Origin: an uncultured Dehalococcoidales bacterium
GTDB taxonomy: Bacteria > Chloroflexota > Dehalococcoidia > Dehalococcoidales > E44-bin46
Length of the DNA: 64,000 nt
Assembly: GCA_964419575.1 (NCBI GenBank)
Contig: CAYQQD010000001.1
Span: 7,403-71,402 of the forward strand
Direction: 5' to 3'
The notes below the pieces were generated by a model that was not told where the DNA came from, did not search any database, and saw only the letters and a list, made by a program, of their open reading frames with translations. Below, in pieces: positions 1 through 64,000 of this stretch; position 1 is the first letter of the stretch, and the number at the start of each line of letters is the position of its first letter. Made by a program: the position numbers and the translations under genes.

Positions 1-23
1 TTGATTTATGTGGTAAGCTCTAC

Positions 24-983
24 GTGTCATATATTTCCTTCCCGCCTTCCCTATATAACACTGAGTCGATAAAGGTCCAGGTAAATGAGCTTGTAGAACT
101 CCCTAAAAGGGACAAGGACACGTATAAGGGAAGTTACGGAAGGACTCTGTTCATCGCCGGCTCTTCAAACTATCTAGGGGCGCCTTACTTTTCTGCCCTC
201 TCATTCCTTAAGGCCGGTGGCGGGCTCTCTTACCTAGCCACACCTAGCTCCATTTCGCCATTCCTGGCAAGTAAGGGGAGCGAGATTGTCCTTGCCCCTC
301 AGAAGGAGACGAATTCGGGAAGCTTAGCCCTGGAAAGTAAGGAGGAGCTTCTGGAGTTAGCCAATAGAGTGAGCATGGTCATTATCGGTCCTGGACTTTC
401 CCTGAATGAGGAGACGCAGGAACTGGTGAGGGCGCTGGCAAGGGAAATCGAGACCCCGTTACTAATAGATGGTGACGGAATCACTGCCATTGCCAGAGAA
501 ATAGGAATTATTAGGTCTAGGAAAGCCGAGACCATTCTGACTCCACACAGTGGTGAAATGGCACGAATCACCAAAATGGAAGTAGCTGAAGTAAACAAAG
601 ATAAGATACAGGTGCTGCAAAAAACAGCTAGGGGGCTCAACGCCATCATTGTGCTAAAAGGGGCCCATTCGCTCATAGGCTACCCCGATGAAAGGGTATA
701 TATTAACACCAGTGGAAATCCGGGAATGGCTACGGCTGGGAGTGGGGATGCGCTGGTTGGGGCTATTGCCGCTATGTATGGGCTGGGGTTACCCCTGGGA
801 GAGGCGGTGAGGATGGGCGTCTTTATCCATGGGCTTTCTGGAGACCTAGCCGCTAAGGAAAAGGGTGAGGACGGCATAACTGCCCAAGACATTCTGGACT
901 ATTTGCCCAACGCAGTAAGATATTACCGCCAAAACTTCGATGAGCTTTCAGAAAACTTCTATGGAAGCATCTACACAGTGTAG
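24..983 (+). CDS. nnrD: NAD(P)H-hydrate dehydratase (YjeF C-terminal, carbohydrate-kinase fold). The frame is open to base 3, so the true 5' end may lie outside the window (possibly the C-terminal half of a bifunctional Nnr).
   Basis: 319-aa ORF. 'KGSYGRTLFIAGSSNYLGAPYFSALSFLKAGGG' and 'GNPGMATAGSGDALVGAI' fit the YjeF_C signature. There is no stop codon between the window edge and the GTG at 24. Confidence 0.8.
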   Translation: MSYISFPPSLYNTESIKVQVNELVELPKRDKDTYKGSYGRTLFIAGSSNYLGAPYFSALSFLKAGGGLSYLATPSSISPFLASKGSEIVLAPQKETNSGSLALESKEELLELANRVSMVIIGPGLSLNEETQELVRALAREIETPLLIDGDGITAIAREIGIIRSRKAETILTPHSGEMARITKMEVAEVNKDKIQVLQKTARGLNAIIVLKGAHSLIGYPDERVYINTSGNPGMATAGSGDALVGAIAAMYGLGLPLGEAVRMGVFIHGLSGDLAAKEKGEDGITAQDILDYLPNAVRYYRQNFDELSENFYGSIYTV

Positions 984-991
984 CCGGAGAG

Positions 992-1993
992 ATGAAAGCC
1001 TGGGTTTTACAAAAGCAAGCGGCGATTGAGACAAGACCCCTATTACTGCAAGAATTCCCTATTCCCCAAGTAGGGGAGAGCGAGATAAGAGTAAAGGTGC
1101 ACGCCTGTGGCGTGTGTCGGACTGACCTCCATGTGGCTGAGGGTGATTTGCCTTTAAGAAAGTCGCCTGTAGTCCTGGGCCACCAGATTGTTGGGGTTGT
1201 GGATAGGGTAGGGGAGGGAGTGGCCAAATTTAAAGTCGGCGATGGGGCTGGCATAGCTTGGCTTAATTCCGCTTGCGGCAATTGCTGGTTCTGCCGCTCA
1301 GGGCGAGAAAACCTATGCCCTGAAGCAAAATTCACCGGCTGGGATACCGATGGTGGCTATGCTGAATACGTAACGGTATCACAGGACTTTGCCTTTCGCC
1401 TTGGGAAGACCCTTTCTTTTGTTGAAGCTGCGCCTCTTATGTGCCCGGGAATAACCGGCTACAGGGCTCTAAAACTCACTGAGGCAAAAAGGGGCGATAA
1501 GCTTGGGCTTTATGGGTTTGGACCGGCTGCCTCCTATGTCCTCCAGGTGGCGAAATACTTGGGCATAGAAACATATGCCATTACCAGGAGCCAAAAGAAT
1601 AAAGATTGGGCGACAAGGCTGGGGGTGGACTGGGTAGGGGGATATGAAGATAAGATGCCTACTAAGTTTGACGCCGCAATTGTATTCCCACCGGCAGGGA
1701 ATCTAGTTGAGCTTGCCCTCTCCCAGCTAGATAGCGGGGGAAAGCTGGTTCTGGCGGCGGTCTATATGACTCCCATTGAGGTCAAGAACTATAATCACCT
1801 GTGGATGGAGCGCTCGGTAAAGAGTACGGCTAACATCACCCGAGACGATGGAAGGGAATTCCTGGAGATTGCGGCAAAGATAGGGATAAAAACCGAGGTT
1901 GAGGTCTTCCCATTTGATAAATTGCCAGAGGCTCTAATCCTAGCTAAAGGTGGTAAGGTTAAAGGGAACCCTGTAATTAAGGTCGCTGACTAA
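992..1993 (+). CDS. Zn-dependent alcohol dehydrogenase (MDR superfamily)
   Basis: 333 aa. Catalytic-Zn region 'CGVCRTDLHVAEGDL', 'GHQIVGVV', and structural-Zn Cys cluster 'CGNCWFCRSGRENLC'. Confidence 0.85.
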   Translation: MKAWVLQKQAAIETRPLLLQEFPIPQVGESEIRVKVHACGVCRTDLHVAEGDLPLRKSPVVLGHQIVGVVDRVGEGVAKFKVGDGAGIAWLNSACGNCWFCRSGRENLCPEAKFTGWDTDGGYAEYVTVSQDFAFRLGKTLSFVEAAPLMCPGITGYRALKLTEAKRGDKLGLYGFGPAASYVLQVAKYLGIETYAITRSQKNKDWATRLGVDWVGGYEDKMPTKFDAAIVFPPAGNLVELALSQLDSGGKLVLAAVYMTPIEVKNYNHLWMERSVKSTANITRDDGREFLEIAAKIGIKTEVEVFPFDKLPEALILAKGGKVKGNPVIKVAD

Positions 1994-2002
1994 TTCATTC
2001 TC

Positions 2003-2926
2003 CTATATCTCAAGAACTGCTTTAAGAAAACGAGTGATTTTTCTACTGATAAAGGGATACCAGAGCCAGATGGTAGTGTGGGTGCCGGGAAGCCAGATAA
2101 TGGCAGGTCTGTCACACGCCTCCCAAAAATCTATCGTAGCCTCTTTCGGTATAACCGAGTCCCAACGGGCGTTAATCATCAGTATCGAGCGTTTTTGAAG
2201 ATAGGGGGCAAAGGTCATAGGGTCAGTTAGAAAGCCTTTCTCGGTGGGGATAACATTTTCAAAGCCTTTCTCGGCTACTTGGTCGAGATACTGTTCATAG
2301 CGCCTCTGTGCAGTGAGGTATTCTTCTTCAGTGCCCTTATATCCCATTCTGCGACCAAAGGTCTTGCTCAGCCGGGCAACTTTTCCCAGATTTCCGCCGC
2401 TGGTAATAAGTACGCCTGTCCTAATGCGTTTATCTACGCCCATAGCTATTGCTGAGATGAAACCGCCAAAGCTTATGCCAACGACTGCCACCTGTCCCTG
2501 GTCTATCTCGGCTCTACCGCTTGCCCAGTCTATAACCTGCCGAACATCAATCACTGAGATTTGATAGCTTTCAAACCACTCATCAAGGGTAAGGGCAGGA
2601 AGCCGATTTTTTATGTCTTCCGGCATGCGGCTGGAGTGAAACACTAAATATAGAATAAAGCAAGCTATCCCCCTTTTGACCAGAGTCCGTGCCAGAAGCT
2701 GGCACGGAATTACACTTCGGTCTCCCATCCCGTGAAGCAAAATTGCTAATGGGGCATGACCTGCCCCCTGGGGTTGGAAGTATTCACCCCTGACTATACT
2801 ATTCTTTACATAACGTGCAGGATAGGCAGAGCGAAAATCGACCGCATAGTGGAGCCACCTCGGAGTTGTTTTCTTCAAGTGTAGATTAAAATGGGACACG
2901 TCACCTGAATAACTATATGGATTCAT
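2003..2926 (-). CDS. alpha/beta-fold hydrolase (esterase / dienelactone-hydrolase-like)
   Basis: 307 aa. Nucleophile elbow 'GISFGG' (GxSxG) and 'LLHGMGD' oxyanion-type segment. Confidence 0.7.
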   Translation of the reverse strand: MNPYSYSGDVSHFNLHLKKTTPRWLHYAVDFRSAYPARYVKNSIVRGEYFQPQGAGHAPLAILLHGMGDRSVIPCQLLARTLVKRGIACFILYLVFHSSRMPEDIKNRLPALTLDEWFESYQISVIDVRQVIDWASGRAEIDQGQVAVVGISFGGFISAIAMGVDKRIRTGVLITSGGNLGKVARLSKTFGRRMGYKGTEEEYLTAQRRYEQYLDQVAEKGFENVIPTEKGFLTDPMTFAPYLQKRSILMINARWDSVIPKEATIDFWEACDRPAIIWLPGTHTTIWLWYPFISRKITRFLKAVLEI

Positions 2927-3193
2927 CTCTTATACACAACCAATAAACCTTGATTTTGGAAAGTGAGCTAGCTGTAGAACAGGTAGCATTTGCGGAGCAT
3001 AGCATCTCCGGACAGGAATTCTAGCCTTGATTATTCTATAATGCTAGCGGCACTTTTTCAATTGCTGCCAAAAGGGAAATAGCAGCCTCTTCACATATCA
3101 CCCTTTAACTCTAAACACTAATGAGCCCAAAAATGTTAGAATAGTAACGTACGCAAATTTGTGTCTAGTCTAGCGTTATTCTTTAGGAGAAAG

Positions 3194-4174
3194 ATGGACG
3201 ATTACATTATTAAAGTAGAAAACCTGGTCAAAAAATTTGGTCAACTGGTGGCGGTAAATAACATTAGTTTTAGTGTGGTCCCCAGGGAAATCTTTGGTTT
3301 TTTAGGTCCGAACGGGGCGGGAAAGACGACTACCATCAATATCCTGTGTACCTTGTCTAGACCAACATCAGGGCGTGCCATTGTTAATGGCTACGACATA
3401 GTACGTCAGCAGAGCCAGGTGCGCCAGTCAATCGGTCTAGTCTTTCAAGACCCCAGTCTTGATGATAGGCTCAGCGGGTTACAGAACCTGCGCTTTCATG
3501 CCCTGGTGTATCACGTACCTGCCTCAGTCCGTGAACAGCGGATTGAGCAGGTGCTTAAGATGATGGAACTCTGGGACAAGCGCCATGGTACAGTTCGTAC
3601 CTACTCCGGAGGCATGAAACGCCGCTTAGAGCTAGCCAGGGGCCTGTTACACTACCCCAAAGTACTATTCCTCGATGAGCCAACTTTGGGGCTAGACCCA
3701 CAAACACGCAACCGTATATGGGAATATATACTTGAACTGCGTGAGCGTGAAGGGATTACCATCTTCTTGACCACCCACTATATGGATGAGGCTGACAAAG
3801 CCGACCGTATTGCCATCATTGACCATGGAAAGCTTGTTGCCATGGACACCCCGGAGAGACTCAAGAGGATTGTAGGTAAGGATATTATTTGTGTAAAAAC
3901 CGGCAATGATGACCAAGCAGCTGAAGAAATCAGGCTTCGCTACCAAATTGAGGCTAGACGTGATAGCAATGGGCTGACCTTTGAGGTAGCCAGTGGAGAG
4001 GAGTTTCTCCCCACCTTTATCAAGGAATTTGGCACCGAAATACTGAGCGTCAGCCTGCGCTCTCCGAGCCTAGATGATGTCTTTCTTAAGCTCACCGGGC
4101 GGGAAATACGGGAGGAAACTACTGATGCATTCAAGGCAATGTTTCGCCAACACGGACGGCACACGCGGCGCTAG
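3194..4174 (+). CDS. ABC transporter ATP-binding protein (ABC-2 / DrrA-type exporter)
   Basis: Walker A 'GPNGAGKTT', signature 'YSGGMKRRL', Walker B 'LFLDEPT'. The ATG at 3194 is preceded by AGGAG, and the GTG at 3161 in the ORF track is less likely. Confidence 0.9.
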   Translation: MDDYIIKVENLVKKFGQLVAVNNISFSVVPREIFGFLGPNGAGKTTTINILCTLSRPTSGRAIVNGYDIVRQQSQVRQSIGLVFQDPSLDDRLSGLQNLRFHALVYHVPASVREQRIEQVLKMMELWDKRHGTVRTYSGGMKRRLELARGLLHYPKVLFLDEPTLGLDPQTRNRIWEYILELREREGITIFLTTHYMDEADKADRIAIIDHGKLVAMDTPERLKRIVGKDIICVKTGNDDQAAEEIRLRYQIEARRDSNGLTFEVASGEEFLPTFIKEFGTEILSVSLRSPSLDDVFLKLTGREIREETTDAFKAMFRQHGRHTRR

Positions 4175-4183
4175 GAGGGAGAG

Positions 4184-4972
4184 ATGAATAATCTACGCGG
4201 AGTGTACATCATATGGTACCGGGATATACTGCGTTTCTGGCGTGACCGGGTGCGCATGATTGGGATGGTCTCTCTGCCCCTCCTGTTTCTGTTCGTGTTC
4301 GGCAGTGGCCTTAGCAGTAGGATGGGACTCCTTGGCGCTGGGACTAATTTTGCTCAATTTATCTTCCCGGGCATAATTGGGATGACAGTGCTTATGAGCT
4401 CGTTTATGGCTGGGGTGTCTGTGGTCTGGGACAGAGAGTTTGGCTTCCTAAAGGAAGTGCTGGTGGCACCAATCAGCCGTGCCTCGGTAGCTGGTGGCAA
4501 GACGTTGGGTGCTGCCACCGTGGCACTGATTCAAGGGGCGGTTATCCTGTTATTCGCCCCCCTGATTGGTGTCTCCCTCTCCCCACACCTGGTGCTAATG
4601 CTACTGCCACTAATGTTCCTGCTTGCTGCCGCTATGGGCTCATTCGGCGTCCTGCTGGCGACTCGCATCCGCACTATAGAGGCATTTCAGGCAGTGATGC
4701 AGATGTTAACGTTTCCTATGGTGTTCCTATCTGGGGTTTTCTTTCCCCTCCAGGGGGTGCCGACATGGATGAGTGTCCTGACCAAGATTAACCCGGCTAC
4801 CTATGGCATTGCCACTATCCGCCAGGTAGTATTGGGAACATCACCAAGCTCGCCCTTTGGTATCAACCTGCTCGGGCATACTATGTCACTCTGGGACAAT
4901 GTTGCTGTACTGGCAGCATTTGGGGCAACCATGACCCTGCTGGCGATGCGGTCTTTCGGCAGTCAGGATTAG
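4184..4972 (+). CDS. ABC-2 type transporter permease
   Basis: 262 aa with about six hydrophobic segments. It starts 9 bp after the ATPase stop. Confidence 0.85.
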   Translation: MNNLRGVYIIWYRDILRFWRDRVRMIGMVSLPLLFLFVFGSGLSSRMGLLGAGTNFAQFIFPGIIGMTVLMSSFMAGVSVVWDREFGFLKEVLVAPISRASVAGGKTLGAATVALIQGAVILLFAPLIGVSLSPHLVLMLLPLMFLLAAAMGSFGVLLATRIRTIEAFQAVMQMLTFPMVFLSGVFFPLQGVPTWMSVLTKINPATYGIATIRQVVLGTSPSSPFGINLLGHTMSLWDNVAVLAAFGATMTLLAMRSFGSQD

Positions 4973-5012
4973 GCTGCATGACAGTATTTGGCCTACCTAG
5001 AGAGTGGTGTCT

Positions 5013-6413
5013 CTAAGGATGGTCAACATTTACCTGCCGCTCGTCTATGATAAGCTTCTTGGCTCTGGCTAAGCGCCTCAGCGTACCTTGGCGTACCAGT
5101 TCTACCTTGGGTAAAGCCAATCTTTTGGCGGCGACATTTTTTCTGATTAGCTGGTGGCTTGATACCAATTTCCTTATCGCCTCGCCAATGTGCGGACTCT
5201 CCGTGGTAACCTCAACCCGAAAATGAAGGGTATCCCTGCCTTCTCCTTTGCCAAGGGTCATCTGATAGTCAATGACCTCAGGAATACTAAAAATAAGTTC
5301 ATCAAACATTGCTGGGTATATTTCATCCTCACCGCCTATTTTGGCTATCGCTTCCAGTCTTCGGGTTACATTAGCTATCTTCTTTAAGGTAGCTGCCCCG
5401 CACTCACAGGGAGTGCTAACCAACCGAGATATATCATGCGTCCGATATCTAATCAGGGGCATTGCTTCCCTAGTCAAGGTGGTAAAGACCAGCTCTCCTT
5501 CTTCGTCATCGGCTAACACTGCACCAGTCTCAGGGTCTACCACCTCTAGTAGCAGGTCAGCCTCATTGAAGTGAAAGCCATTATGGGCATGACACTCTAC
5601 GGCAACCCCCAGCCCCATTTCAGTCAGTCCGTAGTGGACGTGGACATCACAATTCCAGGTGTCCTGTAGCTGCTTTCTCATAGAATCAGATAGGTACTCA
5701 GAGGTGACGAATACCACCTTAACCCCCTTCCCTTTTAAATCGTGATTATGCCGTGTTTCCTGTGTAATCCGATACATGGGTGATACTAAGCCGAACAGGA
5801 CGGCTGGGTGAGCCTGGTCTATAATCCTCAGTTGTTGCTCCGGGCTCAGAGTAATGCCGGAGATTACTGGCACACCACCCATCTTCCTTGCCCCCTTAGC
5901 CAGCAAGTCAGCCTGGTCATTTGGTCTGGCGCTGGGCAACATTATCTGAACCACATCACCCTCGGTGGCAACTGTCTTCATACCCGCCGCCATGAAATCA
6001 GTCATCACCTCCAGGTCTCCCTCGGTGAAGAATACTCTCTTTTGCGGGCCGGTAGTGCCTGAAGAGGTAAAGGTAGTTATCCGGGCAATATCACCGAGCG
6101 AAACGCAGGCAAATCGATAGGGGTGTTGGGCGATGTCAATAGGATTAGTCAACGGGATGTTAGCTAGGTCAGTCAGGGACTTTATATCATCAACCTTTAT
6201 TCCGTTGCTATCAAACAATTGGCGGTAGAAAGTGCTCTTGTGGTAAGCATAGGCGAGTATCTTCCTGAGTTTGAAAAGATGATAACGGTCTATATCGGCT
6301 CTGGTCAGCCGGTCAATGCTTTCCCTGCCGACAAATTGCCGATATTCAGGGTCCTCCTTTACTTTTTGCCTGATTATGTTGTGGAGCCACTGTTCCAGAA
6401 AAATAGTTTCCAA
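5013..6413 (-). CDS. adenylate-forming ligase, PaaK / coenzyme-F390-synthetase-like
   Basis: 466 aa. Adenylation motifs 'TSSGTTGPQKRVFFT' and 'YGLTEMG'. TTG start with AGGGGGG 5 nt upstream. Confidence 0.75.
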   Translation of the reverse strand: METIFLEQWLHNIIRQKVKEDPEYRQFVGRESIDRLTRADIDRYHLFKLRKILAYAYHKSTFYRQLFDSNGIKVDDIKSLTDLANIPLTNPIDIAQHPYRFACVSLGDIARITTFTSSGTTGPQKRVFFTEGDLEVMTDFMAAGMKTVATEGDVVQIMLPSARPNDQADLLAKGARKMGGVPVISGITLSPEQQLRIIDQAHPAVLFGLVSPMYRITQETRHNHDLKGKGVKVVFVTSEYLSDSMRKQLQDTWNCDVHVHYGLTEMGLGVAVECHAHNGFHFNEADLLLEVVDPETGAVLADDEEGELVFTTLTREAMPLIRYRTHDISRLVSTPCECGAATLKKIANVTRRLEAIAKIGGEDEIYPAMFDELIFSIPEVIDYQMTLGKGEGRDTLHFRVEVTTESPHIGEAIRKLVSSHQLIRKNVAAKRLALPKVELVRQGTLRRLARAKKLIIDERQVNVDHP

Positions 6414-6429
6414 TATTGCCCCCCTTTAC

Positions 6430-7770
6430 TTAGAGCTTTGGCTGAGGGTAGAGCCTCTGTCCGCTAGTGTTAGTTAGATAATAGGCGCAGAAGGGTATTA
6501 TCTGCCTAGCTGGGGTAACCACGTGACCACAGCACCCACGCAGTCTATCCATGTCCAGACTCCACACATCCTGAAACGGCATGCAGGTGATGGTCAGGTA
6601 ATAGTTTAGCACTCGGTCATAGAGGTCACCACCACAGGACTGGCAGCTGCTTTCATCAAGTCGCCAGTGACGGCTCATAAAGCGGCGCGAACTCTCCTCA
6701 GGAGGAGGCTCAGAGCATGAGCCCCAGCCGGTAACCCTGCCGCGGGCTAGATTACTCATGGCTTGTAGCTTTCCCTCCTGGGTCAGGATGAAGAAGCTAG
6801 AAAACGAGCAGTGGGCATCTTGGGCATGGCGGGGGAGAAAATCTTGCCCCTTGAGTTCACCGTCAGTCTGACATTCTAGGGCACGAATTACATCAGGGAT
6901 GGTTATCCGGTCTTCATCACCAGGTGGGTGGGGGTAACGACCCAGATAGCTTATGGGCTGGAAGTGGATTCCCTTAACGGTGGGAATCCAGCCCTTGGCG
7001 AACTGAACGATGCTTCCTAGCTGATGGTCATTAACACCATGAACAATGGTAGGCACTAGAATAACCCCGATTTTCTCAGATGCGCAGTTAGCCAGCGCCT
7101 GTCTTTTGATGTTGAATAGATTTCGCCCTCGGGTGTAGCGGTAAACGTCATCAGTTACCCCATCAAACTGGAGATAAATGGCACTGGCACCAGCCTCCTT
7201 GAGACGCCATAGATAGTCTGGCTCCCGGGCTATTCTAACCCCGTTGGTGTTAATCAGGATGTGACTAAATCCAACCTCTCGCCCCAAGGCAACGATTCGA
7301 GGTAGGTCATGGCGCACTGTGGGCTCACCGCCACTGAGCTGGATGGTGCAGGCACCCACTCCATCCATGGCTGCTTGATACATACCACGGATGACCTCAA
7401 TATCCGGTTCATATTGTTCGTTCTCATCAGCACTGGCAAAGCAAACCGGGCATCTGAGGTTACACTTGAGGGTAACCTCCAGCACCATGGTACAGGCTCG
7501 TGTCCAGTGCTCCGGGCACAGACCACAATCGTAGGGACAGCCTTTGTCCACCGTAGTAAAGTTGCGAAGCGCTCCTGAGCCCCTCTCGCTGCCTGTAGTC
7601 CATTCCAGATAGTGCCTGGCATCTTGCCGCCAGATAAGAACCTTGCTTTCACCATGCTCGGGGCAGGTCTTTTCCAGATAGACCTTCCCTCTGTCCGCTA
7701 CCTTCCTTGCCGGGATTCGCTTAAAACATACCGGGCATAGACTTTCTGTCTCGCCTAGCAATTTGCCCAT
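6430..7770 (-). CDS. radical SAM enzyme with N-terminal zinc-ribbon (COG1964-like layout)
   Basis: 446 aa. 'CPVCFKRIP...CPEHG' ribbon, 'CPYDCGLCPEH', radical-SAM core 'CNLRCPVCFA' and 'LSGGEPT'. Cys-rich C-terminus ('CQSCGG', 'CCGH'). Confidence 0.75.
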   Translation of the reverse strand: MGKLLGETESLCPVCFKRIPARKVADRGKVYLEKTCPEHGESKVLIWRQDARHYLEWTTGSERGSGALRNFTTVDKGCPYDCGLCPEHWTRACTMVLEVTLKCNLRCPVCFASADENEQYEPDIEVIRGMYQAAMDGVGACTIQLSGGEPTVRHDLPRIVALGREVGFSHILINTNGVRIAREPDYLWRLKEAGASAIYLQFDGVTDDVYRYTRGRNLFNIKRQALANCASEKIGVILVPTIVHGVNDHQLGSIVQFAKGWIPTVKGIHFQPISYLGRYPHPPGDEDRITIPDVIRALECQTDGELKGQDFLPRHAQDAHCSFSSFFILTQEGKLQAMSNLARGRVTGWGSCSEPPPEESSRRFMSRHWRLDESSCQSCGGDLYDRVLNYYLTITCMPFQDVWSLDMDRLRGCCGHVVTPARQIIPFCAYYLTNTSGQRLYPQPKL

Positions 7771-7815
7771 CGTTAATCAAACCTCCGCTATCTGGGTCGA
7801 AGAAAGACTATGCTT

Positions 7816-8601
7816 TCACTTCTTACTCACCGCCACCAGGGCATAGCCGGGTTTCCCCAGCCTGAGAAACTCCTGGTAGGACAAAATAGAGGGGGTAGAA
7901 CCTTCTGTCCCCTTCCGTTGACATGGCCCCGCTGGCAAACCAGCCAAGAAGTTATCTATAGACCCGAAGGTTGTGCCGAGCTGGAAGATTATTTTCCTTA
8001 ATTCGGATGAATAGTCTTCTATATAAGGAGACTGCAAACCAACCTGTTCAAAGAGATTGATATACTCCTCGGCTCGCCAAGCACCTGCAAGACAGCAGGC
8101 AAAACTGACCTGGCGCCTTAGCGCCTTACTTACCTCCCCCCTGAGGATAATATCGGTCATTACCAGCTTCCCCCCTGGCTTTAAGATGCGTCCAATGTCT
8201 CTGGCAGCCACTTCCTTATTGGGAAGAAGGGAGAAGGAACACTCGGATATTACAGTATCAAAGGAAGAATCGCTGAAGGGCAAGTTCTCACCATCACCGA
8301 GCAGGAAACTTACCCTGCTGGTTATCTCTTTTTCCTCAGCCCTAGCTCGACAGGAAGCAATCATCTTATCTGATAGGTCAATGCCGATAACCTGGCAGCC
8401 ATACTTTCTGGCTAGGAAAAAGGCGGTTGTGCCTTTGCCACAGGCAATATCTAAGACCAAATAGTTACTACTAATGCCAGCCACCTCAGCTAACCTTGCC
8501 GTAAGCTTTAGCCCGCCGGGGCGCAGCGTCTCCCCCAACAACTGGTCAAAGACACACGATTCGTATAGTTTAACCGCCTCTTCCTTAGCCTCATTAGTCA
8601 T
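7816..8601 (-). CDS. class I SAM-dependent methyltransferase
   Basis: 261 aa. Motif I 'VLDIACGKGTTA', then 'VIGIDLS' and 'LKPGGKLVMTD'. Confidence 0.8.
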   Translation of the reverse strand: MTNEAKEEAVKLYESCVFDQLLGETLRPGGLKLTARLAEVAGISSNYLVLDIACGKGTTAFFLARKYGCQVIGIDLSDKMIASCRARAEEKEITSRVSFLLGDGENLPFSDSSFDTVISECSFSLLPNKEVAARDIGRILKPGGKLVMTDIILRGEVSKALRRQVSFACCLAGAWRAEEYINLFEQVGLQSPYIEDYSSELRKIIFQLGTTFGSIDNFLAGLPAGPCQRKGTEGSTPSILSYQEFLRLGKPGYALVAVSKK

Positions 8602-8647
8602 ATTAATGTCCTACAATTTCCCCACAAGACCGGTTTTTGACGTTCGT

Positions 8648-8842
8648 TTACTTGGATTCGAGCATCTCCTCAACCTTATTCACTTTTTCCACCACTGTTT
8701 CCTCAAGCAAATAAGCGGCGCCGCATTTGGGACATTTTATCCCCTCGACAGCACCGCTTGTTTCAAGATAAGTCATCTCCACATCACCTTCCACCATTGG
8801 CTGTTTACATTTAAAACAATGCCATTGTTTCATTTTACTCAT
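8648..8842 (-). CDS. small zinc-ribbon protein (two CxxC knuckles)
   Basis: 64 aa. 'HCFKCKQ' and 'IKCPKCGA' lie about 26 aa apart, followed by an acidic helical tail. The start overlaps the upstream stop by 4 nt (ATGA). Confidence 0.55.
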   Translation of the reverse strand: MSKMKQWHCFKCKQPMVEGDVEMTYLETSGAVEGIKCPKCGAAYLLEETVVEKVNKVEEMLESK

Positions 8843-9099
8843 CCTTTCATCTCAGCCTTGTGGGCATATGCCGAGCCGACTATGTAGCTTCCTTGTTCAA
8901 TAGCATATTCCACATAGAACGTGGCTTTGCCTATCCTCAATTTAGCCAGGTACCGGTTTTCATCCGGCAGGTATAGTTTATCATCCCCGGTTTCGGCATG
9001 GTGTATTACCTGCCTCACCTCATCCTCTAAAATATGCCTCTCCTCCAGTAGCTGCTTTACTTCACTACTTACCTGCAGCTTTATCTCTTCCCAGGTCAC
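8839..9099 (-). CDS. small protein of unknown function, translationally coupled to the zinc-ribbon protein
   Basis: 86-aa ORF inside a tightly packed co-directional array, with a 4-nt overlap to the next gene. No family recognised with certainty. Confidence 0.5.
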   Translation of the reverse strand: MTWEEIKLQVSSEVKQLLEERHILEDEVRQVIHHAETGDDKLYLPDENRYLAKLRIGKATFYVEYAIEQGSYIVGSAYAHKAEMKG

Positions 9100-9160
9100 G
9101 TCGGCACCTCCTTAGATTTTGTCTTCCTTGACAAAATGCTTTCTAAGATACCTCTAATCT

Positions 9161-10321
9161 TTAGCCAGTCTTTCCCTTCTCCATCAATAATGACTTAAAC
9201 TGAGACTGGTTTTCTTTTCTGACCGATGGTTTGTTAGGCGGTTTTCGCATATCCTTTTCCCAGTGGGGATTAAATAGGAGGTCGAGGACATGCAGACTGG
9301 GCTTATGGACGGAAAGGGTCTCACGGCAGACGGCACAATAGGCAAGCATATCAAAGTGGGCTTCGGCTACCCTTTCTTTAGTCAAACTGAATACCCGCAT
9401 GGGATTAAGGGGAAGGATTAGACCTCCCTGACCACAGCATAAGGTAAGCTCTCTGGAGTGGGTTAACTCCTCTATCTGGTGCCCGGAAAGCTTGACCAAT
9501 TCCCTGACGCTGTCTTGTAACTTGGTTTCCCACCTAGCGGTACAGGAATCGTGCAGTGAGAAAGTGCGCTGACCATTTTTAGGCTGCTGAGGGACGCCCA
9601 CTTCTATCAGTACCTCATACAGCGTTTTCAGCTCAAAACTGGGGTTAGCCCGCTTAAAGGTGCGGTAGCAATCAGGGCAGGGCACAATCAATTCGGAAGC
9701 CCCCAATTTGCTCATCTCATGCTCTAATCCACCCATCGTCTCCTTAAACTGGGAATGCTCTCCCAAGCCATGATAAGGGGCACCACAGCACCTCAGGATA
9801 ATCCCGGTACCCGGTAGCTTCTTTCTAAGGTAGTCGTAGGTTGCCATGGTAAGGGAAGGCGAATAGGCTGGTAAATTGCAGCCGGTGAAGAATGCCCGCT
9901 TGCACTCAGTGGCATCTGGGTCAGGCAGGGACAGGGCAAAGGCTGGGGAAAGCGCCCATTCTACATCGTCATTGATAACTTTATGCGCCGGGAGCGGTCC
10001 TATTCCTTCCTCTACTAACAACTCACGGAGCACCAAACACAGCTCACCTATATTCACCCGGTAAGGGCAGGTCTTCTGGCATAGTTCGCATAGATTACAG
10101 GAATAGGGAATCTCGGGCTTTTCCTTAAAGTAGTCTTTCATCCCCAATAAGACCCTGCGGGCTATCTTGCGTGGGTCATAGTTCTTGTCGACCTCTCTAA
10201 CCAGGCAGCCAGCAGTGCATGTTCCGCACCCTAGGCAACGCCTCAGGTCTTCACCTTCCATCCGTGCCAAAACCTCTTCCCTGAATTTAGCATCCAGCTT
10301 ATTTACCAGTATTGGTTCCAA
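9161..10321 (-). CDS. HdrD-like Fe-S protein (HdrC-type 2x[4Fe-4S] fused to HdrB-type double CCG domain)
   Basis: 386 aa. Cluster motifs 'CLGCGTCTAGC' and 'CNLCELCQKTCP'. Two CCG-domain patterns are present: 'FFTGC...RCCGAP...PCPDC' and 'HDSC...LCCGQGG...YCAVC'. Confidence 0.8.
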   Translation of the reverse strand: MEPILVNKLDAKFREEVLARMEGEDLRRCLGCGTCTAGCLVREVDKNYDPRKIARRVLLGMKDYFKEKPEIPYSCNLCELCQKTCPYRVNIGELCLVLRELLVEEGIGPLPAHKVINDDVEWALSPAFALSLPDPDATECKRAFFTGCNLPAYSPSLTMATYDYLRKKLPGTGIILRCCGAPYHGLGEHSQFKETMGGLEHEMSKLGASELIVPCPDCYRTFKRANPSFELKTLYEVLIEVGVPQQPKNGQRTFSLHDSCTARWETKLQDSVRELVKLSGHQIEELTHSRELTLCCGQGGLILPLNPMRVFSLTKERVAEAHFDMLAYCAVCRETLSVHKPSLHVLDLLFNPHWEKDMRKPPNKPSVRKENQSQFKSLLMEKGKTG

Positions 10322-10370
10322 CTTTAACCCCCTACCATTACCTATTTATATCAAAGTTTCCGCTACTGGG

Positions 10371-11210
10371 CTAATACTCGCTAGACAACTCATTAAGCTG
10401 AGCTAGAGTAAATACGGGCCCAGCCTGGCAAACATATTTGTTGCCTATGTTGCACCGACCACATTTTCCTATCCCGCATTTCATCTTCATCTCCAGTGAC
10501 AGGATAATCCTCTGCGGTGGAAATCCAAGTTGCCTGAGAACTGGCAAGGTAAACTTTATCATGATTGGCGGACCGCAAACCACAGCATAGGCATTCTCCG
10601 GGCTGGGGGCAACCTCTTTGATAACGTTGGGGACGACCCCCACCTTTCCACGCCAGCCTTCGTCTGCCTGGTCCACGGTAAGATACAGGCCAAGGTCAGG
10701 CCTTGCTTCCCATTGTTTAAATTCGTCCTTATAAAGCAGTAAACCTGGGCGCCTAGCCCCATAGATAACGGTAACATTGCTAAACTGGCTCCGGTTCTCG
10801 TGATACAAAATGTATTTGAGTAGAGAGCGTAGGGTGGTAAAGGCAAACCCGCCGCCAACGATAACTATATTCTTGCCTTTAAACAATTCTAAGGGGAAGC
10901 AATTGCCGAGGGGACCTCTTATCCCGATTATTGCTCCTTCCTCTAGGTTGTGGAGTGCCGTAGTTAACACCCCTACCTTGTTCACCGTAAACTCAAGCGC
11001 CCCGGGTTGGGTTGGGGAAGAGGCTATACCAAAGGGGGCTTCACCTTCACCTAAAACCGATAACTGGGCAAACTGACCTGGCAAGTAGTTAAAGCTACTT
11101 TCCTCCGCCTTATTGAGAAAACTGAGGCTAAATGTCTTTATATTCTTGTCATCGGTTTCAATGACAATCTTTTCTGCTGTCATCGCTAATGGGATATATG
11201 GGTTCTTCAT
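10371..11210 (-). CDS. FAD/NAD(P)-binding oxidoreductase with C-terminal [2Fe-2S] (FlxA / AsrB / PyrK-like)
   Basis: 279 aa. Ferredoxin-reductase-type layout with C-terminal 'CGIGKCGRCNIG'. Confidence 0.8.
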   Translation of the reverse strand: MKNPYIPLAMTAEKIVIETDDKNIKTFSLSFLNKAEESSFNYLPGQFAQLSVLGEGEAPFGIASSPTQPGALEFTVNKVGVLTTALHNLEEGAIIGIRGPLGNCFPLELFKGKNIVIVGGGFAFTTLRSLLKYILYHENRSQFSNVTVIYGARRPGLLLYKDEFKQWEARPDLGLYLTVDQADEGWRGKVGVVPNVIKEVAPSPENAYAVVCGPPIMIKFTLPVLRQLGFPPQRIILSLEMKMKCGIGKCGRCNIGNKYVCQAGPVFTLAQLNELSSEY

Positions 11211-11221
11211 CTCTACTTTGC

Positions 11222-12256
11222 CTATCTATTTAATATGCTATTTAGCACCGTCCGTATATCTAGGTTCACCGGGCAGTCTTTAATGCACCGACCACACCCG
11301 ACGCAGGCGGCCACATTATGGTTATCCACAAAATACTTAAACTTATGCATTACCCTTTGCCTCATCCTTTCCTTCCCGGTGGGTCTGGGATTAACCCCTG
11401 ATGCCTCCAGGGTAAACAGGGGGAAGGAGCAAGTATCCCAGATACGAACCCTTCTCCCCATTTGGTCTAAAGTCTCATCAGCTATATCAAAGCAATGACA
11501 GGTGGGGCAGAGATAGGTGCAAACGGCACAGCCAAGGCACTTCTCGTGTAGCCAGTCCCAGAAGGGGTCTTCAAACATCCCGTCCAATTTCTTCTTTGTC
11601 TCCCCCGTCTCTACTTTGGATTTAATCAAGGTGCTTGCCCTCTGAGTAACCTTTCGCATTAAAGACAGACTACGCCGTCCTGCTTCCCTAAACTGGCTGT
11701 GTTTTTTAACCAGCTGCTTGCCCCTGTCGGTAACTGCTTGAACCACGTATTCCTGGTCGATATCTATGAGAAGCAGGTCTGAGCCGTCTGTGGAGAAAGG
11801 ACCTCCGCCTAAAGAGGTGCAGAAACAGGTACTACTTGGCTGGTTACAACCGATGGCCATGACTAACGTCCTTTCTCTTTTAGCCGTATAGTAGACATCT
11901 TTATACTCCTGGCTATTAAATATATTATCAAAGATAACCAGGCTTCTGGCATCACAAGGGCGGATGCCAAAGATTACCATCGGCTTATCTTCAAAGGTGG
12001 GCTCTTCTATCCCTAACCCCTCTCCACCTAAACGGTAATTAAATAACACCTCAGACTGAGGGAAGAAAATTTCCTTGGGTGGTTTCTTGGAGTTGACATA
12101 ATCTAGCAGGACTTCACTGCCTGAATGAATCTCCTGAAATGCAATAAAGCCGCCCTGTTTCACCGGGGCAAATACCTTATACTCACTGATTAAGCTATCT
12201 AAGAAGCGAGCCAGCTCGCTTTTGGCGATTTTCATTTCCTTCATAGTCATCTTCAC
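11222..12256 (-). CDS. 4Fe-4S dicluster protein (FlxB / AsrA-like)
   Basis: 344 aa. 'CLGCAVCTYLCPTCHC' and 'CVGCGRCIKDCP'. It sits between the FlxA-like and FlxC-like genes. Confidence 0.7.
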   Translation of the reverse strand: MKMTMKEMKIAKSELARFLDSLISEYKVFAPVKQGGFIAFQEIHSGSEVLLDYVNSKKPPKEIFFPQSEVLFNYRLGGEGLGIEEPTFEDKPMVIFGIRPCDARSLVIFDNIFNSQEYKDVYYTAKRERTLVMAIGCNQPSSTCFCTSLGGGPFSTDGSDLLLIDIDQEYVVQAVTDRGKQLVKKHSQFREAGRRSLSLMRKVTQRASTLIKSKVETGETKKKLDGMFEDPFWDWLHEKCLGCAVCTYLCPTCHCFDIADETLDQMGRRVRIWDTCSFPLFTLEASGVNPRPTGKERMRQRVMHKFKYFVDNHNVAACVGCGRCIKDCPVNLDIRTVLNSILNR

Positions 12257-12266
12257 CGGTTGATAT

Positions 12267-13217
12267 TTACCTTATAAATTGTTGAGGGTCATCCAGACTA
12301 AAGGCAGCCAAAGGTGGCATATCCTCAAGATTTACTCCTGCTTGGTAATGGAATAATTCTTTAACATCCTTTTCTATCTTCTTGGTAAGCTTTCTGATAT
12401 CAATACCCATCGGGCAGGCTCGGTCACAGGCACCGCAATCAACACATCGCCCGGCAGTGTGAAAGGCACGGATAATGTGAAACATTGAAGTATCGCTAAG
12501 ATTAGTGGTCTTCCCGATCCATTGGGGCTGGGAGCTATCGACAAAACACTCCTGGCAGTAGCATAACGGGCAAGCATTCCTACAGGCATAGCATCTAATA
12601 CATTTACTAACCTCGTTAGTGAAACTTTGCCATCTCCTATCAGCGGGTTGAGCTTCAAACTCCTTCACCTCTCCATACTCATCAATCCCTTGTTTTTCTT
12701 CTACTTTATCTCCAATTAGGACGTCATATATTACCGGGTTCCTATAGCTACAGGTGTTGCAGGAGTTATGGAGAAATTCTGCCTTGTTTATAGTCTCGGT
12801 AAAGTCACTGCCCTTGAGGATGACCCTTTCGGTTGCTTCATCGGCTTCTAGAATTTCCTTCCCGTCCAATTTAGCTTCGATCTTTCTCCTATCAATCATC
12901 CCGTGGCATGGAATACCAATAATGAGCACTTGCTCCCTAGCCACCTGCTTCTCTTTAATGAGACTAATAATTGAGCGGGTATCACAGCCTTTGGCAACAA
13001 TGCCGACCTTTTCCTTTCTCCCCCACAGATACCTGGCAAGGTTATTCTCGCAACTGGCATTCCAAATGAGCTTTTCTGCTTCTTCGCTCGTCCTAACAAA
13101 ACAGGGAGTGCTACGCAGAGGGAGGGTGCCTGTTTCAAACCCGATTATGAGGTCAACCCTCTTCTGGTCAAGCAATTTCTTGGCTGTATCCCTTATCATA
13201 ACTGATGTATTCAGCAT
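12267..13217 (-). CDS. Fe-S protein (FlxC-like; FrhB-like N-terminal part plus 2x[4Fe-4S])
   Basis: 316 aa. 'CIRCYACRNACPLC' and 'CVDCGACDRACP'. Confidence 0.65.
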   Translation of the reverse strand: MLNTSVMIRDTAKKLLDQKRVDLIIGFETGTLPLRSTPCFVRTSEEAEKLIWNASCENNLARYLWGRKEKVGIVAKGCDTRSIISLIKEKQVAREQVLIIGIPCHGMIDRRKIEAKLDGKEILEADEATERVILKGSDFTETINKAEFLHNSCNTCSYRNPVIYDVLIGDKVEEKQGIDEYGEVKEFEAQPADRRWQSFTNEVSKCIRCYACRNACPLCYCQECFVDSSQPQWIGKTTNLSDTSMFHIIRAFHTAGRCVDCGACDRACPMGIDIRKLTKKIEKDVKELFHYQAGVNLEDMPPLAAFSLDDPQQFIR

Positions 13218-13226
13218 AGGCTTACC

Positions 13227-13664
13227 TTAATCCAACTTTTTAACCAACTCCTTTGCCGGTCCCAAAGCCCTGACTTCCTCGGTAATCTCTGTTATCAGCT
13301 CGGCAAACCTTTTCCCTTCGGCAGCAGATACCCAGGCGAAGTGGACTCGCCCTTTCTCAATACCCAGGTATTCAAGGAGATTATTCAGAATGGCAAACTT
13401 CCTCCTGGCAACATAATTACCACTGAGATAGTGGCAATCACCGGGGTGGCACCCTGAAACCAGGACGCCATCGGCGCCACGCTGCAGGCTTTTTAAGATT
13501 AGCAGCGGACTTATTCTACTTGAGCAGGGGACGCGGATAATCCGAGTATTGGGCGGGTATTGAAGTCGGCTTACCCCGGCTAAGTCAGCGCCAGCATAGC
13601 TACACCAATTACAGAGAAAGGCGATTATTTTGGGTTCCCACCCGTTTACTTTTTCCTCTTGCAT
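13227..13664 (-). CDS. mvhD: MvhD / FlxD-type hydrogenase-delta-like protein
   Basis: 145 aa. 'FLCNWCSYAGADLAG' and 'GCHPGDCHY' signature. Confidence 0.85.
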   Translation of the reverse strand: MQEEKVNGWEPKIIAFLCNWCSYAGADLAGVSRLQYPPNTRIIRVPCSSRISPLLILKSLQRGADGVLVSGCHPGDCHYLSGNYVARRKFAILNNLLEYLGIEKGRVHFAWVSAAEGKRFAELITEITEEVRALGPAKELVKKLD

Positions 13665-13707
13665 TTTCTATACCCGTTATCTTAATTCCCCAGCGCTTAT
13701 CACTGTC

Positions 13708-16700
13708 CTAAGAAGCATTAATTAGGGCTAAAATCTGGGCATTACTGAACCCCTTCATATTCATTGCCCCACATATACAGGAAGAAACACATGCCCCACA
13801 CCCCTTACACAGAGCCTCATTGACCTTGGCTACCTTCTTGTCAGCATCAATGTCTACGGCTTGGAAGGGACAAATCAAGGCACAAACGCCGCAACCACTA
13901 CATTTGCTCTCATCGACAAGCGAGACCAATCCCCCGACTTCAATTACGTCCTTAGATAAGATGGTACCAGCCCTGGATGCTGCTGCCTTAGCCTGGGCGA
14001 TAGTTTCCTCAATAAACTTAGGGCTATGAGCCAGACCGCACATAAACACGCCTTCAGTAGCAAACTCCACCGGGCGTAGTTTCATGTGGGCTTCTAGCAA
14101 AAAGCCGTCCTCATTTAGGGGCACTTTGAATAGCTGGGACAATTTCTTGTTATCGGCAGCAGGAATGGCAGCTACGGCTAAAGCCAGTATATCGGTGTCT
14201 ATGACTAAATCCTCGCCTAATATCGGGTCTCTCATGGTAACCCGGAGCCGGTTCTGATTGTCCTCGGTTACAGTTTCCACCCTAGGTTTATCATCGGTGT
14301 CATAGCGAATGAAGATTACCCCTTTCTCTCTGGCTTCCCGGTAGTAATCTTCCTTAAAGCCATAGGTCCTGATATCCCGATAGAGGACATATATATTCAT
14401 CTTCGGTTTTGCCTCTTTTAGTTTCAGGGCACATTTTATAGACTCGCTGCAGCACACCCGGCTACAATAGGGGCGGTCAGTTTGCCTAGAACCAACACAT
14501 TGAATAATCACCGCATTATCGCAGCCAGCAATTCTACCGTTGCCTGTGGCAACCTCTTCTTCCAGTTCAAGTAAGGTCATCACCCTGGCGTCTTCCCCAT
14601 AAAAGTATTCGCTTGGCTTATACTCCTCGCCCCCGGTAGCAATAATCACCACTCCGTGCTTGAGTTCGTGGGTATCTCGGTTAGCCCCGACCTCTATCCG
14701 GGTAGTAAAATTGCCGACATAACCAGTGGCTTCAACAATATTGGCATTGGTATATACCTGGATTAGGGGACTTTCACAGACCCTGGTGATAAGGTCCTGG
14801 AGATAGGCCTGGATGTCATCGCCCTCCAGGGTATGTCGTATCCTTCTGGCTATTCCTCCCAACTTTTCGCCTCTCTCAACCAGATAGACCTCAAATCCTT
14901 GTTCAGCCAGGTTCAAGGCAGCCACCATCCCGGCTATACCGCCGCCAATAACTAAGCCACGGTGAATTACCTCCAGGGGAGTCTGGGCTACAGGGTGGAT
15001 AAGCCTGGCTTTGGCTACTGCCATTTTTACCAATTCCTTGGCTTTCCCGGTAGCCTCCTCGGGATAATCTTTATGCACCCAGGAACACTGGTCTCGAATA
15101 TTAGCCATCTCAAATAGATACCGGTTTAACCCTGCCTGTCTAATTGTCTCTTGAAACAGTGGTTCGTGGGTGCGGGGGGTGCAAGAAACAACCACTACTC
15201 GATTGAGACTGTGCTGTCTAATCTTCTCCTTTATCCGCTCCTGGGTGTCTTGAGAGCAGGTGTAAAGATTAGCCTCAGCATAGACGACATTGGGCAGGCT
15301 AGCAGCATATTCCTTTACCTCGGGGACATTTACCACTCCAGCAATATTGATGCCGCAGTGACAGACAAAAACCCCAATCCTCGGTGGCTCTCCCCTTATA
15401 TCTCTTTCCGGGGGGTACTCCTTTTTCTTTACCAGGCTATTACGTACCGAGGAAAGTGAGGCAGAAGCTGAAGCTGCGGTGGCACTCGCCTGCATCACTG
15501 TTTCGGGGATGTCTTTAGGACCCTGAAAAGCCCCACAAACGAATATACCTGGCTTAGAGGTCTCAACAGGCAAGAAACCATCAGTTTTACAGAACCCATA
15601 TTTATTGAGTTCGATTCCCAGTCTACTAGCTAGCTCCTCAGCCCCTTTAGATGGCTCAAGCCCAACCGAGAGGACAACCAGGTCAAATTCCTCCTTTATC
15701 AGCTTACCGTCCTCAGCCTCATACTTTATCCTCAGATTTTTTGTCTCTGGTATCTCCTCAATTACCGAGGGTCTACACCTGATAAACCTGACCCCGTGCT
15801 CACTCATTGCCCGCTCATAGTAGGCCTCAAACCCTTTGCCGAAAGTCCGCATATCCATAAAGAAGATGGCGGTGTCCAAGGGGAGACGGCTGTGCTCCTT
15901 AGCCACTATTGCCTCTTTGATGGCATAGGTACAACAGACTCCTGAGCAGTAGCCTTTACCTTGATTTAAATCTCTTGAACCGACGCATTGAATAAAGGCA
16001 ATTTTTTGAGGAATATCCCTATCAGAGGGTCTTAATAGTTCACCCTGATACGGTCCAGAGGCGCTTAGCATCCGCTCAAACTCAATGCTAGTGACGACAT
16101 TAGGGTACTTACCGTACCCGTAGTTCAGCATAAGAGCCACCTCGGGCAACCCATATCCAGGGCAAAGAATGACAGAGCCGACATTTATTGTCTGGATTTC
16201 CTCCTTATCTGAATACTGTACTGCTTTGGCTAGGCACAACTTGTCACATAAGCCGCATCCAATACATTTTTCCCTGTCGATAGCGTAAGCCCTTGGCACT
16301 GCTTGTGGATACTTTACATAAATAGCAGCCCGGTTACTCAGCCCCTCATCAAAGGAATTGGTTGTTCTTACTGGGCAATGTTTGGCACACTCGCCACACC
16401 CGGTACATTTATCAATATCGATGTACCGCGCCTTCTTAGCTAGGGTAACTTGGAAATTGCCGGCTTCGCCTTTTATGTCTTTTATCTCGGCATTAGTCAT
16501 GATACTAATATTTAAATGCCGTCCACACTCAACCAATTTGGGCGACAGGATGCACATTGAGCAATCATTGGTGGGGAAGGTCTTATCAAGTTGAGCCATC
16601 ACCCCGCCAACCGCCGGTGACTGTTCGGCTAAATAGACATAGAACCCTGATTCAGCTAAGTCAAGGGCTGCCTGTATACCCCCGATACCGCCACCAATAA

Positions 16701-16743
16701 CTAGCACCGCTCCCGTTTTGCCATTTAAGCTAACTTTAGCCAA
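13708..16743 (-). CDS. hdrA: giant HdrA-like flavoprotein (two HdrA-type cores in one chain), copy 1
   Basis: 1011 aa. Two dinucleotide loops are present ('VIGGGIGGIQAALDLAESG' at the N-terminus and 'VIGGGIAGMVAALNLAEQG' near aa 600). It also carries 'FPTNDCSMCILSPK', two 'QCVGSR...YCS.VCC' motifs, 'VFVCHCGINI' and four CxxCxxCxxxC motifs. Confidence 0.85.
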   Translation of the reverse strand: MAKVSLNGKTGAVLVIGGGIGGIQAALDLAESGFYVYLAEQSPAVGGVMAQLDKTFPTNDCSMCILSPKLVECGRHLNISIMTNAEIKDIKGEAGNFQVTLAKKARYIDIDKCTGCGECAKHCPVRTTNSFDEGLSNRAAIYVKYPQAVPRAYAIDREKCIGCGLCDKLCLAKAVQYSDKEEIQTINVGSVILCPGYGLPEVALMLNYGYGKYPNVVTSIEFERMLSASGPYQGELLRPSDRDIPQKIAFIQCVGSRDLNQGKGYCSGVCCTYAIKEAIVAKEHSRLPLDTAIFFMDMRTFGKGFEAYYERAMSEHGVRFIRCRPSVIEEIPETKNLRIKYEAEDGKLIKEEFDLVVLSVGLEPSKGAEELASRLGIELNKYGFCKTDGFLPVETSKPGIFVCGAFQGPKDIPETVMQASATAASASASLSSVRNSLVKKKEYPPERDIRGEPPRIGVFVCHCGINIAGVVNVPEVKEYAASLPNVVYAEANLYTCSQDTQERIKEKIRQHSLNRVVVVSCTPRTHEPLFQETIRQAGLNRYLFEMANIRDQCSWVHKDYPEEATGKAKELVKMAVAKARLIHPVAQTPLEVIHRGLVIGGGIAGMVAALNLAEQGFEVYLVERGEKLGGIARRIRHTLEGDDIQAYLQDLITRVCESPLIQVYTNANIVEATGYVGNFTTRIEVGANRDTHELKHGVVIIATGGEEYKPSEYFYGEDARVMTLLELEEEVATGNGRIAGCDNAVIIQCVGSRQTDRPYCSRVCCSESIKCALKLKEAKPKMNIYVLYRDIRTYGFKEDYYREAREKGVIFIRYDTDDKPRVETVTEDNQNRLRVTMRDPILGEDLVIDTDILALAVAAIPAADNKKLSQLFKVPLNEDGFLLEAHMKLRPVEFATEGVFMCGLAHSPKFIEETIAQAKAAASRAGTILSKDVIEVGGLVSLVDESKCSGCGVCALICPFQAVDIDADKKVAKVNEALCKGCGACVSSCICGAMNMKGFSNAQILALINAS
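15542..15797. repeat. 256-bp tract identical to 19356-19611 (inside hdrA copy 1)
   Basis: Base-by-base comparison of the two paralogues shows a constant offset of 3814 bp with no mismatch over 256 bp. Flanks are clearly diverged. Confidence 0.9.
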
Positions 16744-16757
16744 CTCTGTTTGACCGC

Positions 16758-17519
16758 CTATTTCTTGATGTATTTAGGTGTCCTGTGCTCAAGGGTGTGA
16801 AGGTGCACCTCCCCCGTCTGCTCAAGGTCGACCAGATATGAGGAAATAAGCTTTGGGTCAAGGCTGGTAGCTTGAGCTATCTCTCTAACCGACATCGCCT
16901 GTTGTTGTAAAAGGATAGCTATCCAGCTCTTAATATATTCGTCACGAATTGCGGTATCCAAAAGCGACTCAAATTTATCTGGAGATATCTTCTCGCCAAA
17001 CACATTTCCCTTCTCTACTAGACCAATCTCATTACCCACCAGCCAGCGTACTTTTTCCGTCTGTAAGGTAGCTCTAACCGCCCGGAGACGCTGGCGTAAG
17101 GGTTCATCGGTGCCGTCGGCTTTAAGCGGACCGATAGCTCTGACTTTATTGATGAATGAGGTAACGATGTCAACAAACCTCTGCCCCTCAGCGGCTGATA
17201 CCCAGTCAAGGCGAAGCCTTTCCGGATGAACCCCGGCAATATCCAGGAGTCTTTTAGTCATTTTCATCTTTTTCTCTGCGTAGTAGTTACCAGTGCCATA
17301 GTGGCAATCACCAAAGTGGCAACCTAAAACCAGAACCCCGTCCAAACCGGCGAGAAAGGCGGTAATAATAAACACCGGGTCAACCCGGCCTGAGCACATA
17401 GTCCTAATATTCACCACATTAGCCGGGTATTGGAATCGGGATATGCCAGCCAAATCAGCGCCAGCATAAGAACACCAGTTACACAAGAAAGATAGTATTC
17501 TAGGCTCGAAATTTGACAT
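16758..17519 (-). CDS. mvhD: MvhD-like domain fused to a ~120-aa C-terminal extension ending in a winged-helix-like segment
   Basis: 253 aa. N-terminal 'FLCNWCSYAGADLAG' and 'GCHFGDCHY'. The C-terminus 'MSVREIAQATSLDPKLISSYLVDLEQTGEVHLH' looks like a wHTH recognition unit. Confidence 0.75.
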   Translation of the reverse strand: MSNFEPRILSFLCNWCSYAGADLAGISRFQYPANVVNIRTMCSGRVDPVFIITAFLAGLDGVLVLGCHFGDCHYGTGNYYAEKKMKMTKRLLDIAGVHPERLRLDWVSAAEGQRFVDIVTSFINKVRAIGPLKADGTDEPLRQRLRAVRATLQTEKVRWLVGNEIGLVEKGNVFGEKISPDKFESLLDTAIRDEYIKSWIAILLQQQAMSVREIAQATSLDPKLISSYLVDLEQTGEVHLHTLEHRTPKYIKK

Positions 17520-17527
17520 TTTCCCCT

Positions 17528-20500
17528 TTATGCCACTGCCAAGGCATTAATCTGGGCTATTAGCTCGTCATCGGTAAAGTGCCCCATGGTTATTGCCTGC
17601 TGCGGGCAACTAGCGGCACACAAACCACAACCGGTACACAGTGCCGCAATCGTCTCAGCCTTATTGACTCCGTTCACCGGCTTCAGCCGGATAGCCTCAA
17701 AGGCACAAACTGACTCACACAGCCCGCAGCCAATGCATTTTTCGGCATCAACAGAGGACACGATGCCCTCTACTGTGACATAGCCTTTGGATAATGGAAT
17801 TGAGGCTCGCCCGGCAGCCCCCATAGCTTGAGAAATTGATTCGTCTATCATCTGGGGAGAGTGAGCTATGCCGCACAGGAAAATACCTCGGGTGCTTGAA
17901 TCCGCCGGTCTAAGCTTCACATGGGCTTCCATCAAGAAACCATCCTCATTAACCGGAGTCTTCAGCAGCCTAGCTAGCTCATCAACTTTATTGGGGATGA
18001 TGCCGCTACTCAGTGCCACTAAGTCACAATCGATGGCTACTTTTTCACCCAGCATTAGCTCCAATACCGCTACATTGAGTTTGCCATTCTTTGAGGCAAC
18101 TTCTGGCTTATGGCTATCGTCATATCGGATAAACGTTACACCTTCAGCCCTTGCCGTGGTATAAAACTCCTCCCTAAACCCATAGGTCCTTACATCTTTA
18201 TACAGGACATATATATTTGCCGATGGATTTATTTCTTTTATCTTTAGGGCATTTTTGATAGCCTGGCTACAGCATACCCGGCTGCAATACGGTCTTTCCT
18301 GGTTACGGGAACCAACACACTGAATCATTACTACATCGTTTACAGCCTTCTCTTCCAAGGTATGTGTCGCCAGTTTGTGTTCTAATTCCTTCTGGGTTAC
18401 CACATTAGGGTGTTCCCCATACAGATATTCTTTCGGCTTATATTCTTGGCCGCCGGTGGCGACGATAATAACCCCGTGCTCCAAAGTCTCCTCTGCTTCT
18501 GACCTTCTTACCGTAGTCCTAAAATTGCCAATATAGCCGGTAATGTCTTTAATCTCAGCATTGAGATAAACCTCGATTAACCTGTGATGGTGCACCCTGT
18601 CTATGGTCTCTTTCAGAAGCTGCTGAACATCTTTCCCGTCCAAAGTCCAGTAAATATCCCGCAGGTTACCTCCAAGCTTATCGCTTTTCTCAACCAGAAA
18701 GCACATGAATCCTTGCTCAGCTAGCTTCAGGGCTGCTGTCATCCCAGCTATCCCTCCGCCGATAACCAGAGCCTTATTGACCACGCTCACACTGAGTTCA
18801 GTTAATGGCTGGATAAGCCTGGCTTTGGCTACCGCCATTTTAACTAATTCCTTAGCTTTCTCGGTAGCCAGCTCCGGTTGCCCTTTATGCACCCAGGAGC
18901 ACTGGTCTCGGATATTAGCCATCTCAAAGAGGTATTTGTTTAGCCCTCCCTGTCTAATGGTTTCCTGGAATAAGGGCTCGTGAGTTCGGGGGCTGCAAGC
19001 CGCCACGACCACTCGATTAAGGTCATGCTCCTTAATCCTCTCCTTTATCAGCTCTTGGGTGTCTTGAGAGCAGGCATAAAGATTAGCCTCAGCATAGACC
19101 ACGTCGGGGAGGCTAGCAGCATATTCCTTTACCCCGGGGACATCGACCACCCCACCAATATTGACGCCGCAATGGCAGACAAAAACTCCTATCCTCGGTG
19201 GCTCTCCTATTATATCCCTTTCTGGGGGATACTCCTTTTTCTTTATCAGGCTATTGCGGGCAGGGGAGAGTAGGGCGGCGGCTAAAGCAGTGGCAGCACT
19301 GGCTTGAGTTACTGTTTCCGGGATATCTTTTGGTCCGCTAAAGGCGCCACTGACAAATATACCTGGCTTAGAGGTCTCAACAGGCAAGAAACCATCAGTT
19401 TTACAGAACCCATATTTATTGAGTTCGATTCCCAGTCTACTAGCTAGCTCCTCAGCCCCTTTAGATGGCTCAAGCCCAACCGAGAGGACAACCAGGTCAA
19501 ATTCCTCCTTTATCAGCTTACCGTCCTCAGCCTCATACTTTATCCTCAGATTTTTTGTCTCTGGTATCTCCTCAATTACCGAGGGTCTACACCTGATAAA
19601 CCTGACCCCGTATTCATTCATTGCCCGCTCATAGTAGGCTTCAAAGCCTTTGCCAAAGGTCCGCATATCCATAAAGAAGATGGCGGTGTCTAGCGGGATA
19701 GGGCTGTGTTCCTTAGCCACTATTGCTTCTTTAATAGCATAAGGGCAACAGACTGAGGAGCAATAACTACTCTGTGGAGATTCCCCTCGTGAGCCAACAC
19801 ATTGTATCCAAGCAATCTTTTGGGCTTGTTGCCTGTCCGAAGGTCTTAGTAACTCACCTTGATACGGTCCAGAGGCACTTAGAATTCTTTCAAACTCAAT
19901 ACTGGTGACGACATTAGGGTATCTGCCATACCCATACTGCGGAACAAGGCTAGCTTCAAACTTGTTAAAGCCGGGACACAGGATGATTGACCCTACCTGT
20001 AGCTCAATAGTCTGATCGGTTTGGTTGAAATCGACAGCCTTAACCGAGCAGAACTTCTCGCAAGCTCGGCATTTACCCGTTTTAAAGTAAACACAAAGCT
20101 CCTTATCAATAACCGGCACATTGGGTATTGCCTGAGCATAAGGGATGTAGATGGCTTTTCTCTTGCCCAAGCCTTGGTCGAACTCGCTATCCGTTTTCCA
20201 CGGGCACTTCGTTTGGCAGATGCCACATCCGGTACACAGAGATTCGTTTACATACCTAGCTCGCTTGTTAACCCTGACCTTAAAGCTGCCCGGTTTCCCG
20301 CTAACATCCAAGATGTCGGCATAGGTTATGATGTCAACATTTAAATTCCGGCCACATTCCACCAGTTTTGGGGAGAGGATACATATGGAGCAGTCATTGG
20401 TGGGGAAGGTCTTGTCAAGTTGAGCCATCACCCCACCAATAGCCGGCGATTGCTCAACCAAATAGACATAGTACCCAGACTCGGCTAGGTCCAGGGCTGC

Positions 20501-20584
20501 CTGAATACCGCCAATACCCCCACCGACAACCAGTACCGCCCCGGTTTTATGGTTGACAGTCGGCTGGGCACTTGACTTCGCCAT
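17528..20584 (-). CDS. hdrA: giant HdrA-like flavoprotein, copy 2
   Basis: 1018 aa, collinear with copy 1. Same motifs: 'VVGGGIGGIQAALDLAESG', 'VIGGGIAGMTAALKLAEQG', 'FPTNDCSICILSPK', 'VFVCHCGVNI'. Confidence 0.85.
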   Translation of the reverse strand: MAKSSAQPTVNHKTGAVLVVGGGIGGIQAALDLAESGYYVYLVEQSPAIGGVMAQLDKTFPTNDCSICILSPKLVECGRNLNVDIITYADILDVSGKPGSFKVRVNKRARYVNESLCTGCGICQTKCPWKTDSEFDQGLGKRKAIYIPYAQAIPNVPVIDKELCVYFKTGKCRACEKFCSVKAVDFNQTDQTIELQVGSIILCPGFNKFEASLVPQYGYGRYPNVVTSIEFERILSASGPYQGELLRPSDRQQAQKIAWIQCVGSRGESPQSSYCSSVCCPYAIKEAIVAKEHSPIPLDTAIFFMDMRTFGKGFEAYYERAMNEYGVRFIRCRPSVIEEIPETKNLRIKYEAEDGKLIKEEFDLVVLSVGLEPSKGAEELASRLGIELNKYGFCKTDGFLPVETSKPGIFVSGAFSGPKDIPETVTQASAATALAAALLSPARNSLIKKKEYPPERDIIGEPPRIGVFVCHCGVNIGGVVDVPGVKEYAASLPDVVYAEANLYACSQDTQELIKERIKEHDLNRVVVAACSPRTHEPLFQETIRQGGLNKYLFEMANIRDQCSWVHKGQPELATEKAKELVKMAVAKARLIQPLTELSVSVVNKALVIGGGIAGMTAALKLAEQGFMCFLVEKSDKLGGNLRDIYWTLDGKDVQQLLKETIDRVHHHRLIEVYLNAEIKDITGYIGNFRTTVRRSEAEETLEHGVIIVATGGQEYKPKEYLYGEHPNVVTQKELEHKLATHTLEEKAVNDVVMIQCVGSRNQERPYCSRVCCSQAIKNALKIKEINPSANIYVLYKDVRTYGFREEFYTTARAEGVTFIRYDDSHKPEVASKNGKLNVAVLELMLGEKVAIDCDLVALSSGIIPNKVDELARLLKTPVNEDGFLMEAHVKLRPADSSTRGIFLCGIAHSPQMIDESISQAMGAAGRASIPLSKGYVTVEGIVSSVDAEKCIGCGLCESVCAFEAIRLKPVNGVNKAETIAALCTGCGLCAASCPQQAITMGHFTDDELIAQINALAVA
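19356..19611. repeat. 256-bp tract identical to 15542-15797 (inside hdrA copy 2)
   Basis: See the partner repeat. The shadow ORFs 15605-15820 and 19419-19634 give almost the same 71-aa translation. Confidence 0.9.
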
Positions 20585-20692
20585 TACATTCCCCCGAAAA
20601 GAATAAGGTGGGTAACATAGTTAATGCCAGAGTTGCTGGCAATGAGACCATCCCAGCTAGTTGTGGTATTCAGACCAAGTGGTGGTGCTCAA

Positions 20693-21433
20693 CTACTTCT
20701 CTGGTTTAGCTGGTTTAGGAATATTTGTTGGGTTTACTAATTCGGTTAGTTGCTGTGATTCCCAAGTCCGGTTATACCACGGGAAACCTATCAGCGGGGT
20801 AACGATCCCCCTCTGTCTCCTTGACCGTAAGATTATCTCGCAAGTTATCTCCGCCACTAGGGCACATAGCTCAGCACAGTATACAGACCACATTGAGAAA
20901 ACCTCGCCCGACCTAACCCGCTCTATCTGCATGAGGTCAAGACGGTCAACCGGAGCCAGGCGCTTGCCAAAATGGGCATCACACAAATCGCCACAGCGGA
21001 CATGACCATTAGTACGTTGGGCAAACCGTTCCATAAGTTCAAACACCCGTGCCTGGGCTAAAGTAAAATTGCTATGCCCTTTAGACCGAGGTCCGCCTTC
21101 CTCGGTAAAGTCCACCCGCCCGAACGCTAGACCAATAGCAGCGATTCCTCCCACTAGGGCACAGCAAATCTCGTTACCACCAAAACCTCCAGAGAGGGTG
21201 GTCATAAGCACTACCGACTCCCTCGTCCCCAGACCAAGATGAAGGGATAAGGGATATAAAACTGTCTGACCACAAATCCGATACTTAAGCTGTAACTCCC
21301 GCGAGTCCCGAACCACCCTCCTTATAATCGCCTCATCATCGGTTTCATCCCGACTCCAGAACTGCCAGTCCTTCCGGTGCTGTTCATCCTTGAAGACATC
21401 GGCTAAATGAGCCATTAGTTTCCCATATACCAT
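20693..21433 (-). CDS. C_GCAxxG_C_C family protein (putative redox-active)
   Basis: 246 aa. 'GGFGGNEICCALVGGIAAIG' fits the C-GCAxxG core, with further Cys pairs 'RCGDLC' and 'YCAELC'. Confidence 0.65.
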   Translation of the reverse strand: MVYGKLMAHLADVFKDEQHRKDWQFWSRDETDDEAIIRRVVRDSRELQLKYRICGQTVLYPLSLHLGLGTRESVVLMTTLSGGFGGNEICCALVGGIAAIGLAFGRVDFTEEGGPRSKGHSNFTLAQARVFELMERFAQRTNGHVRCGDLCDAHFGKRLAPVDRLDLMQIERVRSGEVFSMWSVYCAELCALVAEITCEIILRSRRQRGIVTPLIGFPWYNRTWESQQLTELVNPTNIPKPAKPEK

Positions 21434-21708
21434 TTGTCGATTCTCCTCCTAAGTTTTAATGCTATCGACCGTGAGTAGAAATTCCTTTCACTAGCCCTAT
21501 GCTGGTAACTAAATTGACAGCTTGAATTGTACTATACACAAAAGGGAAGCGTCAAACAATTTGATGGCGAGGGGAAGGGTCAGCGCAGTTTTGCTCTCCA
21601 GCACCGACTAGAGAGATGGCTGGAGTTTTGATACAATCGGTTGGAAGAAAAGGCGGGCGAGTATTTTGGTTCTAGATTAACAAAGAGGCTATAAAGGGAG
21701 GCACATAG

Positions 21709-22368
21709 ATGGAACTTGAGATCCTAGAGAGCTTGAAAAGAGCCGTCCTAGAATACGATACCGAAGCTGCAACCAGCTGGGCCAGAAGAGCCGTGGCGAC
21801 AAAGGTAAATCCAGTCAAGGCTCTGGATATCCTTACAGAGGCTATCAGACAGGTAGGTGACCGCTTTGGTAGAGGAGAACTCTGGCTTCCTGATTTAGTT
21901 GGGGCAGCTGATGCCATGCAAGCTGCTATGCCCATTCTAGAAGAAGAGCTTAAGAGAACAGGGGCGAAGCGAGAAACCCTGGGGGTTGCTGTCGTCGGGA
22001 CAGTTTTTGGGGACATCCATAGTATAGGGAAGTCTATGGTATGTACCATGCTCACTGCCGGCGGCTTTGAGGTGCATGACCTGGGTGTGAATATCAAGGC
22101 TGAGGAGTTCCTTGAGGCAGTAGAGAAATATCAAGCCGACATCTTGGCTATGTCAGCCCTCTTGACCACCACCGCCGTAGAGCAGAGAAAAGTTATTGAT
22201 GCCCTCAAGGAGAAAGGTATCAGGGAGAAGATAAAGGTCATGGTAGGTGGGGGCGCCATAACCGCAGAGTTTGCCAAAAGCATTGGGGCTGATGGATATG
22301 ACCCCACTGCTCCTGGTGCTGTGGAGCTAGCCAAGAGACTGGTTGGGAAAAGCAGTTGCTCTAGTTAG
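21709..22368 (+). CDS. corrinoid (B12-binding) protein, MtaC/MttC-like
   Basis: 219 aa. 'GDIHSIGK' (DxHxxG), 'MSALLTTT' (SxL) and 'VMVGGGA' (GG), plus an N-terminal helical cap domain. Confidence 0.85.
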   Translation: MELEILESLKRAVLEYDTEAATSWARRAVATKVNPVKALDILTEAIRQVGDRFGRGELWLPDLVGAADAMQAAMPILEEELKRTGAKRETLGVAVVGTVFGDIHSIGKSMVCTMLTAGGFEVHDLGVNIKAEEFLEAVEKYQADILAMSALLTTTAVEQRKVIDALKEKGIREKIKVMVGGGAITAEFAKSIGADGYDPTAPGAVELAKRLVGKSSCSS

Positions 22369-22715
22369 CTTGGTGGCGTTGGTCAGGCATATCGCAGCAT
22401 CGATGGCGGTAAAACCTGGTACGAAGCGCATAAGCCGCCTACCGGAGGGGCTATCTCCTGGATGAGTTGTGATCCCAACACCGATGATTGCTCACTTGTT
22501 TATTGCGTTTCCACTGATTTCTGGGATGTCCTTGTCCCTCGAGACATTGATGTTCCTGTCGCTCGGATGATGGTGGCAACACCTGGGAGCGTGTCCTTAC
22601 CTCAGGTCTGAAGCTACTGGTAGATGGCAGAGAAATTGAAGTCGGACCACACCTCAAGTGTCCAGTTTCAGGGGTTCACTCCAGGCACCCCAGAAGACAG
22701 AGCAAAAAAGAATAA
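22369..22715 (+). pseudogene. remnant of a BNR/Asp-box repeat protein with an internal frameshift and no start
   Basis: Two Asp-box motifs lie in different frames: 'SIDGGKTW' (frame of 22369, stop at 22609-22611) and 'SDDGGNTW' (frame of 22560, stop at 22713-22715). Confidence 0.5.
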
Positions 22716-22800
22716 GAATAAAATCTATATGTATTTTCAAGATAGACTTTAGAACAACAAAACACTGCCACTATTTTGGTAGAGCAGTCTTAATTGGTGT

Positions 22801-24009
22801 TTAAGGGACTCTTCTTTTACTATCGCCTTTAGGGTGCATCGGCAATGCTTGTATTGGGCAATCAGGAGCAAGGCACTTCTCGCATCGCATGCATTGTATT
22901 GCCGCAGAGTCATAGCCTTCTGTGTACGGGCAAACAGCTATGCATTGAGCACAGTATATGCCGTTATCCAGCCAAGCTTGCAGGCATTGTTCCGCTTGTA
23001 TGTACCATTTCTTAACACCAGGATTATTGTTTTCGTTATATCCCTTCATTTTTCTATCACTGAAGCTTATAGCGTGGGCAGGACATGCTTCGGCACAAAC
23101 CAAGCACTGGTTACAGAATTCTGTTAATCCGAAGTCGACAGGCTTATCAGTATTTAGCGGCATATCTGTCAGGACCTTGCATAGCCTGATGCAAGAACCG
23201 TAGTCGGTTGTTATCAGCATTCCATTTCTGCCAAGCTGACCCAGGCCTGCACTTATGGCTAAAGGTATGCTTAAAGCAGTGTCATTCATACATGGGATCG
23301 CATTATAGCCAAGACCTCGTATACACTCAGCCAGAGATATAGATGCTATGCCCATCTTGGAATATCCGAGGTCGGTTCCTGCACTTACACCTGCCCCCGG
23401 GCATTGCTGGATAAGGGCTTTATCCATTTCAACAGCCATCACTACTGCCTTATTTACTGAGTTGGGGATAACTAGAGTGCCGTTTCTTTCCAGTGGTACT
23501 TCGACATTGTCAAATATAAAGCGTTTTCCTACCTGTCTTTCGTAGACCCATCTTGCGTCAAGCTCGGCAACGCCAACAAGACAGGCGCCATATAGCTTGG
23601 CAGCATGTTTTATTGCAGGGGTAAGCTTATCCGGGTCAGTTTCTGTACGCCATTTACTCATTGGTTCTGGTACAAACAGGGGGCTCCACTTTAAAAACTG
23701 AGTATTGGCATTTTGGTCGCCATAACTTCCCAAGATGTAATTTAATGCGACTGCTCCAAACCCGACAGCGTAATCTATCCGTGATTTCCCAGGTGTGCTA
23801 AGTTGAACGTTTTTCATCATGTCTGGCCCTATGTGCGCCATGATAAAACCTGCTATATCCATAATGCCAGTTACAGGTTTACCAGAAAGCCTTTCAGTAA
23901 GTGTTACGAATCCCTCCTTAGACGAATCGAATCTTTTGTATATTTTATTGTCAACCTCGTACATTTCATCTAGAGATTTCCTAGTCTTAGGCTGTGCTAC
24001 TGTAGCCAT
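22801..24009 (-). CDS. rdhA: reductive dehalogenase homologue (RdhA-like) with no TAT signal and no adjacent rdhB
   Basis: 402 aa. 'YKRFD' N-terminal block, 'CNQCLVCAEACP', and an RdhA-type second cluster 'C-x10-CAQCIAVCP'. The N-terminus 'MATVAQPKTRKSLDE' lacks RRxFLK. GAGGAGG RBS. Confidence 0.8.
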   Translation of the reverse strand: MATVAQPKTRKSLDEMYEVDNKIYKRFDSSKEGFVTLTERLSGKPVTGIMDIAGFIMAHIGPDMMKNVQLSTPGKSRIDYAVGFGAVALNYILGSYGDQNANTQFLKWSPLFVPEPMSKWRTETDPDKLTPAIKHAAKLYGACLVGVAELDARWVYERQVGKRFIFDNVEVPLERNGTLVIPNSVNKAVVMAVEMDKALIQQCPGAGVSAGTDLGYSKMGIASISLAECIRGLGYNAIPCMNDTALSIPLAISAGLGQLGRNGMLITTDYGSCIRLCKVLTDMPLNTDKPVDFGLTEFCNQCLVCAEACPAHAISFSDRKMKGYNENNNPGVKKWYIQAEQCLQAWLDNGIYCAQCIAVCPYTEGYDSAAIQCMRCEKCLAPDCPIQALPMHPKGDSKRRVP

Positions 24010-24090
24010 TTCTTAAATTCAACCTCCTCAAAATTTAAATTATAGCGATAGTTGAATGTCATAGTGGGGTGCCCCCGATATTAGTACCAC

Positions 24091-24267
24091 TTAGAATGAG
24101 AGACTGCCCACTTTTTTCAAAGGTTGCTTAACTCCTTTTATCTGGTTCTCCTCGTAGTATCTCCTAGCAAACTCTGCCGGTGTCAGGTAATCCAGCGAGC
24201 TGTGTGGTCGGTAGTTATTATACTCTTGCCTAAAGGCTTCCACAATGGTCTGAACTAGCTCATACTC
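24091..24267 (-). mobile_element. 3' remnant (58 codons) of an rve-type (IS3/IS481-like) transposase
   Basis: My own translation gives 'TIVEAFRQEYNNYRPHSSLDYLTPAEFARRYYEEN...', the conserved C-terminal integrase-core tail. It is bounded upstream by an in-frame TAA and has no catalytic domain. Confidence 0.65.
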
Positions 24268-24579
24268 TTAGGAAAAAGTACCAAGTTAGACATTACAGGT
24301 GAAACGATTGACAGTGAAGTTGATGATTCAGTATTGATAGTAAGTCAGAGGTAACGAAACGCCCTTTTGTGGAATGACAGCTGTGCCGGGTAGTTCTAAG
24401 ACTTTGCTCGGGAGGCATAGGCTTCCTTCGGCAGTATAGCATTTTACTTGAGCCCCAACGATAACCGCGCTTTGTCCTTTTATATTTAAATCTAGACGAA
24501 AGCGAGTGATTACCTCTGCAAATCCCCCTGGCTGGGGGAAGTATTACCAAGTTTAGTCAGCTAGAACCTGCAAAGACTA

Positions 24580-24608
24580 TTGACAAACTTCCCATTTTAT
24601 GCTATTGT
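24580..24608 (+). promoter_or_regulatory. candidate sigma70-type promoter of the Rrf2-led array
   Basis: TTGACA (24580-24585), 17-nt spacer, TATTGT (24603-24608), about 40 nt upstream of the ATG at 24651. Confidence 0.35.
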
Positions 24609-24650
24609 TGAGTAAAAGAATCAACTTAGTCAACAAAGGAGGACAGCTTA

Positions 24651-25091
24651 ATGAAGCTCTCTACCAGAGGACGATATGGAACCAGGATGCTCTTGGATTT
24701 GGCTCTCCAACACGATAGACCGGTTGCACTAAAAGATATAGCTCAAAGGCAGCAGATTTCACTACCGTACCTAGAGCGGCTAATAGCTCCTCTCATAGCC
24801 GGAGGCATAATACGGAGCGCTCGTGGCGTAAGGGGTGGCGTTTGGCTAGCCCAGCCTCCTGAGCAGATAAAGCTGAGCACAGTCATTCAACTTCTTGAGG
24901 GTTCAGTTGCTCCGGTAGAGTGTGTTAATGATCCAGCGATATGCTCCCGCTCCGAATTATGTGTCACCCGGGACATCTGGACTAAGATCAAAAGGGCGAT
25001 AAACGAGGTCTTGGAGTCTACGACCTTGCAGGATTTGGTCGAGGAGCAAAAGAGAAAAGAACGACATGAACAGGTGACATACTACATATAG
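24651..25091 (+). CDS. Rrf2-family transcriptional regulator (IscR-like, likely cluster-ligating)
   Basis: 146 aa. 'MKLSTRGRYGTRMLLDLA' wHTH, with three Cys in 'CVNDPAICSRSELC'. Confidence 0.85.
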   Translation: MKLSTRGRYGTRMLLDLALQHDRPVALKDIAQRQQISLPYLERLIAPLIAGGIIRSARGVRGGVWLAQPPEQIKLSTVIQLLEGSVAPVECVNDPAICSRSELCVTRDIWTKIKRAINEVLESTTLQDLVEEQKRKERHEQVTYYI

Positions 25092-25142
25092 GTTTACTAG
25101 ATTAATAGCTCGGATGGAGTATGTAGAGGGGGAATAACTTCT

Positions 25143-26153
25143 ATGATTGAGAGGTATTCAAGGCAGACCCTTTTTGAGGGTATAGGTCAAGGAGGGCAAA
25201 GGAAACTAGGCAATAGTTGTGTGGCGATAATTGGCTGCGGTGCCTTGGGAACAATTATTGCTACTTCGCTAGTGCGTGCCGGTGTGGGTAAGGTCAGGAT
25301 TATAGACCGAGATTTTATAGAATACCACAATCTGCAGCGGCAAGTCCTTTTTGACGAAGATGATATACGGAATGGGCTGCCGAAGGCAATAGCCGCCGAG
25401 CGGCATCTAAGGAAGGTAAACTCCTCGGTCGAAATTGAAGGCATAGTCGCCGATGTGAACTTTACCAACGTTGAAAGGTTCATCACTGGCGCAGACCTAA
25501 TCCTGGATGGATTGGACAATTTTGAAACTCGTTTTCTTATTAATGATGTCTCGCTAAAGCATGGAATCCCGTGGGTCTATGGTGGAGCTATCTCTTCTTC
25601 TGGAATGACGATGAACATAATCCCGGGCGAAACTCCTTGCTTCCGGTGCTTCTGCTCTACCGCACCAGCTGCAGGAGTAATGCCTACTTGCGATACCGCC
25701 GGGGTAATCGGTCCTGTCCCTTTCATTATCGGTTCTCTTCAAGCCGCTGAGGCACTGAAGATACTGGTTGGAGCTAAAGAAATTAATCGGCGGCTTATAT
25801 GTATTGATGTTTGGACAGGGAGCTTTGAAAAGCTTGAAATAACTCCTTACCACGATTGCCCCGCCTGCTTGGGAAGATACGAGTTTCTGGAGGGAAAATT
25901 TGGAGTAAGAACCACTTCACTTTGTGGTCAAAATGCGGTGCAGGTGCTAAATCCCGAGATAGAAAGGCTCTCTTTCAAGGAGCTTGAAAGTCGGCTTAAG
26001 GTGGTGGGGGAGGTTACCTATAACGAGTTCATGCTACTTTTCAGGGTTGATGGTCGAGAAATGGTTATCTTTCCTGACGGAAGGGCTATCGTTAAAAACA
26101 CCAATGACGAGTCACTAGCACGGGGGCTCTATGCCAAATACATTGGAACATGA
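25143..26153 (+). CDS. ThiF/MoeB/HesA-type E1-like adenylyltransferase with a ~90-aa C-terminal extension
   Basis: 336 aa. 'IIGCGALGT' loop, 'YSRQ' start and two CxxC pairs ('CFRCF', 'CPAC'). The tail is unassigned. Confidence 0.8.
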   Translation: MIERYSRQTLFEGIGQGGQRKLGNSCVAIIGCGALGTIIATSLVRAGVGKVRIIDRDFIEYHNLQRQVLFDEDDIRNGLPKAIAAERHLRKVNSSVEIEGIVADVNFTNVERFITGADLILDGLDNFETRFLINDVSLKHGIPWVYGGAISSSGMTMNIIPGETPCFRCFCSTAPAAGVMPTCDTAGVIGPVPFIIGSLQAAEALKILVGAKEINRRLICIDVWTGSFEKLEITPYHDCPACLGRYEFLEGKFGVRTTSLCGQNAVQVLNPEIERLSFKELESRLKVVGEVTYNEFMLLFRVDGREMVIFPDGRAIVKNTNDESLARGLYAKYIGT

Positions 26154-27357
26154 GAGTAATACCGTGATTTACCTAGATAATGCGGCGACATCCTGGCCCA
26201 AGCCAGAAAGTGTCTACCAGACCATGGATGAGTTCTTGAGGACAAAAGGCGGTAATCCTGGTCGTGGTAGCCACAGTATGGCTGTGGCGGCCAGAGAGAC
26301 AGTTGAAGAAACGCGGCTGCTTGTGGCGCGCCTTATTAGTGCCCCAGAAATGGAGCGAGTCATATTTACTCTGAATTGCACCGATGCCTTGAACCTGGGG
26401 CTAAAAGGACTGCTTAAGCCAGGGGACCACGTAATCACCAGTTGTATCGAGCACAATTCTGTGGTTCGCCCTCTTAGAAAGCTCGAACAGCAAGGGGTCA
26501 AAGTAAGTAGATTACCGCCTTCCCCGAAGACTGGAGCTGTGTCTGCCCTGGATATTGAGGAAGCGATAACTAGAGACACCAGACTGGTAGTGGTTACTCA
26601 TGCCTCTAACGTAACCGGGGTCATTCAACCCGTTGAGGAATACGGAGTAGTTGCTAGGGAGTATAACCTAATTTTCATGGTAGATGCGGCGCAAACTGCT
26701 GGTAAGTATCCTATTGATGTCCAAGCGGGTAACATTGATTTACTCGCCTTTTCCGGGCATAAAGGACTACTAGGCCCTCCAGGCACTGGGGTGCTTTATG
26801 TGGGCAACCGGGTTGACCTTGATTCATTGCGTGAGGGTGGCACCGGCTCATATTCGGAACTGGAGGAGCAGCCAGCCACTCTGCCTGATAGGTATGAAAG
26901 TGGGACAGTGAATAGTGTCGGCATTAGCGGGCTTGGCGCTGGACTGAAATATATCTTCAGCCAAGGTTTGACGAGGATTCGTACTCATGAGCGATGCTTG
27001 ATAGACAAGCTAGTCGAGGGTTTATCTAACATACCTAGATTAATTCTTTATCGGGCTAAAGATGGGTTTAATCAAGCACCTGTGGTCTCCTTTAACATCG
27101 AGGGATATGAGCCAGGGGAGGTAGAAGCCATTCTGGACCAAGCATTTGATATCAAGGTGAGGGCAGGGCTTCATTGTGCCCCAGCAGCTCACAAGACCTT
27201 AGGTACTTATCCATTAGGTACCGTACGTTTAAGTCCCGGATACTTCAATACTGTGGAAGAGATTGCTCTGACGCTTCAGGCCTTGGGGAAAATTGCAAGG
27301 ATGAAGCCTGTCAAGGATTTACCGGAAAGCAGAAGAGCAGTTTACAACAGGTTATGA
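26131..27357 (+). CDS. class-V aminotransferase-fold cysteine desulfurase family protein
   Basis: 408 aa. 'YLDNAATSWP' and PLP-Lys region 'FSGHKGLLGPPGTG'. The start is uncertain (an alternative GTG lies near 26164). Confidence 0.75.
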   Translation: MPNTLEHESNTVIYLDNAATSWPKPESVYQTMDEFLRTKGGNPGRGSHSMAVAARETVEETRLLVARLISAPEMERVIFTLNCTDALNLGLKGLLKPGDHVITSCIEHNSVVRPLRKLEQQGVKVSRLPPSPKTGAVSALDIEEAITRDTRLVVVTHASNVTGVIQPVEEYGVVAREYNLIFMVDAAQTAGKYPIDVQAGNIDLLAFSGHKGLLGPPGTGVLYVGNRVDLDSLREGGTGSYSELEEQPATLPDRYESGTVNSVGISGLGAGLKYIFSQGLTRIRTHERCLIDKLVEGLSNIPRLILYRAKDGFNQAPVVSFNIEGYEPGEVEAILDQAFDIKVRAGLHCAPAAHKTLGTYPLGTVRLSPGYFNTVEEIALTLQALGKIARMKPVKDLPESRRAVYNRL

Positions 27358-27381
27358 GATTAACATAAGGAGGAAATTGAG

Positions 27382-28371
27382 GTGGCAGAGATAATCCAAG
27401 AAGTGGAGAAGCTTCAGTATAAGACTATAGAAATACCTAAGCTAACTAGAGGTATAGCCAGGGACTCTACCGAGCTAATCGGAAACACACCCTTGGTCAG
27501 ATTGAACCGAATAACCCAAGGGTTAAAGGCAGGGGTGGTGGCAAAGCTTGAGTCTTTTAATCCTGTAGGCAGTGTGAAAGACAGGATTGGAGTGTCAATG
27601 ATTGTTGATGCTGAAGAGAGGGGGCTCATTAATAAAGACACGGTTATCGTCGAGCCCACCAGCGGCAATACAGGCATTGCCCTAGCCTTTGTTTGTGCCG
27701 CCAGAGGATATAAGCTTGTCCTCACCATGCCTGACACCATGTCCATGGAGCGTAGACAACTCCTAGCCATATTTGGCGCTGAGCTGGTGCTAACTCCCGG
27801 GGCAGAGGGGATGCCAGGAGCGGTCAGGAAAGCCGAGCAGCTGGTGGCTGAAAACCCGAATTACTTTATGCCCCAGCAGTTTAAAAACCCGGCAAACCCA
27901 GAGGTACACCGACTGACCACAGCCGAGGAGATCTGGCGAGATACTGAGGGGAAAGTGGATATTGTAGTCGCAGGGGTAGGAACTGGAGGGACGATTACCG
28001 GAGTAGCTGAGGTAATCAAACCTAAGAGACCACAATTTAAAGCTATTGCCGTTGAGCCTGCTGATTCCCCGGTTCTTTCTGGAGGAAAGCCAGGAGCCCA
28101 TAAGATTCAGGGCATCGGGGCTGGTTTTATCCCTGATATCTTAAGATTAGATTTAATTGATGAAATTATCGAGGTGACCAATGAAGATGCCGGAATAATG
28201 GCCAGGAGGTTAGCCAAAGAGGAAGGGATATTGGCTGGCATATCCTCGGGAGCAGCAACTTGGGCAGCATTAGAGGTAGCCAAAAGGCAGGAAAACGAGG
28301 GCAAGCTCATAGTGGTAATTCTACCCGACACTGGTGAGCGCTACCTATCTACCTGGCTCTTTCAAGAATAA
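27382..28371 (+). CDS. cysK: cysteine synthase A (O-acetylserine sulfhydrylase)
   Basis: 329 aa. '[11 protein letters not shown]' PLP-Lys motif and 'GTGGTITG'. AGGAGG lies 8 nt before the GTG. Confidence 0.9.
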
Positions 28372-28399
28372 AGAAGTTCAATAAAAAGGTGGGTTTATT

Positions 28400-29116
28400 A
28401 TGTTTAAGACTTTAAGGGAAGATATTCAAACGGTATTTGCTAAGGACCCGGCGGCAAGAAGTGTGCGGGAGGTAATATTCTGTTATCCAGGGCTACGTGC
28501 CTTATGGTATCATCGTGTGGCTCATTTCCTCTGGCGCCACAGGCTTAAATTTCTAGCTCGCTTCTGCTCCCATACTAACCGCTTTCTAACCGGTATCGAA
28601 ATCCACCCCGGAGCCAAAATCGGTCGACGCTTCTTTATAGACCACGGGGCAGGGGTAGTGATCGGAGAGACAGCAGAAATAGGAGACGATGTTCTGATAT
28701 ATCAGGGAGTTGTCTTGGGTGGGACTAGTTTAAAGAAGGAGAAGCGCCATCCCACTGTTGGCAATAATGTGGTAATTGGAACCGGCGCAATAGCTCTGGG
28801 TGCTATCACTATAGGGGATGGAGCTAAGATTGGGGCGGGTTCAGTGGTAATAAAATCCGTTCCACCTGGAGCCACAGTTGTCGGAGTTCCAGGAAGGATT
28901 GTCGAGGAACGCCACAAGCCACTTGCAGACTTAGAGCACGGGGAGTTGCCTGACCCGATAGCAGAAGCTATAAGGCTTGTCCTAGAGGAGCAGGGAAGGT
29001 TAGGAGAGCGCGTGAAAAGGCTGGAGAGTCTGAGTGGTATCGTAGTCCCCGATGATGAAGTGAGGAAGATAAGGAAGGAAACTATAAAGGGCTTCAGCGG
29101 AGGAGGGGGAATATGA
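28400..29116 (+). CDS. cysE: serine O-acetyltransferase
   Basis: 238 aa. '[30 protein letters not shown]' followed by hexapeptide repeats. Confidence 0.9.
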
Positions 29117-30255
29117 GATTTGAAACAATAGCCATTCATGCTGGAGGGAGGCCGGATGCGACATTTGGTGCCGTCTCAGTGCCCATCTACCAGACATCGA
29201 CCTTTGTCTTTGAAGATGTGGGTAAGACAAGAGGCTATGACTATTCACGCACGGCGAATCCGACAAGAAAGGTTCTAGAAGATACCATTGCCCAACTCGA
29301 GGGTGGAAAGGCAGGGTTTGCCTTTGCCACCGGTATGGCTGCCGAAGCCACGGTTATGCACCTGCTTGAGGCTGGTGATCACGTAATTTCGGGGGATGAT
29401 GTCTACGGGGGAACTTATAGACTTTTTCAGAATGTAATGAGGGCCTTTGGGCTGGAGTTCACCTTCTTGAGGATGGATAGTAGGCAAGCGATTGAGGAAG
29501 CGATAAGGCCTAATACTAGGATGCTGTGGCTAGAGAGCCCATCTAATCCATTACTGAATATTATTGATGTAGAAATGGTGGCTGATGTTGCCAAAAAGCA
29601 CGGCATATTGACAGTGATGGATAATACTTTTGCCACCCCCTATTTCCTGAGACCAATTGACTTTGGGATTGATCTTGTTGTTCACTCTACAACCAAGTAT
29701 CTCAACGGACACTGTGATGTTGTTGGGGGTGCTGTGGTAACCACCACTGATGAATTAACCGAGAGGGTTCAATTTCTCCTTAATGCCATGGGAACCTGCG
29801 CCTCTCCCTTCGATTGCTGGCTGGTGCTTCGGGGAATTGAGACTCTCCCGGTAAGAATGAAGCAGCATGAGGCGAACGCAATCGCCGTAGCTAATTATCT
29901 CAGAGAGCACCTTCCAGTAAATAGGGTGTTCTACCCTGGGCTTGAGTCTCATCCAGGACATGAAATCGCCAAGAGGCAGATGAAGGGGTTCGGTGGGGTG
30001 GTGTCGTTTGAATTAAAAGGGGGGATTCAGGCAGCTAACAACTTTCTGAGAAGAATCAAGGTCTTTTCCCTGGCAGAATCGCTTGGTGGTGTTGCTTCCC
30101 TTGCTGAGCACCCAGCTACCATGACTCACGCTTCGATGCCAAAGGATTACCGGGAAAAAGTAGGAATCACTGATGAACTAATCAGGTTGTCGGTTGGGTT
30201 GGAAAATGTTGATGATTTAATTGAGGATTTACACCAAGCGCTGGAGGTTAGCTGA
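29113..30255 (+). CDS. Cys/Met-metabolism PLP enzyme (cystathionine gamma-synthase / beta-lyase / gamma-lyase family)
   Basis: 380 aa. '[16 protein letters not shown]' PLP-Lys motif. ATGA overlap with cysE. Confidence 0.85.
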
Positions 30256-30267
30256 AGGAGTGGAGTA

Positions 30268-31491
30268 GTGTCATACGCTAGAGCTTTACGTTGTCGAAAA
30301 TGCGGGCAGGAATATCCTTTGCAGCCTCTCAACCTGTGCGACTTCTGCCTTAGCCCGTTGGAGGTCAGCTATGACTATAAGTCTATGGCTAAAGCCGTAA
30401 GTCGGGAGAAACTCAGCGGAGGAACGCTGAGCATGTGGCGCTATCGCGATATGCTGCCAGTGGAGGGCAAGGAAGTGGACATTGGTACCGGCTTTACCCC
30501 TCTAGTCAAAGCCGATAACCTTGGGCATGAACTGGGGCTAAACCGCCTCTATATTAAGAATGACTGCCTTAATCCAACATACTCCTTCAAGGACAGGGTA
30601 GTCTCAGTTGCCGTTACCAAGGCGCGCGAATTCGGGTTTGACACCATAGCCTGTGCCTCAACGGGCAACCTAGCGGCTAGCGTAGCCGCCCATGCCGCCA
30701 AGGCGAATATGAAAGCTTATGTTTTCGTCCCCTCTGAGGTAGAACCGGGTAAGCTGGTAGGAGCAGCAATCTATAACCCAGTTCTGGTGACCGTTAAAGG
30801 AAGCTATGACGATGTCAACCGTCTCTGCGCCCGGCTGGTGGAAAGATATAACTGGGGTTTCATCAACATTAATCTCCGACCCTACTATGCTGAGGGGAGT
30901 AAGACCTTGGGCTATGAGGTGGCTGAGCAATTAGGGTGGCGTGCCCCTGACTGTGTGGTGGCTCCCGCCGCCTCGGGGCTGCTCTTTACCCGAATATGGA
31001 AAGGCCTAGACGAGCTAGCTATGCTTGGCTTAATCGAAGCAGTTAATACCCATATGTATCTCGCTCAGGCTACTGGCTGCTCGCCCATAGTTAACGCCTT
31101 TCAGGCGGGCTCTCTCCATGTGCACCCGGTAGAGCCAGACACTATTGCCAAGTCCATAGCCATCGGGAACCCGGCTGATGGTTATTATGCGTTGAGGGTT
31201 GCCAGGCAGTCAGGGGGTGGTGCTTGCGCTGTCACCGATGAGGAAGCAATTGCCGGGATGAAGCTACTGGCTCAAACTGAGGGTATCTTTGCTGAAGCAG
31301 CGGGTGGAGTAGTTATTGCCGGGCTCAAGAGGCTGGCAACTTCGGGGGTGATTAAAAGGAACGAGCTTACCGTGGCTTTCATCACTGGGGCAGGACCCAA
31401 GACACAGGAAATAGTGTCCGGCATCGTTCAGCCCTTTGCTGTCCAGCCCAACCTGGAATCATTTGAGGAGGTGCTCGGTGCGCGAGCTTAA
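30268..31491 (+). CDS. threonine-synthase-family PLP enzyme with N-terminal zinc ribbon
   Basis: 407 aa. 'CRKCG...CDFC' ribbon, 'YSFKDRV' PLP-Lys and 'CASTGN'. Confidence 0.8.
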   Translation: MSYARALRCRKCGQEYPLQPLNLCDFCLSPLEVSYDYKSMAKAVSREKLSGGTLSMWRYRDMLPVEGKEVDIGTGFTPLVKADNLGHELGLNRLYIKNDCLNPTYSFKDRVVSVAVTKAREFGFDTIACASTGNLAASVAAHAAKANMKAYVFVPSEVEPGKLVGAAIYNPVLVTVKGSYDDVNRLCARLVERYNWGFININLRPYYAEGSKTLGYEVAEQLGWRAPDCVVAPAASGLLFTRIWKGLDELAMLGLIEAVNTHMYLAQATGCSPIVNAFQAGSLHVHPVEPDTIAKSIAIGNPADGYYALRVARQSGGGACAVTDEEAIAGMKLLAQTEGIFAEAAGGVVIAGLKRLATSGVIKRNELTVAFITGAGPKTQEIVSGIVQPFAVQPNLESFEEVLGARA

Positions 31492-31547
31492 GCCTGTCAC
31501 ACTCCCCACGTTCAATATTAATCCCAAGAAAAATAAAGGGGGCTAAG

Positions 31548-31790
31548 ATGGTCAAGAGACGAGTAATGTTTACCTTTCCCCAGGAGCTTATTAAGGAGCC
31601 CATCATTTATACTCTCAGCCACCAGTTCAAGGTAGTGACCAATATTCGCCGCGCTGATATATCTGAGGATAAAGGGTGGGTGGTATTGGAGCTAGAGGGG
31701 GATGAGAAGGAAATCGAGCAGGGGATTGCCTGGGTAACTGCCAAAGGGGTGAGGGTCGATCCTGTTATTGGAGATATTGTGGAGGGTTAA
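31548..31790 (+). CDS. stand-alone NIL-domain protein
   Basis: 80 aa. 'VVTNIRRADISEDKGWVVLELEG...' matches my memory of the NIL domain layout. Confidence 0.6.
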   Translation: MVKRRVMFTFPQELIKEPIIYTLSHQFKVVTNIRRADISEDKGWVVLELEGDEKEIEQGIAWVTAKGVRVDPVIGDIVEG

Positions 31791-31793
31791 GCG

Positions 31794-32960
31794 GTGAGAA
31801 GGATATATCTTGATTATGCTGCCACGACGCCGACGCATCCCGAGGTGGTGAAGACGATGCTGCCCTATTTTACCGATGCCTTTGGTAACCCTTCAACCAT
31901 CTATTCCTACGGTCAGGAGGCAAAGGGAGCTATTGAGGAGGCAAGGAGTAAGGTTGCCGACCTTATTGGCGCCCAGAGCGAAGAGATTGTCTTTACCAGC
32001 GGGGGGACAGAGGCAGATAACTTTGCCTTAGAGGGTGTGGCTTTCGCCAAAGAGCCCAAAGGGAACCACATCATTACTAACTCCATTGAGCACCACGCAG
32101 TCATAGAGACGTGTAAGTTCTTGGAGAGAAGAGGGTTCAGAGTAACCTACCTGCCGGTAGATGAGTATGGCTTGGTTGACCCTGGCGATGTCAAAAGGGC
32201 TATCATTGATAAGACCATCCTCATTTCGGTAATGCAGGCTAACAATGAAGTAGGCACCATTGAGCCGATAGCTGAGATAGGTAGGATTACCAAGGAGGCC
32301 GGAATCTATTTTCATACCGACGCAGTACAAACCGTAGGGCACATCCCAGTAAATGTGAATGAACTTGGGGTGGATTTACTGTCTATGTCGGCACACAAGC
32401 TCTATGGTCCTAAGGGGGTTGGAGCATTATATGTTAGAAAAGGGACAAAACTGATTCCCTTTATGCATGGAGGTGAGCAGGAGAGAAGGCGACGAGCAAG
32501 TACTGAGAACGTCCCTGGGCTTGTCGGCTTTGGCAAAGCTGCCGAACTTGCCCAGCAGGAAATGACCGAGGAAGCAGAGCGGTTGACTTATCTTCGTGAC
32601 CAGCTTATTGAGGGTCTTCTAGAGCGGATTGACCACATTCGCTTAAATGGTCATCCCATAAAGAGGCTACCCAACAACGTCAATATAAGTGTTGATTATG
32701 TAGAAGGGGAGTCAATGCTTCTAAATCTTGACTTGGAGGGCATTTGTGCTTCTACCGGCTCAGCTTGTAGCTCATCAAGCCTTGAGCCATCCCATGTGCT
32801 CCTGGCACTGGGCCTCTCCCCTGAGCAAGCGCATGGTTCCTTAAGGTTTAGTCTAGGGAGGTGGACGACTGAAGAGGAGATAGGTCGAGTCCTGGAGGTT
32901 CTGCCCAAGATTGTATCTAAGCTCAGAGATATGTCACCGCTTTTGAAAAGCCATAGATAG
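31794..32960 (+). CDS. nifS: cysteine desulfurase NifS/IscS-type
   Basis: 388 aa. '[15 protein letters not shown]' PLP-Lys and catalytic loop 'STGSACSS'. Confidence 0.9.
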
Positions 32961-32971
32961 GAGAGGAAAAG

Positions 32972-33379
32972 ATGCGTGATGTATGGTCGCTATACAGTGA
33001 TAAGGTGATGGAACATTTCAAAAACCCCAGGAATGTAGGAGAGATAGAGAATCCCGATGGCGTCGGACACGTGGGCAACCCGGTGTGCGGCGATATCATG
33101 GAGCTTTACATCAAGGTAAATGATAGCACCATCGTTGATGCCAAATTCAAGACTTTTGGCTGTGGAGCTGCCATCGCCACCAGCTCTATGGTCACCGAGA
33201 TGGTAAAAGGGAAGAGTATAAGCGAGGCGCTGGAAATCTCCAATCGGGCAGTGGCTGAAGCGTTAGACGGGCTGCCACCATTCAAGATGCACTGCTCAGT
33301 TCTAGCTGAGGAGGCACTAAAATCAGCTATTGAGGACTACCTCGCTAAGAGCTGTCCAACTAAGGTAGCTCAAACATAA
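32972..33379 (+). CDS. iscU: Fe-S cluster scaffold IscU/NifU N-terminal type
   Basis: 135 aa. Three scaffold Cys in 'GNPVCGD', 'FGCGAAIA' and 'MHCSVLA'. Confidence 0.9.
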   Translation: MRDVWSLYSDKVMEHFKNPRNVGEIENPDGVGHVGNPVCGDIMELYIKVNDSTIVDAKFKTFGCGAAIATSSMVTEMVKGKSISEALEISNRAVAEALDGLPPFKMHCSVLAEEALKSAIEDYLAKSCPTKVAQT

Positions 33380-33394
33380 AAGGGAGGTGCTAAA

Positions 33395-34177
33395 GTGGCA
33401 CAAAAGTTCAGTCCAGCGGGAGAAAAGGATATAAGTAGTGCTATAGTCGCTGAGTTTGCCGCTCAGTTTCAAGAATATGTAGAGAGCGACTGTATTATCG
33501 TCGGTGGTGGTCCAAGTGGACTCATGGCAGGTAGGAATTTGGCAAGAGCGGGCAAGAGGGTTCTTATTGTCGAACGGAATAACTATATTGGGGGTGGCTT
33601 CTGGATTGGGGGGTTCCTGATGAACACGGTAACCGTAAGACATCCGGGAGAGAGGATTTTAGATGAGCTCGGTATTCCGTACAAGGCGGTTAATAAGAAT
33701 CTGTGGGGGGCGAACGGTCCGCATGCCTGTTCAAAGCTTATTGCTTCAACCTGCGATGCCGGCGTTAAATTCCTCAATATGGCAAACTTCGACGACCTAG
33801 TATTAAGAGGAGATAATCGTGTTGCCGGAGTTGTGGTTAACTGGACACCTGTCTCAGCATTACCAAGAGAGATAACCTGCGTTGACCCCATTGCCTTGGA
33901 GTCGAGAGTGGTTATCGACGCTACTGGTCATGATGCTCAGGTAGTGAGGAAATTGGAGGAGAGGGGGCTAATCAAAACCAAGGGTTATGGTGCTATGTGG
34001 GTAGAGAGGTCGGAAGACCTAGTCGTTGAGCATACAGGAGAGGTTCACCCGGGGTTGATTGTCACCGGCATGGCGGTATCAACAACCTACGGATTGCCTC
34101 GGATGGGCCCAACTTTTGGGGCTATGCTCTTATCGGGGGAAGTGGCGGCTGAGATTGCCCTAGAGAGTTTGAGATGA
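33395..34177 (+). CDS. thi4: Thi4-type thiazole synthase, His variant (non-suicidal type)
   Basis: 260 aa. '[13 protein letters not shown]' and '[11 protein letters not shown]', with His at the position of the yeast sulfur-donor Cys. Confidence 0.85.
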
Positions 34178-34974
34178 AAGTTCGCCGAATAGAGAAGGTC
34201 CTCTTGTACGATGAAGGTGCGGCTGAAGAATTAAATACAGAGGAAATCGCCAAATATTTGAAAGAGAAGCTAGGGAAAGCACAAGTCAAGGTGAGAGGGA
34301 ATCCCTTTGCTCTTTGGCTTGAGAAAAGCTCAGATTATGCAAGAAAGCTTGCATCTATCAAGATTCAAGATGTGAATAGACAGATAGCCCCTGAGCAGGA
34401 ACCTCTCTATGGCGAGGTTTCGTATGAAGAAAGAAGAATTCTGGGAAAAACCAAGTCCTTTGGAGTGCTCTACGACGGTTTTCAACTTCAAAGGGTCTTT
34501 TCAGAACTCATAGCACGGGAGGAGTGCTCTCTTGAGGTTGTTCACATCTTCTTTACCAACCGTTTGTTTGCTACCTGGGAGGAGAATAACAACCGGTACC
34601 ATGCCAGGACAAGCATGTATGGTATCCCCTCGGTTATCTCAACTACAGGGCTGGTAGAGGCACCGGCCAAGCCAAGGGAGTATTACCTTCTTAAGCAGCA
34701 GTATGAGATGCTAGGAAAGGACCTGTTGGAACTCAAAGAGAGATTGAAGGGAAGTTTTATTGATTACGGGGATGAACGACTGACCGAGGTTATAAAGGGA
34801 TATGCAATGCAGGCGGTTTTCTATCATCTTGTTGGTGACCCTTTTTGCGAGGATAAGGGTTGTCGGCTATATAACGCCCACTGGCAAGAGGAACTCATCT
34901 TTGCCCAGCTTGAGAGCGAATACGAGTTTTGTGAACGCCATACCAGAATCTTAGATAATTTACGTAGGAAATGA
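34174..34974 (+). CDS. hypothetical protein. The C-terminal Cys/His motif resembles a degenerate archaemetzincin-like zinc site.
   Basis: 266 aa. '[20 protein letters not shown]...FCERH'. ATGA overlaps link it to both thi4 and the ThiS-like gene. Confidence 0.6.
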
Positions 34975-35165
34975 AAATGAGCATTCCGGAAATAGAGGTT
35001 AAAGAGGATAAGACAATAAAGGAGCTTATGGATGAGCTCCAGCTCTCTACTGCTCCCATCCTGCTGATGGTGGATGGGAGAATTTTCTACCCAGATGTGA
35101 TAAAGGGCAGAAGGTTAAGGAAAGAGGATAAAGTAACATTAATCCCACTGATAGCGGGGGGATGA
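34971..35165 (+). CDS. ThiS/MoaD-like sulfur-carrier protein ending in Gly-Gly
   Basis: 64 aa. '...EDKVTLIPLIAGG' followed by the stop, and a beta-grasp-like pattern 'TIKELMDEL...LLMVDGRIF'. Confidence 0.75.
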   Translation: MKMSIPEIEVKEDKTIKELMDELQLSTAPILLMVDGRIFYPDVIKGRRLRKEDKVTLIPLIAGG

Positions 35166-35208
35166 GGGAGGCACAACCAATTAAGGTCTTGGTGAAGGAG
35201 GTAGTTTG

Positions 35209-36402
35209 ATGAAGCTATATCAGATGGTCGTAAAAGACATTATACGCCGCAAAAGGCGGGTGTTATTTGCCATCATCGGTGTAATTATCGGCACTATGAC
35301 GGTCGTTGGCATATTTACCATTGCCCGCGCTGGTGAAGCAAGAATGTATGAGCAGCTGGAAAAATATGGCCCTAACTTAACCGTCATACCAGCCATAACT
35401 AACGTTGATGTGAATTTAGGTGGCGACCTGAGTCTTGGGACTTTGTCAGTCGGCGAAAACTGCATCCCCGAGGAAAAATTGCCTGAGATCAGAAGGATAA
35501 CCGATAACGCAATAAGGGAGGCGCTGGGCATTGAAGATGAGGGCAATATTGCCATCATTGCCCCCAAACTCTACGTGAATACCGAGGTGAAAGGGGTATC
35601 GGTGATGGTAGTTGGGGTGGAGCCTCAAGAGGAGAGCAAGATTAAGACATGGTGGAGAATTCGGGAGGGGGAATATCTTGAGCGTGCCGACCAGGCGCTG
35701 ATCGGAGCGGTAGCTGCTGAACTTCTGGAGCTTAGCGAAGGTGATACCATTGCTCTTAACGGCACCGATGTAACCATTACCGGTATTCTCGAGGAGACAG
35801 GTTCCAACGAAGATTACCAGATTTTTGTTCCCCTAGCCACATTGCAGAGGGCGTTTAACAAAGAGGGGCTGATTTCTTCAATGGATATTCGTGCCCTGTG
35901 CAATGCATGCCCGGTGGTAATGATCGCTGACAGTATAAATAGTGAGATTCCCGGGGTTCGGGCAATTGCGGTAAAACAAATAGCTAGCGCTGAAATGGAG
36001 ATGCTGGGGAGAATAAACAGGTTTATGCTGGCTCTGGCCGGAATTACACTGGCTGTTGGCTTGTTTGGGGTAGGCAACACGATGATGCGGTCGGTAAATG
36101 AAAGGATCAAAGACATCGGGATAATGAGAGCAGTAGGGGCGTCACACAATCAGATAATGAGGGTCTTTCTTTACGAGGCTATTATTATTGGTGTATTGGG
36201 GGGTATCTTCGGGTATTGGGCAGGAACCTTGCTGGCATTTGGGCTTGGCCCGGTGCTCTTTCAGATATCAGCCATTAGTTACGTACCCCAGTACTTCCCC
36301 CTAGCACTGGGCTTAGCTATCTCTGTTGCCGTCATAGCCACCATATATCCAGCCTTTCGCGCCACCAGGGTTAAGGTGGCTGATTCCTTTAGGTCTTTGT
36401 GA
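35209..36402 (+). CDS. FtsX/MacB-type ABC transporter permease
   Basis: One N-terminal TM, a ~230-aa extracytoplasmic domain and three C-terminal TMs. GGAGG lies 7 nt before the ATG at 35209. Confidence 0.85.
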   Translation: MKLYQMVVKDIIRRKRRVLFAIIGVIIGTMTVVGIFTIARAGEARMYEQLEKYGPNLTVIPAITNVDVNLGGDLSLGTLSVGENCIPEEKLPEIRRITDNAIREALGIEDEGNIAIIAPKLYVNTEVKGVSVMVVGVEPQEESKIKTWWRIREGEYLERADQALIGAVAAELLELSEGDTIALNGTDVTITGILEETGSNEDYQIFVPLATLQRAFNKEGLISSMDIRALCNACPVVMIADSINSEIPGVRAIAVKQIASAEMEMLGRINRFMLALAGITLAVGLFGVGNTMMRSVNERIKDIGIMRAVGASHNQIMRVFLYEAIIIGVLGGIFGYWAGTLLAFGLGPVLFQISAISYVPQYFPLALGLAISVAVIATIYPAFRATRVKVADSFRSL

Positions 36403-36413
36403 GGTGGGACAAG

Positions 36414-37097
36414 ATGTTAGAAATCAAGAATGTAACCAAGATTTACGGCGAGGGTGAAACTAAAGTAGTTGCCCTTAATAATGTTTCGCTTCGGGTAGAA
36501 AAAGGCGACTTTATAGCTGTTATGGGGCCTTCTGGAAGCGGTAAGTCCACCCTTTTGAATGTCATCGGTGGTCTGGACCGCCTGTCCAGCGGTGAAGTGC
36601 TCCTGGAGGGGAAGCGTATCGATAACCTAGATGAAAATGCTCTTGTTGAGATTAGAAGGGGGAAAATCGCCTACGTTTTTCAGCAGTATCATCTGATTCC
36701 ATCCCTTACTGCCTTGGAGAATGTGCTCCTGCCTTTAATCTTTGCTGAGACAAGTGGGAAGGCTGAGAGGGCACTGAATATTTTGAAAAGGGTGGGCTTA
36801 GAAAAAAGGGCGAAACATAAACCCAGCCAGTTAAGTGGTGGGGAACAACAGAGGGTAGCCATTGCTAGAGCTCTGGTTAATAACCCGTTACTTGTCCTGG
36901 CTGATGAGCCAACAGGTAATATGGACCAAGAAACGGGTCAGAAAATCTTGCATTTATTCGACCAGCTAAATAGAGAGGGGCACAGCATTATTATGGTTAC
37001 CCATAACCCTGAGATAGCCAAATATGCTGGAGAAATTATAGTCCTGCGTGATGGGCAAGTTATAGATAGGATTAATCAAAGAGGAGGAAACCAATAA
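36414..37097 (+). CDS. ABC transporter ATP-binding protein (MacB/LolD-type)
   Basis: '[12 protein letters not shown]', Walker A 'GPSGSGKST', '[15 protein letters not shown]', 'LADEPTGN'. GAGGTG lies 7 nt before the ATG at 36414. Confidence 0.9.
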
Positions 37098-37655
37098 ATG
37101 TTAAAGAGAATCATTGCCTGGTTTATGTTATTACCGCTGGTTGTGATGTTGCTTCTAGGCGCTTGTGCTGGCCCAACGTCAACACCAGCACCGGAGTCGA
37201 CTCCAACACCAGCGCCGACACTGGAACCGACACTACCACCAGCACCAATGCTGACATTGGAACCACCAGCACCGGCAGCCTTCCAGATTACCGATTTAGA
37301 AATCAATCCGACAGTGGCTAGCCCTGGACAGAGGGTAACTATCAGCGCTAAGTTGACAAATACTGGTGACACTGGGGATAGCTACACAATGGAACTGTTT
37401 ATAAATGATGTTGCTGAGGTAGCAGAGGTAGCAAAGGAAGTAACTATACCTTCTGGTCAAACCAGGGAGTTGCGTTTCTCAGAGTTTTTCAAGACACCGG
37501 GTACTTATCGAGTTAACTTGGGTGAGCTTATCGGACAATTTGTGATAGTTGAGTCAGGCGAGCTAACACAATCAAGTACCCCCGGCTGCTGCTCCGGTGC
37601 GCCTGATTCCAGTACCTCGGATAGTTCTAGTTGCAGGTGTTGTTCACGCCGTTAG
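37098..37655 (+). CDS. lipoprotein with a Pro/Thr-rich linker, a CARDB-like Ig domain and a Cys-rich C-terminal tail
   Basis: 185 aa. Lipobox 'LLGAC'. 'ASPGQRVTISAKLTNTGDTGDSYTMELFIND' is CARDB-like. The tail reads 'PGCCSGAPDSSTSDSSSCRCCSRR'. Confidence 0.7.
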   Translation: MLKRIIAWFMLLPLVVMLLLGACAGPTSTPAPESTPTPAPTLEPTLPPAPMLTLEPPAPAAFQITDLEINPTVASPGQRVTISAKLTNTGDTGDSYTMELFINDVAEVAEVAKEVTIPSGQTRELRFSEFFKTPGTYRVNLGELIGQFVIVESGELTQSSTPGCCSGAPDSSTSDSSSCRCCSRR

Positions 37656-37727
37656 GAGTTATTCGAGCTTTTCTCCCACTGTGCCTGCTTCCACTACTCT
37701 ATTTACACACAAAGGAGGATACAATAG

Positions 37728-38303
37728 ATGTTAAGAAAAATAGGAATAGGAGCCTTGGTAGTTTCGCTAGTATTAATCCTTGCCGGGTGTGCTGGCTCAC
37801 CACCAGCATCGGCACCTACTCCGCCGCCGGCACCAGTACCTACGTCACCGCCATCACCAGCCCCTACTCCGCCACCAAGTCCAAAGCCATCGGGGCCAAT
37901 AGAGGCGACATGGATTGAGCCACAACTAGATGGCGATACTGTGTCCATCCCAGTAAGTGAGATTGAGGACAATTGGAATACCCACTTTAAGCTGAGGACA
38001 AGGGTTGATGATAAGAGTGTCAGGCTGAATTTCATGGCATACATACTTGATGGAGAAATCTACGTTCGGGCGAACGTTTGCCCCCCTTGTCGCTCGGTAG
38101 GCTATGCTCTTGAAAATGACATCCTAATATGCGATACGTGTGCGACTACCTTCAATGCCAAAACCGGCGACGGTATTGGGGGAGCCTGTGTTGATTATCC
38201 CAAGGCAGTCGTGCCATATGAAATCACTAATAACCAATTAGTAATGAATGGAGCCGACCTAATAACTGCCTACGAGGACACCCTTAACCCCGGCTGGCCC
38301 TAA
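37728..38303 (+). CDS. lipoprotein with a Pro-rich linker and a Cys4 domain (DUF2318-like)
   Basis: 191 aa. Lipobox 'LAGC', and 'VCPPCRSVGY...ICDTCATTF' with two CxxC pairs. Confidence 0.65.
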   Translation: MLRKIGIGALVVSLVLILAGCAGSPPASAPTPPPAPVPTSPPSPAPTPPPSPKPSGPIEATWIEPQLDGDTVSIPVSEIEDNWNTHFKLRTRVDDKSVRLNFMAYILDGEIYVRANVCPPCRSVGYALENDILICDTCATTFNAKTGDGIGGACVDYPKAVVPYEITNNQLVMNGADLITAYEDTLNPGWP

Positions 38304-38320
38304 ATTAAAAGAAAAGAGGA

Positions 38321-40357
38321 TTGTCAGTGCAAAGAGGCTTTTATTTTGACCAGACTAGATGTATCGGGTGCTTCACCTGTTGTGTAGCCTGTAAGGATTG
38401 GCATGATATACCTGCCGGGCCAGCCCACTGGCGGAGGGTAGCCCCGTTTGAAGACAGTAAATTTCCTCGGCCTTTCCTGGCCTACCTTTCCGCTGCCTGC
38501 TACCATTGTGAGAACCCTCTCTGCGCCGTAGTTTGTCCTGCCGAAGCGATAACCAGAAGGGAAGACGGCATAGTCGTAGTGGACAGGGAAAAGTGTCAGG
38601 AGAGCGCTCGTTGTGGTATTACCCTCACCAATGGCAGTGGCCAGATAAATGTGTCTGCCTGTGAGGTAACCTGTCCCGCTCATGTTGATGTACCAGGCTA
38701 CATCGCTCTAATTAGTAAAGGTAAGTTTAAGGAAGCGCTAGACTTAATGCGAGAGAAACTACCTTTACCTGGCGTTTTGGGCAGGGTGTGCTCTCACCCT
38801 TGTGAAAGTGAGTGCAAAAGGGGTGAAGTTGATAAACCTCTGGCTATCAGAGACCTCAAGCGATTCGCCTATGATGCGGTAGCTGATGAAAAGCCTGTCC
38901 CTCTGCCTAGGACAAAAGAGCAAAGTGTAGCCATTATCGGCTCAGGGCCAGCAGGACTTTCTGTAGCCTACGACCTGATAAGAAAAGGCTATAAGGTTAC
39001 AATCTTTGAAGCACTTCCTGTCATAGGGGGCATGGTGGTGGTGGGTATTCCTCGTTACCGACTGCCCACAGAGGTCTTGAACCGGGACATTGAGTACCTT
39101 AAAGGTCTGGGGATAGAAATTAAGGCCAATACACCTATTGGTAAGGAGACGACTTTGGATGACCTATCCCGCCAAGGTTACGACGCCATCTTCATCGCAG
39201 TGGGGGCTCATAATGGGCGTAAGCTCCCTATTCCTGGCGCTGAAGCTGATAATGTATTAGTGGGTACCTCATTCTTGCGCGATGTAAACCTGGGCAATAA
39301 CATCAAGCTGGGTCAGAGAGTGCTAGTGCTTGGTGGCGGTGGTATAGCCATTGATTGTGCTCGTGTTGCTCTTCGCCTAGGTGCGCAAAAAGTAGAAGCT
39401 GCCTGCCTGGAGTCCCGGGAGCAGATGCCAGCCTTAGACTCTGATATCGCTGAAGCTGAGAGGGAAGGGATAATCATTCACCCCTCGCGTACCTTTAAAC
39501 AAGTTGTGTGTCAGGATGGATGTGCTACTGGAGTAGAGTGCCTTAAATTGCGCTGGATGGAGTTTGATAAGGATGGGAAGCTGCACATAGACCCCATCGA
39601 AGGGTCAGAGCATGTCTTATCTGCAGATACGATTATATTCGCCATTGGTCAATCTCCAGACCTCGATACCCTCTTGGCAGGCACTGACATCGAGGTAACC
39701 AAACGCGGCACCATCGCTGTGGACCCTGAAACTCTACAAACCAGCCGCCCTGGAGTTTTTGCTGGGGGAGACGCAGTTACAGGAACGGCTTGGGTTATCG
39801 ACGCTATTGCCGCTGGGCAAAGGGCGGCATTTTACATTGACCACTATCTAAGGGGGGAAGTCCTGGGGAAGGGTTACATAGATATTCTCATAAAGGCCTC
39901 AGATATTAAAGTTGAGATACCGACTGACCTAGTTAAAGAACCGCGGCAGGAGATGCCGACTCTTGCCGTAGAGCAAAGGGAGGACAATTTTGGTGAGATT
40001 GCACTGGGATACGATGGGGAGAAAGCCATCACCGAAGCCAAGAGGTGCATGAACTGTGCCGGCAGGCTCTGCCTTAGGGTGTGTCCTTATGCTGCCCCTC
40101 AGTTTGGGGCTGAAAATAGAGCTAAAATGGAGAAATGTGACTTTTGTGTGGACAGGCTGGAAGAGGGCAAAAACCCCATCTGTGTAGATGCCTGTATTAT
40201 GCGAGCCTTAGACTGGGGCTCGATGGAAAGCCTAAAGGCAAAATATGGAGATATTCAAGAGGCTATCGGTTTTGCGTATTCATCAAGCGCCAAGCCTTCC
40301 ATCATATTTAAGCCGAAACGTCTGCCAGACAAAGCAGCTTCATCGGAGGGAAAATGA
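38321..40357 (+). CDS. DmsB-like four-cluster ferredoxin interrupted by a GltD-like NAD(P)H:FAD oxidoreductase module
   Basis: 678 aa. The N-terminus has 'FYFDQTRCIGCFTCCVACKDW' and 'CYHCENPLCAVVCP'. Residues ~93-575 carry 'GRVCSHPCESECKR' and 'AIIGSGPAGLSVAYDL'. The C-terminus has 'CMNCAGRLCLRVCPYAAPQF' and 'CDFCVDRLEEGKNPICVDAC'. Confidence 0.8.
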   Translation: MSVQRGFYFDQTRCIGCFTCCVACKDWHDIPAGPAHWRRVAPFEDSKFPRPFLAYLSAACYHCENPLCAVVCPAEAITRREDGIVVVDREKCQESARCGITLTNGSGQINVSACEVTCPAHVDVPGYIALISKGKFKEALDLMREKLPLPGVLGRVCSHPCESECKRGEVDKPLAIRDLKRFAYDAVADEKPVPLPRTKEQSVAIIGSGPAGLSVAYDLIRKGYKVTIFEALPVIGGMVVVGIPRYRLPTEVLNRDIEYLKGLGIEIKANTPIGKETTLDDLSRQGYDAIFIAVGAHNGRKLPIPGAEADNVLVGTSFLRDVNLGNNIKLGQRVLVLGGGGIAIDCARVALRLGAQKVEAACLESREQMPALDSDIAEAEREGIIIHPSRTFKQVVCQDGCATGVECLKLRWMEFDKDGKLHIDPIEGSEHVLSADTIIFAIGQSPDLDTLLAGTDIEVTKRGTIAVDPETLQTSRPGVFAGGDAVTGTAWVIDAIAAGQRAAFYIDHYLRGEVLGKGYIDILIKASDIKVEIPTDLVKEPRQEMPTLAVEQREDNFGEIALGYDGEKAITEAKRCMNCAGRLCLRVCPYAAPQFGAENRAKMEKCDFCVDRLEEGKNPICVDACIMRALDWGSMESLKAKYGDIQEAIGFAYSSSAKPSIIFKPKRLPDKAASSEGK

Positions 40358-42627
40358 GCCAAAACAGCTACCAAACGAAAACAGATGAAAAAATTGTCTA
40401 TACTGCGTGTAATAGCCACTGCGGCGGAGCATGCCTTCTTAAAGTCCACATTAAAGATGGAGTAGTTACTAGGATCGAAACCGATGATGGGGAAGAGCCT
40501 CAATTCCGTGCCTGTCTAAAATGCCGCTCTTACCGTCAGCGGTTATATGCCTCAGATCGCCTCAAGTATCCTATGAGGAGGGTTGGAGCTAGAGGTGAAG
40601 GTAAGTTTGAACCGATCTCTTGGGACGAAGCGTTTTCCACTGTAGCCAAGGAATTAATACGGGTGAGAGATACCTATGGGCCAGGAGCTATTATCTACTT
40701 CTGTTCACTGGCTGATATTCATGTTCTGCATACTATGACACCGATGCACAGACTACTCTGCATGGCGGGGGGTTATACTCCACTTTGGGGTTATTTCTCG
40801 TACGAGGGTGGCGTCTTTGCTGAATGCGCTACCTATGGAACGCATATGGCTAACAGTACCAGGGATGACCTTCTTAACTCCCGGCTGATAATAATGTGGG
40901 GGTGGGACCCGGCAGTTTCAATCCACCGCTGCAACACCCCATACTATATAGCCCAGGCTAAGGAAGCGGGTGCCAGAATCGTTGCCATAGACCCAAGGTA
41001 TACAGATTCCGCAGCCACTTTCGCTGATGAATGGATACCTATTTACCCCGGCACTGATGCCGCCATGCTTATTGCCATGGCTTATGTCATTATTACGGCA
41101 AACCTCCAGGACCAAGCATTCCTCGATAAATATACTGTAGGTTTTGAGAAATTTAGCGACCATGTATTAGGCATTGAAGATGGTATACCAAAGACACCCG
41201 CCTGGGCAGAGGCCATTACTGGCGTAAAGGCAGCTACCATCGAGGGGTTAGCCAGAGAATACGCCACCACTAAGCCAGCAGCTTTGATTACTGGCATCGC
41301 CCCGGGGCGCACTGCCTATGGTGAGCAATATCACCGTGCTGCTATTACTTTATCGGCTATGACCGGCAATATAGGTCTCAGCGGGGGAAGCTCTGCCGGC
41401 AGGGCATGGGGTGGTGAGTACTGGGGTGGGGAGATGCCTTTCTTAGCCCACATCAAGGGTCGGATGCGGTCTCCGAAAAATCCGGTTGAAAAGGGATGGC
41501 CAGCGCGCCGGGATACCATTAAGGCGCGTGGTCCTAACACAAATAGCAGTGTGAAAATAAACGTTGGTCAGATAGCCGATGCCATATTAAGGGGCAAGGC
41601 TGGTGGCTATCCAGCTGATTACAAGCTTCTCTACTTGGCAAACACTAACTATATTAACCAGGTTCTAAATACCAACAAGGCGATAGAAGCTTTTAAGGCT
41701 CTGGAGTTTATTGTTGTCCAGGAGCAATTTATGACAGTTACTGCCAAGTACGCCGATATATTGCTCCCAGTCAATACCTATTTTGAAAGAAATGACTTTA
41801 CCAGCGGTGGGGCTACTCCTTGGTATGGCCTGGTAAACAAGTGTGTTGAGCCTCTTTATGAATCTAAGTCTCACCTTGAAATAGCCAGCGGAATAGCCAA
41901 GGCAATGGGTATTGATGATTATAATGATAAGACGGAAGAGGAATGGCTAAAGGGTATAGTAGAAGGATATAGAGAGGTCTTTGCCCAAGACAAAGAAGGT
42001 CCCGATTACCAAGCACTTAAGCAGAAGGCGTTATATAAATTCCCAACCGATGGGCCCTATGTTGCGTTTAAGAACCAGATTGAAGACTTGGGCAATCACC
42101 CTTTCCCCACTCCTTCAGGTAAAATTGAAATATTCTCGCAAGAGCTAGCTGATTGGCATAACCCTCAGCTACCACCCATTCCCAAGTACATTGAGACCTG
42201 GGAGGGGCGAAATGACCCTCTGGTGAAGAAGTATCCATTACAGCTGGTTACTACCCATTCTCGTAGACGGGCGCACAGTCAGTTCGACAATATACCTTGG
42301 CTTAGAGAGTTGATTACGCAGAGTGTGCAGATAAATACCGAAGATGCCCGGGCTAGAGGCATCAGCAACGGCGACTTAGTGCGAGTCTTTAATGACCGAG
42401 GACAAACGGTTCTCCCGGCTGAGGTAACACAAAGGATAATGCCCGGTGTAGTGAACATTCCGCAGGGTGCTTGGTATGACCCCGATGAAAATGGGATAGA
42501 ACGTGGCGGCTGCGTCAATGTGCTGACCAAGGATGCCAAATCACCCGGTGGTGCATTTTGCACCAATACTACTTTGGTCGAGGTTGAAAAGTGGGGGGAG
42601 GGTGATAGGGCAGCCAGTTTACTTTAA
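40354..42627 (+). CDS. molybdopterin oxidoreductase, DmsA-like catalytic subunit without a TAT signal
   Basis: 757 aa. FS0 motif 'CNSHCGGACLLKVHIKDGVVTRIETDD' (C-x3-C-x3-C as in DmsA). The N-terminus 'MSQNSYQTKTDEK' has no twin arginine. 4-nt overlap with the upstream gene. Confidence 0.85.
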   Translation: MSQNSYQTKTDEKIVYTACNSHCGGACLLKVHIKDGVVTRIETDDGEEPQFRACLKCRSYRQRLYASDRLKYPMRRVGARGEGKFEPISWDEAFSTVAKELIRVRDTYGPGAIIYFCSLADIHVLHTMTPMHRLLCMAGGYTPLWGYFSYEGGVFAECATYGTHMANSTRDDLLNSRLIIMWGWDPAVSIHRCNTPYYIAQAKEAGARIVAIDPRYTDSAATFADEWIPIYPGTDAAMLIAMAYVIITANLQDQAFLDKYTVGFEKFSDHVLGIEDGIPKTPAWAEAITGVKAATIEGLAREYATTKPAALITGIAPGRTAYGEQYHRAAITLSAMTGNIGLSGGSSAGRAWGGEYWGGEMPFLAHIKGRMRSPKNPVEKGWPARRDTIKARGPNTNSSVKINVGQIADAILRGKAGGYPADYKLLYLANTNYINQVLNTNKAIEAFKALEFIVVQEQFMTVTAKYADILLPVNTYFERNDFTSGGATPWYGLVNKCVEPLYESKSHLEIASGIAKAMGIDDYNDKTEEEWLKGIVEGYREVFAQDKEGPDYQALKQKALYKFPTDGPYVAFKNQIEDLGNHPFPTPSGKIEIFSQELADWHNPQLPPIPKYIETWEGRNDPLVKKYPLQLVTTHSRRRAHSQFDNIPWLRELITQSVQINTEDARARGISNGDLVRVFNDRGQTVLPAEVTQRIMPGVVNIPQGAWYDPDENGIERGGCVNVLTKDAKSPGGAFCTNTTLVEVEKWGEGDRAASLL

Positions 42628-42648
42628 TAAAGGGTGCGACATTTACAA

Positions 42649-43122
42649 ATGAGCAAGATAATTGCAGTCTGTAAGAGCAAGAAAAAAGGTACTAGGAAGA
42701 AACCTGTAGCCAAAGGTGTCATCAAAGAAGGTTACGGTCTTGTCGGTGATGCTCACGCCGATTGCTGTACTCATCGTCAGGTAAGCCTGCTGGCAACTGA
42801 AAGTATTGACAAAATGCGCAAGTTAGGCGTGGATGTAGGCCCTGGAGATTTTGCTGAAAATCTCACTACCGAAGGAATAGACTTGCTCTCGTTACCGATT
42901 GGCACACATATATTTGTAGGAGGAGAGATTGTCTTAGAAATTACCCAGATTGGTAAAGACTGCCATACTACCGGATGTGCTATTTACCGTCAAATGGGCA
43001 AATGCATTATGCCCAAAGAGGGAGTATTTACCAAGGTAATCAAGGGAGGACTGGTTAAAGTGGGGGACGCGATAAGAGTCTGGGAGAAGGCAACAATCAA
43101 CAAAAGAGGAAAGGAAGGTTAA
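42649..43122 (+). CDS. MOSC domain protein
   Basis: 'GLVGDAHAD...HRQVSLL...GDFAENLTTEGIDL...' MOSC layout. The ATG at 42649 is preferred over the GTG at 42634. Confidence 0.75.
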   Translation: MSKIIAVCKSKKKGTRKKPVAKGVIKEGYGLVGDAHADCCTHRQVSLLATESIDKMRKLGVDVGPGDFAENLTTEGIDLLSLPIGTHIFVGGEIVLEITQIGKDCHTTGCAIYRQMGKCIMPKEGVFTKVIKGGLVKVGDAIRVWEKATINKRGKEG

Positions 43123-43123
43123 T

Positions 43124-43222
43124 ATGGATAAGCGACGACGTCGCATTCTATATACTTTACTTGGGATTGGTATCGCGGCACTTTGCGTTGGCCTAGTCCT
43201 CCTATTTACGTATTCAGGCTGA
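43124..43222 (+). CDS. 32-codon small membrane protein (not in the ORF track)
   Basis: My own translation is 'MDKRRRRILYTLLGIGIAALCVGLVLLFTYSG'. GGAAGG lies 6-7 nt upstream, and the ORF fills the gap between MOSC and nadA. Confidence 0.45.
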   Translation: MDKRRRRILYTLLGIGIAALCVGLVLLFTYSG

Positions 43223-43247
43223 AGCTGGCCGGAAAGGAGGATTAACA

Positions 43248-44216
43248 ATGGGAAATAGGGATGCTGAACTAATTGAGAAAATTCTAAACCTTAAGAAAAG
43301 GAGGAACGCTGTTTTCCTCGCCCATAACTACCAATTGGGTGAGGTTCAGGATATAGCTGATTTTGTCGGTGATTCTTTAGAATTGAGTCAAAACGCAGCG
43401 AAGACAGACGCTGATGTAATTTTATTTTGTGGTGTTCATTTTATGGCAGAGACAGCCTCTATCCTTTGTCCGAATAAGATAATCTTGTTACCTGATATAA
43501 ATGCCGGCTGCCCTATGGCAGACATGGTAACTGCTGAAAGGCTAAAGGAGAGAAAACGGGAATTCCCAAATGCCACCGTGGTTTGCTATATCAACTCTTC
43601 GGCAGAGGTAAAGGCAGAGTCAGACGTTTGCTGCACCTCGGCCAATGCGGTCAAGGTTATAGAGAGCTTAGACAGAAAGGAAATACTATTTGTTCCCGAC
43701 CAGTACCTGGGTCATTATATTTCCACCAAGACTGGTAAAAAGATGATACTTTGGCCTGGCTTCTGCCCCACTCATCTAAGGATTCGGCCTGAAGACATTA
43801 CACGACTGAAACAGGAATATCCTCAGGCCAAGGTGGTGGTCCATCCTGAGTGCCGACCTGAGGTCATCAACCTTGCTGATGAAGTCTTGAGCACCGGGGG
43901 GATTTGCCGATATGCAAGGCAAGAAGATATCACCCAGATGATTGTGGGAACAGAAATAGGCATAATACACCGGCTCAGAAAAGAGAACCCGGGCAAGAGA
44001 TTCATTCCTGCCTCTGAACAGGCAATCTGCCCCAGAATGAAGCTAATCACCCTAGAAAAGATACTATGGTCTCTGGAGGAGATGACGCCTCAAGTAAAGG
44101 TTCCTGAAGGGATTCGTATCAAGGCAAAATTGGTTGTGGACAAGATGTTAGAAATAGGCAGGGCTGGTTCAGAGAAAGATGTATCTATTCTCCATGCCTG
44201 CCCGCGTCACCAGTAA
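43248..44216 (+). CDS. nadA: quinolinate synthase
   Basis: 322 aa. 'FLAHNYQLGEVQDIADFVGDS' and 'GVHFMAETA' with typical NadA length. Confidence 0.9.
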   Translation: MGNRDAELIEKILNLKKRRNAVFLAHNYQLGEVQDIADFVGDSLELSQNAAKTDADVILFCGVHFMAETASILCPNKIILLPDINAGCPMADMVTAERLKERKREFPNATVVCYINSSAEVKAESDVCCTSANAVKVIESLDRKEILFVPDQYLGHYISTKTGKKMILWPGFCPTHLRIRPEDITRLKQEYPQAKVVVHPECRPEVINLADEVLSTGGICRYARQEDITQMIVGTEIGIIHRLRKENPGKRFIPASEQAICPRMKLITLEKILWSLEEMTPQVKVPEGIRIKAKLVVDKMLEIGRAGSEKDVSILHACPRHQ

Positions 44217-44320
44217 CAGTTCCACATATTTCCTCCCACCACAATGACAAAGCTCACCACTGTGCTATTCGTTCTTCGATTGACAGACATTCTATAATTA
44301 ATGCAAGCTAATAATTGCAA

Positions 44321-44490
44321 CGGTAGGAGAGACCTTTAATAGAGAGACGGGGGTGAGCTCATGGTCTTGAAACTTTCAGGCAAAAGGACTACCATTGGCA
44401 ACATCTCTGGAGAGACCATTGCGTGCGGCCACCGAAGGGGTAAGTCCGCAAATAGGGAGCGGACAATCTTTCAAGCAGAAGGAAAGGGGT
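44321..44490 (+). promoter_or_regulatory. tandem glycine riboswitch (the second aptamer is canonical, the first divergent)
   Basis: Aptamer 2 reads 'CTCTGGAGAG..GGCCACCGAAGGGGTAAG...AATCTTTCAAGCAGAAGGAAAG'. Aptamer 1 reads 'GGTAGGAGAG....AACTTTCAGGCAAAAGGACTACC' and lacks a clean CACCGAAGG box. Both are on the same strand as, and upstream of, the 44631 gene. Confidence 0.7.
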
Positions 44491-44630
44491 GATAATCTGC
44501 GCTAAATCCTTGGTAAGCCTTAAAAAATGATATAGAATTTCAGAGGTAAGGACGGTTTTAAAGGAAGATAAGTATTAGTTTTTGATATGCTACCAAATTA
44601 TTGAATTAATTGAATAAAGGAGTTATGAAA

Positions 44631-45914
44631 ATGGCTAGAAAAGAAATAGAAAAGGGGAAGTGGGACAAGATACTTTCACAGATTGATGTGCCTAAACTCA
44701 TCACCTACGAAAGAAATTTAGTTAAAATTCCGAGCTATTTGGGTGAAGAAGAGGCTAAAGCTGATTATGTTGTCAAAGAACTAGAGAGAATAGGGGCGGA
44801 GGTTTATGAAATGCCCCTGCCGACCGAGGATCCACCGAGACGTCGCAGTGTTATTGGTATCCTCAGGGGTGACGGTACCGGAAGGACTTTATTAACCGGT
44901 GCTCACTTAGATACTCACGCTAAAAAAGAAGGTCAATTACACCCTCATGATGGCGTAATAGAGGATGGTAAAATTTATGGCGTTGGCACTGGTGACAGTC
45001 ATCCCGGCCTGGCGGCAATCATGGAGGCTATGGATACCATTAAGAGGGCAGGAGTTCAACTTAAAGGCGATTTGATATTTGTTGCTGATGCCGATGAGCT
45101 AGGGCATAAGCACGGAGCCAAGATGGTGCTGGATAGTGGTGTCAAAGCCGATATGTGCATCTGGTGTGACGCATCAGAGGATCCTATTAATATGTACATA
45201 TGTAATACGGGTAAAGTTGAGGTTGAAATCAGGGTAAAAGGCACCTACGATTTTATCCTCTCGGCATTTGCCGAGAGAAAAGGGATGAAAGCAGTCAATG
45301 CCGTGGTTTGTATGCATAAGATAATGGATTACCTCTTCCAGATGCAGAAGGAAGAACCATATTTCCACAAGAAGCACCCCTTGCTACCGGGAGAGGGAGC
45401 AGCCTTTTATATCGGTCCAATAATAGGGGGGAGTGTTGGTTATGGCGACCCCACGCGTAAGGCTGGTGTTGGACCAGGTCCGTTTGGACTAGCGGTCCCG
45501 ATGCCGACCTGGTGCAGATTGAGGGTGGGTGCCAGATACTGGCCGGGAGAAACAGCAAAAGAATTTGTTGATGTTGTCAATAAATGGGTAGATAAAGCTA
45601 GAGCTGACCACCCTTCCGCTGAGATAGAAGTCGAATGTTATCTCGACGATGGAAATGTTCCCTGGGAAATATCCCCTGATGCCGAGGTAGTGCACGTGCT
45701 TGGAAGGTGCATAAAGTATGTTCACGGCAAAGAGCCCAAATGTGCCGGGTTTATTGCCTCCGGCGACCAGGTATTTTACTCCCAAGCGCCGATGGAAAGT
45801 ATCTGGTATGGTTGCAACATGAGAATTGGCCGCGTAGACGAGTATGTTACCGTAAAGGAGTTGACCGACCTGTGTAAGGTCTACGTGACAGCCATAATGG
45901 AAGTTTGCACGTAA
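44631..45914 (+). CDS. M20/M25/M40-family metallohydrolase (ArgE/DapE/ACY1-like)
   Basis: About 427 aa. 'GAHLDTH', 'GTGDSHPG' and 'FVADADELG' are metal-ligand-type segments. AAGGAG lies 8 nt before the ATG at 44631. Confidence 0.75.
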   Translation: MARKEIEKGKWDKILSQIDVPKLITYERNLVKIPSYLGEEEAKADYVVKELERIGAEVYEMPLPTEDPPRRRSVIGILRGDGTGRTLLTGAHLDTHAKKEGQLHPHDGVIEDGKIYGVGTGDSHPGLAAIMEAMDTIKRAGVQLKGDLIFVADADELGHKHGAKMVLDSGVKADMCIWCDASEDPINMYICNTGKVEVEIRVKGTYDFILSAFAERKGMKAVNAVVCMHKIMDYLFQMQKEEPYFHKKHPLLPGEGAAFYIGPIIGGSVGYGDPTRKAGVGPGPFGLAVPMPTWCRLRVGARYWPGETAKEFVDVVNKWVDKARADHPSAEIEVECYLDDGNVPWEISPDAEVVHVLGRCIKYVHGKEPKCAGFIASGDQVFYSQAPMESIWYGCNMRIGRVDEYVTVKELTDLCKVYVTAIMEVCT

Positions 45915-46000
45915 TCTCCTACCAACCACTGAGATTGACAAAATAATTAAAGCAGAGGTTTCTCTGGACTATCATAGGGTAACCATTGGAGGTCAAAATA

Positions 46001-47242
46001 ATGGATAAAATAATAGCAGTTTTGGCAACCCTGGATACCAAAGGGTATGAGGCAAAATACCTTAAAGATGAGATAGAGAAGAAAGGAAAGAAAACTTTAG
46101 TAATAGATGATGGCATGCTTAAGGACCCGTTGGCGCTTAAACCTGATATTACGCAGCAAATTGTTGCTGAAGAAGCTGGCTCATCCTTTGAGGTAGTTAG
46201 GAAATTAGGCAGAGGAGCAGCTGCAGAGATAATGATGAAAGGTGTGGCAAAAGTACTTAAGGATGCTCATGCCGCCGGGAAATTTGACGGTGTGATTGCC
46301 GTAGGTGGACAGGATGGGGCTTTGCTTGCTGCCGCTGGAATGAGAGTGTTACCCGTAGGTGTGCCTAAACTTATTGTCACTCCTATATTTCAAGGACAGG
46401 AGCCCTTTGGTAACTATGTAGGTACCAATGATCTAATGATGATGCATTCCGTAGTGGATATTCTAGGTGTTAATGAACTAAGTATGAAAATATTTGATGT
46501 CGCTATTGGTGCCATTGTCGGAATGGTAGAGGCTAATGTGAGCTCCAAAATGCTACAGAGCAAAAACTTGATTGCAACAACAATGTTTGGAAACACTACT
46601 CCGCTGGGCATGATGGTTAAGTCACGCCTTGAGGAAAAGGGATATGAAATGGTCGTCTTTCATCCTAATGGCACCGGGGGAAGATCAATGGAGGAACTCA
46701 TCAAGCAGGGAGCTTTTGCCGCGGTTTTTGATATGACTCCTCATGAAGTAACCGGTGAGTTATTTGGTGATCTTATGAGGGCTGGACCTGATAGATTAGA
46801 AGCTGCCGGTAGAAAAGGAATCCCTCAACTTATCGTTCCAGGATGTATAGATTTTCTTATTCTAGGTCCGTTTGACAGCCTTCCAGCTAAATATAAAAAG
46901 CGCAAAGTTTATCACTTCAACCCGGCGGTCACTATGGTGAGAACAACCAAGGAGGAAATGGCGTTGACTGCCAAGGTTATGGCGGATAAACTAAACAAAG
47001 CAGTCGGACCAACTGCGGTAGTCATTCCTTTGGGCGGGTTTGATATGTACTGTCACAAAGGGGAACCACTTTATGATCCGGAAGCGGATAGGGCCTTTAT
47101 TGAAACTTTTAAGAAGCATTTAAAACCTGAGATTAAGGTTACAGAAGTGGATGCACATATAAATGATCCTGTAGTTGCCGAAACAGTTGTCCCTATTCTT
47201 ATTGAATTGATGGAAGGGCGTGGTAAACATAGAGGTTTCTGA
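46001..47242 (+). CDS. UPF0261-family protein (Tm-1 N-terminal-like)
   Basis: 'MDKIIAVLATLDTKGYEAKYLKDEIEKKG' is a typical UPF0261 start. GGAGG RBS before 46001. Confidence 0.7.
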   Translation: MDKIIAVLATLDTKGYEAKYLKDEIEKKGKKTLVIDDGMLKDPLALKPDITQQIVAEEAGSSFEVVRKLGRGAAAEIMMKGVAKVLKDAHAAGKFDGVIAVGGQDGALLAAAGMRVLPVGVPKLIVTPIFQGQEPFGNYVGTNDLMMMHSVVDILGVNELSMKIFDVAIGAIVGMVEANVSSKMLQSKNLIATTMFGNTTPLGMMVKSRLEEKGYEMVVFHPNGTGGRSMEELIKQGAFAAVFDMTPHEVTGELFGDLMRAGPDRLEAAGRKGIPQLIVPGCIDFLILGPFDSLPAKYKKRKVYHFNPAVTMVRTTKEEMALTAKVMADKLNKAVGPTAVVIPLGGFDMYCHKGEPLYDPEADRAFIETFKKHLKPEIKVTEVDAHINDPVVAETVVPILIELMEGRGKHRGF

Positions 47243-47345
47243 CGCTTTCGACTTATTGAACAATTCATCGTTGTGTTGAACGCATTGATTGGTCCGTCTC
47301 CTGATCTAGAGGAGAATTTAGATAAGAAGACTCCTCGTGGCTGTT

Positions 47346-47597
47346 CTATTTTGCCTTACCCCTAAATAGACCACTCACTTCTATCTGCTCGGCGGTAAGC
47401 GTACTTATGACTTTGCTGGGAGCTTTGGGAACCGGGATGCCTGCCATGGGATTGAGTAGGATATAGTCCTCTCGCTTTGCCCAGGAGAAGAAAGCCTTCA
47501 ACGTGCGGACATAGCCCTGTATAGTGGCTGCAGAAAGCGGCCTTTTGCTTCTGGGAACTTCAGCATGGTTACTTGACGGTAGCGATTGGTTTGCTAA
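47346..47597 (-). pseudogene. fragment of a tyrosine recombinase (second half of the N-terminal SAM-like domain only)
   Basis: My own translation gives '...RPLSAATIQGYVRTLKAFFSWAKREDYILLNPMAGIPVPKAPSKVISTLTAEQIEV...'. It has no start and no catalytic domain, and is bounded by stops. Confidence 0.6.
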
Positions 47598-47717
47598 TCA
47601 ATATGCCCATGGGACTAGGTCTGTGCCCTGTTCTTGTAAAGGCTGCTTTCCCTCTTATTTTTGCAAAGTGCTACTAGCCTTTGAGCAAACCACTCACAAT
47701 ACGGAGCAGGTGCCATA

Positions 47718-48260
47718 CTAGAATGTGCGCTGCCTGAAGGTCTCATATTCTTCCTGAAGACGGTCGTAACGCTTGGCATTGTCCAAGGCAATGGCACCCA
47801 GATGAGCTATTGCCCTTGCGAAGTATATATCGTCCTCACTGAACTGGCGCGGCTCGCTAGTGTATACTCTTAATATTCCTATGTTCTCCTCTCTGAACGT
47901 TACGGGCACAGTAAGCATAGATTTGATTCCCTCTTTTCTGGCAGCCTCTGGATACTGAATCCGCTCATCAGTGGCTGCGTCTAAGACAACCACCGGTTCA
48001 CCCTCTAGTGCTTTGCGAATGCTTTCGTCGACTGTCAGCGGGCCCTTCTTAATGTATGACGCGCTTAGTCCACAGCACACGGTATGAAGCAAGAGTTTCC
48101 TATCCCAAGTAAGGAGCATCAATGCACAACCTTTGGCTGCCATACATTGTGTCACATTCTCAACAATAGAGGAAAGTACATCTTCAGGATTACGGGCTGA
48201 TGTCACTGCCGCGGCTATCCGGTATAGATTCTCATAGTAGCTTTTGCCAATCTGCTCCAC
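47718..48260 (-). CDS. stand-alone GAF-domain protein
   Basis: 180 aa with a GAF-like pattern ('...LLTVPVTFREENIGILRVYTSEPRQFSEDDIYFARAIA...'). Confidence 0.7.
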   Translation of the reverse strand: MEQIGKSYYENLYRIAAAVTSARNPEDVLSSIVENVTQCMAAKGCALMLLTWDRKLLLHTVCCGLSASYIKKGPLTVDESIRKALEGEPVVVLDAATDERIQYPEAARKEGIKSMLTVPVTFREENIGILRVYTSEPRQFSEDDIYFARAIAHLGAIALDNAKRYDRLQEEYETFRQRTF

Positions 48261-48532
48261 TGAAGAACCTCCTTTTCATCCGACATTCGCTAAAATATCG
48301 GTTTACCCCCCTTGTTCAACCAGGGATGCCTCGTAGCTAGCATAAGGCCTGACTATGGCTAGTCTAAGCGAGGGCTCTCCTTCCTGGCAAAATGTAAGGC
48401 TGTATAGCGGCATAGTCTTTGACTACCAGGTAACTCTCTGAGCTTGGCAACCTCATCTTCACCAATAACTGCTATCGTTCCAAATTTGTCTTGTATTTCC
48501 TGTGCAAATGCACATGAGCCACATTCATAGTC

Positions 48533-48838
48533 ATGAGTACACAGTCGAAAAGAAACAGCACCAAGTTCCAGCCAAAGGTGTTTCTTACCTGTTTCTACCT
48601 TTTGCGCTTCTCCCAGAGCTCCTTTGATTGTCTTCTCCCCAGACTCGCCGAAGAGCTGGGAGTAACTACTGACTACCTTCTCTCCGGCAGGGAAGGGATT
48701 ATCACAGGAACAATCCCAGCTATAAAGGCGGATAAAAGCCTCAAACTAAAGGCAAAGAAAATCCTAATAGCTTTGGTAGAGGAACTCCGCAGTGGTGAGC
48801 AAACTGCCCCACCAGAAGCCGATTGCGATAAAGAGTAA
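48533..48838 (+). pseudogene. XRE-family HTH remnant. Only the last ~65 codons (from ~48641) look genuine.
   Basis: 'RLAEELGVTTDYLLSG' is the typical end of an HTH_3 domain. The upstream part of the ORF has no HTH character. Confidence 0.4.
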
Positions 48839-49103
48839 CTTTACTTCCCGCTGATTAGCTCGAGCGGGAGGTAGTGGAACCCCCTTAACCACCCCGCAAA
48901 ACCGCCTAGATTTTGACTCTGGTGCGTCTTGTCGTGTAAAGAGGTGCCATCGGCGTGAGGGCAGTTGCCTTGGAGCCCCTCTTTTTGTTTATCGGACTGC
49001 ACGAAACAAGCTTTTGTTAAATGATGGTCATAGGTCATAGGAGGATACAACCTAGAAATCTGTGGTAATTTCCCTCAAATTCTCTTTGACCAAGAAGGAT
49101 TTT

Positions 49104-49931
49104 TCAGTGGCTTTTTTCTTTTCCCCGGAAAAACACTCCTAGATGGGGTTTTTCCAATACTGGGGACTGAGCCAATCTCAGTGCTAGCCTGATATTACCA
49201 GGATCATGATTCCAAGGTTTTTCTTTCGATGAATCTGGTAACTCCACTGGTTGTCCGTCTGTCAGGTAGCTGGCCTTCTTCTTTATTGTTTTGAAGAGCT
49301 CTAGAGGATCAAAGATAGCACACGGAGTTAGCACACTGATAAACGAAAACCCTCTATGCTTAATTCCTTCTTCTATCAACCAGGCGAGATGAGGAGGGTC
49401 GGTAGCAATACCTTGAGCAATAAAACTCGCTCGCGTTGAAACACTGTAGCTAATCATATCTAACATCGGGTCTACTGGCGGATAGAATTGCCATGAGAGA
49501 AATGGCCCTTCACCGCGTTCCAGATGAGGGGTGGTAGGGCTAGTCTGCCCTTTGGTGAGAGCATATACAAAATTATTGACCATGATGCAGGTTATATCAA
49601 TATTTTTCCTTACTGCATGTGGAAGATGCCCAGCTCCAATGCTGAAAAAATCACCATCCCCACCTATGGCTATGACTGTTAGTGCAGGCTTGGCTAGTTT
49701 CGCACCCTGGGCAATGACGATTGCTCGGCCGTGTAGGCTATTAATACCATAAGTATCTATATAAGCAGGCATTCTTGAGGAGCAACCAATTCCGGAAACC
49801 ATGAGAGCCTGATGGCGGGGTATCCCAAGCCCGGGCAGCACTCTTTTGGTAAGGGCGGTGAGCAGGCTAAAATTCCCGCAGCCAGAGCACCAGACCGGTT
49901 TAAGGCTTGTTCTATAATTGGAGGTTATCAT
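49104..49931 (-). CDS. 2-oxoacid:ferredoxin oxidoreductase beta (TPP-binding) subunit
   Basis: 275 aa. 'WCSGCGNFS', 'GIGCSSR' and 'GGDGDFFSIG'. Confidence 0.9.
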   Translation of the reverse strand: MITSNYRTSLKPVWCSGCGNFSLLTALTKRVLPGLGIPRHQALMVSGIGCSSRMPAYIDTYGINSLHGRAIVIAQGAKLAKPALTVIAIGGDGDFFSIGAGHLPHAVRKNIDITCIMVNNFVYALTKGQTSPTTPHLERGEGPFLSWQFYPPVDPMLDMISYSVSTRASFIAQGIATDPPHLAWLIEEGIKHRGFSFISVLTPCAIFDPLELFKTIKKKASYLTDGQPVELPDSSKEKPWNHDPGNIRLALRLAQSPVLEKPHLGVFFRGKEKSH

Positions 49932-51661
49932 TATTTTACTATCTCCATTATTGGCCCGGTCAGCTCTTTTTTAGTAAATGGTCGACCACCGGCTCTACAG
50001 TAGACCTCGGTTTTTTCAGGCAAATCTACTTGAGAGCGGAGATAGCGGTAAAACTGGCCAGAATAACTCATCTCTATTACTAGTAGTTTGTCTAAGGATC
50101 CTAGAAAGCTCTCGACACTATGCGGCAGCGGGTGAAGCAGCTCGGGGACACAAACCTTAACCTGTTGCTGTAACCCTACGTCCTGAACTATCTCTAGAAC
50201 AATTTGGGCGGAAGAGCCCCAGGTTATTATTCCTGTCCGTTGTTTCTGTTCCCCCAAAATTTTAACCAGTTCATCCCTCTGGCGAAGCGGTAGAAGCTTC
50301 TTCCACCTCTTTTCGTGCAATTTTTGATGGGTCTCAAAGTCAGAAGCTGGTGCCCCCGCTTCATTGTGGGTAAGTCCGCTAGTCTGATATACAAGCCCCT
50401 CGTCACCGACAACTGCCATCGGCGAAAGGAAATCTTCTGTTAATCTGTAGCGGCGATAATGTTCAAAGTCTTCTTTAGCTGCTTTCTTTATTTTTACCCT
50501 TGGATAGTCTTTCTTCAGAAATTCACTATTGGTGGCAACTAGAGTTTGCCCAAGCCATTGGTCAGAAAGAAGAATAACCGGCGTTTGAAAGTATTGAGCG
50601 ATATTAATACTCTCTATAGTCAAGCGGTAACATCCTTCGATGTCGCAAGGCGCAATAACTACCCTCGGAGCATCACCATGCCCTCCGTAGATAGCATGGT
50701 TTAGGTCTGATTGCTCCGACCTAGATGGAATGCCTGTAGACGGTCCGCAGCGCTGAACATCAACAATTACCATTGGAATTTCCGCTGCTGAGGCCAGACC
50801 TATCATCTCCGTCATTAAATCAAGTCCAGGACCACTGGTCGCCGTCATTGACTCTACGCCAACCAAGGAAGCCCCGATAGACATTCCGGTTGATGCGATT
50901 TCATCCTCCGCTTGGATAAAAATACCTCCTCTCCGCGAAAGTTCCTCCTGCATTTCCTGCATGATTTCTGCCGCCGGTGTGATAGGATAGCCAAAAAATG
51001 CCTGACAGCTGACACGAACTGCTGCTCGTGCTATGGCAGTGTTACCATGAAGAATGACTTTGGGGAAATAGTCCCGAGGCGGAGATAGTCTTGGCTCAGG
51101 GAAAGGGAATTCGTAAAACAAATGCTTTCCTGCTTCAATAGCCGGCATGTTCTTTCTCAACAGGACTAGCTCTTCACTCTCCTCAATAGTTTTATTCACT
51201 TTGTCCTCTGGAAGAGCTAGGATTCTTATTAGTAACCCTAAGGCCACTATATTCTTGTTCAGAGTCGATCCAGTTACTTTTTGACTTTTCTTAGAAAAGC
51301 CAACCAGAAAAGATTTTCCCGGCAAATTAATCTCTCTCGGGGGTTCGCTATCATAAAGAAGCAAGGTATCGGCTCCCAATGAGAGTTCATTGGCAAGCTC
51401 TTGGTATTTTCCCCAGTTAAAACATACAATAATGTCGGCGCTGTCTTCCGGCAGGGAAAGACATTCAGCATCCAAGCTCAGTTTTATTGCTGAAGCTCCA
51501 CCTCTGATCTGAGGTCCATAGTATCTAGGCATCTGACTGAAATATCCTTGCGATGCAGTAAGTCTCTGCAGAAGACTGCCTAGCACGATCACCCCATCAC
51601 CACCACCACCAACAATCCCAATGGTCAAACTACGTCTCATCTTTCCTATCAAGTGGGTCAC
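49931..51661 (-). CDS. 2-oxoacid:ferredoxin oxidoreductase alpha subunit (gamma-alpha fusion)
   Basis: 576 aa. N-terminal gamma-like 'IVGGGGDGVIVLG', then 'GYPITPAAEIM'. It abuts the beta subunit gene. Confidence 0.9.
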   Translation of the reverse strand: MTHLIGKMRRSLTIGIVGGGGDGVIVLGSLLQRLTASQGYFSQMPRYYGPQIRGGASAIKLSLDAECLSLPEDSADIIVCFNWGKYQELANELSLGADTLLLYDSEPPREINLPGKSFLVGFSKKSQKVTGSTLNKNIVALGLLIRILALPEDKVNKTIEESEELVLLRKNMPAIEAGKHLFYEFPFPEPRLSPPRDYFPKVILHGNTAIARAAVRVSCQAFFGYPITPAAEIMQEMQEELSRRGGIFIQAEDEIASTGMSIGASLVGVESMTATSGPGLDLMTEMIGLASAAEIPMVIVDVQRCGPSTGIPSRSEQSDLNHAIYGGHGDAPRVVIAPCDIEGCYRLTIESINIAQYFQTPVILLSDQWLGQTLVATNSEFLKKDYPRVKIKKAAKEDFEHYRRYRLTEDFLSPMAVVGDEGLVYQTSGLTHNEAGAPASDFETHQKLHEKRWKKLLPLRQRDELVKILGEQKQRTGIITWGSSAQIVLEIVQDVGLQQQVKVCVPELLHPLPHSVESFLGSLDKLLVIEMSYSGQFYRYLRSQVDLPEKTEVYCRAGGRPFTKKELTGPIMEIVK

Positions 51662-51688
51662 TTACTAATTATAAATATATCACGCTGG

Positions 51689-51976
51689 CTATGAAATAAC
51701 TAGTTTGTTCGCACGGCATGAACAGGTAATATGAGGGTGCCATCCTTTACCATTTCTTTTCAATATATCCGTCTTAGCCGTATAGTCATCAATGAGAAAC
51801 GGCACCTCAAAGATAGTTAAAACGTTCGGGTCTCTCATCGGGAGCATAGTTTCTTGTAATGAAGCTGTGTAACTTCTACGTTGTACTAAGATGCCGTCAG
51901 GATAGAGCTGCCGCGCACGGTTATGGAACTCTAGCCCCTGCTCCATCAGGAATTGGTCGCCCAAAGTACGCGACAC
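51689..51976 (-). pseudogene. N-terminal fragment of a DUF2779 / PD-(D/E)XK-type nuclease
   Basis: 'QGLEFHNRARQLYPDG...TIFEVPFLIDDYTAKTDILKRNGKGW', then nonsense sequence and a stop where the nuclease core should follow. Confidence 0.45.
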
Positions 51977-52117
51977 CCCTAGAAGCTGCCTGGTACTGTT
52001 TCTAGAATTCCGTCTTCCTGCCGGTAGCGTACCTAAAGCTGATTATGAATGTAGTCTGGCGCTAGCAAATCTCCGGAAGCACGTTTTCCTCAAGATGAAT
52101 CAGCAAGTCAAATCGTG

Positions 52118-52258
52118 CTAACGAAAAATTACTGCACCTTTGGTAGCAAAGTCTGTCAGCATTTCCGTATACCAGGACACGGTCTTTGGTGATTTTCCTT
52201 CAGCCTTATTGGACTGGGCGAAGTGAGTTACCAATTTAGTTAGATTCAGTTCCGCCAT
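52118..52258 (-). pseudogene. 46-codon N-terminal fragment of a tyrosine recombinase, directly downstream of the tRNA-Lys 3' end
   Basis: 'MAELNLTKLVTHFAQSNKAEGKSPKTVSWYTEMLTDF' is a typical integrase N-terminal helix pair, followed by a premature stop. Confidence 0.55.
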
Positions 52259-52466
52259 ATTTATGTCCGACCACTTGAAATTTCTGCTTACTTTCATTGT
52301 GATACTTGCCTGCCTTTCTTGTGAATTGTCTGCCAGACAAGCAAGAGGGGTGATACCGGGCAAAGTTTTAGGACGAATCAGGGTGTCACTTTTTGGAAAA
52401 AGAAAAACCACCCTGATTTTAGGGTGGTTTTGTCCAGATACGATTCAGCTATGAATTATCTTTGTC

Positions 52467-52542
52467 TGGTAGGCCGTGAAGGAATCGAACCTTCGACACC
52501 CTGATTAAAAGTCAGGTGCTCTGCCAACTGAGCTAACGGCCC
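52467..52542 (-). tRNA. tRNA-Lys (anticodon UUU), CCA encoded
   Basis: Hand-folded cloverleaf with acceptor GGGCCGT/ACGGCCT, D-arm GCTC-AGTTGGCA-GAGC, anticodon arm CCTGA-CTTTTAA-TCAGG, T-arm GAAGG-TTCGATT-CCTTC and terminal ACCA. Confidence 0.95.
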
Positions 52543-52624
52543 GTATCTAGCTTTGGGGGATCAGTCAAAGTAGCACTCCCTTTAGAGCAGTTAGCGTGTT
52601 GATTTTTGACTTCCTCCCGAGGCT

Positions 52625-52639
52625 TTCGACACCCTGATT
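52625..52639. repeat. 15-bp exact direct repeat of an internal tRNA-Lys segment (partner 52492-52506)
   Basis: 'ttcgacaccctgatt' occurs twice, 133 bp apart. Weak collinear similarity continues to 'gccaac' (52523-52528 vs 52656-52661). Confidence 0.7.
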
Positions 52640-52831
52640 TTAGCAAATAAGCATCGCCAACGCAAGCAGGCTAGCCGCGCTTTAGGAGTTAGAGTCAGAG
52701 GCAAGAAGTTTGAAGACCCCGGAATATCAGACTGGTTTATTCCTGGCTCAACAAAAAAGTAGCTCCAAAGCGTAGGCGAGGATTGATAAAACATTGCCAA
52801 CATGAACCCGTAAGGTCATAATAGCATTGTT

Positions 52832-53812
52832 ATGGCTGAGGTCTATTTCTTCACCAAGACGAAAAAGCTGTTAAGTGCCCTCGACCTTCTTGACATTAAT
52901 GACTTTAGAAGTGAAAGGGTTCCGATAAAGCTTCATATGGGGGAGCCAGGGAATAGGTATTATATTTCCCCGGCTATTGTCAAGCTAGTGGTCGGAAGGC
53001 TAAAGGAGGTTGGGGCTGAGCCTTTTCTATTCGACACCACGGTGACGTACTCTAGCCCCAGGTCTACTAGGGAGGGATATAAAGAGGTGGCTTACAGGCA
53101 TGGCTTTGGGGAGGATGAAATGGGCTGTAAGGTGGTCATTGGGGAGGAAGGGGTAAAAGTCACTGAAGGCGGGCATAGCTTTGAGGTGGCGAAGGAGATA
53201 TACCAGAATAGCCACCTTGTAGTAATCTCCCACGTCAAAGGACATATATCGGCTGGTTTCGGAGGCGCTATCAAGAACCTGGGCATGGGCGGGGTGACCA
53301 AATGGACGAAGCAGAGGATTCACCACATGAGTCAGCCTAAGCTTTCGGTGGAGGAGTGTGACCTTTGTGGGTCATGTGCTGAAGTCTGCCATTACCAGGC
53401 TATAACTGTGGATAAAGTGTGGCGGTATAATAGTGGTGTTTGCTACGGCTGCGGCAAGTGTGTATCTGCCTGTTCTAGCGGAGCTTTGAGCTATGAGGTT
53501 TTGGGCTTCCAAAAGGGGCTGGCACTATCAGCTAAGGCATGCCTTCGAGGTAAAAGGGCGCTCTATATAAATGCCTTGGTTAACATAACCAGTAATTGTG
53601 ACTGCGACTCCGACCCCGGTTCCATGATCTGCCCCGATATAGGCTATCTGGCAGCCAATGAGCTGGCGGCTATAGATAGAGCCTCGCTGGAACTCATAGA
53701 TAAGGTCAAGCCAGGGGTCTTTGAAAAGGTAAACCGAGCCGACCCCTCAAAGCAAGTCCACTATGCACGGGAGATTGGGCTCTCTAGCTCATACCGACTA
53801 AGGAAGCTTTAG
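52832..53812 (+). CDS. DUF362-type protein with an inserted 2x[4Fe-4S] ferredoxin domain (COG2768-like)
   Basis: 326 aa. 'IKLHMGEPGN' DUF362-like start, with 'CDLCGSCAEVC' and 'CYGCGKCVSAC'. Confidence 0.7.
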   Translation: MAEVYFFTKTKKLLSALDLLDINDFRSERVPIKLHMGEPGNRYYISPAIVKLVVGRLKEVGAEPFLFDTTVTYSSPRSTREGYKEVAYRHGFGEDEMGCKVVIGEEGVKVTEGGHSFEVAKEIYQNSHLVVISHVKGHISAGFGGAIKNLGMGGVTKWTKQRIHHMSQPKLSVEECDLCGSCAEVCHYQAITVDKVWRYNSGVCYGCGKCVSACSSGALSYEVLGFQKGLALSAKACLRGKRALYINALVNITSNCDCDSDPGSMICPDIGYLAANELAAIDRASLELIDKVKPGVFEKVNRADPSKQVHYAREIGLSSSYRLRKL

Positions 53813-53847
53813 CCGGAATATGAAAACTAATGCAGGGAGGGAAGCTT

Positions 53848-54426
53848 ATGAATAAGATCCTGATGGGACCTCAAACGTTAATTTATCCCATGCCGGTACT
53901 CTTAGTTGGGGCGAATGTCGATGATAAACCGAATTTTATGACCCTTGCCTGGAGTGGTATTGCCAATGGTGAGCCGCCAATGATTTCTGTGGCCTTACGA
54001 CATGGTCGGTACACCCTCAGAGGCATCAGGAAAAACCTGACCTTTTCCGTTAATTTACCTTCCACTGATATGGTAAGGGAGACGGACTACTGCGGCCTTA
54101 CCCATGGCTCTGAAGTTAATAAAGTAGAAGTCTGTCGGTTTAAGGTTTTCTACGGTAAATTAGGCAGTGCCCCGCTCATTGAGCAATGCCCAATCAATCT
54201 AGAGTGCAAGGTGGTGAATATCTTGGATTTGGGGAGTCATTCCCTTGTCGTTGGCAGAATCGAGGAGACCTATGTCTCAGAGGACTGTCTCACCAACGGG
54301 AAACCGGACGTTAACAAAATTAAGCCCCTTAGCTACATTAGAGCCCCGGCCCAGCGATATCAAGCCCTCGGCCAGGTTATAGCTAAAGCATTCAGTATTG
54401 GTAAGGAGGTTAAAGCAACAAAATAG
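53848..54426 (+). CDS. flavin reductase-like (FMN-binding split-barrel) protein
   Basis: 'YPMPVLLVGANVDDKPNFMTLAWSG' flavin-reductase-domain pattern. GGGAGGG RBS before the ATG at 53848. Confidence 0.75.
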   Translation: MNKILMGPQTLIYPMPVLLVGANVDDKPNFMTLAWSGIANGEPPMISVALRHGRYTLRGIRKNLTFSVNLPSTDMVRETDYCGLTHGSEVNKVEVCRFKVFYGKLGSAPLIEQCPINLECKVVNILDLGSHSLVVGRIEETYVSEDCLTNGKPDVNKIKPLSYIRAPAQRYQALGQVIAKAFSIGKEVKATK

Positions 54427-54476
54427 GCTTTAAGAATAGGAAGAGAATAAAAAGAAGCCAATGACGTGTGGACAAA

Positions 54477-55235
54477 TCATTGAGCTGTCCATCCACCATC
54501 TATGGGCAGTATGACGCCGGTAATCATGGCAGCAGCATCACTAGCCAGGAAGCAAACAGCCTGGGCTACCTCATCGACTGTTACCATGCGGTGCTGAAGA
54601 GGGATTTTATCTAGAACGTAGGTTTTGAATTCTGGGTCGCCTAAATAGCCCTTGGTCATTTCGGTTAGCACAAACGTTGGGGCCACGGCGTTAACCCGAA
54701 TATTATATGGTGCCCACTCTATGGCTTCCTGTCGGGTTAGTTGGGTTACCCCGCCCTTGCTGGCACAGTAATGAGCCCGCTTTGGCCCACCGACGAGACC
54801 CATTATTGAGCCGATATTCACAATAGCCCCCGTCTTACGTGGTATCATCGACTGGATGGCTACTGCCTGATTGCAAAAGAATAGCCCTTTGGTATTGACA
54901 TCGACAACGGTATCCCAGTCAGCTTCGGTGATATCCTGAGCCAATTTAGGAATATTGGTGCCAGCATTACAGACGAGAACATCTATCTCCCCTAGCTCCT
55001 GCCTTATGTGGTTGATAACAGGGGCGATAGCCGGTATATCAGTTACATCTAGCTGGTAACCTCTGGCCTTACCTTTCTCCTGTACCTTCTTGGTGGCTTC
55101 CACCAGACGGTCTAGTCGGCGAGCTACTACAGCTACGCTAGCCCCACTGGCTGCCAATAATTCGGCACAGGCTAGGCCAATACCACTGCTTCCTCCAGTT
55201 ACGACGGCTACTTTATTATCAAAACTGATATTCAA
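54477..55235 (-). CDS. short-chain dehydrogenase/reductase (SDR)
   Basis: 252 aa. 'VTGGSSGIGLA', 'NAG', 'YCASKGG'. Confidence 0.9.
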   Translation of the reverse strand: MNISFDNKVAVVTGGSSGIGLACAELLAASGASVAVVARRLDRLVEATKKVQEKGKARGYQLDVTDIPAIAPVINHIRQELGEIDVLVCNAGTNIPKLAQDITEADWDTVVDVNTKGLFFCNQAVAIQSMIPRKTGAIVNIGSIMGLVGGPKRAHYCASKGGVTQLTRQEAIEWAPYNIRVNAVAPTFVLTEMTKGYLGDPEFKTYVLDKIPLQHRMVTVDEVAQAVCFLASDAAAMITGVILPIDGGWTAQ

Positions 55236-55323
55236 GGAAATGTCCTCTTATTAAATTATACTAGCTAGCTCTCATTTTGAGAAGATTCTAGGTATTACCT
55301 TATTTTTGGCTGATGTTTATGAC

Positions 55324-56379
55324 CTAACCGTCGGGTTTGACTATTATCTTAATCTCGTCATGACCCGGCGAGGTGAGTACATCAAACCCCTTTTTGACAA
55401 TCTCGCTCAACTTAATCTTAGAGGTTATTATCTCGTTAACCGGCAAAAGGCGCCGTTTTAAGAATTCCATGACCATGGGAAATTCATCGTGGTAATAGCA
55501 GAAGCTACCCTGTAAACTGTATTCATAGAGAGTAAAAGGTAAAGGAACGAACGGGATTTCATGAGCATGGAGCCCAACAAGGATAACTTGCCCTCTGGGT
55601 CGGAGAAAGCTAGGCGCACTTTGAAACGCCTCGGGTTTTCCTGAACATTCAAATACCACATCAACCCCGACACCATCTGTCAACTCAAACACCTTTTCTT
55701 TCAAATCTGGAACTTCTGCGGGACAAAACACGTGGTCTGCTCCGAATTTCATTGCTACTTCACCCCGCTTCTTATTCTTCCCCCTGGTAGCAATAATTAA
55801 TCCAGCACCGGCATTTCTCAGGTGGGCAATAACTCCAAGACCTATCATCCCACAGCCCAAAACTATTGCTCTCTCCCTGGGCTTAAAATTCGACATCCTG
55901 ACGGCATGAAGCGAGCAAGCCAAGGGTTCAACCAGCGTTCCCTCTTCGAAGGATACCTCATCGGGAAGGGCATATAACCTGTACTCCGGATGGGGGACTC
56001 TTACATACTTGGCGAAGCCGCCGGCATCCCCTAAGCCAGGAACACAACCTATCTCGTGGTCCAATGCCTGCCGGCAACACGAGGTAAACCCGCGCTCACA
56101 AGCATAGCACTCACCACACTCATATAACTCGTTGCACACCACTCTGTCCCCTATCTTCCAACCCTTCACATTCTTCCCCACCTTAGCCACAACCCCGGAA
56201 AATTCATGCCCTAAATAGGTCCCCGGTTGGATAAAGTCACGAGTTCTATATGAACCTAGGTCACTGCCACAAATTCCACAGTATTTAACTTCTACCAGCA
56301 CCTCATCGTCAGCAATTTCGGGGACTGGCACTTCCTCAAGGACAATATCTCCCGGTCCTCTTAATAGTGCTGCTTTCAC
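55324..56379 (-). CDS. Zn-dependent alcohol/polyol dehydrogenase (MDR)
   Basis: 351 aa. 'CGICGSDL', 'GHEFSGVV', 'CGECYACERG'. Confidence 0.85.
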   Translation of the reverse strand: MKAALLRGPGDIVLEEVPVPEIADDEVLVEVKYCGICGSDLGSYRTRDFIQPGTYLGHEFSGVVAKVGKNVKGWKIGDRVVCNELYECGECYACERGFTSCCRQALDHEIGCVPGLGDAGGFAKYVRVPHPEYRLYALPDEVSFEEGTLVEPLACSLHAVRMSNFKPRERAIVLGCGMIGLGVIAHLRNAGAGLIIATRGKNKKRGEVAMKFGADHVFCPAEVPDLKEKVFELTDGVGVDVVFECSGKPEAFQSAPSFLRPRGQVILVGLHAHEIPFVPLPFTLYEYSLQGSFCYYHDEFPMVMEFLKRRLLPVNEIITSKIKLSEIVKKGFDVLTSPGHDEIKIIVKPDG

Positions 56380-56456
56380 TTTTTCACCTCCTGAAGAAGT
56401 AGTAAATCTTTGCCAGGGCTTGAATCTACGTATCAGAGTTTACATAATAACCGTCT

Positions 56457-57422
56457 TCAAAATACCCCGGTCATTTCCTTCAGTCCAAACGATTTTACTA
56501 TATCTCTAAGCTTCTCCATTTGTTCTTCACTGGGTGGTCTAACCTCTCCCAGCTCATATTGCATGCCTAGCTGTTTATATTTGGATGAGCCAAGCGCATG
56601 ATAAGGCAGCAGCTCTATCATGGTGCCGCCTGATTCAAACACAAACCTGGCTATGGCTTCTATGTCCTGCTCAGAATCATTGCAGCCTGGCACTATTGGG
56701 ATGCGAACAATGATCTCACCGTCACCGTCCACCTCGCCAGAAAGGACCCGCCTAGCATTACTCAGAATCAACTCATTTGACACCCCGGTCAGCTCCTTGT
56801 GCCTCTGCGGGTCCATATGCTTGATGTCATAATATAGCAGGTCAACATATTCCGAGATTTGCTTCAGGTGCTGCCACCGACCATGCCCGCATGTCTCCAA
56901 GGCAGTATGAAAGAACCGCTCTTTGCACCTCTTGAGAAGGACCAGCACAAACTCAAATTGCATCAACGGCTCACCACCACCTACAGTAACTCCGCCCCCC
57001 GACCTATTGTAAAAGAGCCAGTCTTTCTCAACCTCAGCCAACACCTCGTCCACTGTCATCTTCCTCCCGGCGATAGTTCGAGCCCCAAAGAGGCAAGCCT
57101 CGGTGCACCTCCCACAAGCCTGGCAGAGCTCCCAATTGGTAACGGCTTTGCCTTCCGGGGATAGACTAATTGCTCCTTGGGGGCAAGCGTCAACACATGG
57201 CGCCTTACACTTATCGTCACCAACGCATTTGATATTTAGGAAGCGGAGCTTGGGTTGGTGCTTCTGTCCCTCCGGATTACAGCACCATTTGCATGCCAGC
57301 GGGCACCCCTGCATAAAGACCAGGGTCCTGATACCGGGTCCATCGTGAAGGGAAAATCGCTGGATGTCAAATACCCACCCCGTTATCTGCTTAGGCTCAC
57401 TTAGAACCTCTCTGCTTGGCAC
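56457..57422 (-). CDS. glycyl-radical-enzyme activating protein with two extra ferredoxin-type clusters
   Basis: 321 aa. 'GPGIRTLVFMQGCPLACKWCCNPE', 'CKAPCVDACP', 'CQACGRCTEAC'. Confidence 0.9.
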   Translation of the reverse strand: MPSREVLSEPKQITGWVFDIQRFSLHDGPGIRTLVFMQGCPLACKWCCNPEGQKHQPKLRFLNIKCVGDDKCKAPCVDACPQGAISLSPEGKAVTNWELCQACGRCTEACLFGARTIAGRKMTVDEVLAEVEKDWLFYNRSGGGVTVGGGEPLMQFEFVLVLLKRCKERFFHTALETCGHGRWQHLKQISEYVDLLYYDIKHMDPQRHKELTGVSNELILSNARRVLSGEVDGDGEIIVRIPIVPGCNDSEQDIEAIARFVFESGGTMIELLPYHALGSSKYKQLGMQYELGEVRPPSEEQMEKLRDIVKSFGLKEMTGVF

Positions 57423-57508
57423 TTGCTAAGTGTCCCCCCTTAGGAATAGTCTTAAGACAAGAAACCCCAGTCCATATAGCACTGGGGATCAGAGTAAGCT
57501 CAACCCGC

Positions 57509-59977
57509 TCACATACTGTGCTCTGTCCTCATTATGATATCCTCTTGCATGGCGGGGTCCAGTGAGACAAACAGAGCACTATATCCGGCTACCCTTACCA
57601 TTAGGTCGGTATACTTTTCCGGATGCTTTTGTGCCTCCCTCAAGGTCTCGGCAGATACCACATTGAACTGGATGTGCATCCCCTTAAGGTCAAAGTAGGT
57701 TTTGATAAGCGCCGCCAGCTTTCTTAGCCCGGATATATCTTTGAGGACAATGGGGTTAAACTTCTGGTTAAGTAACGAGCCATTATCAGCCAAAACATGG
57801 TCTAGCTTGGCTACCGACTTTACCGCTGCCGTCGGACCCTTAACATCGGTCCCCCGTGTCGGTGAACAACCCTCAGCCACCGGAATATCAGCTTTTCTGC
57901 CGTCTGGAGTAGCACCAATTAGTTCTCCAAAAGGGACATTCTGTGACACTGGGAGTAAGGCAAAACCGCCTCTTCCCCCCGTCCAGCTGGTGTAGCGGCG
58001 CACATCCCTCATGGCGTGACCGGTTGCCTCTTTCACCAGGAGGTCAACATAATCGTCATCATTTCCGTATTTTGGTGCTGCCAAAAGCATTTGCTGTATC
58101 TCCGGCCCGGTTGGTGTGGTAGAGGTATCCTCAAAGTTTGTCTCCAGGGCGTGCATAATCTGGGCACCGGTAAGCTTCCTGTCTTCAAACACCAGCTTCT
58201 TGATGGCGGCCAGGGAGTTCCCCACGTTAGACATGCCCACGCCCCGTAGAAATAGGGTATTATAATGGGCTCCACCCCATTCAATGTCCTTGCCCCTCTG
58301 GATGCAGTCATCCATCAACGCTGAGGCAAATGGTGTTGGCGTCAGCTCGGCGTAGGCTCTCTCTATGCACAGCAGGGCAATTGCTCCCTGCCTATCATAA
58401 TATTCCAGTTGGTGTTTCACCGCCGCCATCACCTCATCAAATGACTGGAATGTAGACAGGTCTTTATTTTCTGGGTTGGGACATAGTCGAATTCCAGTCC
58501 GTGGGTCTCTACCGTTAAATAGGGCTACCTCCAGAACCTTGTGCATATTGTAGCCTGCAGAAGGCCCTTCCCTTCGGGCTTTCCCCGGCTCGGTTGGTGA
58601 AACACAACCGTCAATGGCATAGTCATAAGCATCTTCCAGGCTTATGCCCACTCCCATCTGGGACGGAATTATGACCTCATCGCTATACATTGCTGGTTGT
58701 CCACCGCGGTGGATATTGATGACCTCACAGCATTTGAGCAGAAAATCATCAGGGCACTCATTCCACCACCGCACTGATACCGAAGGTTGTATAACTTTTT
58801 GGTTGGCGGTTGCTTCTAACACTAACCAGGAGAGGTCGTTGATGGCGGACTTGCCATCTATGGTCTGCCCGCCAACGGTTAGTTGCTGGAACATAGGGTA
58901 GCCCATAACCACTCGGGTCGCCGCCCAATCCCTTACTTTATTTATCTCGGTGGTCTTAATCCACAGGCACTCCAGCAGCTCCACCACCTCTTCTGGGGTG
59001 ATTCTCCCCTCATCAATGTCTTTCTGGTAAAAGGGATACATGAACTGGTCAAACCTGCCGTAGCCCATAGAATGTCCGTTAGATTCAATCTGGACAATCA
59101 GATGGGCAAACCATAGGGATTGCATTGCTTCATAGAAGGTTCGCGCTGGGTTACCCGGCACCCACTCACAGTGCTCGGCAATCTTTATTAATTCGGCTTT
59201 GCGCTTTGGGTCTGGCTCCTTACCAGCCATCCCCTTAGCCAGTACCGCATACCTTTTAGCAAAGCCGATGGCTGCCCTCAGCGCAATAATTACCGCTTCT
59301 AGGAATTCTTTCTGTTCCAGAGCCCCAGGCTCCCACAGCTTTAAGTCCTTAATCCTCTCCTCGGCTTCCTTGATTATTCCATACACGCCTTTATTGAGGA
59401 CCTTGGGGTAATCGGCAATAAAGTGCCCCGAGCCACCCCCCTCCCCCCACACGAAAATCTCAATTGCCTGAACGTCATAGCAAGCCTTATATGTCTCCTC
59501 GGGAAGTAGTTTTCGCTTATACTCAGCCATCGTCTTCCCCTCCCACCAATCTGCCAGTTCCCTCAGAATCCTCTCGTCCTCTTGGCTTACCCAGAATGGG
59601 TCTCCCGGTCGTTCCTCAAATCTATAGGGCTTCCTGTCCAGTTCCTCTGTAATAAACCGCATATAGAATTCAGGGAACACCGGGGCAGCTCGCACGTCAC
59701 TGGCTTGGTTACCAACAATAAGCTCGCCGGGACGGATGAATATGCTCATTCCGCCCAGTACCTTTTCCAGAGCCTTTGCCCGTCGTATCACTGTTGGCTG
59801 TCCCTCGGTCTCTTTCCACGATTCGGTATATAGCCTAGCCCGTTCGGAGCAGAGTTTGGGAATAACGGCAAGCATGGTGTCCCTTAACTGCCTGGTCCTC
59901 TCAGTAATCGGCTGTTTACGCTTGGGGTCGGTGACAAGCTCGGTTTTTATTCGCTCTAAATAGGACTTAGCCATCAC
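57509..59977 (-). CDS. glycyl radical enzyme (PFL2 / dehydratase-like clade) with an atypical Cys loop
   Basis: 822 aa. Glycyl motif 'RVAGYSALF' (Gly798). Thiyl loop 'DGCVSPTEPG' (Cys458 at 58604-58606). Confidence 0.9.
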   Translation of the reverse strand: MMAKSYLERIKTELVTDPKRKQPITERTRQLRDTMLAVIPKLCSERARLYTESWKETEGQPTVIRRAKALEKVLGGMSIFIRPGELIVGNQASDVRAAPVFPEFYMRFITEELDRKPYRFEERPGDPFWVSQEDERILRELADWWEGKTMAEYKRKLLPEETYKACYDVQAIEIFVWGEGGGSGHFIADYPKVLNKGVYGIIKEAEERIKDLKLWEPGALEQKEFLEAVIIALRAAIGFAKRYAVLAKGMAGKEPDPKRKAELIKIAEHCEWVPGNPARTFYEAMQSLWFAHLIVQIESNGHSMGYGRFDQFMYPFYQKDIDEGRITPEEVVELLECLWIKTTEINKVRDWAATRVVMGYPMFQQLTVGGQTIDGKSAINDLSWLVLEATANQKVIQPSVSVRWWNECPDDFLLKCCEVINIHRGGQPAMYSDEVIIPSQMGVGISLEDAYDYAIDGCVSPTEPGKARREGPSAGYNMHKVLEVALFNGRDPRTGIRLCPNPENKDLSTFQSFDEVMAAVKHQLEYYDRQGAIALLCIERAYAELTPTPFASALMDDCIQRGKDIEWGGAHYNTLFLRGVGMSNVGNSLAAIKKLVFEDRKLTGAQIMHALETNFEDTSTTPTGPEIQQMLLAAPKYGNDDDYVDLLVKEATGHAMRDVRRYTSWTGGRGGFALLPVSQNVPFGELIGATPDGRKADIPVAEGCSPTRGTDVKGPTAAVKSVAKLDHVLADNGSLLNQKFNPIVLKDISGLRKLAALIKTYFDLKGMHIQFNVVSAETLREAQKHPEKYTDLMVRVAGYSALFVSLDPAMQEDIIMRTEHSM

Positions 59978-60011
59978 TTATCCTCCTTTGGATTATGCCC
60001 ATCCCGCTTAC

Positions 60012-60041
60012 ATTATAGTCAACTTTTATTAGACCCGTCCA
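60012..60041 (-). promoter_or_regulatory. candidate promoter of the GRE operon
   Basis: On the minus strand: TGGACG, 18 nt, TATAAT. It lies about 35-40 nt upstream of the GRE start and is followed by AAAGGAGG. Confidence 0.35.
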
Positions 60042-60161
60042 CATGAGTGCCAATCATCGGCAAGGGGATGCTGCTAACGACACAAAATGAAAAGGTCGTA
60101 AGGGTGTCAGTGTGTTATGGGTATGCGAGGTCATTGAGGGTAAGAATTTTCTAGGTCCGGT

Positions 60162-60980
60162 TCAAGGTGTAAGCAATGCGTTATCTTCGTCAAATTGTCT
60201 ACCACTGGCTTTTTCAAAGGCGGTTATTAAGTCATTGACAGTAAGCCCGTCTCGCTGTTCCTGATTCAGGTCAACTAAAATTTTACCCTCGTGCATCATA
60301 ATCAGCCTATTGCCGTAACGCAAAGCAAGCTCCATGTTATGGGTAACCATTACGGTGGTCATCTTTTCCCGCTGGACAATCATCTCAGTTAAATCAAGCA
60401 CTATTTGAGCCGTCCTGGGGTCTAAATTAGCGGTGTGCTCGTCAAGTAGCAGCAACGCCGGCTTACTTATAGTAGCCATAACCAAAGCTACCGCCTGCCT
60501 TTGTCCACTGGAAAGTGTGCCCACCTGGGCATTTAGCCTGTCTTCTAATCCCAGCCCTAGAGGAGCTAAAGCTGAATGGAATAACTCTTGGCGCTGCTTA
60601 TTGATAGCTACCCTTAGCCCCCTTGGTTGCCCCCGCAGCACAGCCATAGCTAGGTTCTCCTCTATAGTCATCTTGGCGGCGGTGCCTATATGGGGGTCTT
60701 GATATACCCGGCCAACATATGCCGCATGCTTATATTCGCTCAAGCCGGTAATATCAGTGCCATTAACGATAACCTTGCCGCCCCTCTCTGGAGGGAAGAC
60801 ACCGGCAATAATATTAAGTAACGTAGTTTTTCCTGCGCCATTGCTACCAATAATGGTAATATAGTCCTCAGCACTGACATCTAGATTGACATTAGCTAAG
60901 GCAGTAACTTCATCTATGGTGCCTCTGGAGAAAATCTTAGTTATTCCCCTGAGCTGTAGTAAACTCCTATTTTGGCTCAT
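60162..60980 (-). CDS. ABC transporter ATP-binding protein (COG1101-type)
   Basis: 272 aa. 'GSNGAGKTT', 'LSSGQRQAVAL', 'LLLDEHTANLD'. Confidence 0.9.
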   Translation of the reverse strand: MSQNRSLLQLRGITKIFSRGTIDEVTALANVNLDVSAEDYITIIGSNGAGKTTLLNIIAGVFPPERGGKVIVNGTDITGLSEYKHAAYVGRVYQDPHIGTAAKMTIEENLAMAVLRGQPRGLRVAINKQRQELFHSALAPLGLGLEDRLNAQVGTLSSGQRQAVALVMATISKPALLLLDEHTANLDPRTAQIVLDLTEMIVQREKMTTVMVTHNMELALRYGNRLIMMHEGKILVDLNQEQRDGLTVNDLITAFEKASGRQFDEDNALLTP

Positions 60981-60992
60981 AAAACATCCACT

Positions 60993-61907
60993 TTACCATC
61001 TTACTGCTGGTGGCATCCACTCATGCCGTAACTTCTTCCGTATAAATGGGACTGCCAGAGCTATAACCACCAGCACTGCGGTAATCAGTTTCAAATCACC
61101 TGGAGCCATGCCCAATCTAAGGGCAATGGTTATGAATAGCCGATAGCAAAAAGCACCGCCTATTGCCGTCAGCAGAAGCCTAGCCACACCCCGGGGGCGA
61201 AATAGTGCCTCACCAATTATTACCGAGGCTAACCCCATTACAATCATTCCTATCCCCATACCCACATCAGCAAATCTCTGCCCCTGGGCGACCACAGCAC
61301 CAGCGAGTCCAACCAGACCATTAGAAATAGCACAACCCATCAATATGTTTTTATCGGTATCCACCCCCAGACCACGCACCATCTGCTCATTATCACCGGT
61401 TGCCCTTAACGCCAGACCAATCTCAGTACGCAGGAACCAGTTTAGAATGAAGAAAACAACAACGGCAATGGCTATAGCCACAATGATTGAAACTTTAATA
61501 TCGCCGGGGCTGAATCTCAAAACTTCGGCGACTTTATGAAAGGTGGTCACTTGGCGAAGGAGTGAAACATTAGCTCCACCCATAATCCTCAGATTTATGG
61601 AATATAGCCCCACCATCATAAGGATGCCAGCCAGTAGGGCTGGTAGCCTGAGCTTGGTATTGAGAAAGCCGGTGGTCAAACCAGCGCATAGCCCGGCGCC
61701 AATAGCCGCCACCGTTGCCGGGACAGGGTGCACACCATGGACAATAAGCACCGCTGTAGTTGCCCCACCAAGGGTGTAACTCCCATCCACAGTAAGGTCG
61801 GGGAAAGCAAGTACCCGTAGCGTAAGGTATACGCCAATGGCAACCAAGCCAAATACCAGCCCCTCATAGAAGGAAAAAGATAACACACTACTGGCTATAT
61901 CCAGCAT
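60993..61907 (-). CDS. ABC transporter permease (COG4120-type)
   Basis: 304 aa, highly hydrophobic. It lies between the SBP and ATPase genes. Confidence 0.85.
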   Translation of the reverse strand: MLDIASSVLSFSFYEGLVFGLVAIGVYLTLRVLAFPDLTVDGSYTLGGATTAVLIVHGVHPVPATVAAIGAGLCAGLTTGFLNTKLRLPALLAGILMMVGLYSINLRIMGGANVSLLRQVTTFHKVAEVLRFSPGDIKVSIIVAIAIAVVVFFILNWFLRTEIGLALRATGDNEQMVRGLGVDTDKNILMGCAISNGLVGLAGAVVAQGQRFADVGMGIGMIVMGLASVIIGEALFRPRGVARLLLTAIGGAFCYRLFITIALRLGMAPGDLKLITAVLVVIALAVPFIRKKLRHEWMPPAVRW

Positions 61908-61985
61908 CCTTTTTCTCCTATTTAAGACCTGGATAAGTACTTCTTTATCTATTCAATTGATAGCGGTTATTGCTCCCGCAGGTGT

Positions 61986-62984
61986 CTAGTCTTCTAGTAC
62001 TATGTCGGCAGCGTCTATTACTGCTTGAGGAATGGTTACCCCCATTCTTGCTGCTGCCGCCGGGTAGACTACGGTTGACACTGCGCTCTTCATCGGGGGA
62101 ATATTGGCTATATTTTCACCTTTCAGTATCCTGGCCGCGATATATCCCGCCTGCTGACCAATCCAGTAGTAATCGCAGCTACAACCGCCAACCAGACCGG
62201 TTTCAACCATGCCCACTGCGGAACCAAAGACTGGCAGCTGGTTCTCCTCACCAACCTGGATTATGGATTCAATTCCCACACCGCCTACGGTATTGCAGGT
62301 AGGAATCCATATTGCGTCACACCTGCCTACCAGTGACATCCCGGCAGCATAAACATCGGCAGTTGATGCCGCTGTTGCCTCAACAACGCTAAGCCCATAG
62401 TCCGGGGCAACCTCTTTGAGTATCTGTGCCTGCACCTGCGCGTTCACCTCGCCAGGGTTATAGGCAGTGCCCAGTACCTTGACGTCAGGCAGGACTGACA
62501 GAAGAAATTCCACCTGAGGCTCCATATCAAACCAGTCGCTGACCCCGGTTACCGTGGGTGCCGCTTGTTCCCAACTAGGCACTAGACCAGCCGTTACCGG
62601 GTCAGTAATCGAGCTGAAGACTATCGGTATATCTGTACCCTCAGCAGCAGCCACTGCCGTTTGTGCCATTGGGGTAGTTATGGTGTGGATTAGGTCTGGC
62701 TTAAGGGAGACAAAGTAGTCAGCGATTGAAACCGCTACCGTCATATCACCCTCAGCATTTCTTATGATAAACTCAACATTTTCTCCCTCAATAAAGCCCT
62801 TCTCAGCCATAGCATCAATGATACCCTGGCGATTGGCGTCTAGGTCAGGGTGGGTAGCTATCTGACTTATGCAAACCTTATACATCTTTTTCCCACCAGG
62901 AACACAACCGGTCATGAACGGCAGCGTGGTTAATACTAAAGCTAAGCACAGGCTGCCTAACAATACTAATAAGCCTTTCTTCAT
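61986..62984 (-). CDS. ABC transporter substrate-binding lipoprotein (ABC_sub_bind / COG2984-type)
   Basis: 332 aa. Lipobox 'FMTGC', and 'YKVCISQIATHPDLDANRQGIIDAMAEKGFIEGENV'. Confidence 0.8.
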   Translation of the reverse strand: MKKGLLVLLGSLCLALVLTTLPFMTGCVPGGKKMYKVCISQIATHPDLDANRQGIIDAMAEKGFIEGENVEFIIRNAEGDMTVAVSIADYFVSLKPDLIHTITTPMAQTAVAAAEGTDIPIVFSSITDPVTAGLVPSWEQAAPTVTGVSDWFDMEPQVEFLLSVLPDVKVLGTAYNPGEVNAQVQAQILKEVAPDYGLSVVEATAASTADVYAAGMSLVGRCDAIWIPTCNTVGGVGIESIIQVGEENQLPVFGSAVGMVETGLVGGCSCDYYWIGQQAGYIAARILKGENIANIPPMKSAVSTVVYPAAAARMGVTIPQAVIDAADIVLED

Positions 62985-63074
62985 TTAAAACCTCCTTAAG
63001 AATTTTGTTTTGCCAAGATTTCAGGTGAAACCTGCCATCTGCTACCCCCTTCACCGTTAGATTTTAGCGCCTAC

Positions 63075-64000
63075 TCAAAACCCTTGTTGTAAAACTTCAG
63101 CCAATTCCTTTCTGCTCAGGTCGGCTATCCCTAGCTCTTCGAGCGACCTTCCCTCCTTATAATAATCTGTCTGGTTTATCACCGAAGCCAACTTGATTGT
63201 AGCATCAATAATCGGAATGTCAATATTAAATTTATGTGCCAATTGTGCTGCCGGGACTAACCCGTAGGGGACATCCTCAGTTATAAACCTGCTTTTCATT
63301 GATGAAGGTTCGGTGATATTAGCCACAGTGCCCTCTTTATCAAACGGAGCCTTAAAGTAGACCGACATGATTGTGCTCTTTAACCAGAATGATTCCTCAG
63401 GACATTCAAGTAATTTTATACCAATAGCTTCCCCGACTCTGGCTACCTCTTCATAGACCGCTTTTATCGCCCTGGCTATGGACAGGGTGGTGCCATGCTT
63501 ATAAAAGTGGAAGTCCTTACCTAGGGTGTCAATCCAGCCGGCGTTTAGAATTGTCCCAACCGGGTGCACGATTGGATTTGGGTTGTTTAGCGAAGTCGCC
63601 AGAACGTTCTCGCCGGGAACCACCGGGTAAATAGGCTTTAATTCATTTATGACCCTACCTGTGTCCTTGGCTGGAAAGGCAGCTAGTAGCAGCTTCCAGG
63701 CGTCAACGAATATCTTTACTCTGGCTAGAGCTTCTAGCCGGCACCCCCAGGGAAGGGTATGTCCCTCGGCTAGAATAATATCTCTCTTCATCCCCTTTTC
63801 TCTTAACATATTAGCCAGTAATAGCGCCGAGTAGTTTCCCGGCCACATAACTATGGTCTGGCCATCCCTTAGGTAAGGCATTATGGAGCTAAAAAAGTGC
63901 TTGTGTCCCATGGCTGGAATAACCACCATAATATAATCAACGCCCTTTATTGCCTGCTCGAAATCTGTTGTCACCACCCCCGGCTTTACCACCCTCTCCT
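63075..64000 (-). CDS. octopine/nopaline (opine) dehydrogenase-family protein, 5' end outside the window
   Basis: 'HTLPWGCRLE' and the helical C-terminal domain pattern. The N-terminal Rossmann loop is missing and the frame is open to base 64000. Confidence 0.65.
   Translation of the reverse strand, partial: ERVVKPGVVTTDFEQAIKGVDYIMVVIPAMGHKHFFSSIMPYLRDGQTIVMWPGNYSALLLANMLREKGMKRDIILAEGHTLPWGCRLEALARVKIFVDAWKLLLAAFPAKDTGRVINELKPIYPVVPGENVLATSLNNPNPIVHPVGTILNAGWIDTLGKDFHFYKHGTTLSIARAIKAVYEEVARVGEAIGIKLLECPEESFWLKSTIMSVYFKAPFDKEGTVANITEPSSMKSRFITEDVPYGLVPAAQLAHKFNIDIPIIDATIKLASVINQTDYYKEGRSLEELGIADLSRKELAEVLQQGF

Follow-up and report, generated by a model that had tools for sequence, protein, structure and literature searches.

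What reaction might a glycyl radical enzyme (GRE) catalyse when Ser stands where the known eliminases carry a Glu, two residues after the catalytic Cys (Cys+2)? This question is raised by a gene in the 64,000-nucleotide stretch of an uncultured Dehalococcoidales bacterium analysed here (the window). According to the initial annotation, the characterised eliminase and decarboxylase GREs share a C-x-E loop. A 2026 GRE review bears this out for 1,2-eliminases and isomerases, all characterised members of which retain CXE; as background the rule was incomplete, since it left out the Ser at Cys+2 in PflB and BssA and the Gln in PhdB (PMC7079210). Given these enzymes, C-x-S is a known loop state.

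A glycyl radical enzyme gene and its neighbourhood

We found that the GRE gene (57509-59977, minus strand) encodes 822 amino acids from a GTG start, and that an alternative ATG start one codon downstream, at 59974, gives 821 amino acids, the length of all close homologues. Pfam (PFL-like, E 5.8e-213; Gly_radical, E 9.6e-35), TIGR01774, an AF2 model and Foldseek place the protein in the PFL2/glycerol-dehydratase fold, with a C-V-S Cys loop. Since RVAGYSA begins at residue 795, the radical Gly is Gly798 (codon 57584-57586, minus strand). The thiyl-loop motif AIDGCVSPTEPG begins at residue 454, and the thiyl-radical Cys458 (TGT, 58604-58606, minus strand) aligns to Cys433 of glycerol dehydratase (GDH) and is invariant in 52 homologues. 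The ORF, Pfam matches and motif positions confirm the length and both radical sites given in the initial annotation. Its further statements that Ser occupies Cys+2, that a Cys-Cys pair is absent and that no small-subunit ORFs lie alongside are borne out by the alignment, by Gly457 preceding Cys458 and by the 184-bp and 86-bp gaps flanking the gene, where no ORF of at least 50 amino acids fits and β or γ small subunits are absent. The AF2 model has a pLDDT of 94.9, and its top Foldseek matches are 9rco and 1r8w (TM 0.93-0.98). Across homologues 67-88% identical, dN/dS is about 0.07-0.08, Ser460 is retained through all four TCN codons (TCA, TCC, TCT and TCG) in orthologues and paralogues, and the Gly and Cys radical residues are invariant. 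Judged from the motifs, the adjacent activase, the model confidence, dN/dS and the Ser460 codons, our data indicate that this is an active single-subunit GRE.

The gene is followed by a GRE-activating radical-SAM enzyme (56457-57422, minus strand; Pfam Radical_SAM, Fer4_12 and Fer4), which carries a CX3CX2C radical-SAM motif and two ferredoxin-type Cys motifs. It passes TIGR02494 (357.5 against a cut-off of 174), and an activase with two extra clusters is standard for this GRE class. Next come a Zn-dependent MDR dehydrogenase (Zn-ADH) of the polyol/threonine/butanediol type (55324-56379, minus strand; ADH_N and ADH_zinc_N), whose top PDB match is the (R,R)-butanediol dehydrogenase 6ie0 (176 bits), and an SDR of the polyol/meso-butanediol dehydrogenase type (54477-55235, minus strand; adh_short, with PDB and NCBIfam matches). 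By sequence, both resemble secondary-alcohol (butanediol/polyol/threonine) dehydrogenases. Convergent to this operon are a flavoredoxin-like FMN protein (53830-54426, plus strand; Flavin_Reduct), which matches the flavoredoxins 3bnk and 2d5m with 157 and 131 bits, and a DUF362 protein interrupted by a 2x[4Fe-4S] ferredoxin domain (52832-53812, plus strand; Pfam), of which the ferredoxin insert alone gives PDB matches. Pfam and strand thus agree with the gene contents first described for both the operon and the convergent pair. The annotated ORFs of the window include no aldehyde dehydrogenase, Fe-ADH or microcompartment genes.

Upstream of the GRE and on its strand, outside the span first noted (53848-59977), lie an ABC transporter (60162-62984) and an opine-dehydrogenase-like gene. 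The transporter comprises an ATPase immediately upstream of the GRE (60162-60980, minus strand; ABC_tran), a permease (60993-61907, minus strand; BPD_transp_2) and a substrate-binding protein of the TrpX/PF04392 family, an aromatic-amino-acid-binding type (61986-62984, minus strand; ABC_sub_bind), which scores 210 against NCBIfam TrpX, below the cut-off of 390, and matches 3lkv, 6hni and 3lft in the PDB. The opine-dehydrogenase-like gene (63075-64000, minus strand; Octopine_DH) is open to the window edge, which cuts off its N-terminus, and has N-(1-D-carboxyethyl)-L-norvaline dehydrogenase 1bg6 as its top PDB match.

A survey of clade neighbourhoods indicates that the link between the dehydrogenases and the GRE, proposed from the window alone, is real synteny. 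Of 12 clade loci, 10 have the activase adjoining the GRE and 10 have an SDR; the L094 orthologue of the SDR is 76% identical. Six loci combine the GRE with a Zn-ADH orthologue (63-81% identical), usually together with an SDR, and in five of them the Zn-ADH comes directly after the activase; orthologues 74-81% identical hold that position in L001, L081-83, L091 and L094, and in L092 the orthologue lies near a second GRE. Truncated activases and transposases occur in some related loci (L092/L093). The flavoredoxin-like gene has an equivalent position in L094 (88% identity) and L090, and the DUF362 protein is conserved in L094 (85%). The transporter is directly upstream of the GRE in the window, in L090 and partly in L094, which has a 90% identical ATPase and a permease fragment; the permease is present in L090. 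Like the opine-dehydrogenase-like gene, it accompanies only the GREs most similar to ours (orthologues at least 88% identical) and is absent at 83%. The opine-dehydrogenase-like gene is missing from L094 and lacks a conserved link to the GRE.

Origin and re-tooling of the active site

Our data show that the GRE of this Dehalococcoidia lineage, which lives in marine sediment, descends from the B12-independent diol-dehydratase branch, because its best sequence and fold matches are the C. butyricum glycerol dehydratase DhaB1 (1r8w; 46% identity, rmsd 1.4 Å) and propanediol dehydratase (PD) structures (9rco, TM 0.94/0.98, and 5i2a). Against these GDH and PD structures overall, identity is 46% and 42%, TM 0.93-0.98 and rmsd 1.4-1.7 Å, and the single-subunit architecture and activase type are shared. 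The GRE passes the broad subfamily model TIGR01774 (781.7 against a cut-off of 678.2) and fails all the NCBIfam equivalogs for HypD, HpsG, HpfG, CutC, IAD, HPAD and PFL (168-625 bits, where the cut-offs are 994-1150). When 1.84 billion representatives were searched, its clade formed one isolated 50%-identity cluster (1186 bits, next 829), almost confined to marine-sediment Chloroflexota/Dehalococcoidia. The protein does not cluster inside a GRE family of known function, an outcome that the initial annotation had allowed for.

A shifted loop hiding a canonical Glu was likewise allowed for. In HMMER alignments to 1r8w, 9rco and 5i2a the Cys loop is ungapped (YAIDGCVSPTEPGK vs YGIIGCVEPQKPGK), and Ser460 (TCA, 58598-58600, minus strand) therefore truly occupies the position of the catalytic Glu435 of GDH, with no register shift. 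In the same alignments Pro472 (codon 58562-58564, minus strand) replaces Asp447 of GDH, the substrate-binding acid of diol dehydratases, so that both members of the acid-base pair are lost. The equivalents of GDH His164, His281 and Ser282 are retained; His185, His302 and Ser303 of the GRE are conserved. Tyr640 of GDH is replaced by Leu, and Phe363 and Val677 are as in homologues with the GDH motif, presumably of the PD type.

The C-V-S subclade was compared with the GDH/PD group at sites where one residue is found in at least 90% of each group. From GDH/PD to the subclade we found Q to R578, G to F576, A to Q679 and Y to L675, and bulky residues changed to Gly at five sites (Y to G178, F to G180, F to G475, F to G670 and Q to G671). 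Position 578 (codon 58244-58246, minus strand) is Arg specifically in the C-V-S subclade, Gln in GDH-type enzymes and Ile, Leu or Val in sister lineages, while position 469 is Arg or Lys across the wider clade. In the AF2 model T574, F576 and R578 alternate along a predicted strand of the barrel, 572-580. From this periodicity and homology to known GRE active-site segments, we infer a pocket lined by Arg578, Arg469 and the Gly substitutions. The predicted pocket would differ from that of the dehydratases by the loss of two acids, the gain of Arg578 and the exchange of several bulky residues for Gly.

Substrate and chemistry

The residues replacing the dehydratase acid-base pair point to a carboxylic-acid substrate: the Ser460/Pro472 swap, Arg578, Arg/Lys469 and the five Gly replacements are together the basis for suggesting one. 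Tentatively, we favour a medium-sized hydroxy- or oxo-carboxylic acid that is converted by base-independent radical chemistry to an alcohol or ketone, on which the dehydrogenases would act. The different acid-base chemistry and the aldehyde, ketone or alcohol product proposed earlier remain inferences as well. The adjacent activase, possibly reduced by the flavoredoxin and DUF362-ferredoxin pair, would install the radical on Gly798. The partly hydrophobic substrate would place its carboxylate against the Cys loop, as in the other GREs that lack Glu at Cys+2 (PFL with pyruvate, BSS with fumarate and PhdB with phenylacetate), and its radical would react without enzyme-assisted hydroxyl deprotonation. 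A C-C scission such as decarboxylation is the leading candidate step, with departure of a good leaving group as second choice. Either the resulting alcohol or ketone or the correct stereoisomer of the substrate might be handled by the Zn-ADH and SDR, which are co-conserved. The upstream TrpX-family transporter may also speak for an anionic or amino-acid-like substrate. Substrate, ligand and riboswitch clues were looked for, and none was found.

The C-x-S loop is typical of GREs doing C-C chemistry on carboxylates. BssA and PflB, which also have Ser at Cys+2, hold their carboxylate substrate against the Cys loop and do without a Glu base; Ser495 of BSS neighbours the fumarate-contacting Trp613 and Asn615. 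Unlike these enzymes, the GRE lacks a Cys-Cys pair, small subunits and Arg at Cys+15, and it is distant from BSS (29% identity, TM 0.85) and matches PFL only in part. PhdB is a single-subunit GRE with a non-Glu (C-x-Q) loop acting on a hydrophobic carboxylate, but it has an essential Trp at Cys+13 and an essential Tyr691, where our GRE has Gly471 and, estimated from residue-number offsets, Leu675. The PhdB-type pattern of C-x-Q with Trp at Cys+13 occurs in clusters P0252, P0253 and P0277 (about 38-39% identity), outside the clade of our GRE. PhdB Q484E is inactive (PMC7079210), which shows that the Cys+2 position tunes chemistry other than acid-base catalysis.

Known GRE decarboxylases yield hydrocarbons or cresols, for which dehydrogenases are not required. 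This counts against the decarboxylation reading.

The GRE might instead work as a conventional 1,2-eliminase or isomerase, abstracting H at a carbinol carbon and losing a β leaving group to give a ketone, with His185 or the substrate carboxylate replacing Glu, or with no base needed for a good leaving group, as proposed for HpsG, in which the hydroxyl is deprotonated only after sulfite departs (2026 GRE review). The Zn-ADH and SDR would then have opposite stereopreferences and interconvert substrate enantiomers via the ketone, or else they would act on the product by reduction or oxidation; their likeness to MDR (R,R)-butanediol and SDR meso-butanediol dehydrogenases fits this. Diol dehydratases are the closest structures, and the retention of His185, which is proposed to act as the acid in GDH, is easier to reconcile with an eliminase than with a decarboxylase. 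The uncharacterised sister lineages in the clade (for example P0026, P0042/P0137 and P0053; 54-82% identical) share length, Arg/Lys469, SDR and activase neighbours and habitat, but have C-V-E or S-C-V-Q loops and other pocket residues, and adjoin PDH/acetoin-type E1 α/β genes instead of Zn-ADH. Glu-bearing sisters are 60-82% identical to the GRE, and some adjoin an aminotransferase as well as the E1 genes, typical of amine-to-alcohol-to-GRE-to-ketone routes. Given the SDR partners shared with these sisters, and P0032, which combines a Glu loop with an otherwise C-V-S-type pocket, the reaction may still be elimination or isomerisation. Against this, changing the Glu abolishes activity in every eliminase tested (CutC E491Q/A, HypD E440Q; PMC7079210), the Asp447 equivalent is also gone, the aligned positions do not carry the Arg/Gln/Arg triad with which IslA and HpsG bind sulfonate, and all equivalog models failed. 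We consider an ordinary eliminase somewhat unlikely.

Improbable, in our view, is a dehydratase-derived, single-subunit hydroalkylase that, like an X-succinate synthase, adds a radical to fumarate or another unsaturated acid at the Ser loop. The BssA-like loop, new Arg residues near it, a pocket predicted to be larger and more hydrophobic, and the deep marine sediment habitat, a setting in which hydrocarbon activation is often ascribed to such GREs, would suit it. However, identity to BSS/MASS is 28-29% (TM 0.85-0.87), small-subunit ORFs are absent, Cys+15 is Ser473, succinyl-CoA-transferase, mutase and β-oxidation genes are absent from every locus examined, and alcohol dehydrogenases beside an amino-acid-type importer do not fit hydrocarbon substrates. 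JGI names several homologues 'formate C-acetyltransferase', and GDH and PD are the top PDB matches; yet an ordinary PFL or glycerol/propanediol dehydratase is very improbable, with no Cys-Cys pair, a TIGR01255 PFL score of 168 against 994, GDH Glu435 and Asp447 replaced, and, among the annotated ORFs of the window, MDR and SDR dehydrogenases in place of the GDH/PD partners (Fe-ADH, aldehyde dehydrogenase or microcompartment). These identities are refuted at the level of defining residues. Strongly disfavoured, and the least probable, is a decaying or catalytically dead paralogue with Ser as a loss-of-function change: the damaged L092/L093 loci would fit it, but the dN/dS, the Ser codons, the invariant radical residues and an intact activase and Zn-ADH syntenic in many metagenomes argue against it.

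Among the 150 GRE cluster representatives nearest to this protein, 44 have non-Glu Cys+2 loops, and Ser, Glu and Gln variants interleave within the clade; Glu-less loops are common among uncharacterised GREs. The enzyme described here, for which we tentatively favour base-independent chemistry on a carboxylic acid, may catalyse a GRE reaction of a new type, and adds a worthwhile, though not unique, example to the dark matter of GREs.

An intact glycyl radical enzyme outside the named families

We found that the glycyl radical enzyme (GRE) of the window is encoded on the minus strand at 57509-59977 by an open reading frame that starts with GTG and translates to 822 amino acids. Its close homologues are all 821 amino acids long, so translation may in fact begin at the next codon, an ATG; residue numbers used here assume the GTG start, and each would be one lower with the ATG. 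The protein belongs to the GRE superfamily, with a PFL-like barrel domain (Pfam PF02901, E 5.8e-213) and a C-terminal glycine-radical domain carrying the RVxG motif (PF01228, E 9.6e-35). The radical glycine is Gly798, within RVAGYSA, and AIDGCVSPTEPG sets the catalytic cysteine at 458 (codon TGT, 58604-58606); translation and motif positions place both residues exactly where the initial annotation had them. Cys458 aligns with Cys433 of glycerol dehydratase (GDH; 1r8w) and is invariant among 52 homologues. The best Foldseek matches of an AF2 model (pLDDT 94.9) were propanediol dehydratase (PD) 9rco (TM 0.94/0.98) and 1r8w (rmsd 1.4 Å), while BSS reached only TM 0.85. The dN/dS of approximately 0.07-0.08 against orthologues that are 83-88% identical indicates strong purifying selection. 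Nearby on the same strand is an activase (56457-57422; TIGR02494 score 357.5 against a cut-off of 174) with a CX3CX2C motif and two ferredoxin-type Cys motifs. These data show a GRE that is intact, under selection, and served by a cognate activase; its sequence predicts radical formation and turnover.

The only NCBIfam model whose cut-off the GRE passed is the broad PFL2/glycerol-dehydratase subfamily (TIGR01774, 781.7 bits against 678.2). Function-specific models scored far below their cut-offs, including the HypD, HpsG, HpfG, CutC, IAD, and HPAD equivalogs (395-625 bits against 1000-1150) and PFL (TIGR01255, 167.9 bits against 994). The exact protein is absent from a 15-billion-protein collection, which holds a 99% identical protein (P0001) and a series of homologues, nearly all metagenomic, graded down to 54% identity. 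When 1.84 billion 50%-identity representatives were searched, all of these homologues fell into one cluster (representative P0042, 1186 bits), with the next match at 829 bits. In a neighbor-joining tree of the 120 best matches, this clade is distinct from other unnamed groups as well as from the GDH/PD group. The NCBIfam cut-offs and the isolated cluster rule out any named GRE function, and the initial placement outside the GRE families of known function holds.

Comparison with individual families agrees with this. The Cys-Cys pair of PFL is missing (Gly457-Cys458), although Ser two residues past the catalytic cysteine (Cys+2) is common to both. X-succinate synthases have beta and gamma small subunits, whereas no ORF of at least 50 amino acids fits the gaps flanking the window GRE and none for such a subunit lies beside the GRE in the related loci examined; the lack of a Cys-Cys pair and of small-subunit ORFs beside the window GRE had been noted at the outset. 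BssA and MasD are only 28-29% identical to the window GRE (TM 0.85-0.87), and their fumarate-binding Arg at Cys+15 is replaced by Ser473, while Ser at Cys+2 is shared. PhdB, compared through the features described in PMC7079210, has C-x-Q and an essential Trp at Cys+13 where the window GRE has C-V-S and Gly471; the PhdB signature was found in other clusters and not in the clade, which rules out a PhdB-like identity. A sulfonate lyase was likewise rejected, since the positions of the Arg/Gln/Arg triad are not conserved.

The named sources of the homologues are marine sediment metagenomes and Chloroflexota, including a Dehalococcoidia MAG (UCC90740.1 on CP070810.1, 88% identity) and Loki's Castle deep-sea sediment assemblies (SDBS/SDBT accessions). 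Paralogues co-occur: a single 76-kb metagenome contig carries both P0019 and P0025, and one metagenome assembly yielded P0020, P0022, and P0024. Literature searches with the MAG accessions and with Dehalococcoidia plus glycyl radical returned nothing specific to the clade.

Loss of the acid-base residues and a probably remodeled pocket

HMMER alignments of the window GRE with 1r8w, 9rco, and 5i2a (a second PD structure) are gap-free for dozens of residues on both sides of the Cys loop, with YAIDGCVSPTEPGK aligned over YGIIGCVEPQKPGK of the GDH/PD structures. Since the alignment is ungapped, Ser460 occupies the position of GDH Glu435, as first proposed, and a register shift of the loop is ruled out. 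The CXE motif (Glu at Cys+2) of the GRE 1,2-eliminases and isomerases (GDH, PD, CutC, HypD, IslA, HpsG, HplG, YbiW, and PflD) is thus replaced by C458-V-S460. GDH Asp447, which stands with His164 at the leaving hydroxyl, aligns with Pro472, and GDH Tyr339 and Tyr640 align with Phe363 and Leu675. GDH His164, His281, and Ser282 are retained as His185, His302, and Ser303. The Glu/Asp chemistry on which its nearest relatives rely is unavailable to the window GRE. The core of the initial annotation, that the acid-base residue of the family is missing and that no characterized GRE function applies, survives the two tests set for it, namely a shifted loop and clustering within a family of known function. 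Glu470 ('RREG') was considered as a relocated base and is unsupported, since homologue P0034 combines C-V-S with KRQ and P0026 combines C-V-E with RKE. All four TCN codons (TCA, TCC, TCT, and TCG) encode Ser460 across lineages, so the serine is maintained by selection and does not reflect an error.

A June 2026 review reports that CXE is kept by all six C-O eliminases, CutC, three C-S lyases, and three isomerases, with its Glu hydrogen-bonded to a substrate hydroxyl; HPAD and IAD have Glu at Cys+2 too. The background given initially, that characterized eliminases carry C-x-E, is correct in this respect but was incomplete, since the Cys-loop Glu is replaced by Gln in PhdB, whose Q484E variant is inactive, and by Ser in PflB and BssA (Rodrigues et al., PMC7079210). 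In BSS, Ser495 is located with Trp613 and Asn615, both fumarate contacts. Given PflB and BssA, C-x-S is a known loop state, found in GREs that form or cleave C-C bonds on loop-held carboxylates. The novelty here is tempered by this precedent in PFL and BSS and lies in the C-x-S state on a diol-dehydratase scaffold. It is further tempered by the 150 nearest cluster representatives, of which 106 have Glu at Cys+2 and 44 (approximately 29%) lack it (Gln in eight, Ser in seven, His in six, and Asp in four, among other states).

Sequences with S, E, or Q at Cys+2 are intermingled within the clade. C-V-E loops with altered pockets occur in P0021 (82% identical) and P0026, and P0032 combines a C-V-E loop with a pocket otherwise of the C-V-S type. 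In P0021, the pocket is remodeled (His302 to Phe, Leu675 to Val, and Gln679 to Arg) while the remaining protein is conserved, which suggests unusually fast active-site turnover or recombination in the family. A sister subclade from Chloroflexota (P0043, P0051-P0054, and P0056; e.g., locus L176, 5844-8312) has the loop Ser-Cys-Val-Gln, with Gln at Cys+2, Ser in place of the usual Gly before the cysteine, and no counterpart of the Trp that PhdB has at Cys+13.

We set 31 sequences of the C-V-S subclade against 35 of the GDH/PD type and, counting only columns in which one residue is shared by at least 90% of each group, found 70 discriminating positions. Among those in segments known to form GRE active sites, and reading from GDH/PD to C-V-S, Tyr becomes Gly178, Phe becomes Gly180, Glu becomes Ser460, Glu-Gly-Trp-His becomes Arg468-Arg469-Glu470-Gly471, and Phe-Phe becomes Gly475-Tyr476. 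Further along, Phe is replaced by Thr574, Gly by Phe576, Gln by Arg578, Phe-Gln by Gly670-Gly671, Tyr by Leu675, Ala by Gln679, and Val by Cys704. In the C-V-S group, position 472 varies (Pro, Val, Ile, or Thr) and misses the 90% criterion; the replacement of Asp by Pro472 is taken from pairwise and homologue alignments. Arg578 is specific to the C-V-S subclade, while Arg/Lys469 is clade-wide. Since Thr574, Phe576, and Arg578 alternate on a predicted strand (572-580, AF2 model), they should face one way. Cys704 (AEGCSPTRG) is a second cysteine invariant in the C-V-S subclade and is present in 7 of 25 sister sequences. These replacements point to a pocket that would have lost two acids and gained at least one Arg, with a larger and more hydrophobic cavity. 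Given these changes and the aromatic-amino-acid-type binding protein encoded upstream, the substrate would be anionic, probably a carboxylate, and considerably larger than glycerol.

Gene neighborhoods of the enzyme and its relatives

The neighbors are as originally described: the activase with two ferredoxin clusters is followed on the minus strand by a Zn-dependent MDR dehydrogenase (Zn-ADH, 55324-56379) and an SDR (54477-55235), and a flavoredoxin homologue and a DUF362 protein with a ferredoxin insert are encoded convergently. Genome and metagenome scans for related loci were dominated by generic GRE peptide patterns and gave one close locus each (L001 and L095, the latter the same as L083). 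Synteny was compared by tblastn and ORF clustering over 12 non-redundant clade loci from exact-protein look-ups. The activase adjoins the GRE in 10 of the 12, the SDR is present in 10, and a Zn-ADH orthologue (63-81% identical) in six, all of the main C-V-S subclade. Wherever present, the Zn-ADH directly follows the activase, except in locus L092, where it lies beside a second GRE. In L094, the locus of the 88% orthologue, the flavoredoxin and DUF362 genes occupy the same convergent position. A TrpX-family ABC transporter directly upstream of the GRE is found in the window, L090, and L094 (degraded there) but not with the 83% orthologues. In the C-V-S paralogues P0024 and P0025, the gene order is SDR-GRE-activase-SDR, and sister lineages with C-V-E or S-C-V-Q have SDRs and PDH/acetoin-type E1 alpha/beta genes, with a class-III aminotransferase in one such locus. 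Since synteny recurs across clade loci, the dehydrogenase-rich context is a conserved property and not a local accident. The Zn-ADH and SDR resemble R- and S-specific butanediol dehydrogenases; a homologue search with the Zn-ADH found only a large uncharacterized Chloroflexota family with automated 'butanediol dehydrogenase' names. From their conserved position, we speculate that the flavoredoxin and DUF362-ferredoxin proteins could reduce the activase cluster.

Several loci hold further features. The second GRE of L092 (11493-14066, minus strand; 857 amino acids) is distant, with 34% identity to that of the window; its Cys loop reads C-Q-E and its glycine motif, RTGGYSA, is unusual. The Zn-ADH that diverges from it (14184-15230, plus strand) is 63% identical to that of the window. 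Since this GRE adjoins the Zn-ADH, the same Zn-ADH family pairs with different GREs in these bacteria. The S-C-V-Q GRE of L176 is flanked by SDRs, PDH/acetoin-type E1 alpha/beta genes, a TRAP transporter, and an MtmB-family gene, and URO-D/B12-binding methyltransferase genes adjoin GRE paralogues in L081, L085, and L087. In the window, an opine-dehydrogenase-like gene (63075-64000, minus strand; best PDB match N-(1-D-carboxyethyl)-L-norvaline dehydrogenase) heads the strand shared by the amino-acid-type ABC transporter and the GRE. It runs past the window end, leaving its Rossmann domain outside view, and is not beside the GRE in other loci. Rfam at gathering thresholds gave no riboswitch or other RNA clue to a ligand in the 64-kb window; the sole Rfam or ARAGORN match is a tRNA-Lys (anticodon TTT; 52467-52542, minus strand) between the convergent DUF362/flavoredoxin pair and oxidoreductase genes. 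Promoter and terminator counts did not exceed those of shuffled sequence.

A two-gene 2-oxoacid:ferredoxin oxidoreductase (fused gamma-alpha and beta; 49104-51661, minus strand) is encoded 3 kb past the GRE operon and may act downstream in its pathway; it is also present in L090, and a POR-type enzyme is near a sister GRE in L177. At 9161-20584 (minus strand), two tandem giant HdrA-like flavo-iron-sulfur proteins (1011 and 1018 amino acids) surround an MvhD/FlpD-like gene, in what looks like a heterodisulfide-reductase-type electron-bifurcating module; at lower coordinates on this strand are an HdrB/C-like CCG-domain protein, ferredoxin-domain proteins, and an NAD-binding FeS protein. A sulfur-amino-acid cluster (25143-32960, plus strand) encodes a ThiF-like protein, two class-V aminotransferases of the cysteine-desulfurase type, two PALP enzymes, a hexapeptide transferase, and a Cys/Met-metabolism PLP enzyme, and is followed by a Thi4-family gene (33395-34177). 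An NAD(P)H-oxidoreductase with FeS domains (glutamate-synthase-beta-like) and then a molybdopterin oxidoreductase (38321-42627, plus strand) resemble a soluble formate-dehydrogenase-like pair. The window also encodes an AMP-binding enzyme (5013-6413), a radical-SAM protein with an HMPTM-type N-terminal zinc ribbon adjoining a class-I methyltransferase (6430-8601, minus strand), and a corrinoid (B12-binding) protein (21709-22368, plus strand) near a 402-amino-acid protein (22801-24009, minus strand) whose only Pfam match is a C-terminal double 4Fe-4S motif.

Candidate reactions and significance

We tentatively hypothesize, with somewhat less than even confidence, that the substrate carboxylate would sit in the part of the pocket near Ser460 and Arg578, that Cys458 would abstract a hydrogen atom, and that the substrate radical would react without enzyme-assisted deprotonation of a hydroxyl. 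C-C scission such as decarboxylation would be the leading option and loss of a good leaving group the second, and an alcohol or ketone would be exchanged with the Zn-ADH and SDR. A broader proposal appears possible but doubtful: a single-subunit GRE of diol-dehydratase lineage may have converged on the Cys-x-Ser loop of PFL and BSS and gained C-C cleavage or formation new to that lineage (e.g., decarboxylation) on a hydroxy- or oxo-carboxylic acid, within a fast-diversifying family of S/E/Q paralogues with which subseafloor Dehalococcoidia would ferment intractable sedimentary organic acids.

The main rival, somewhat less probable than this hypothesis, is an eliminase or isomerase that is conventional except for its base, which would come from His185 or from the substrate; the MDR/SDR pair would then interconvert secondary-alcohol enantiomers via the ketone. 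In its favor, His185 is retained and Glu-bearing sister lineages have the same partners; against it, Glu substitutions are lethal to activity in CutC and HypD (PMC7079210), and Asp447 is lost as well. The missing small subunits, the low similarity, and unsuited neighboring genes make a BSS-like hydroalkylase improbable, and an already-known PFL or dehydratase is very improbable since the defining residues are absent. That the gene is a dead paralogue is scarcely credible under such purifying selection.

Marine-sediment Chloroflexota and Dehalococcoidia are among the most abundant subseafloor bacteria, and the clade occurs almost only in them. Automated pipelines name several of its members 'formate C-acetyltransferase' though they lack the PFL Cys-Cys pair, and sediment metagenome studies take 'pflD' calls as evidence of formate production. 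In sediment metagenomes, such genes are now taken for 'pflD / formate C-acetyltransferase' or for potential activators of hydrocarbons. Since these readings are probably wrong for the clade, inferences on carbon flow built on them would change. Newly assigned GREs have each revealed difficult anaerobic chemistry, such as conversion of choline to TMA, release of sulfite from isethionate, and toluene synthesis. The conserved four-gene module, in an ecologically important uncultured lineage, is a well-defined experimental target. With the best-understood dehydratase scaffold, both acid-base residues swapped, and S, E, and Q variants in near relatives, the clade is a clean test case that could reveal how the Cys+2 residue steers radical chemistry.
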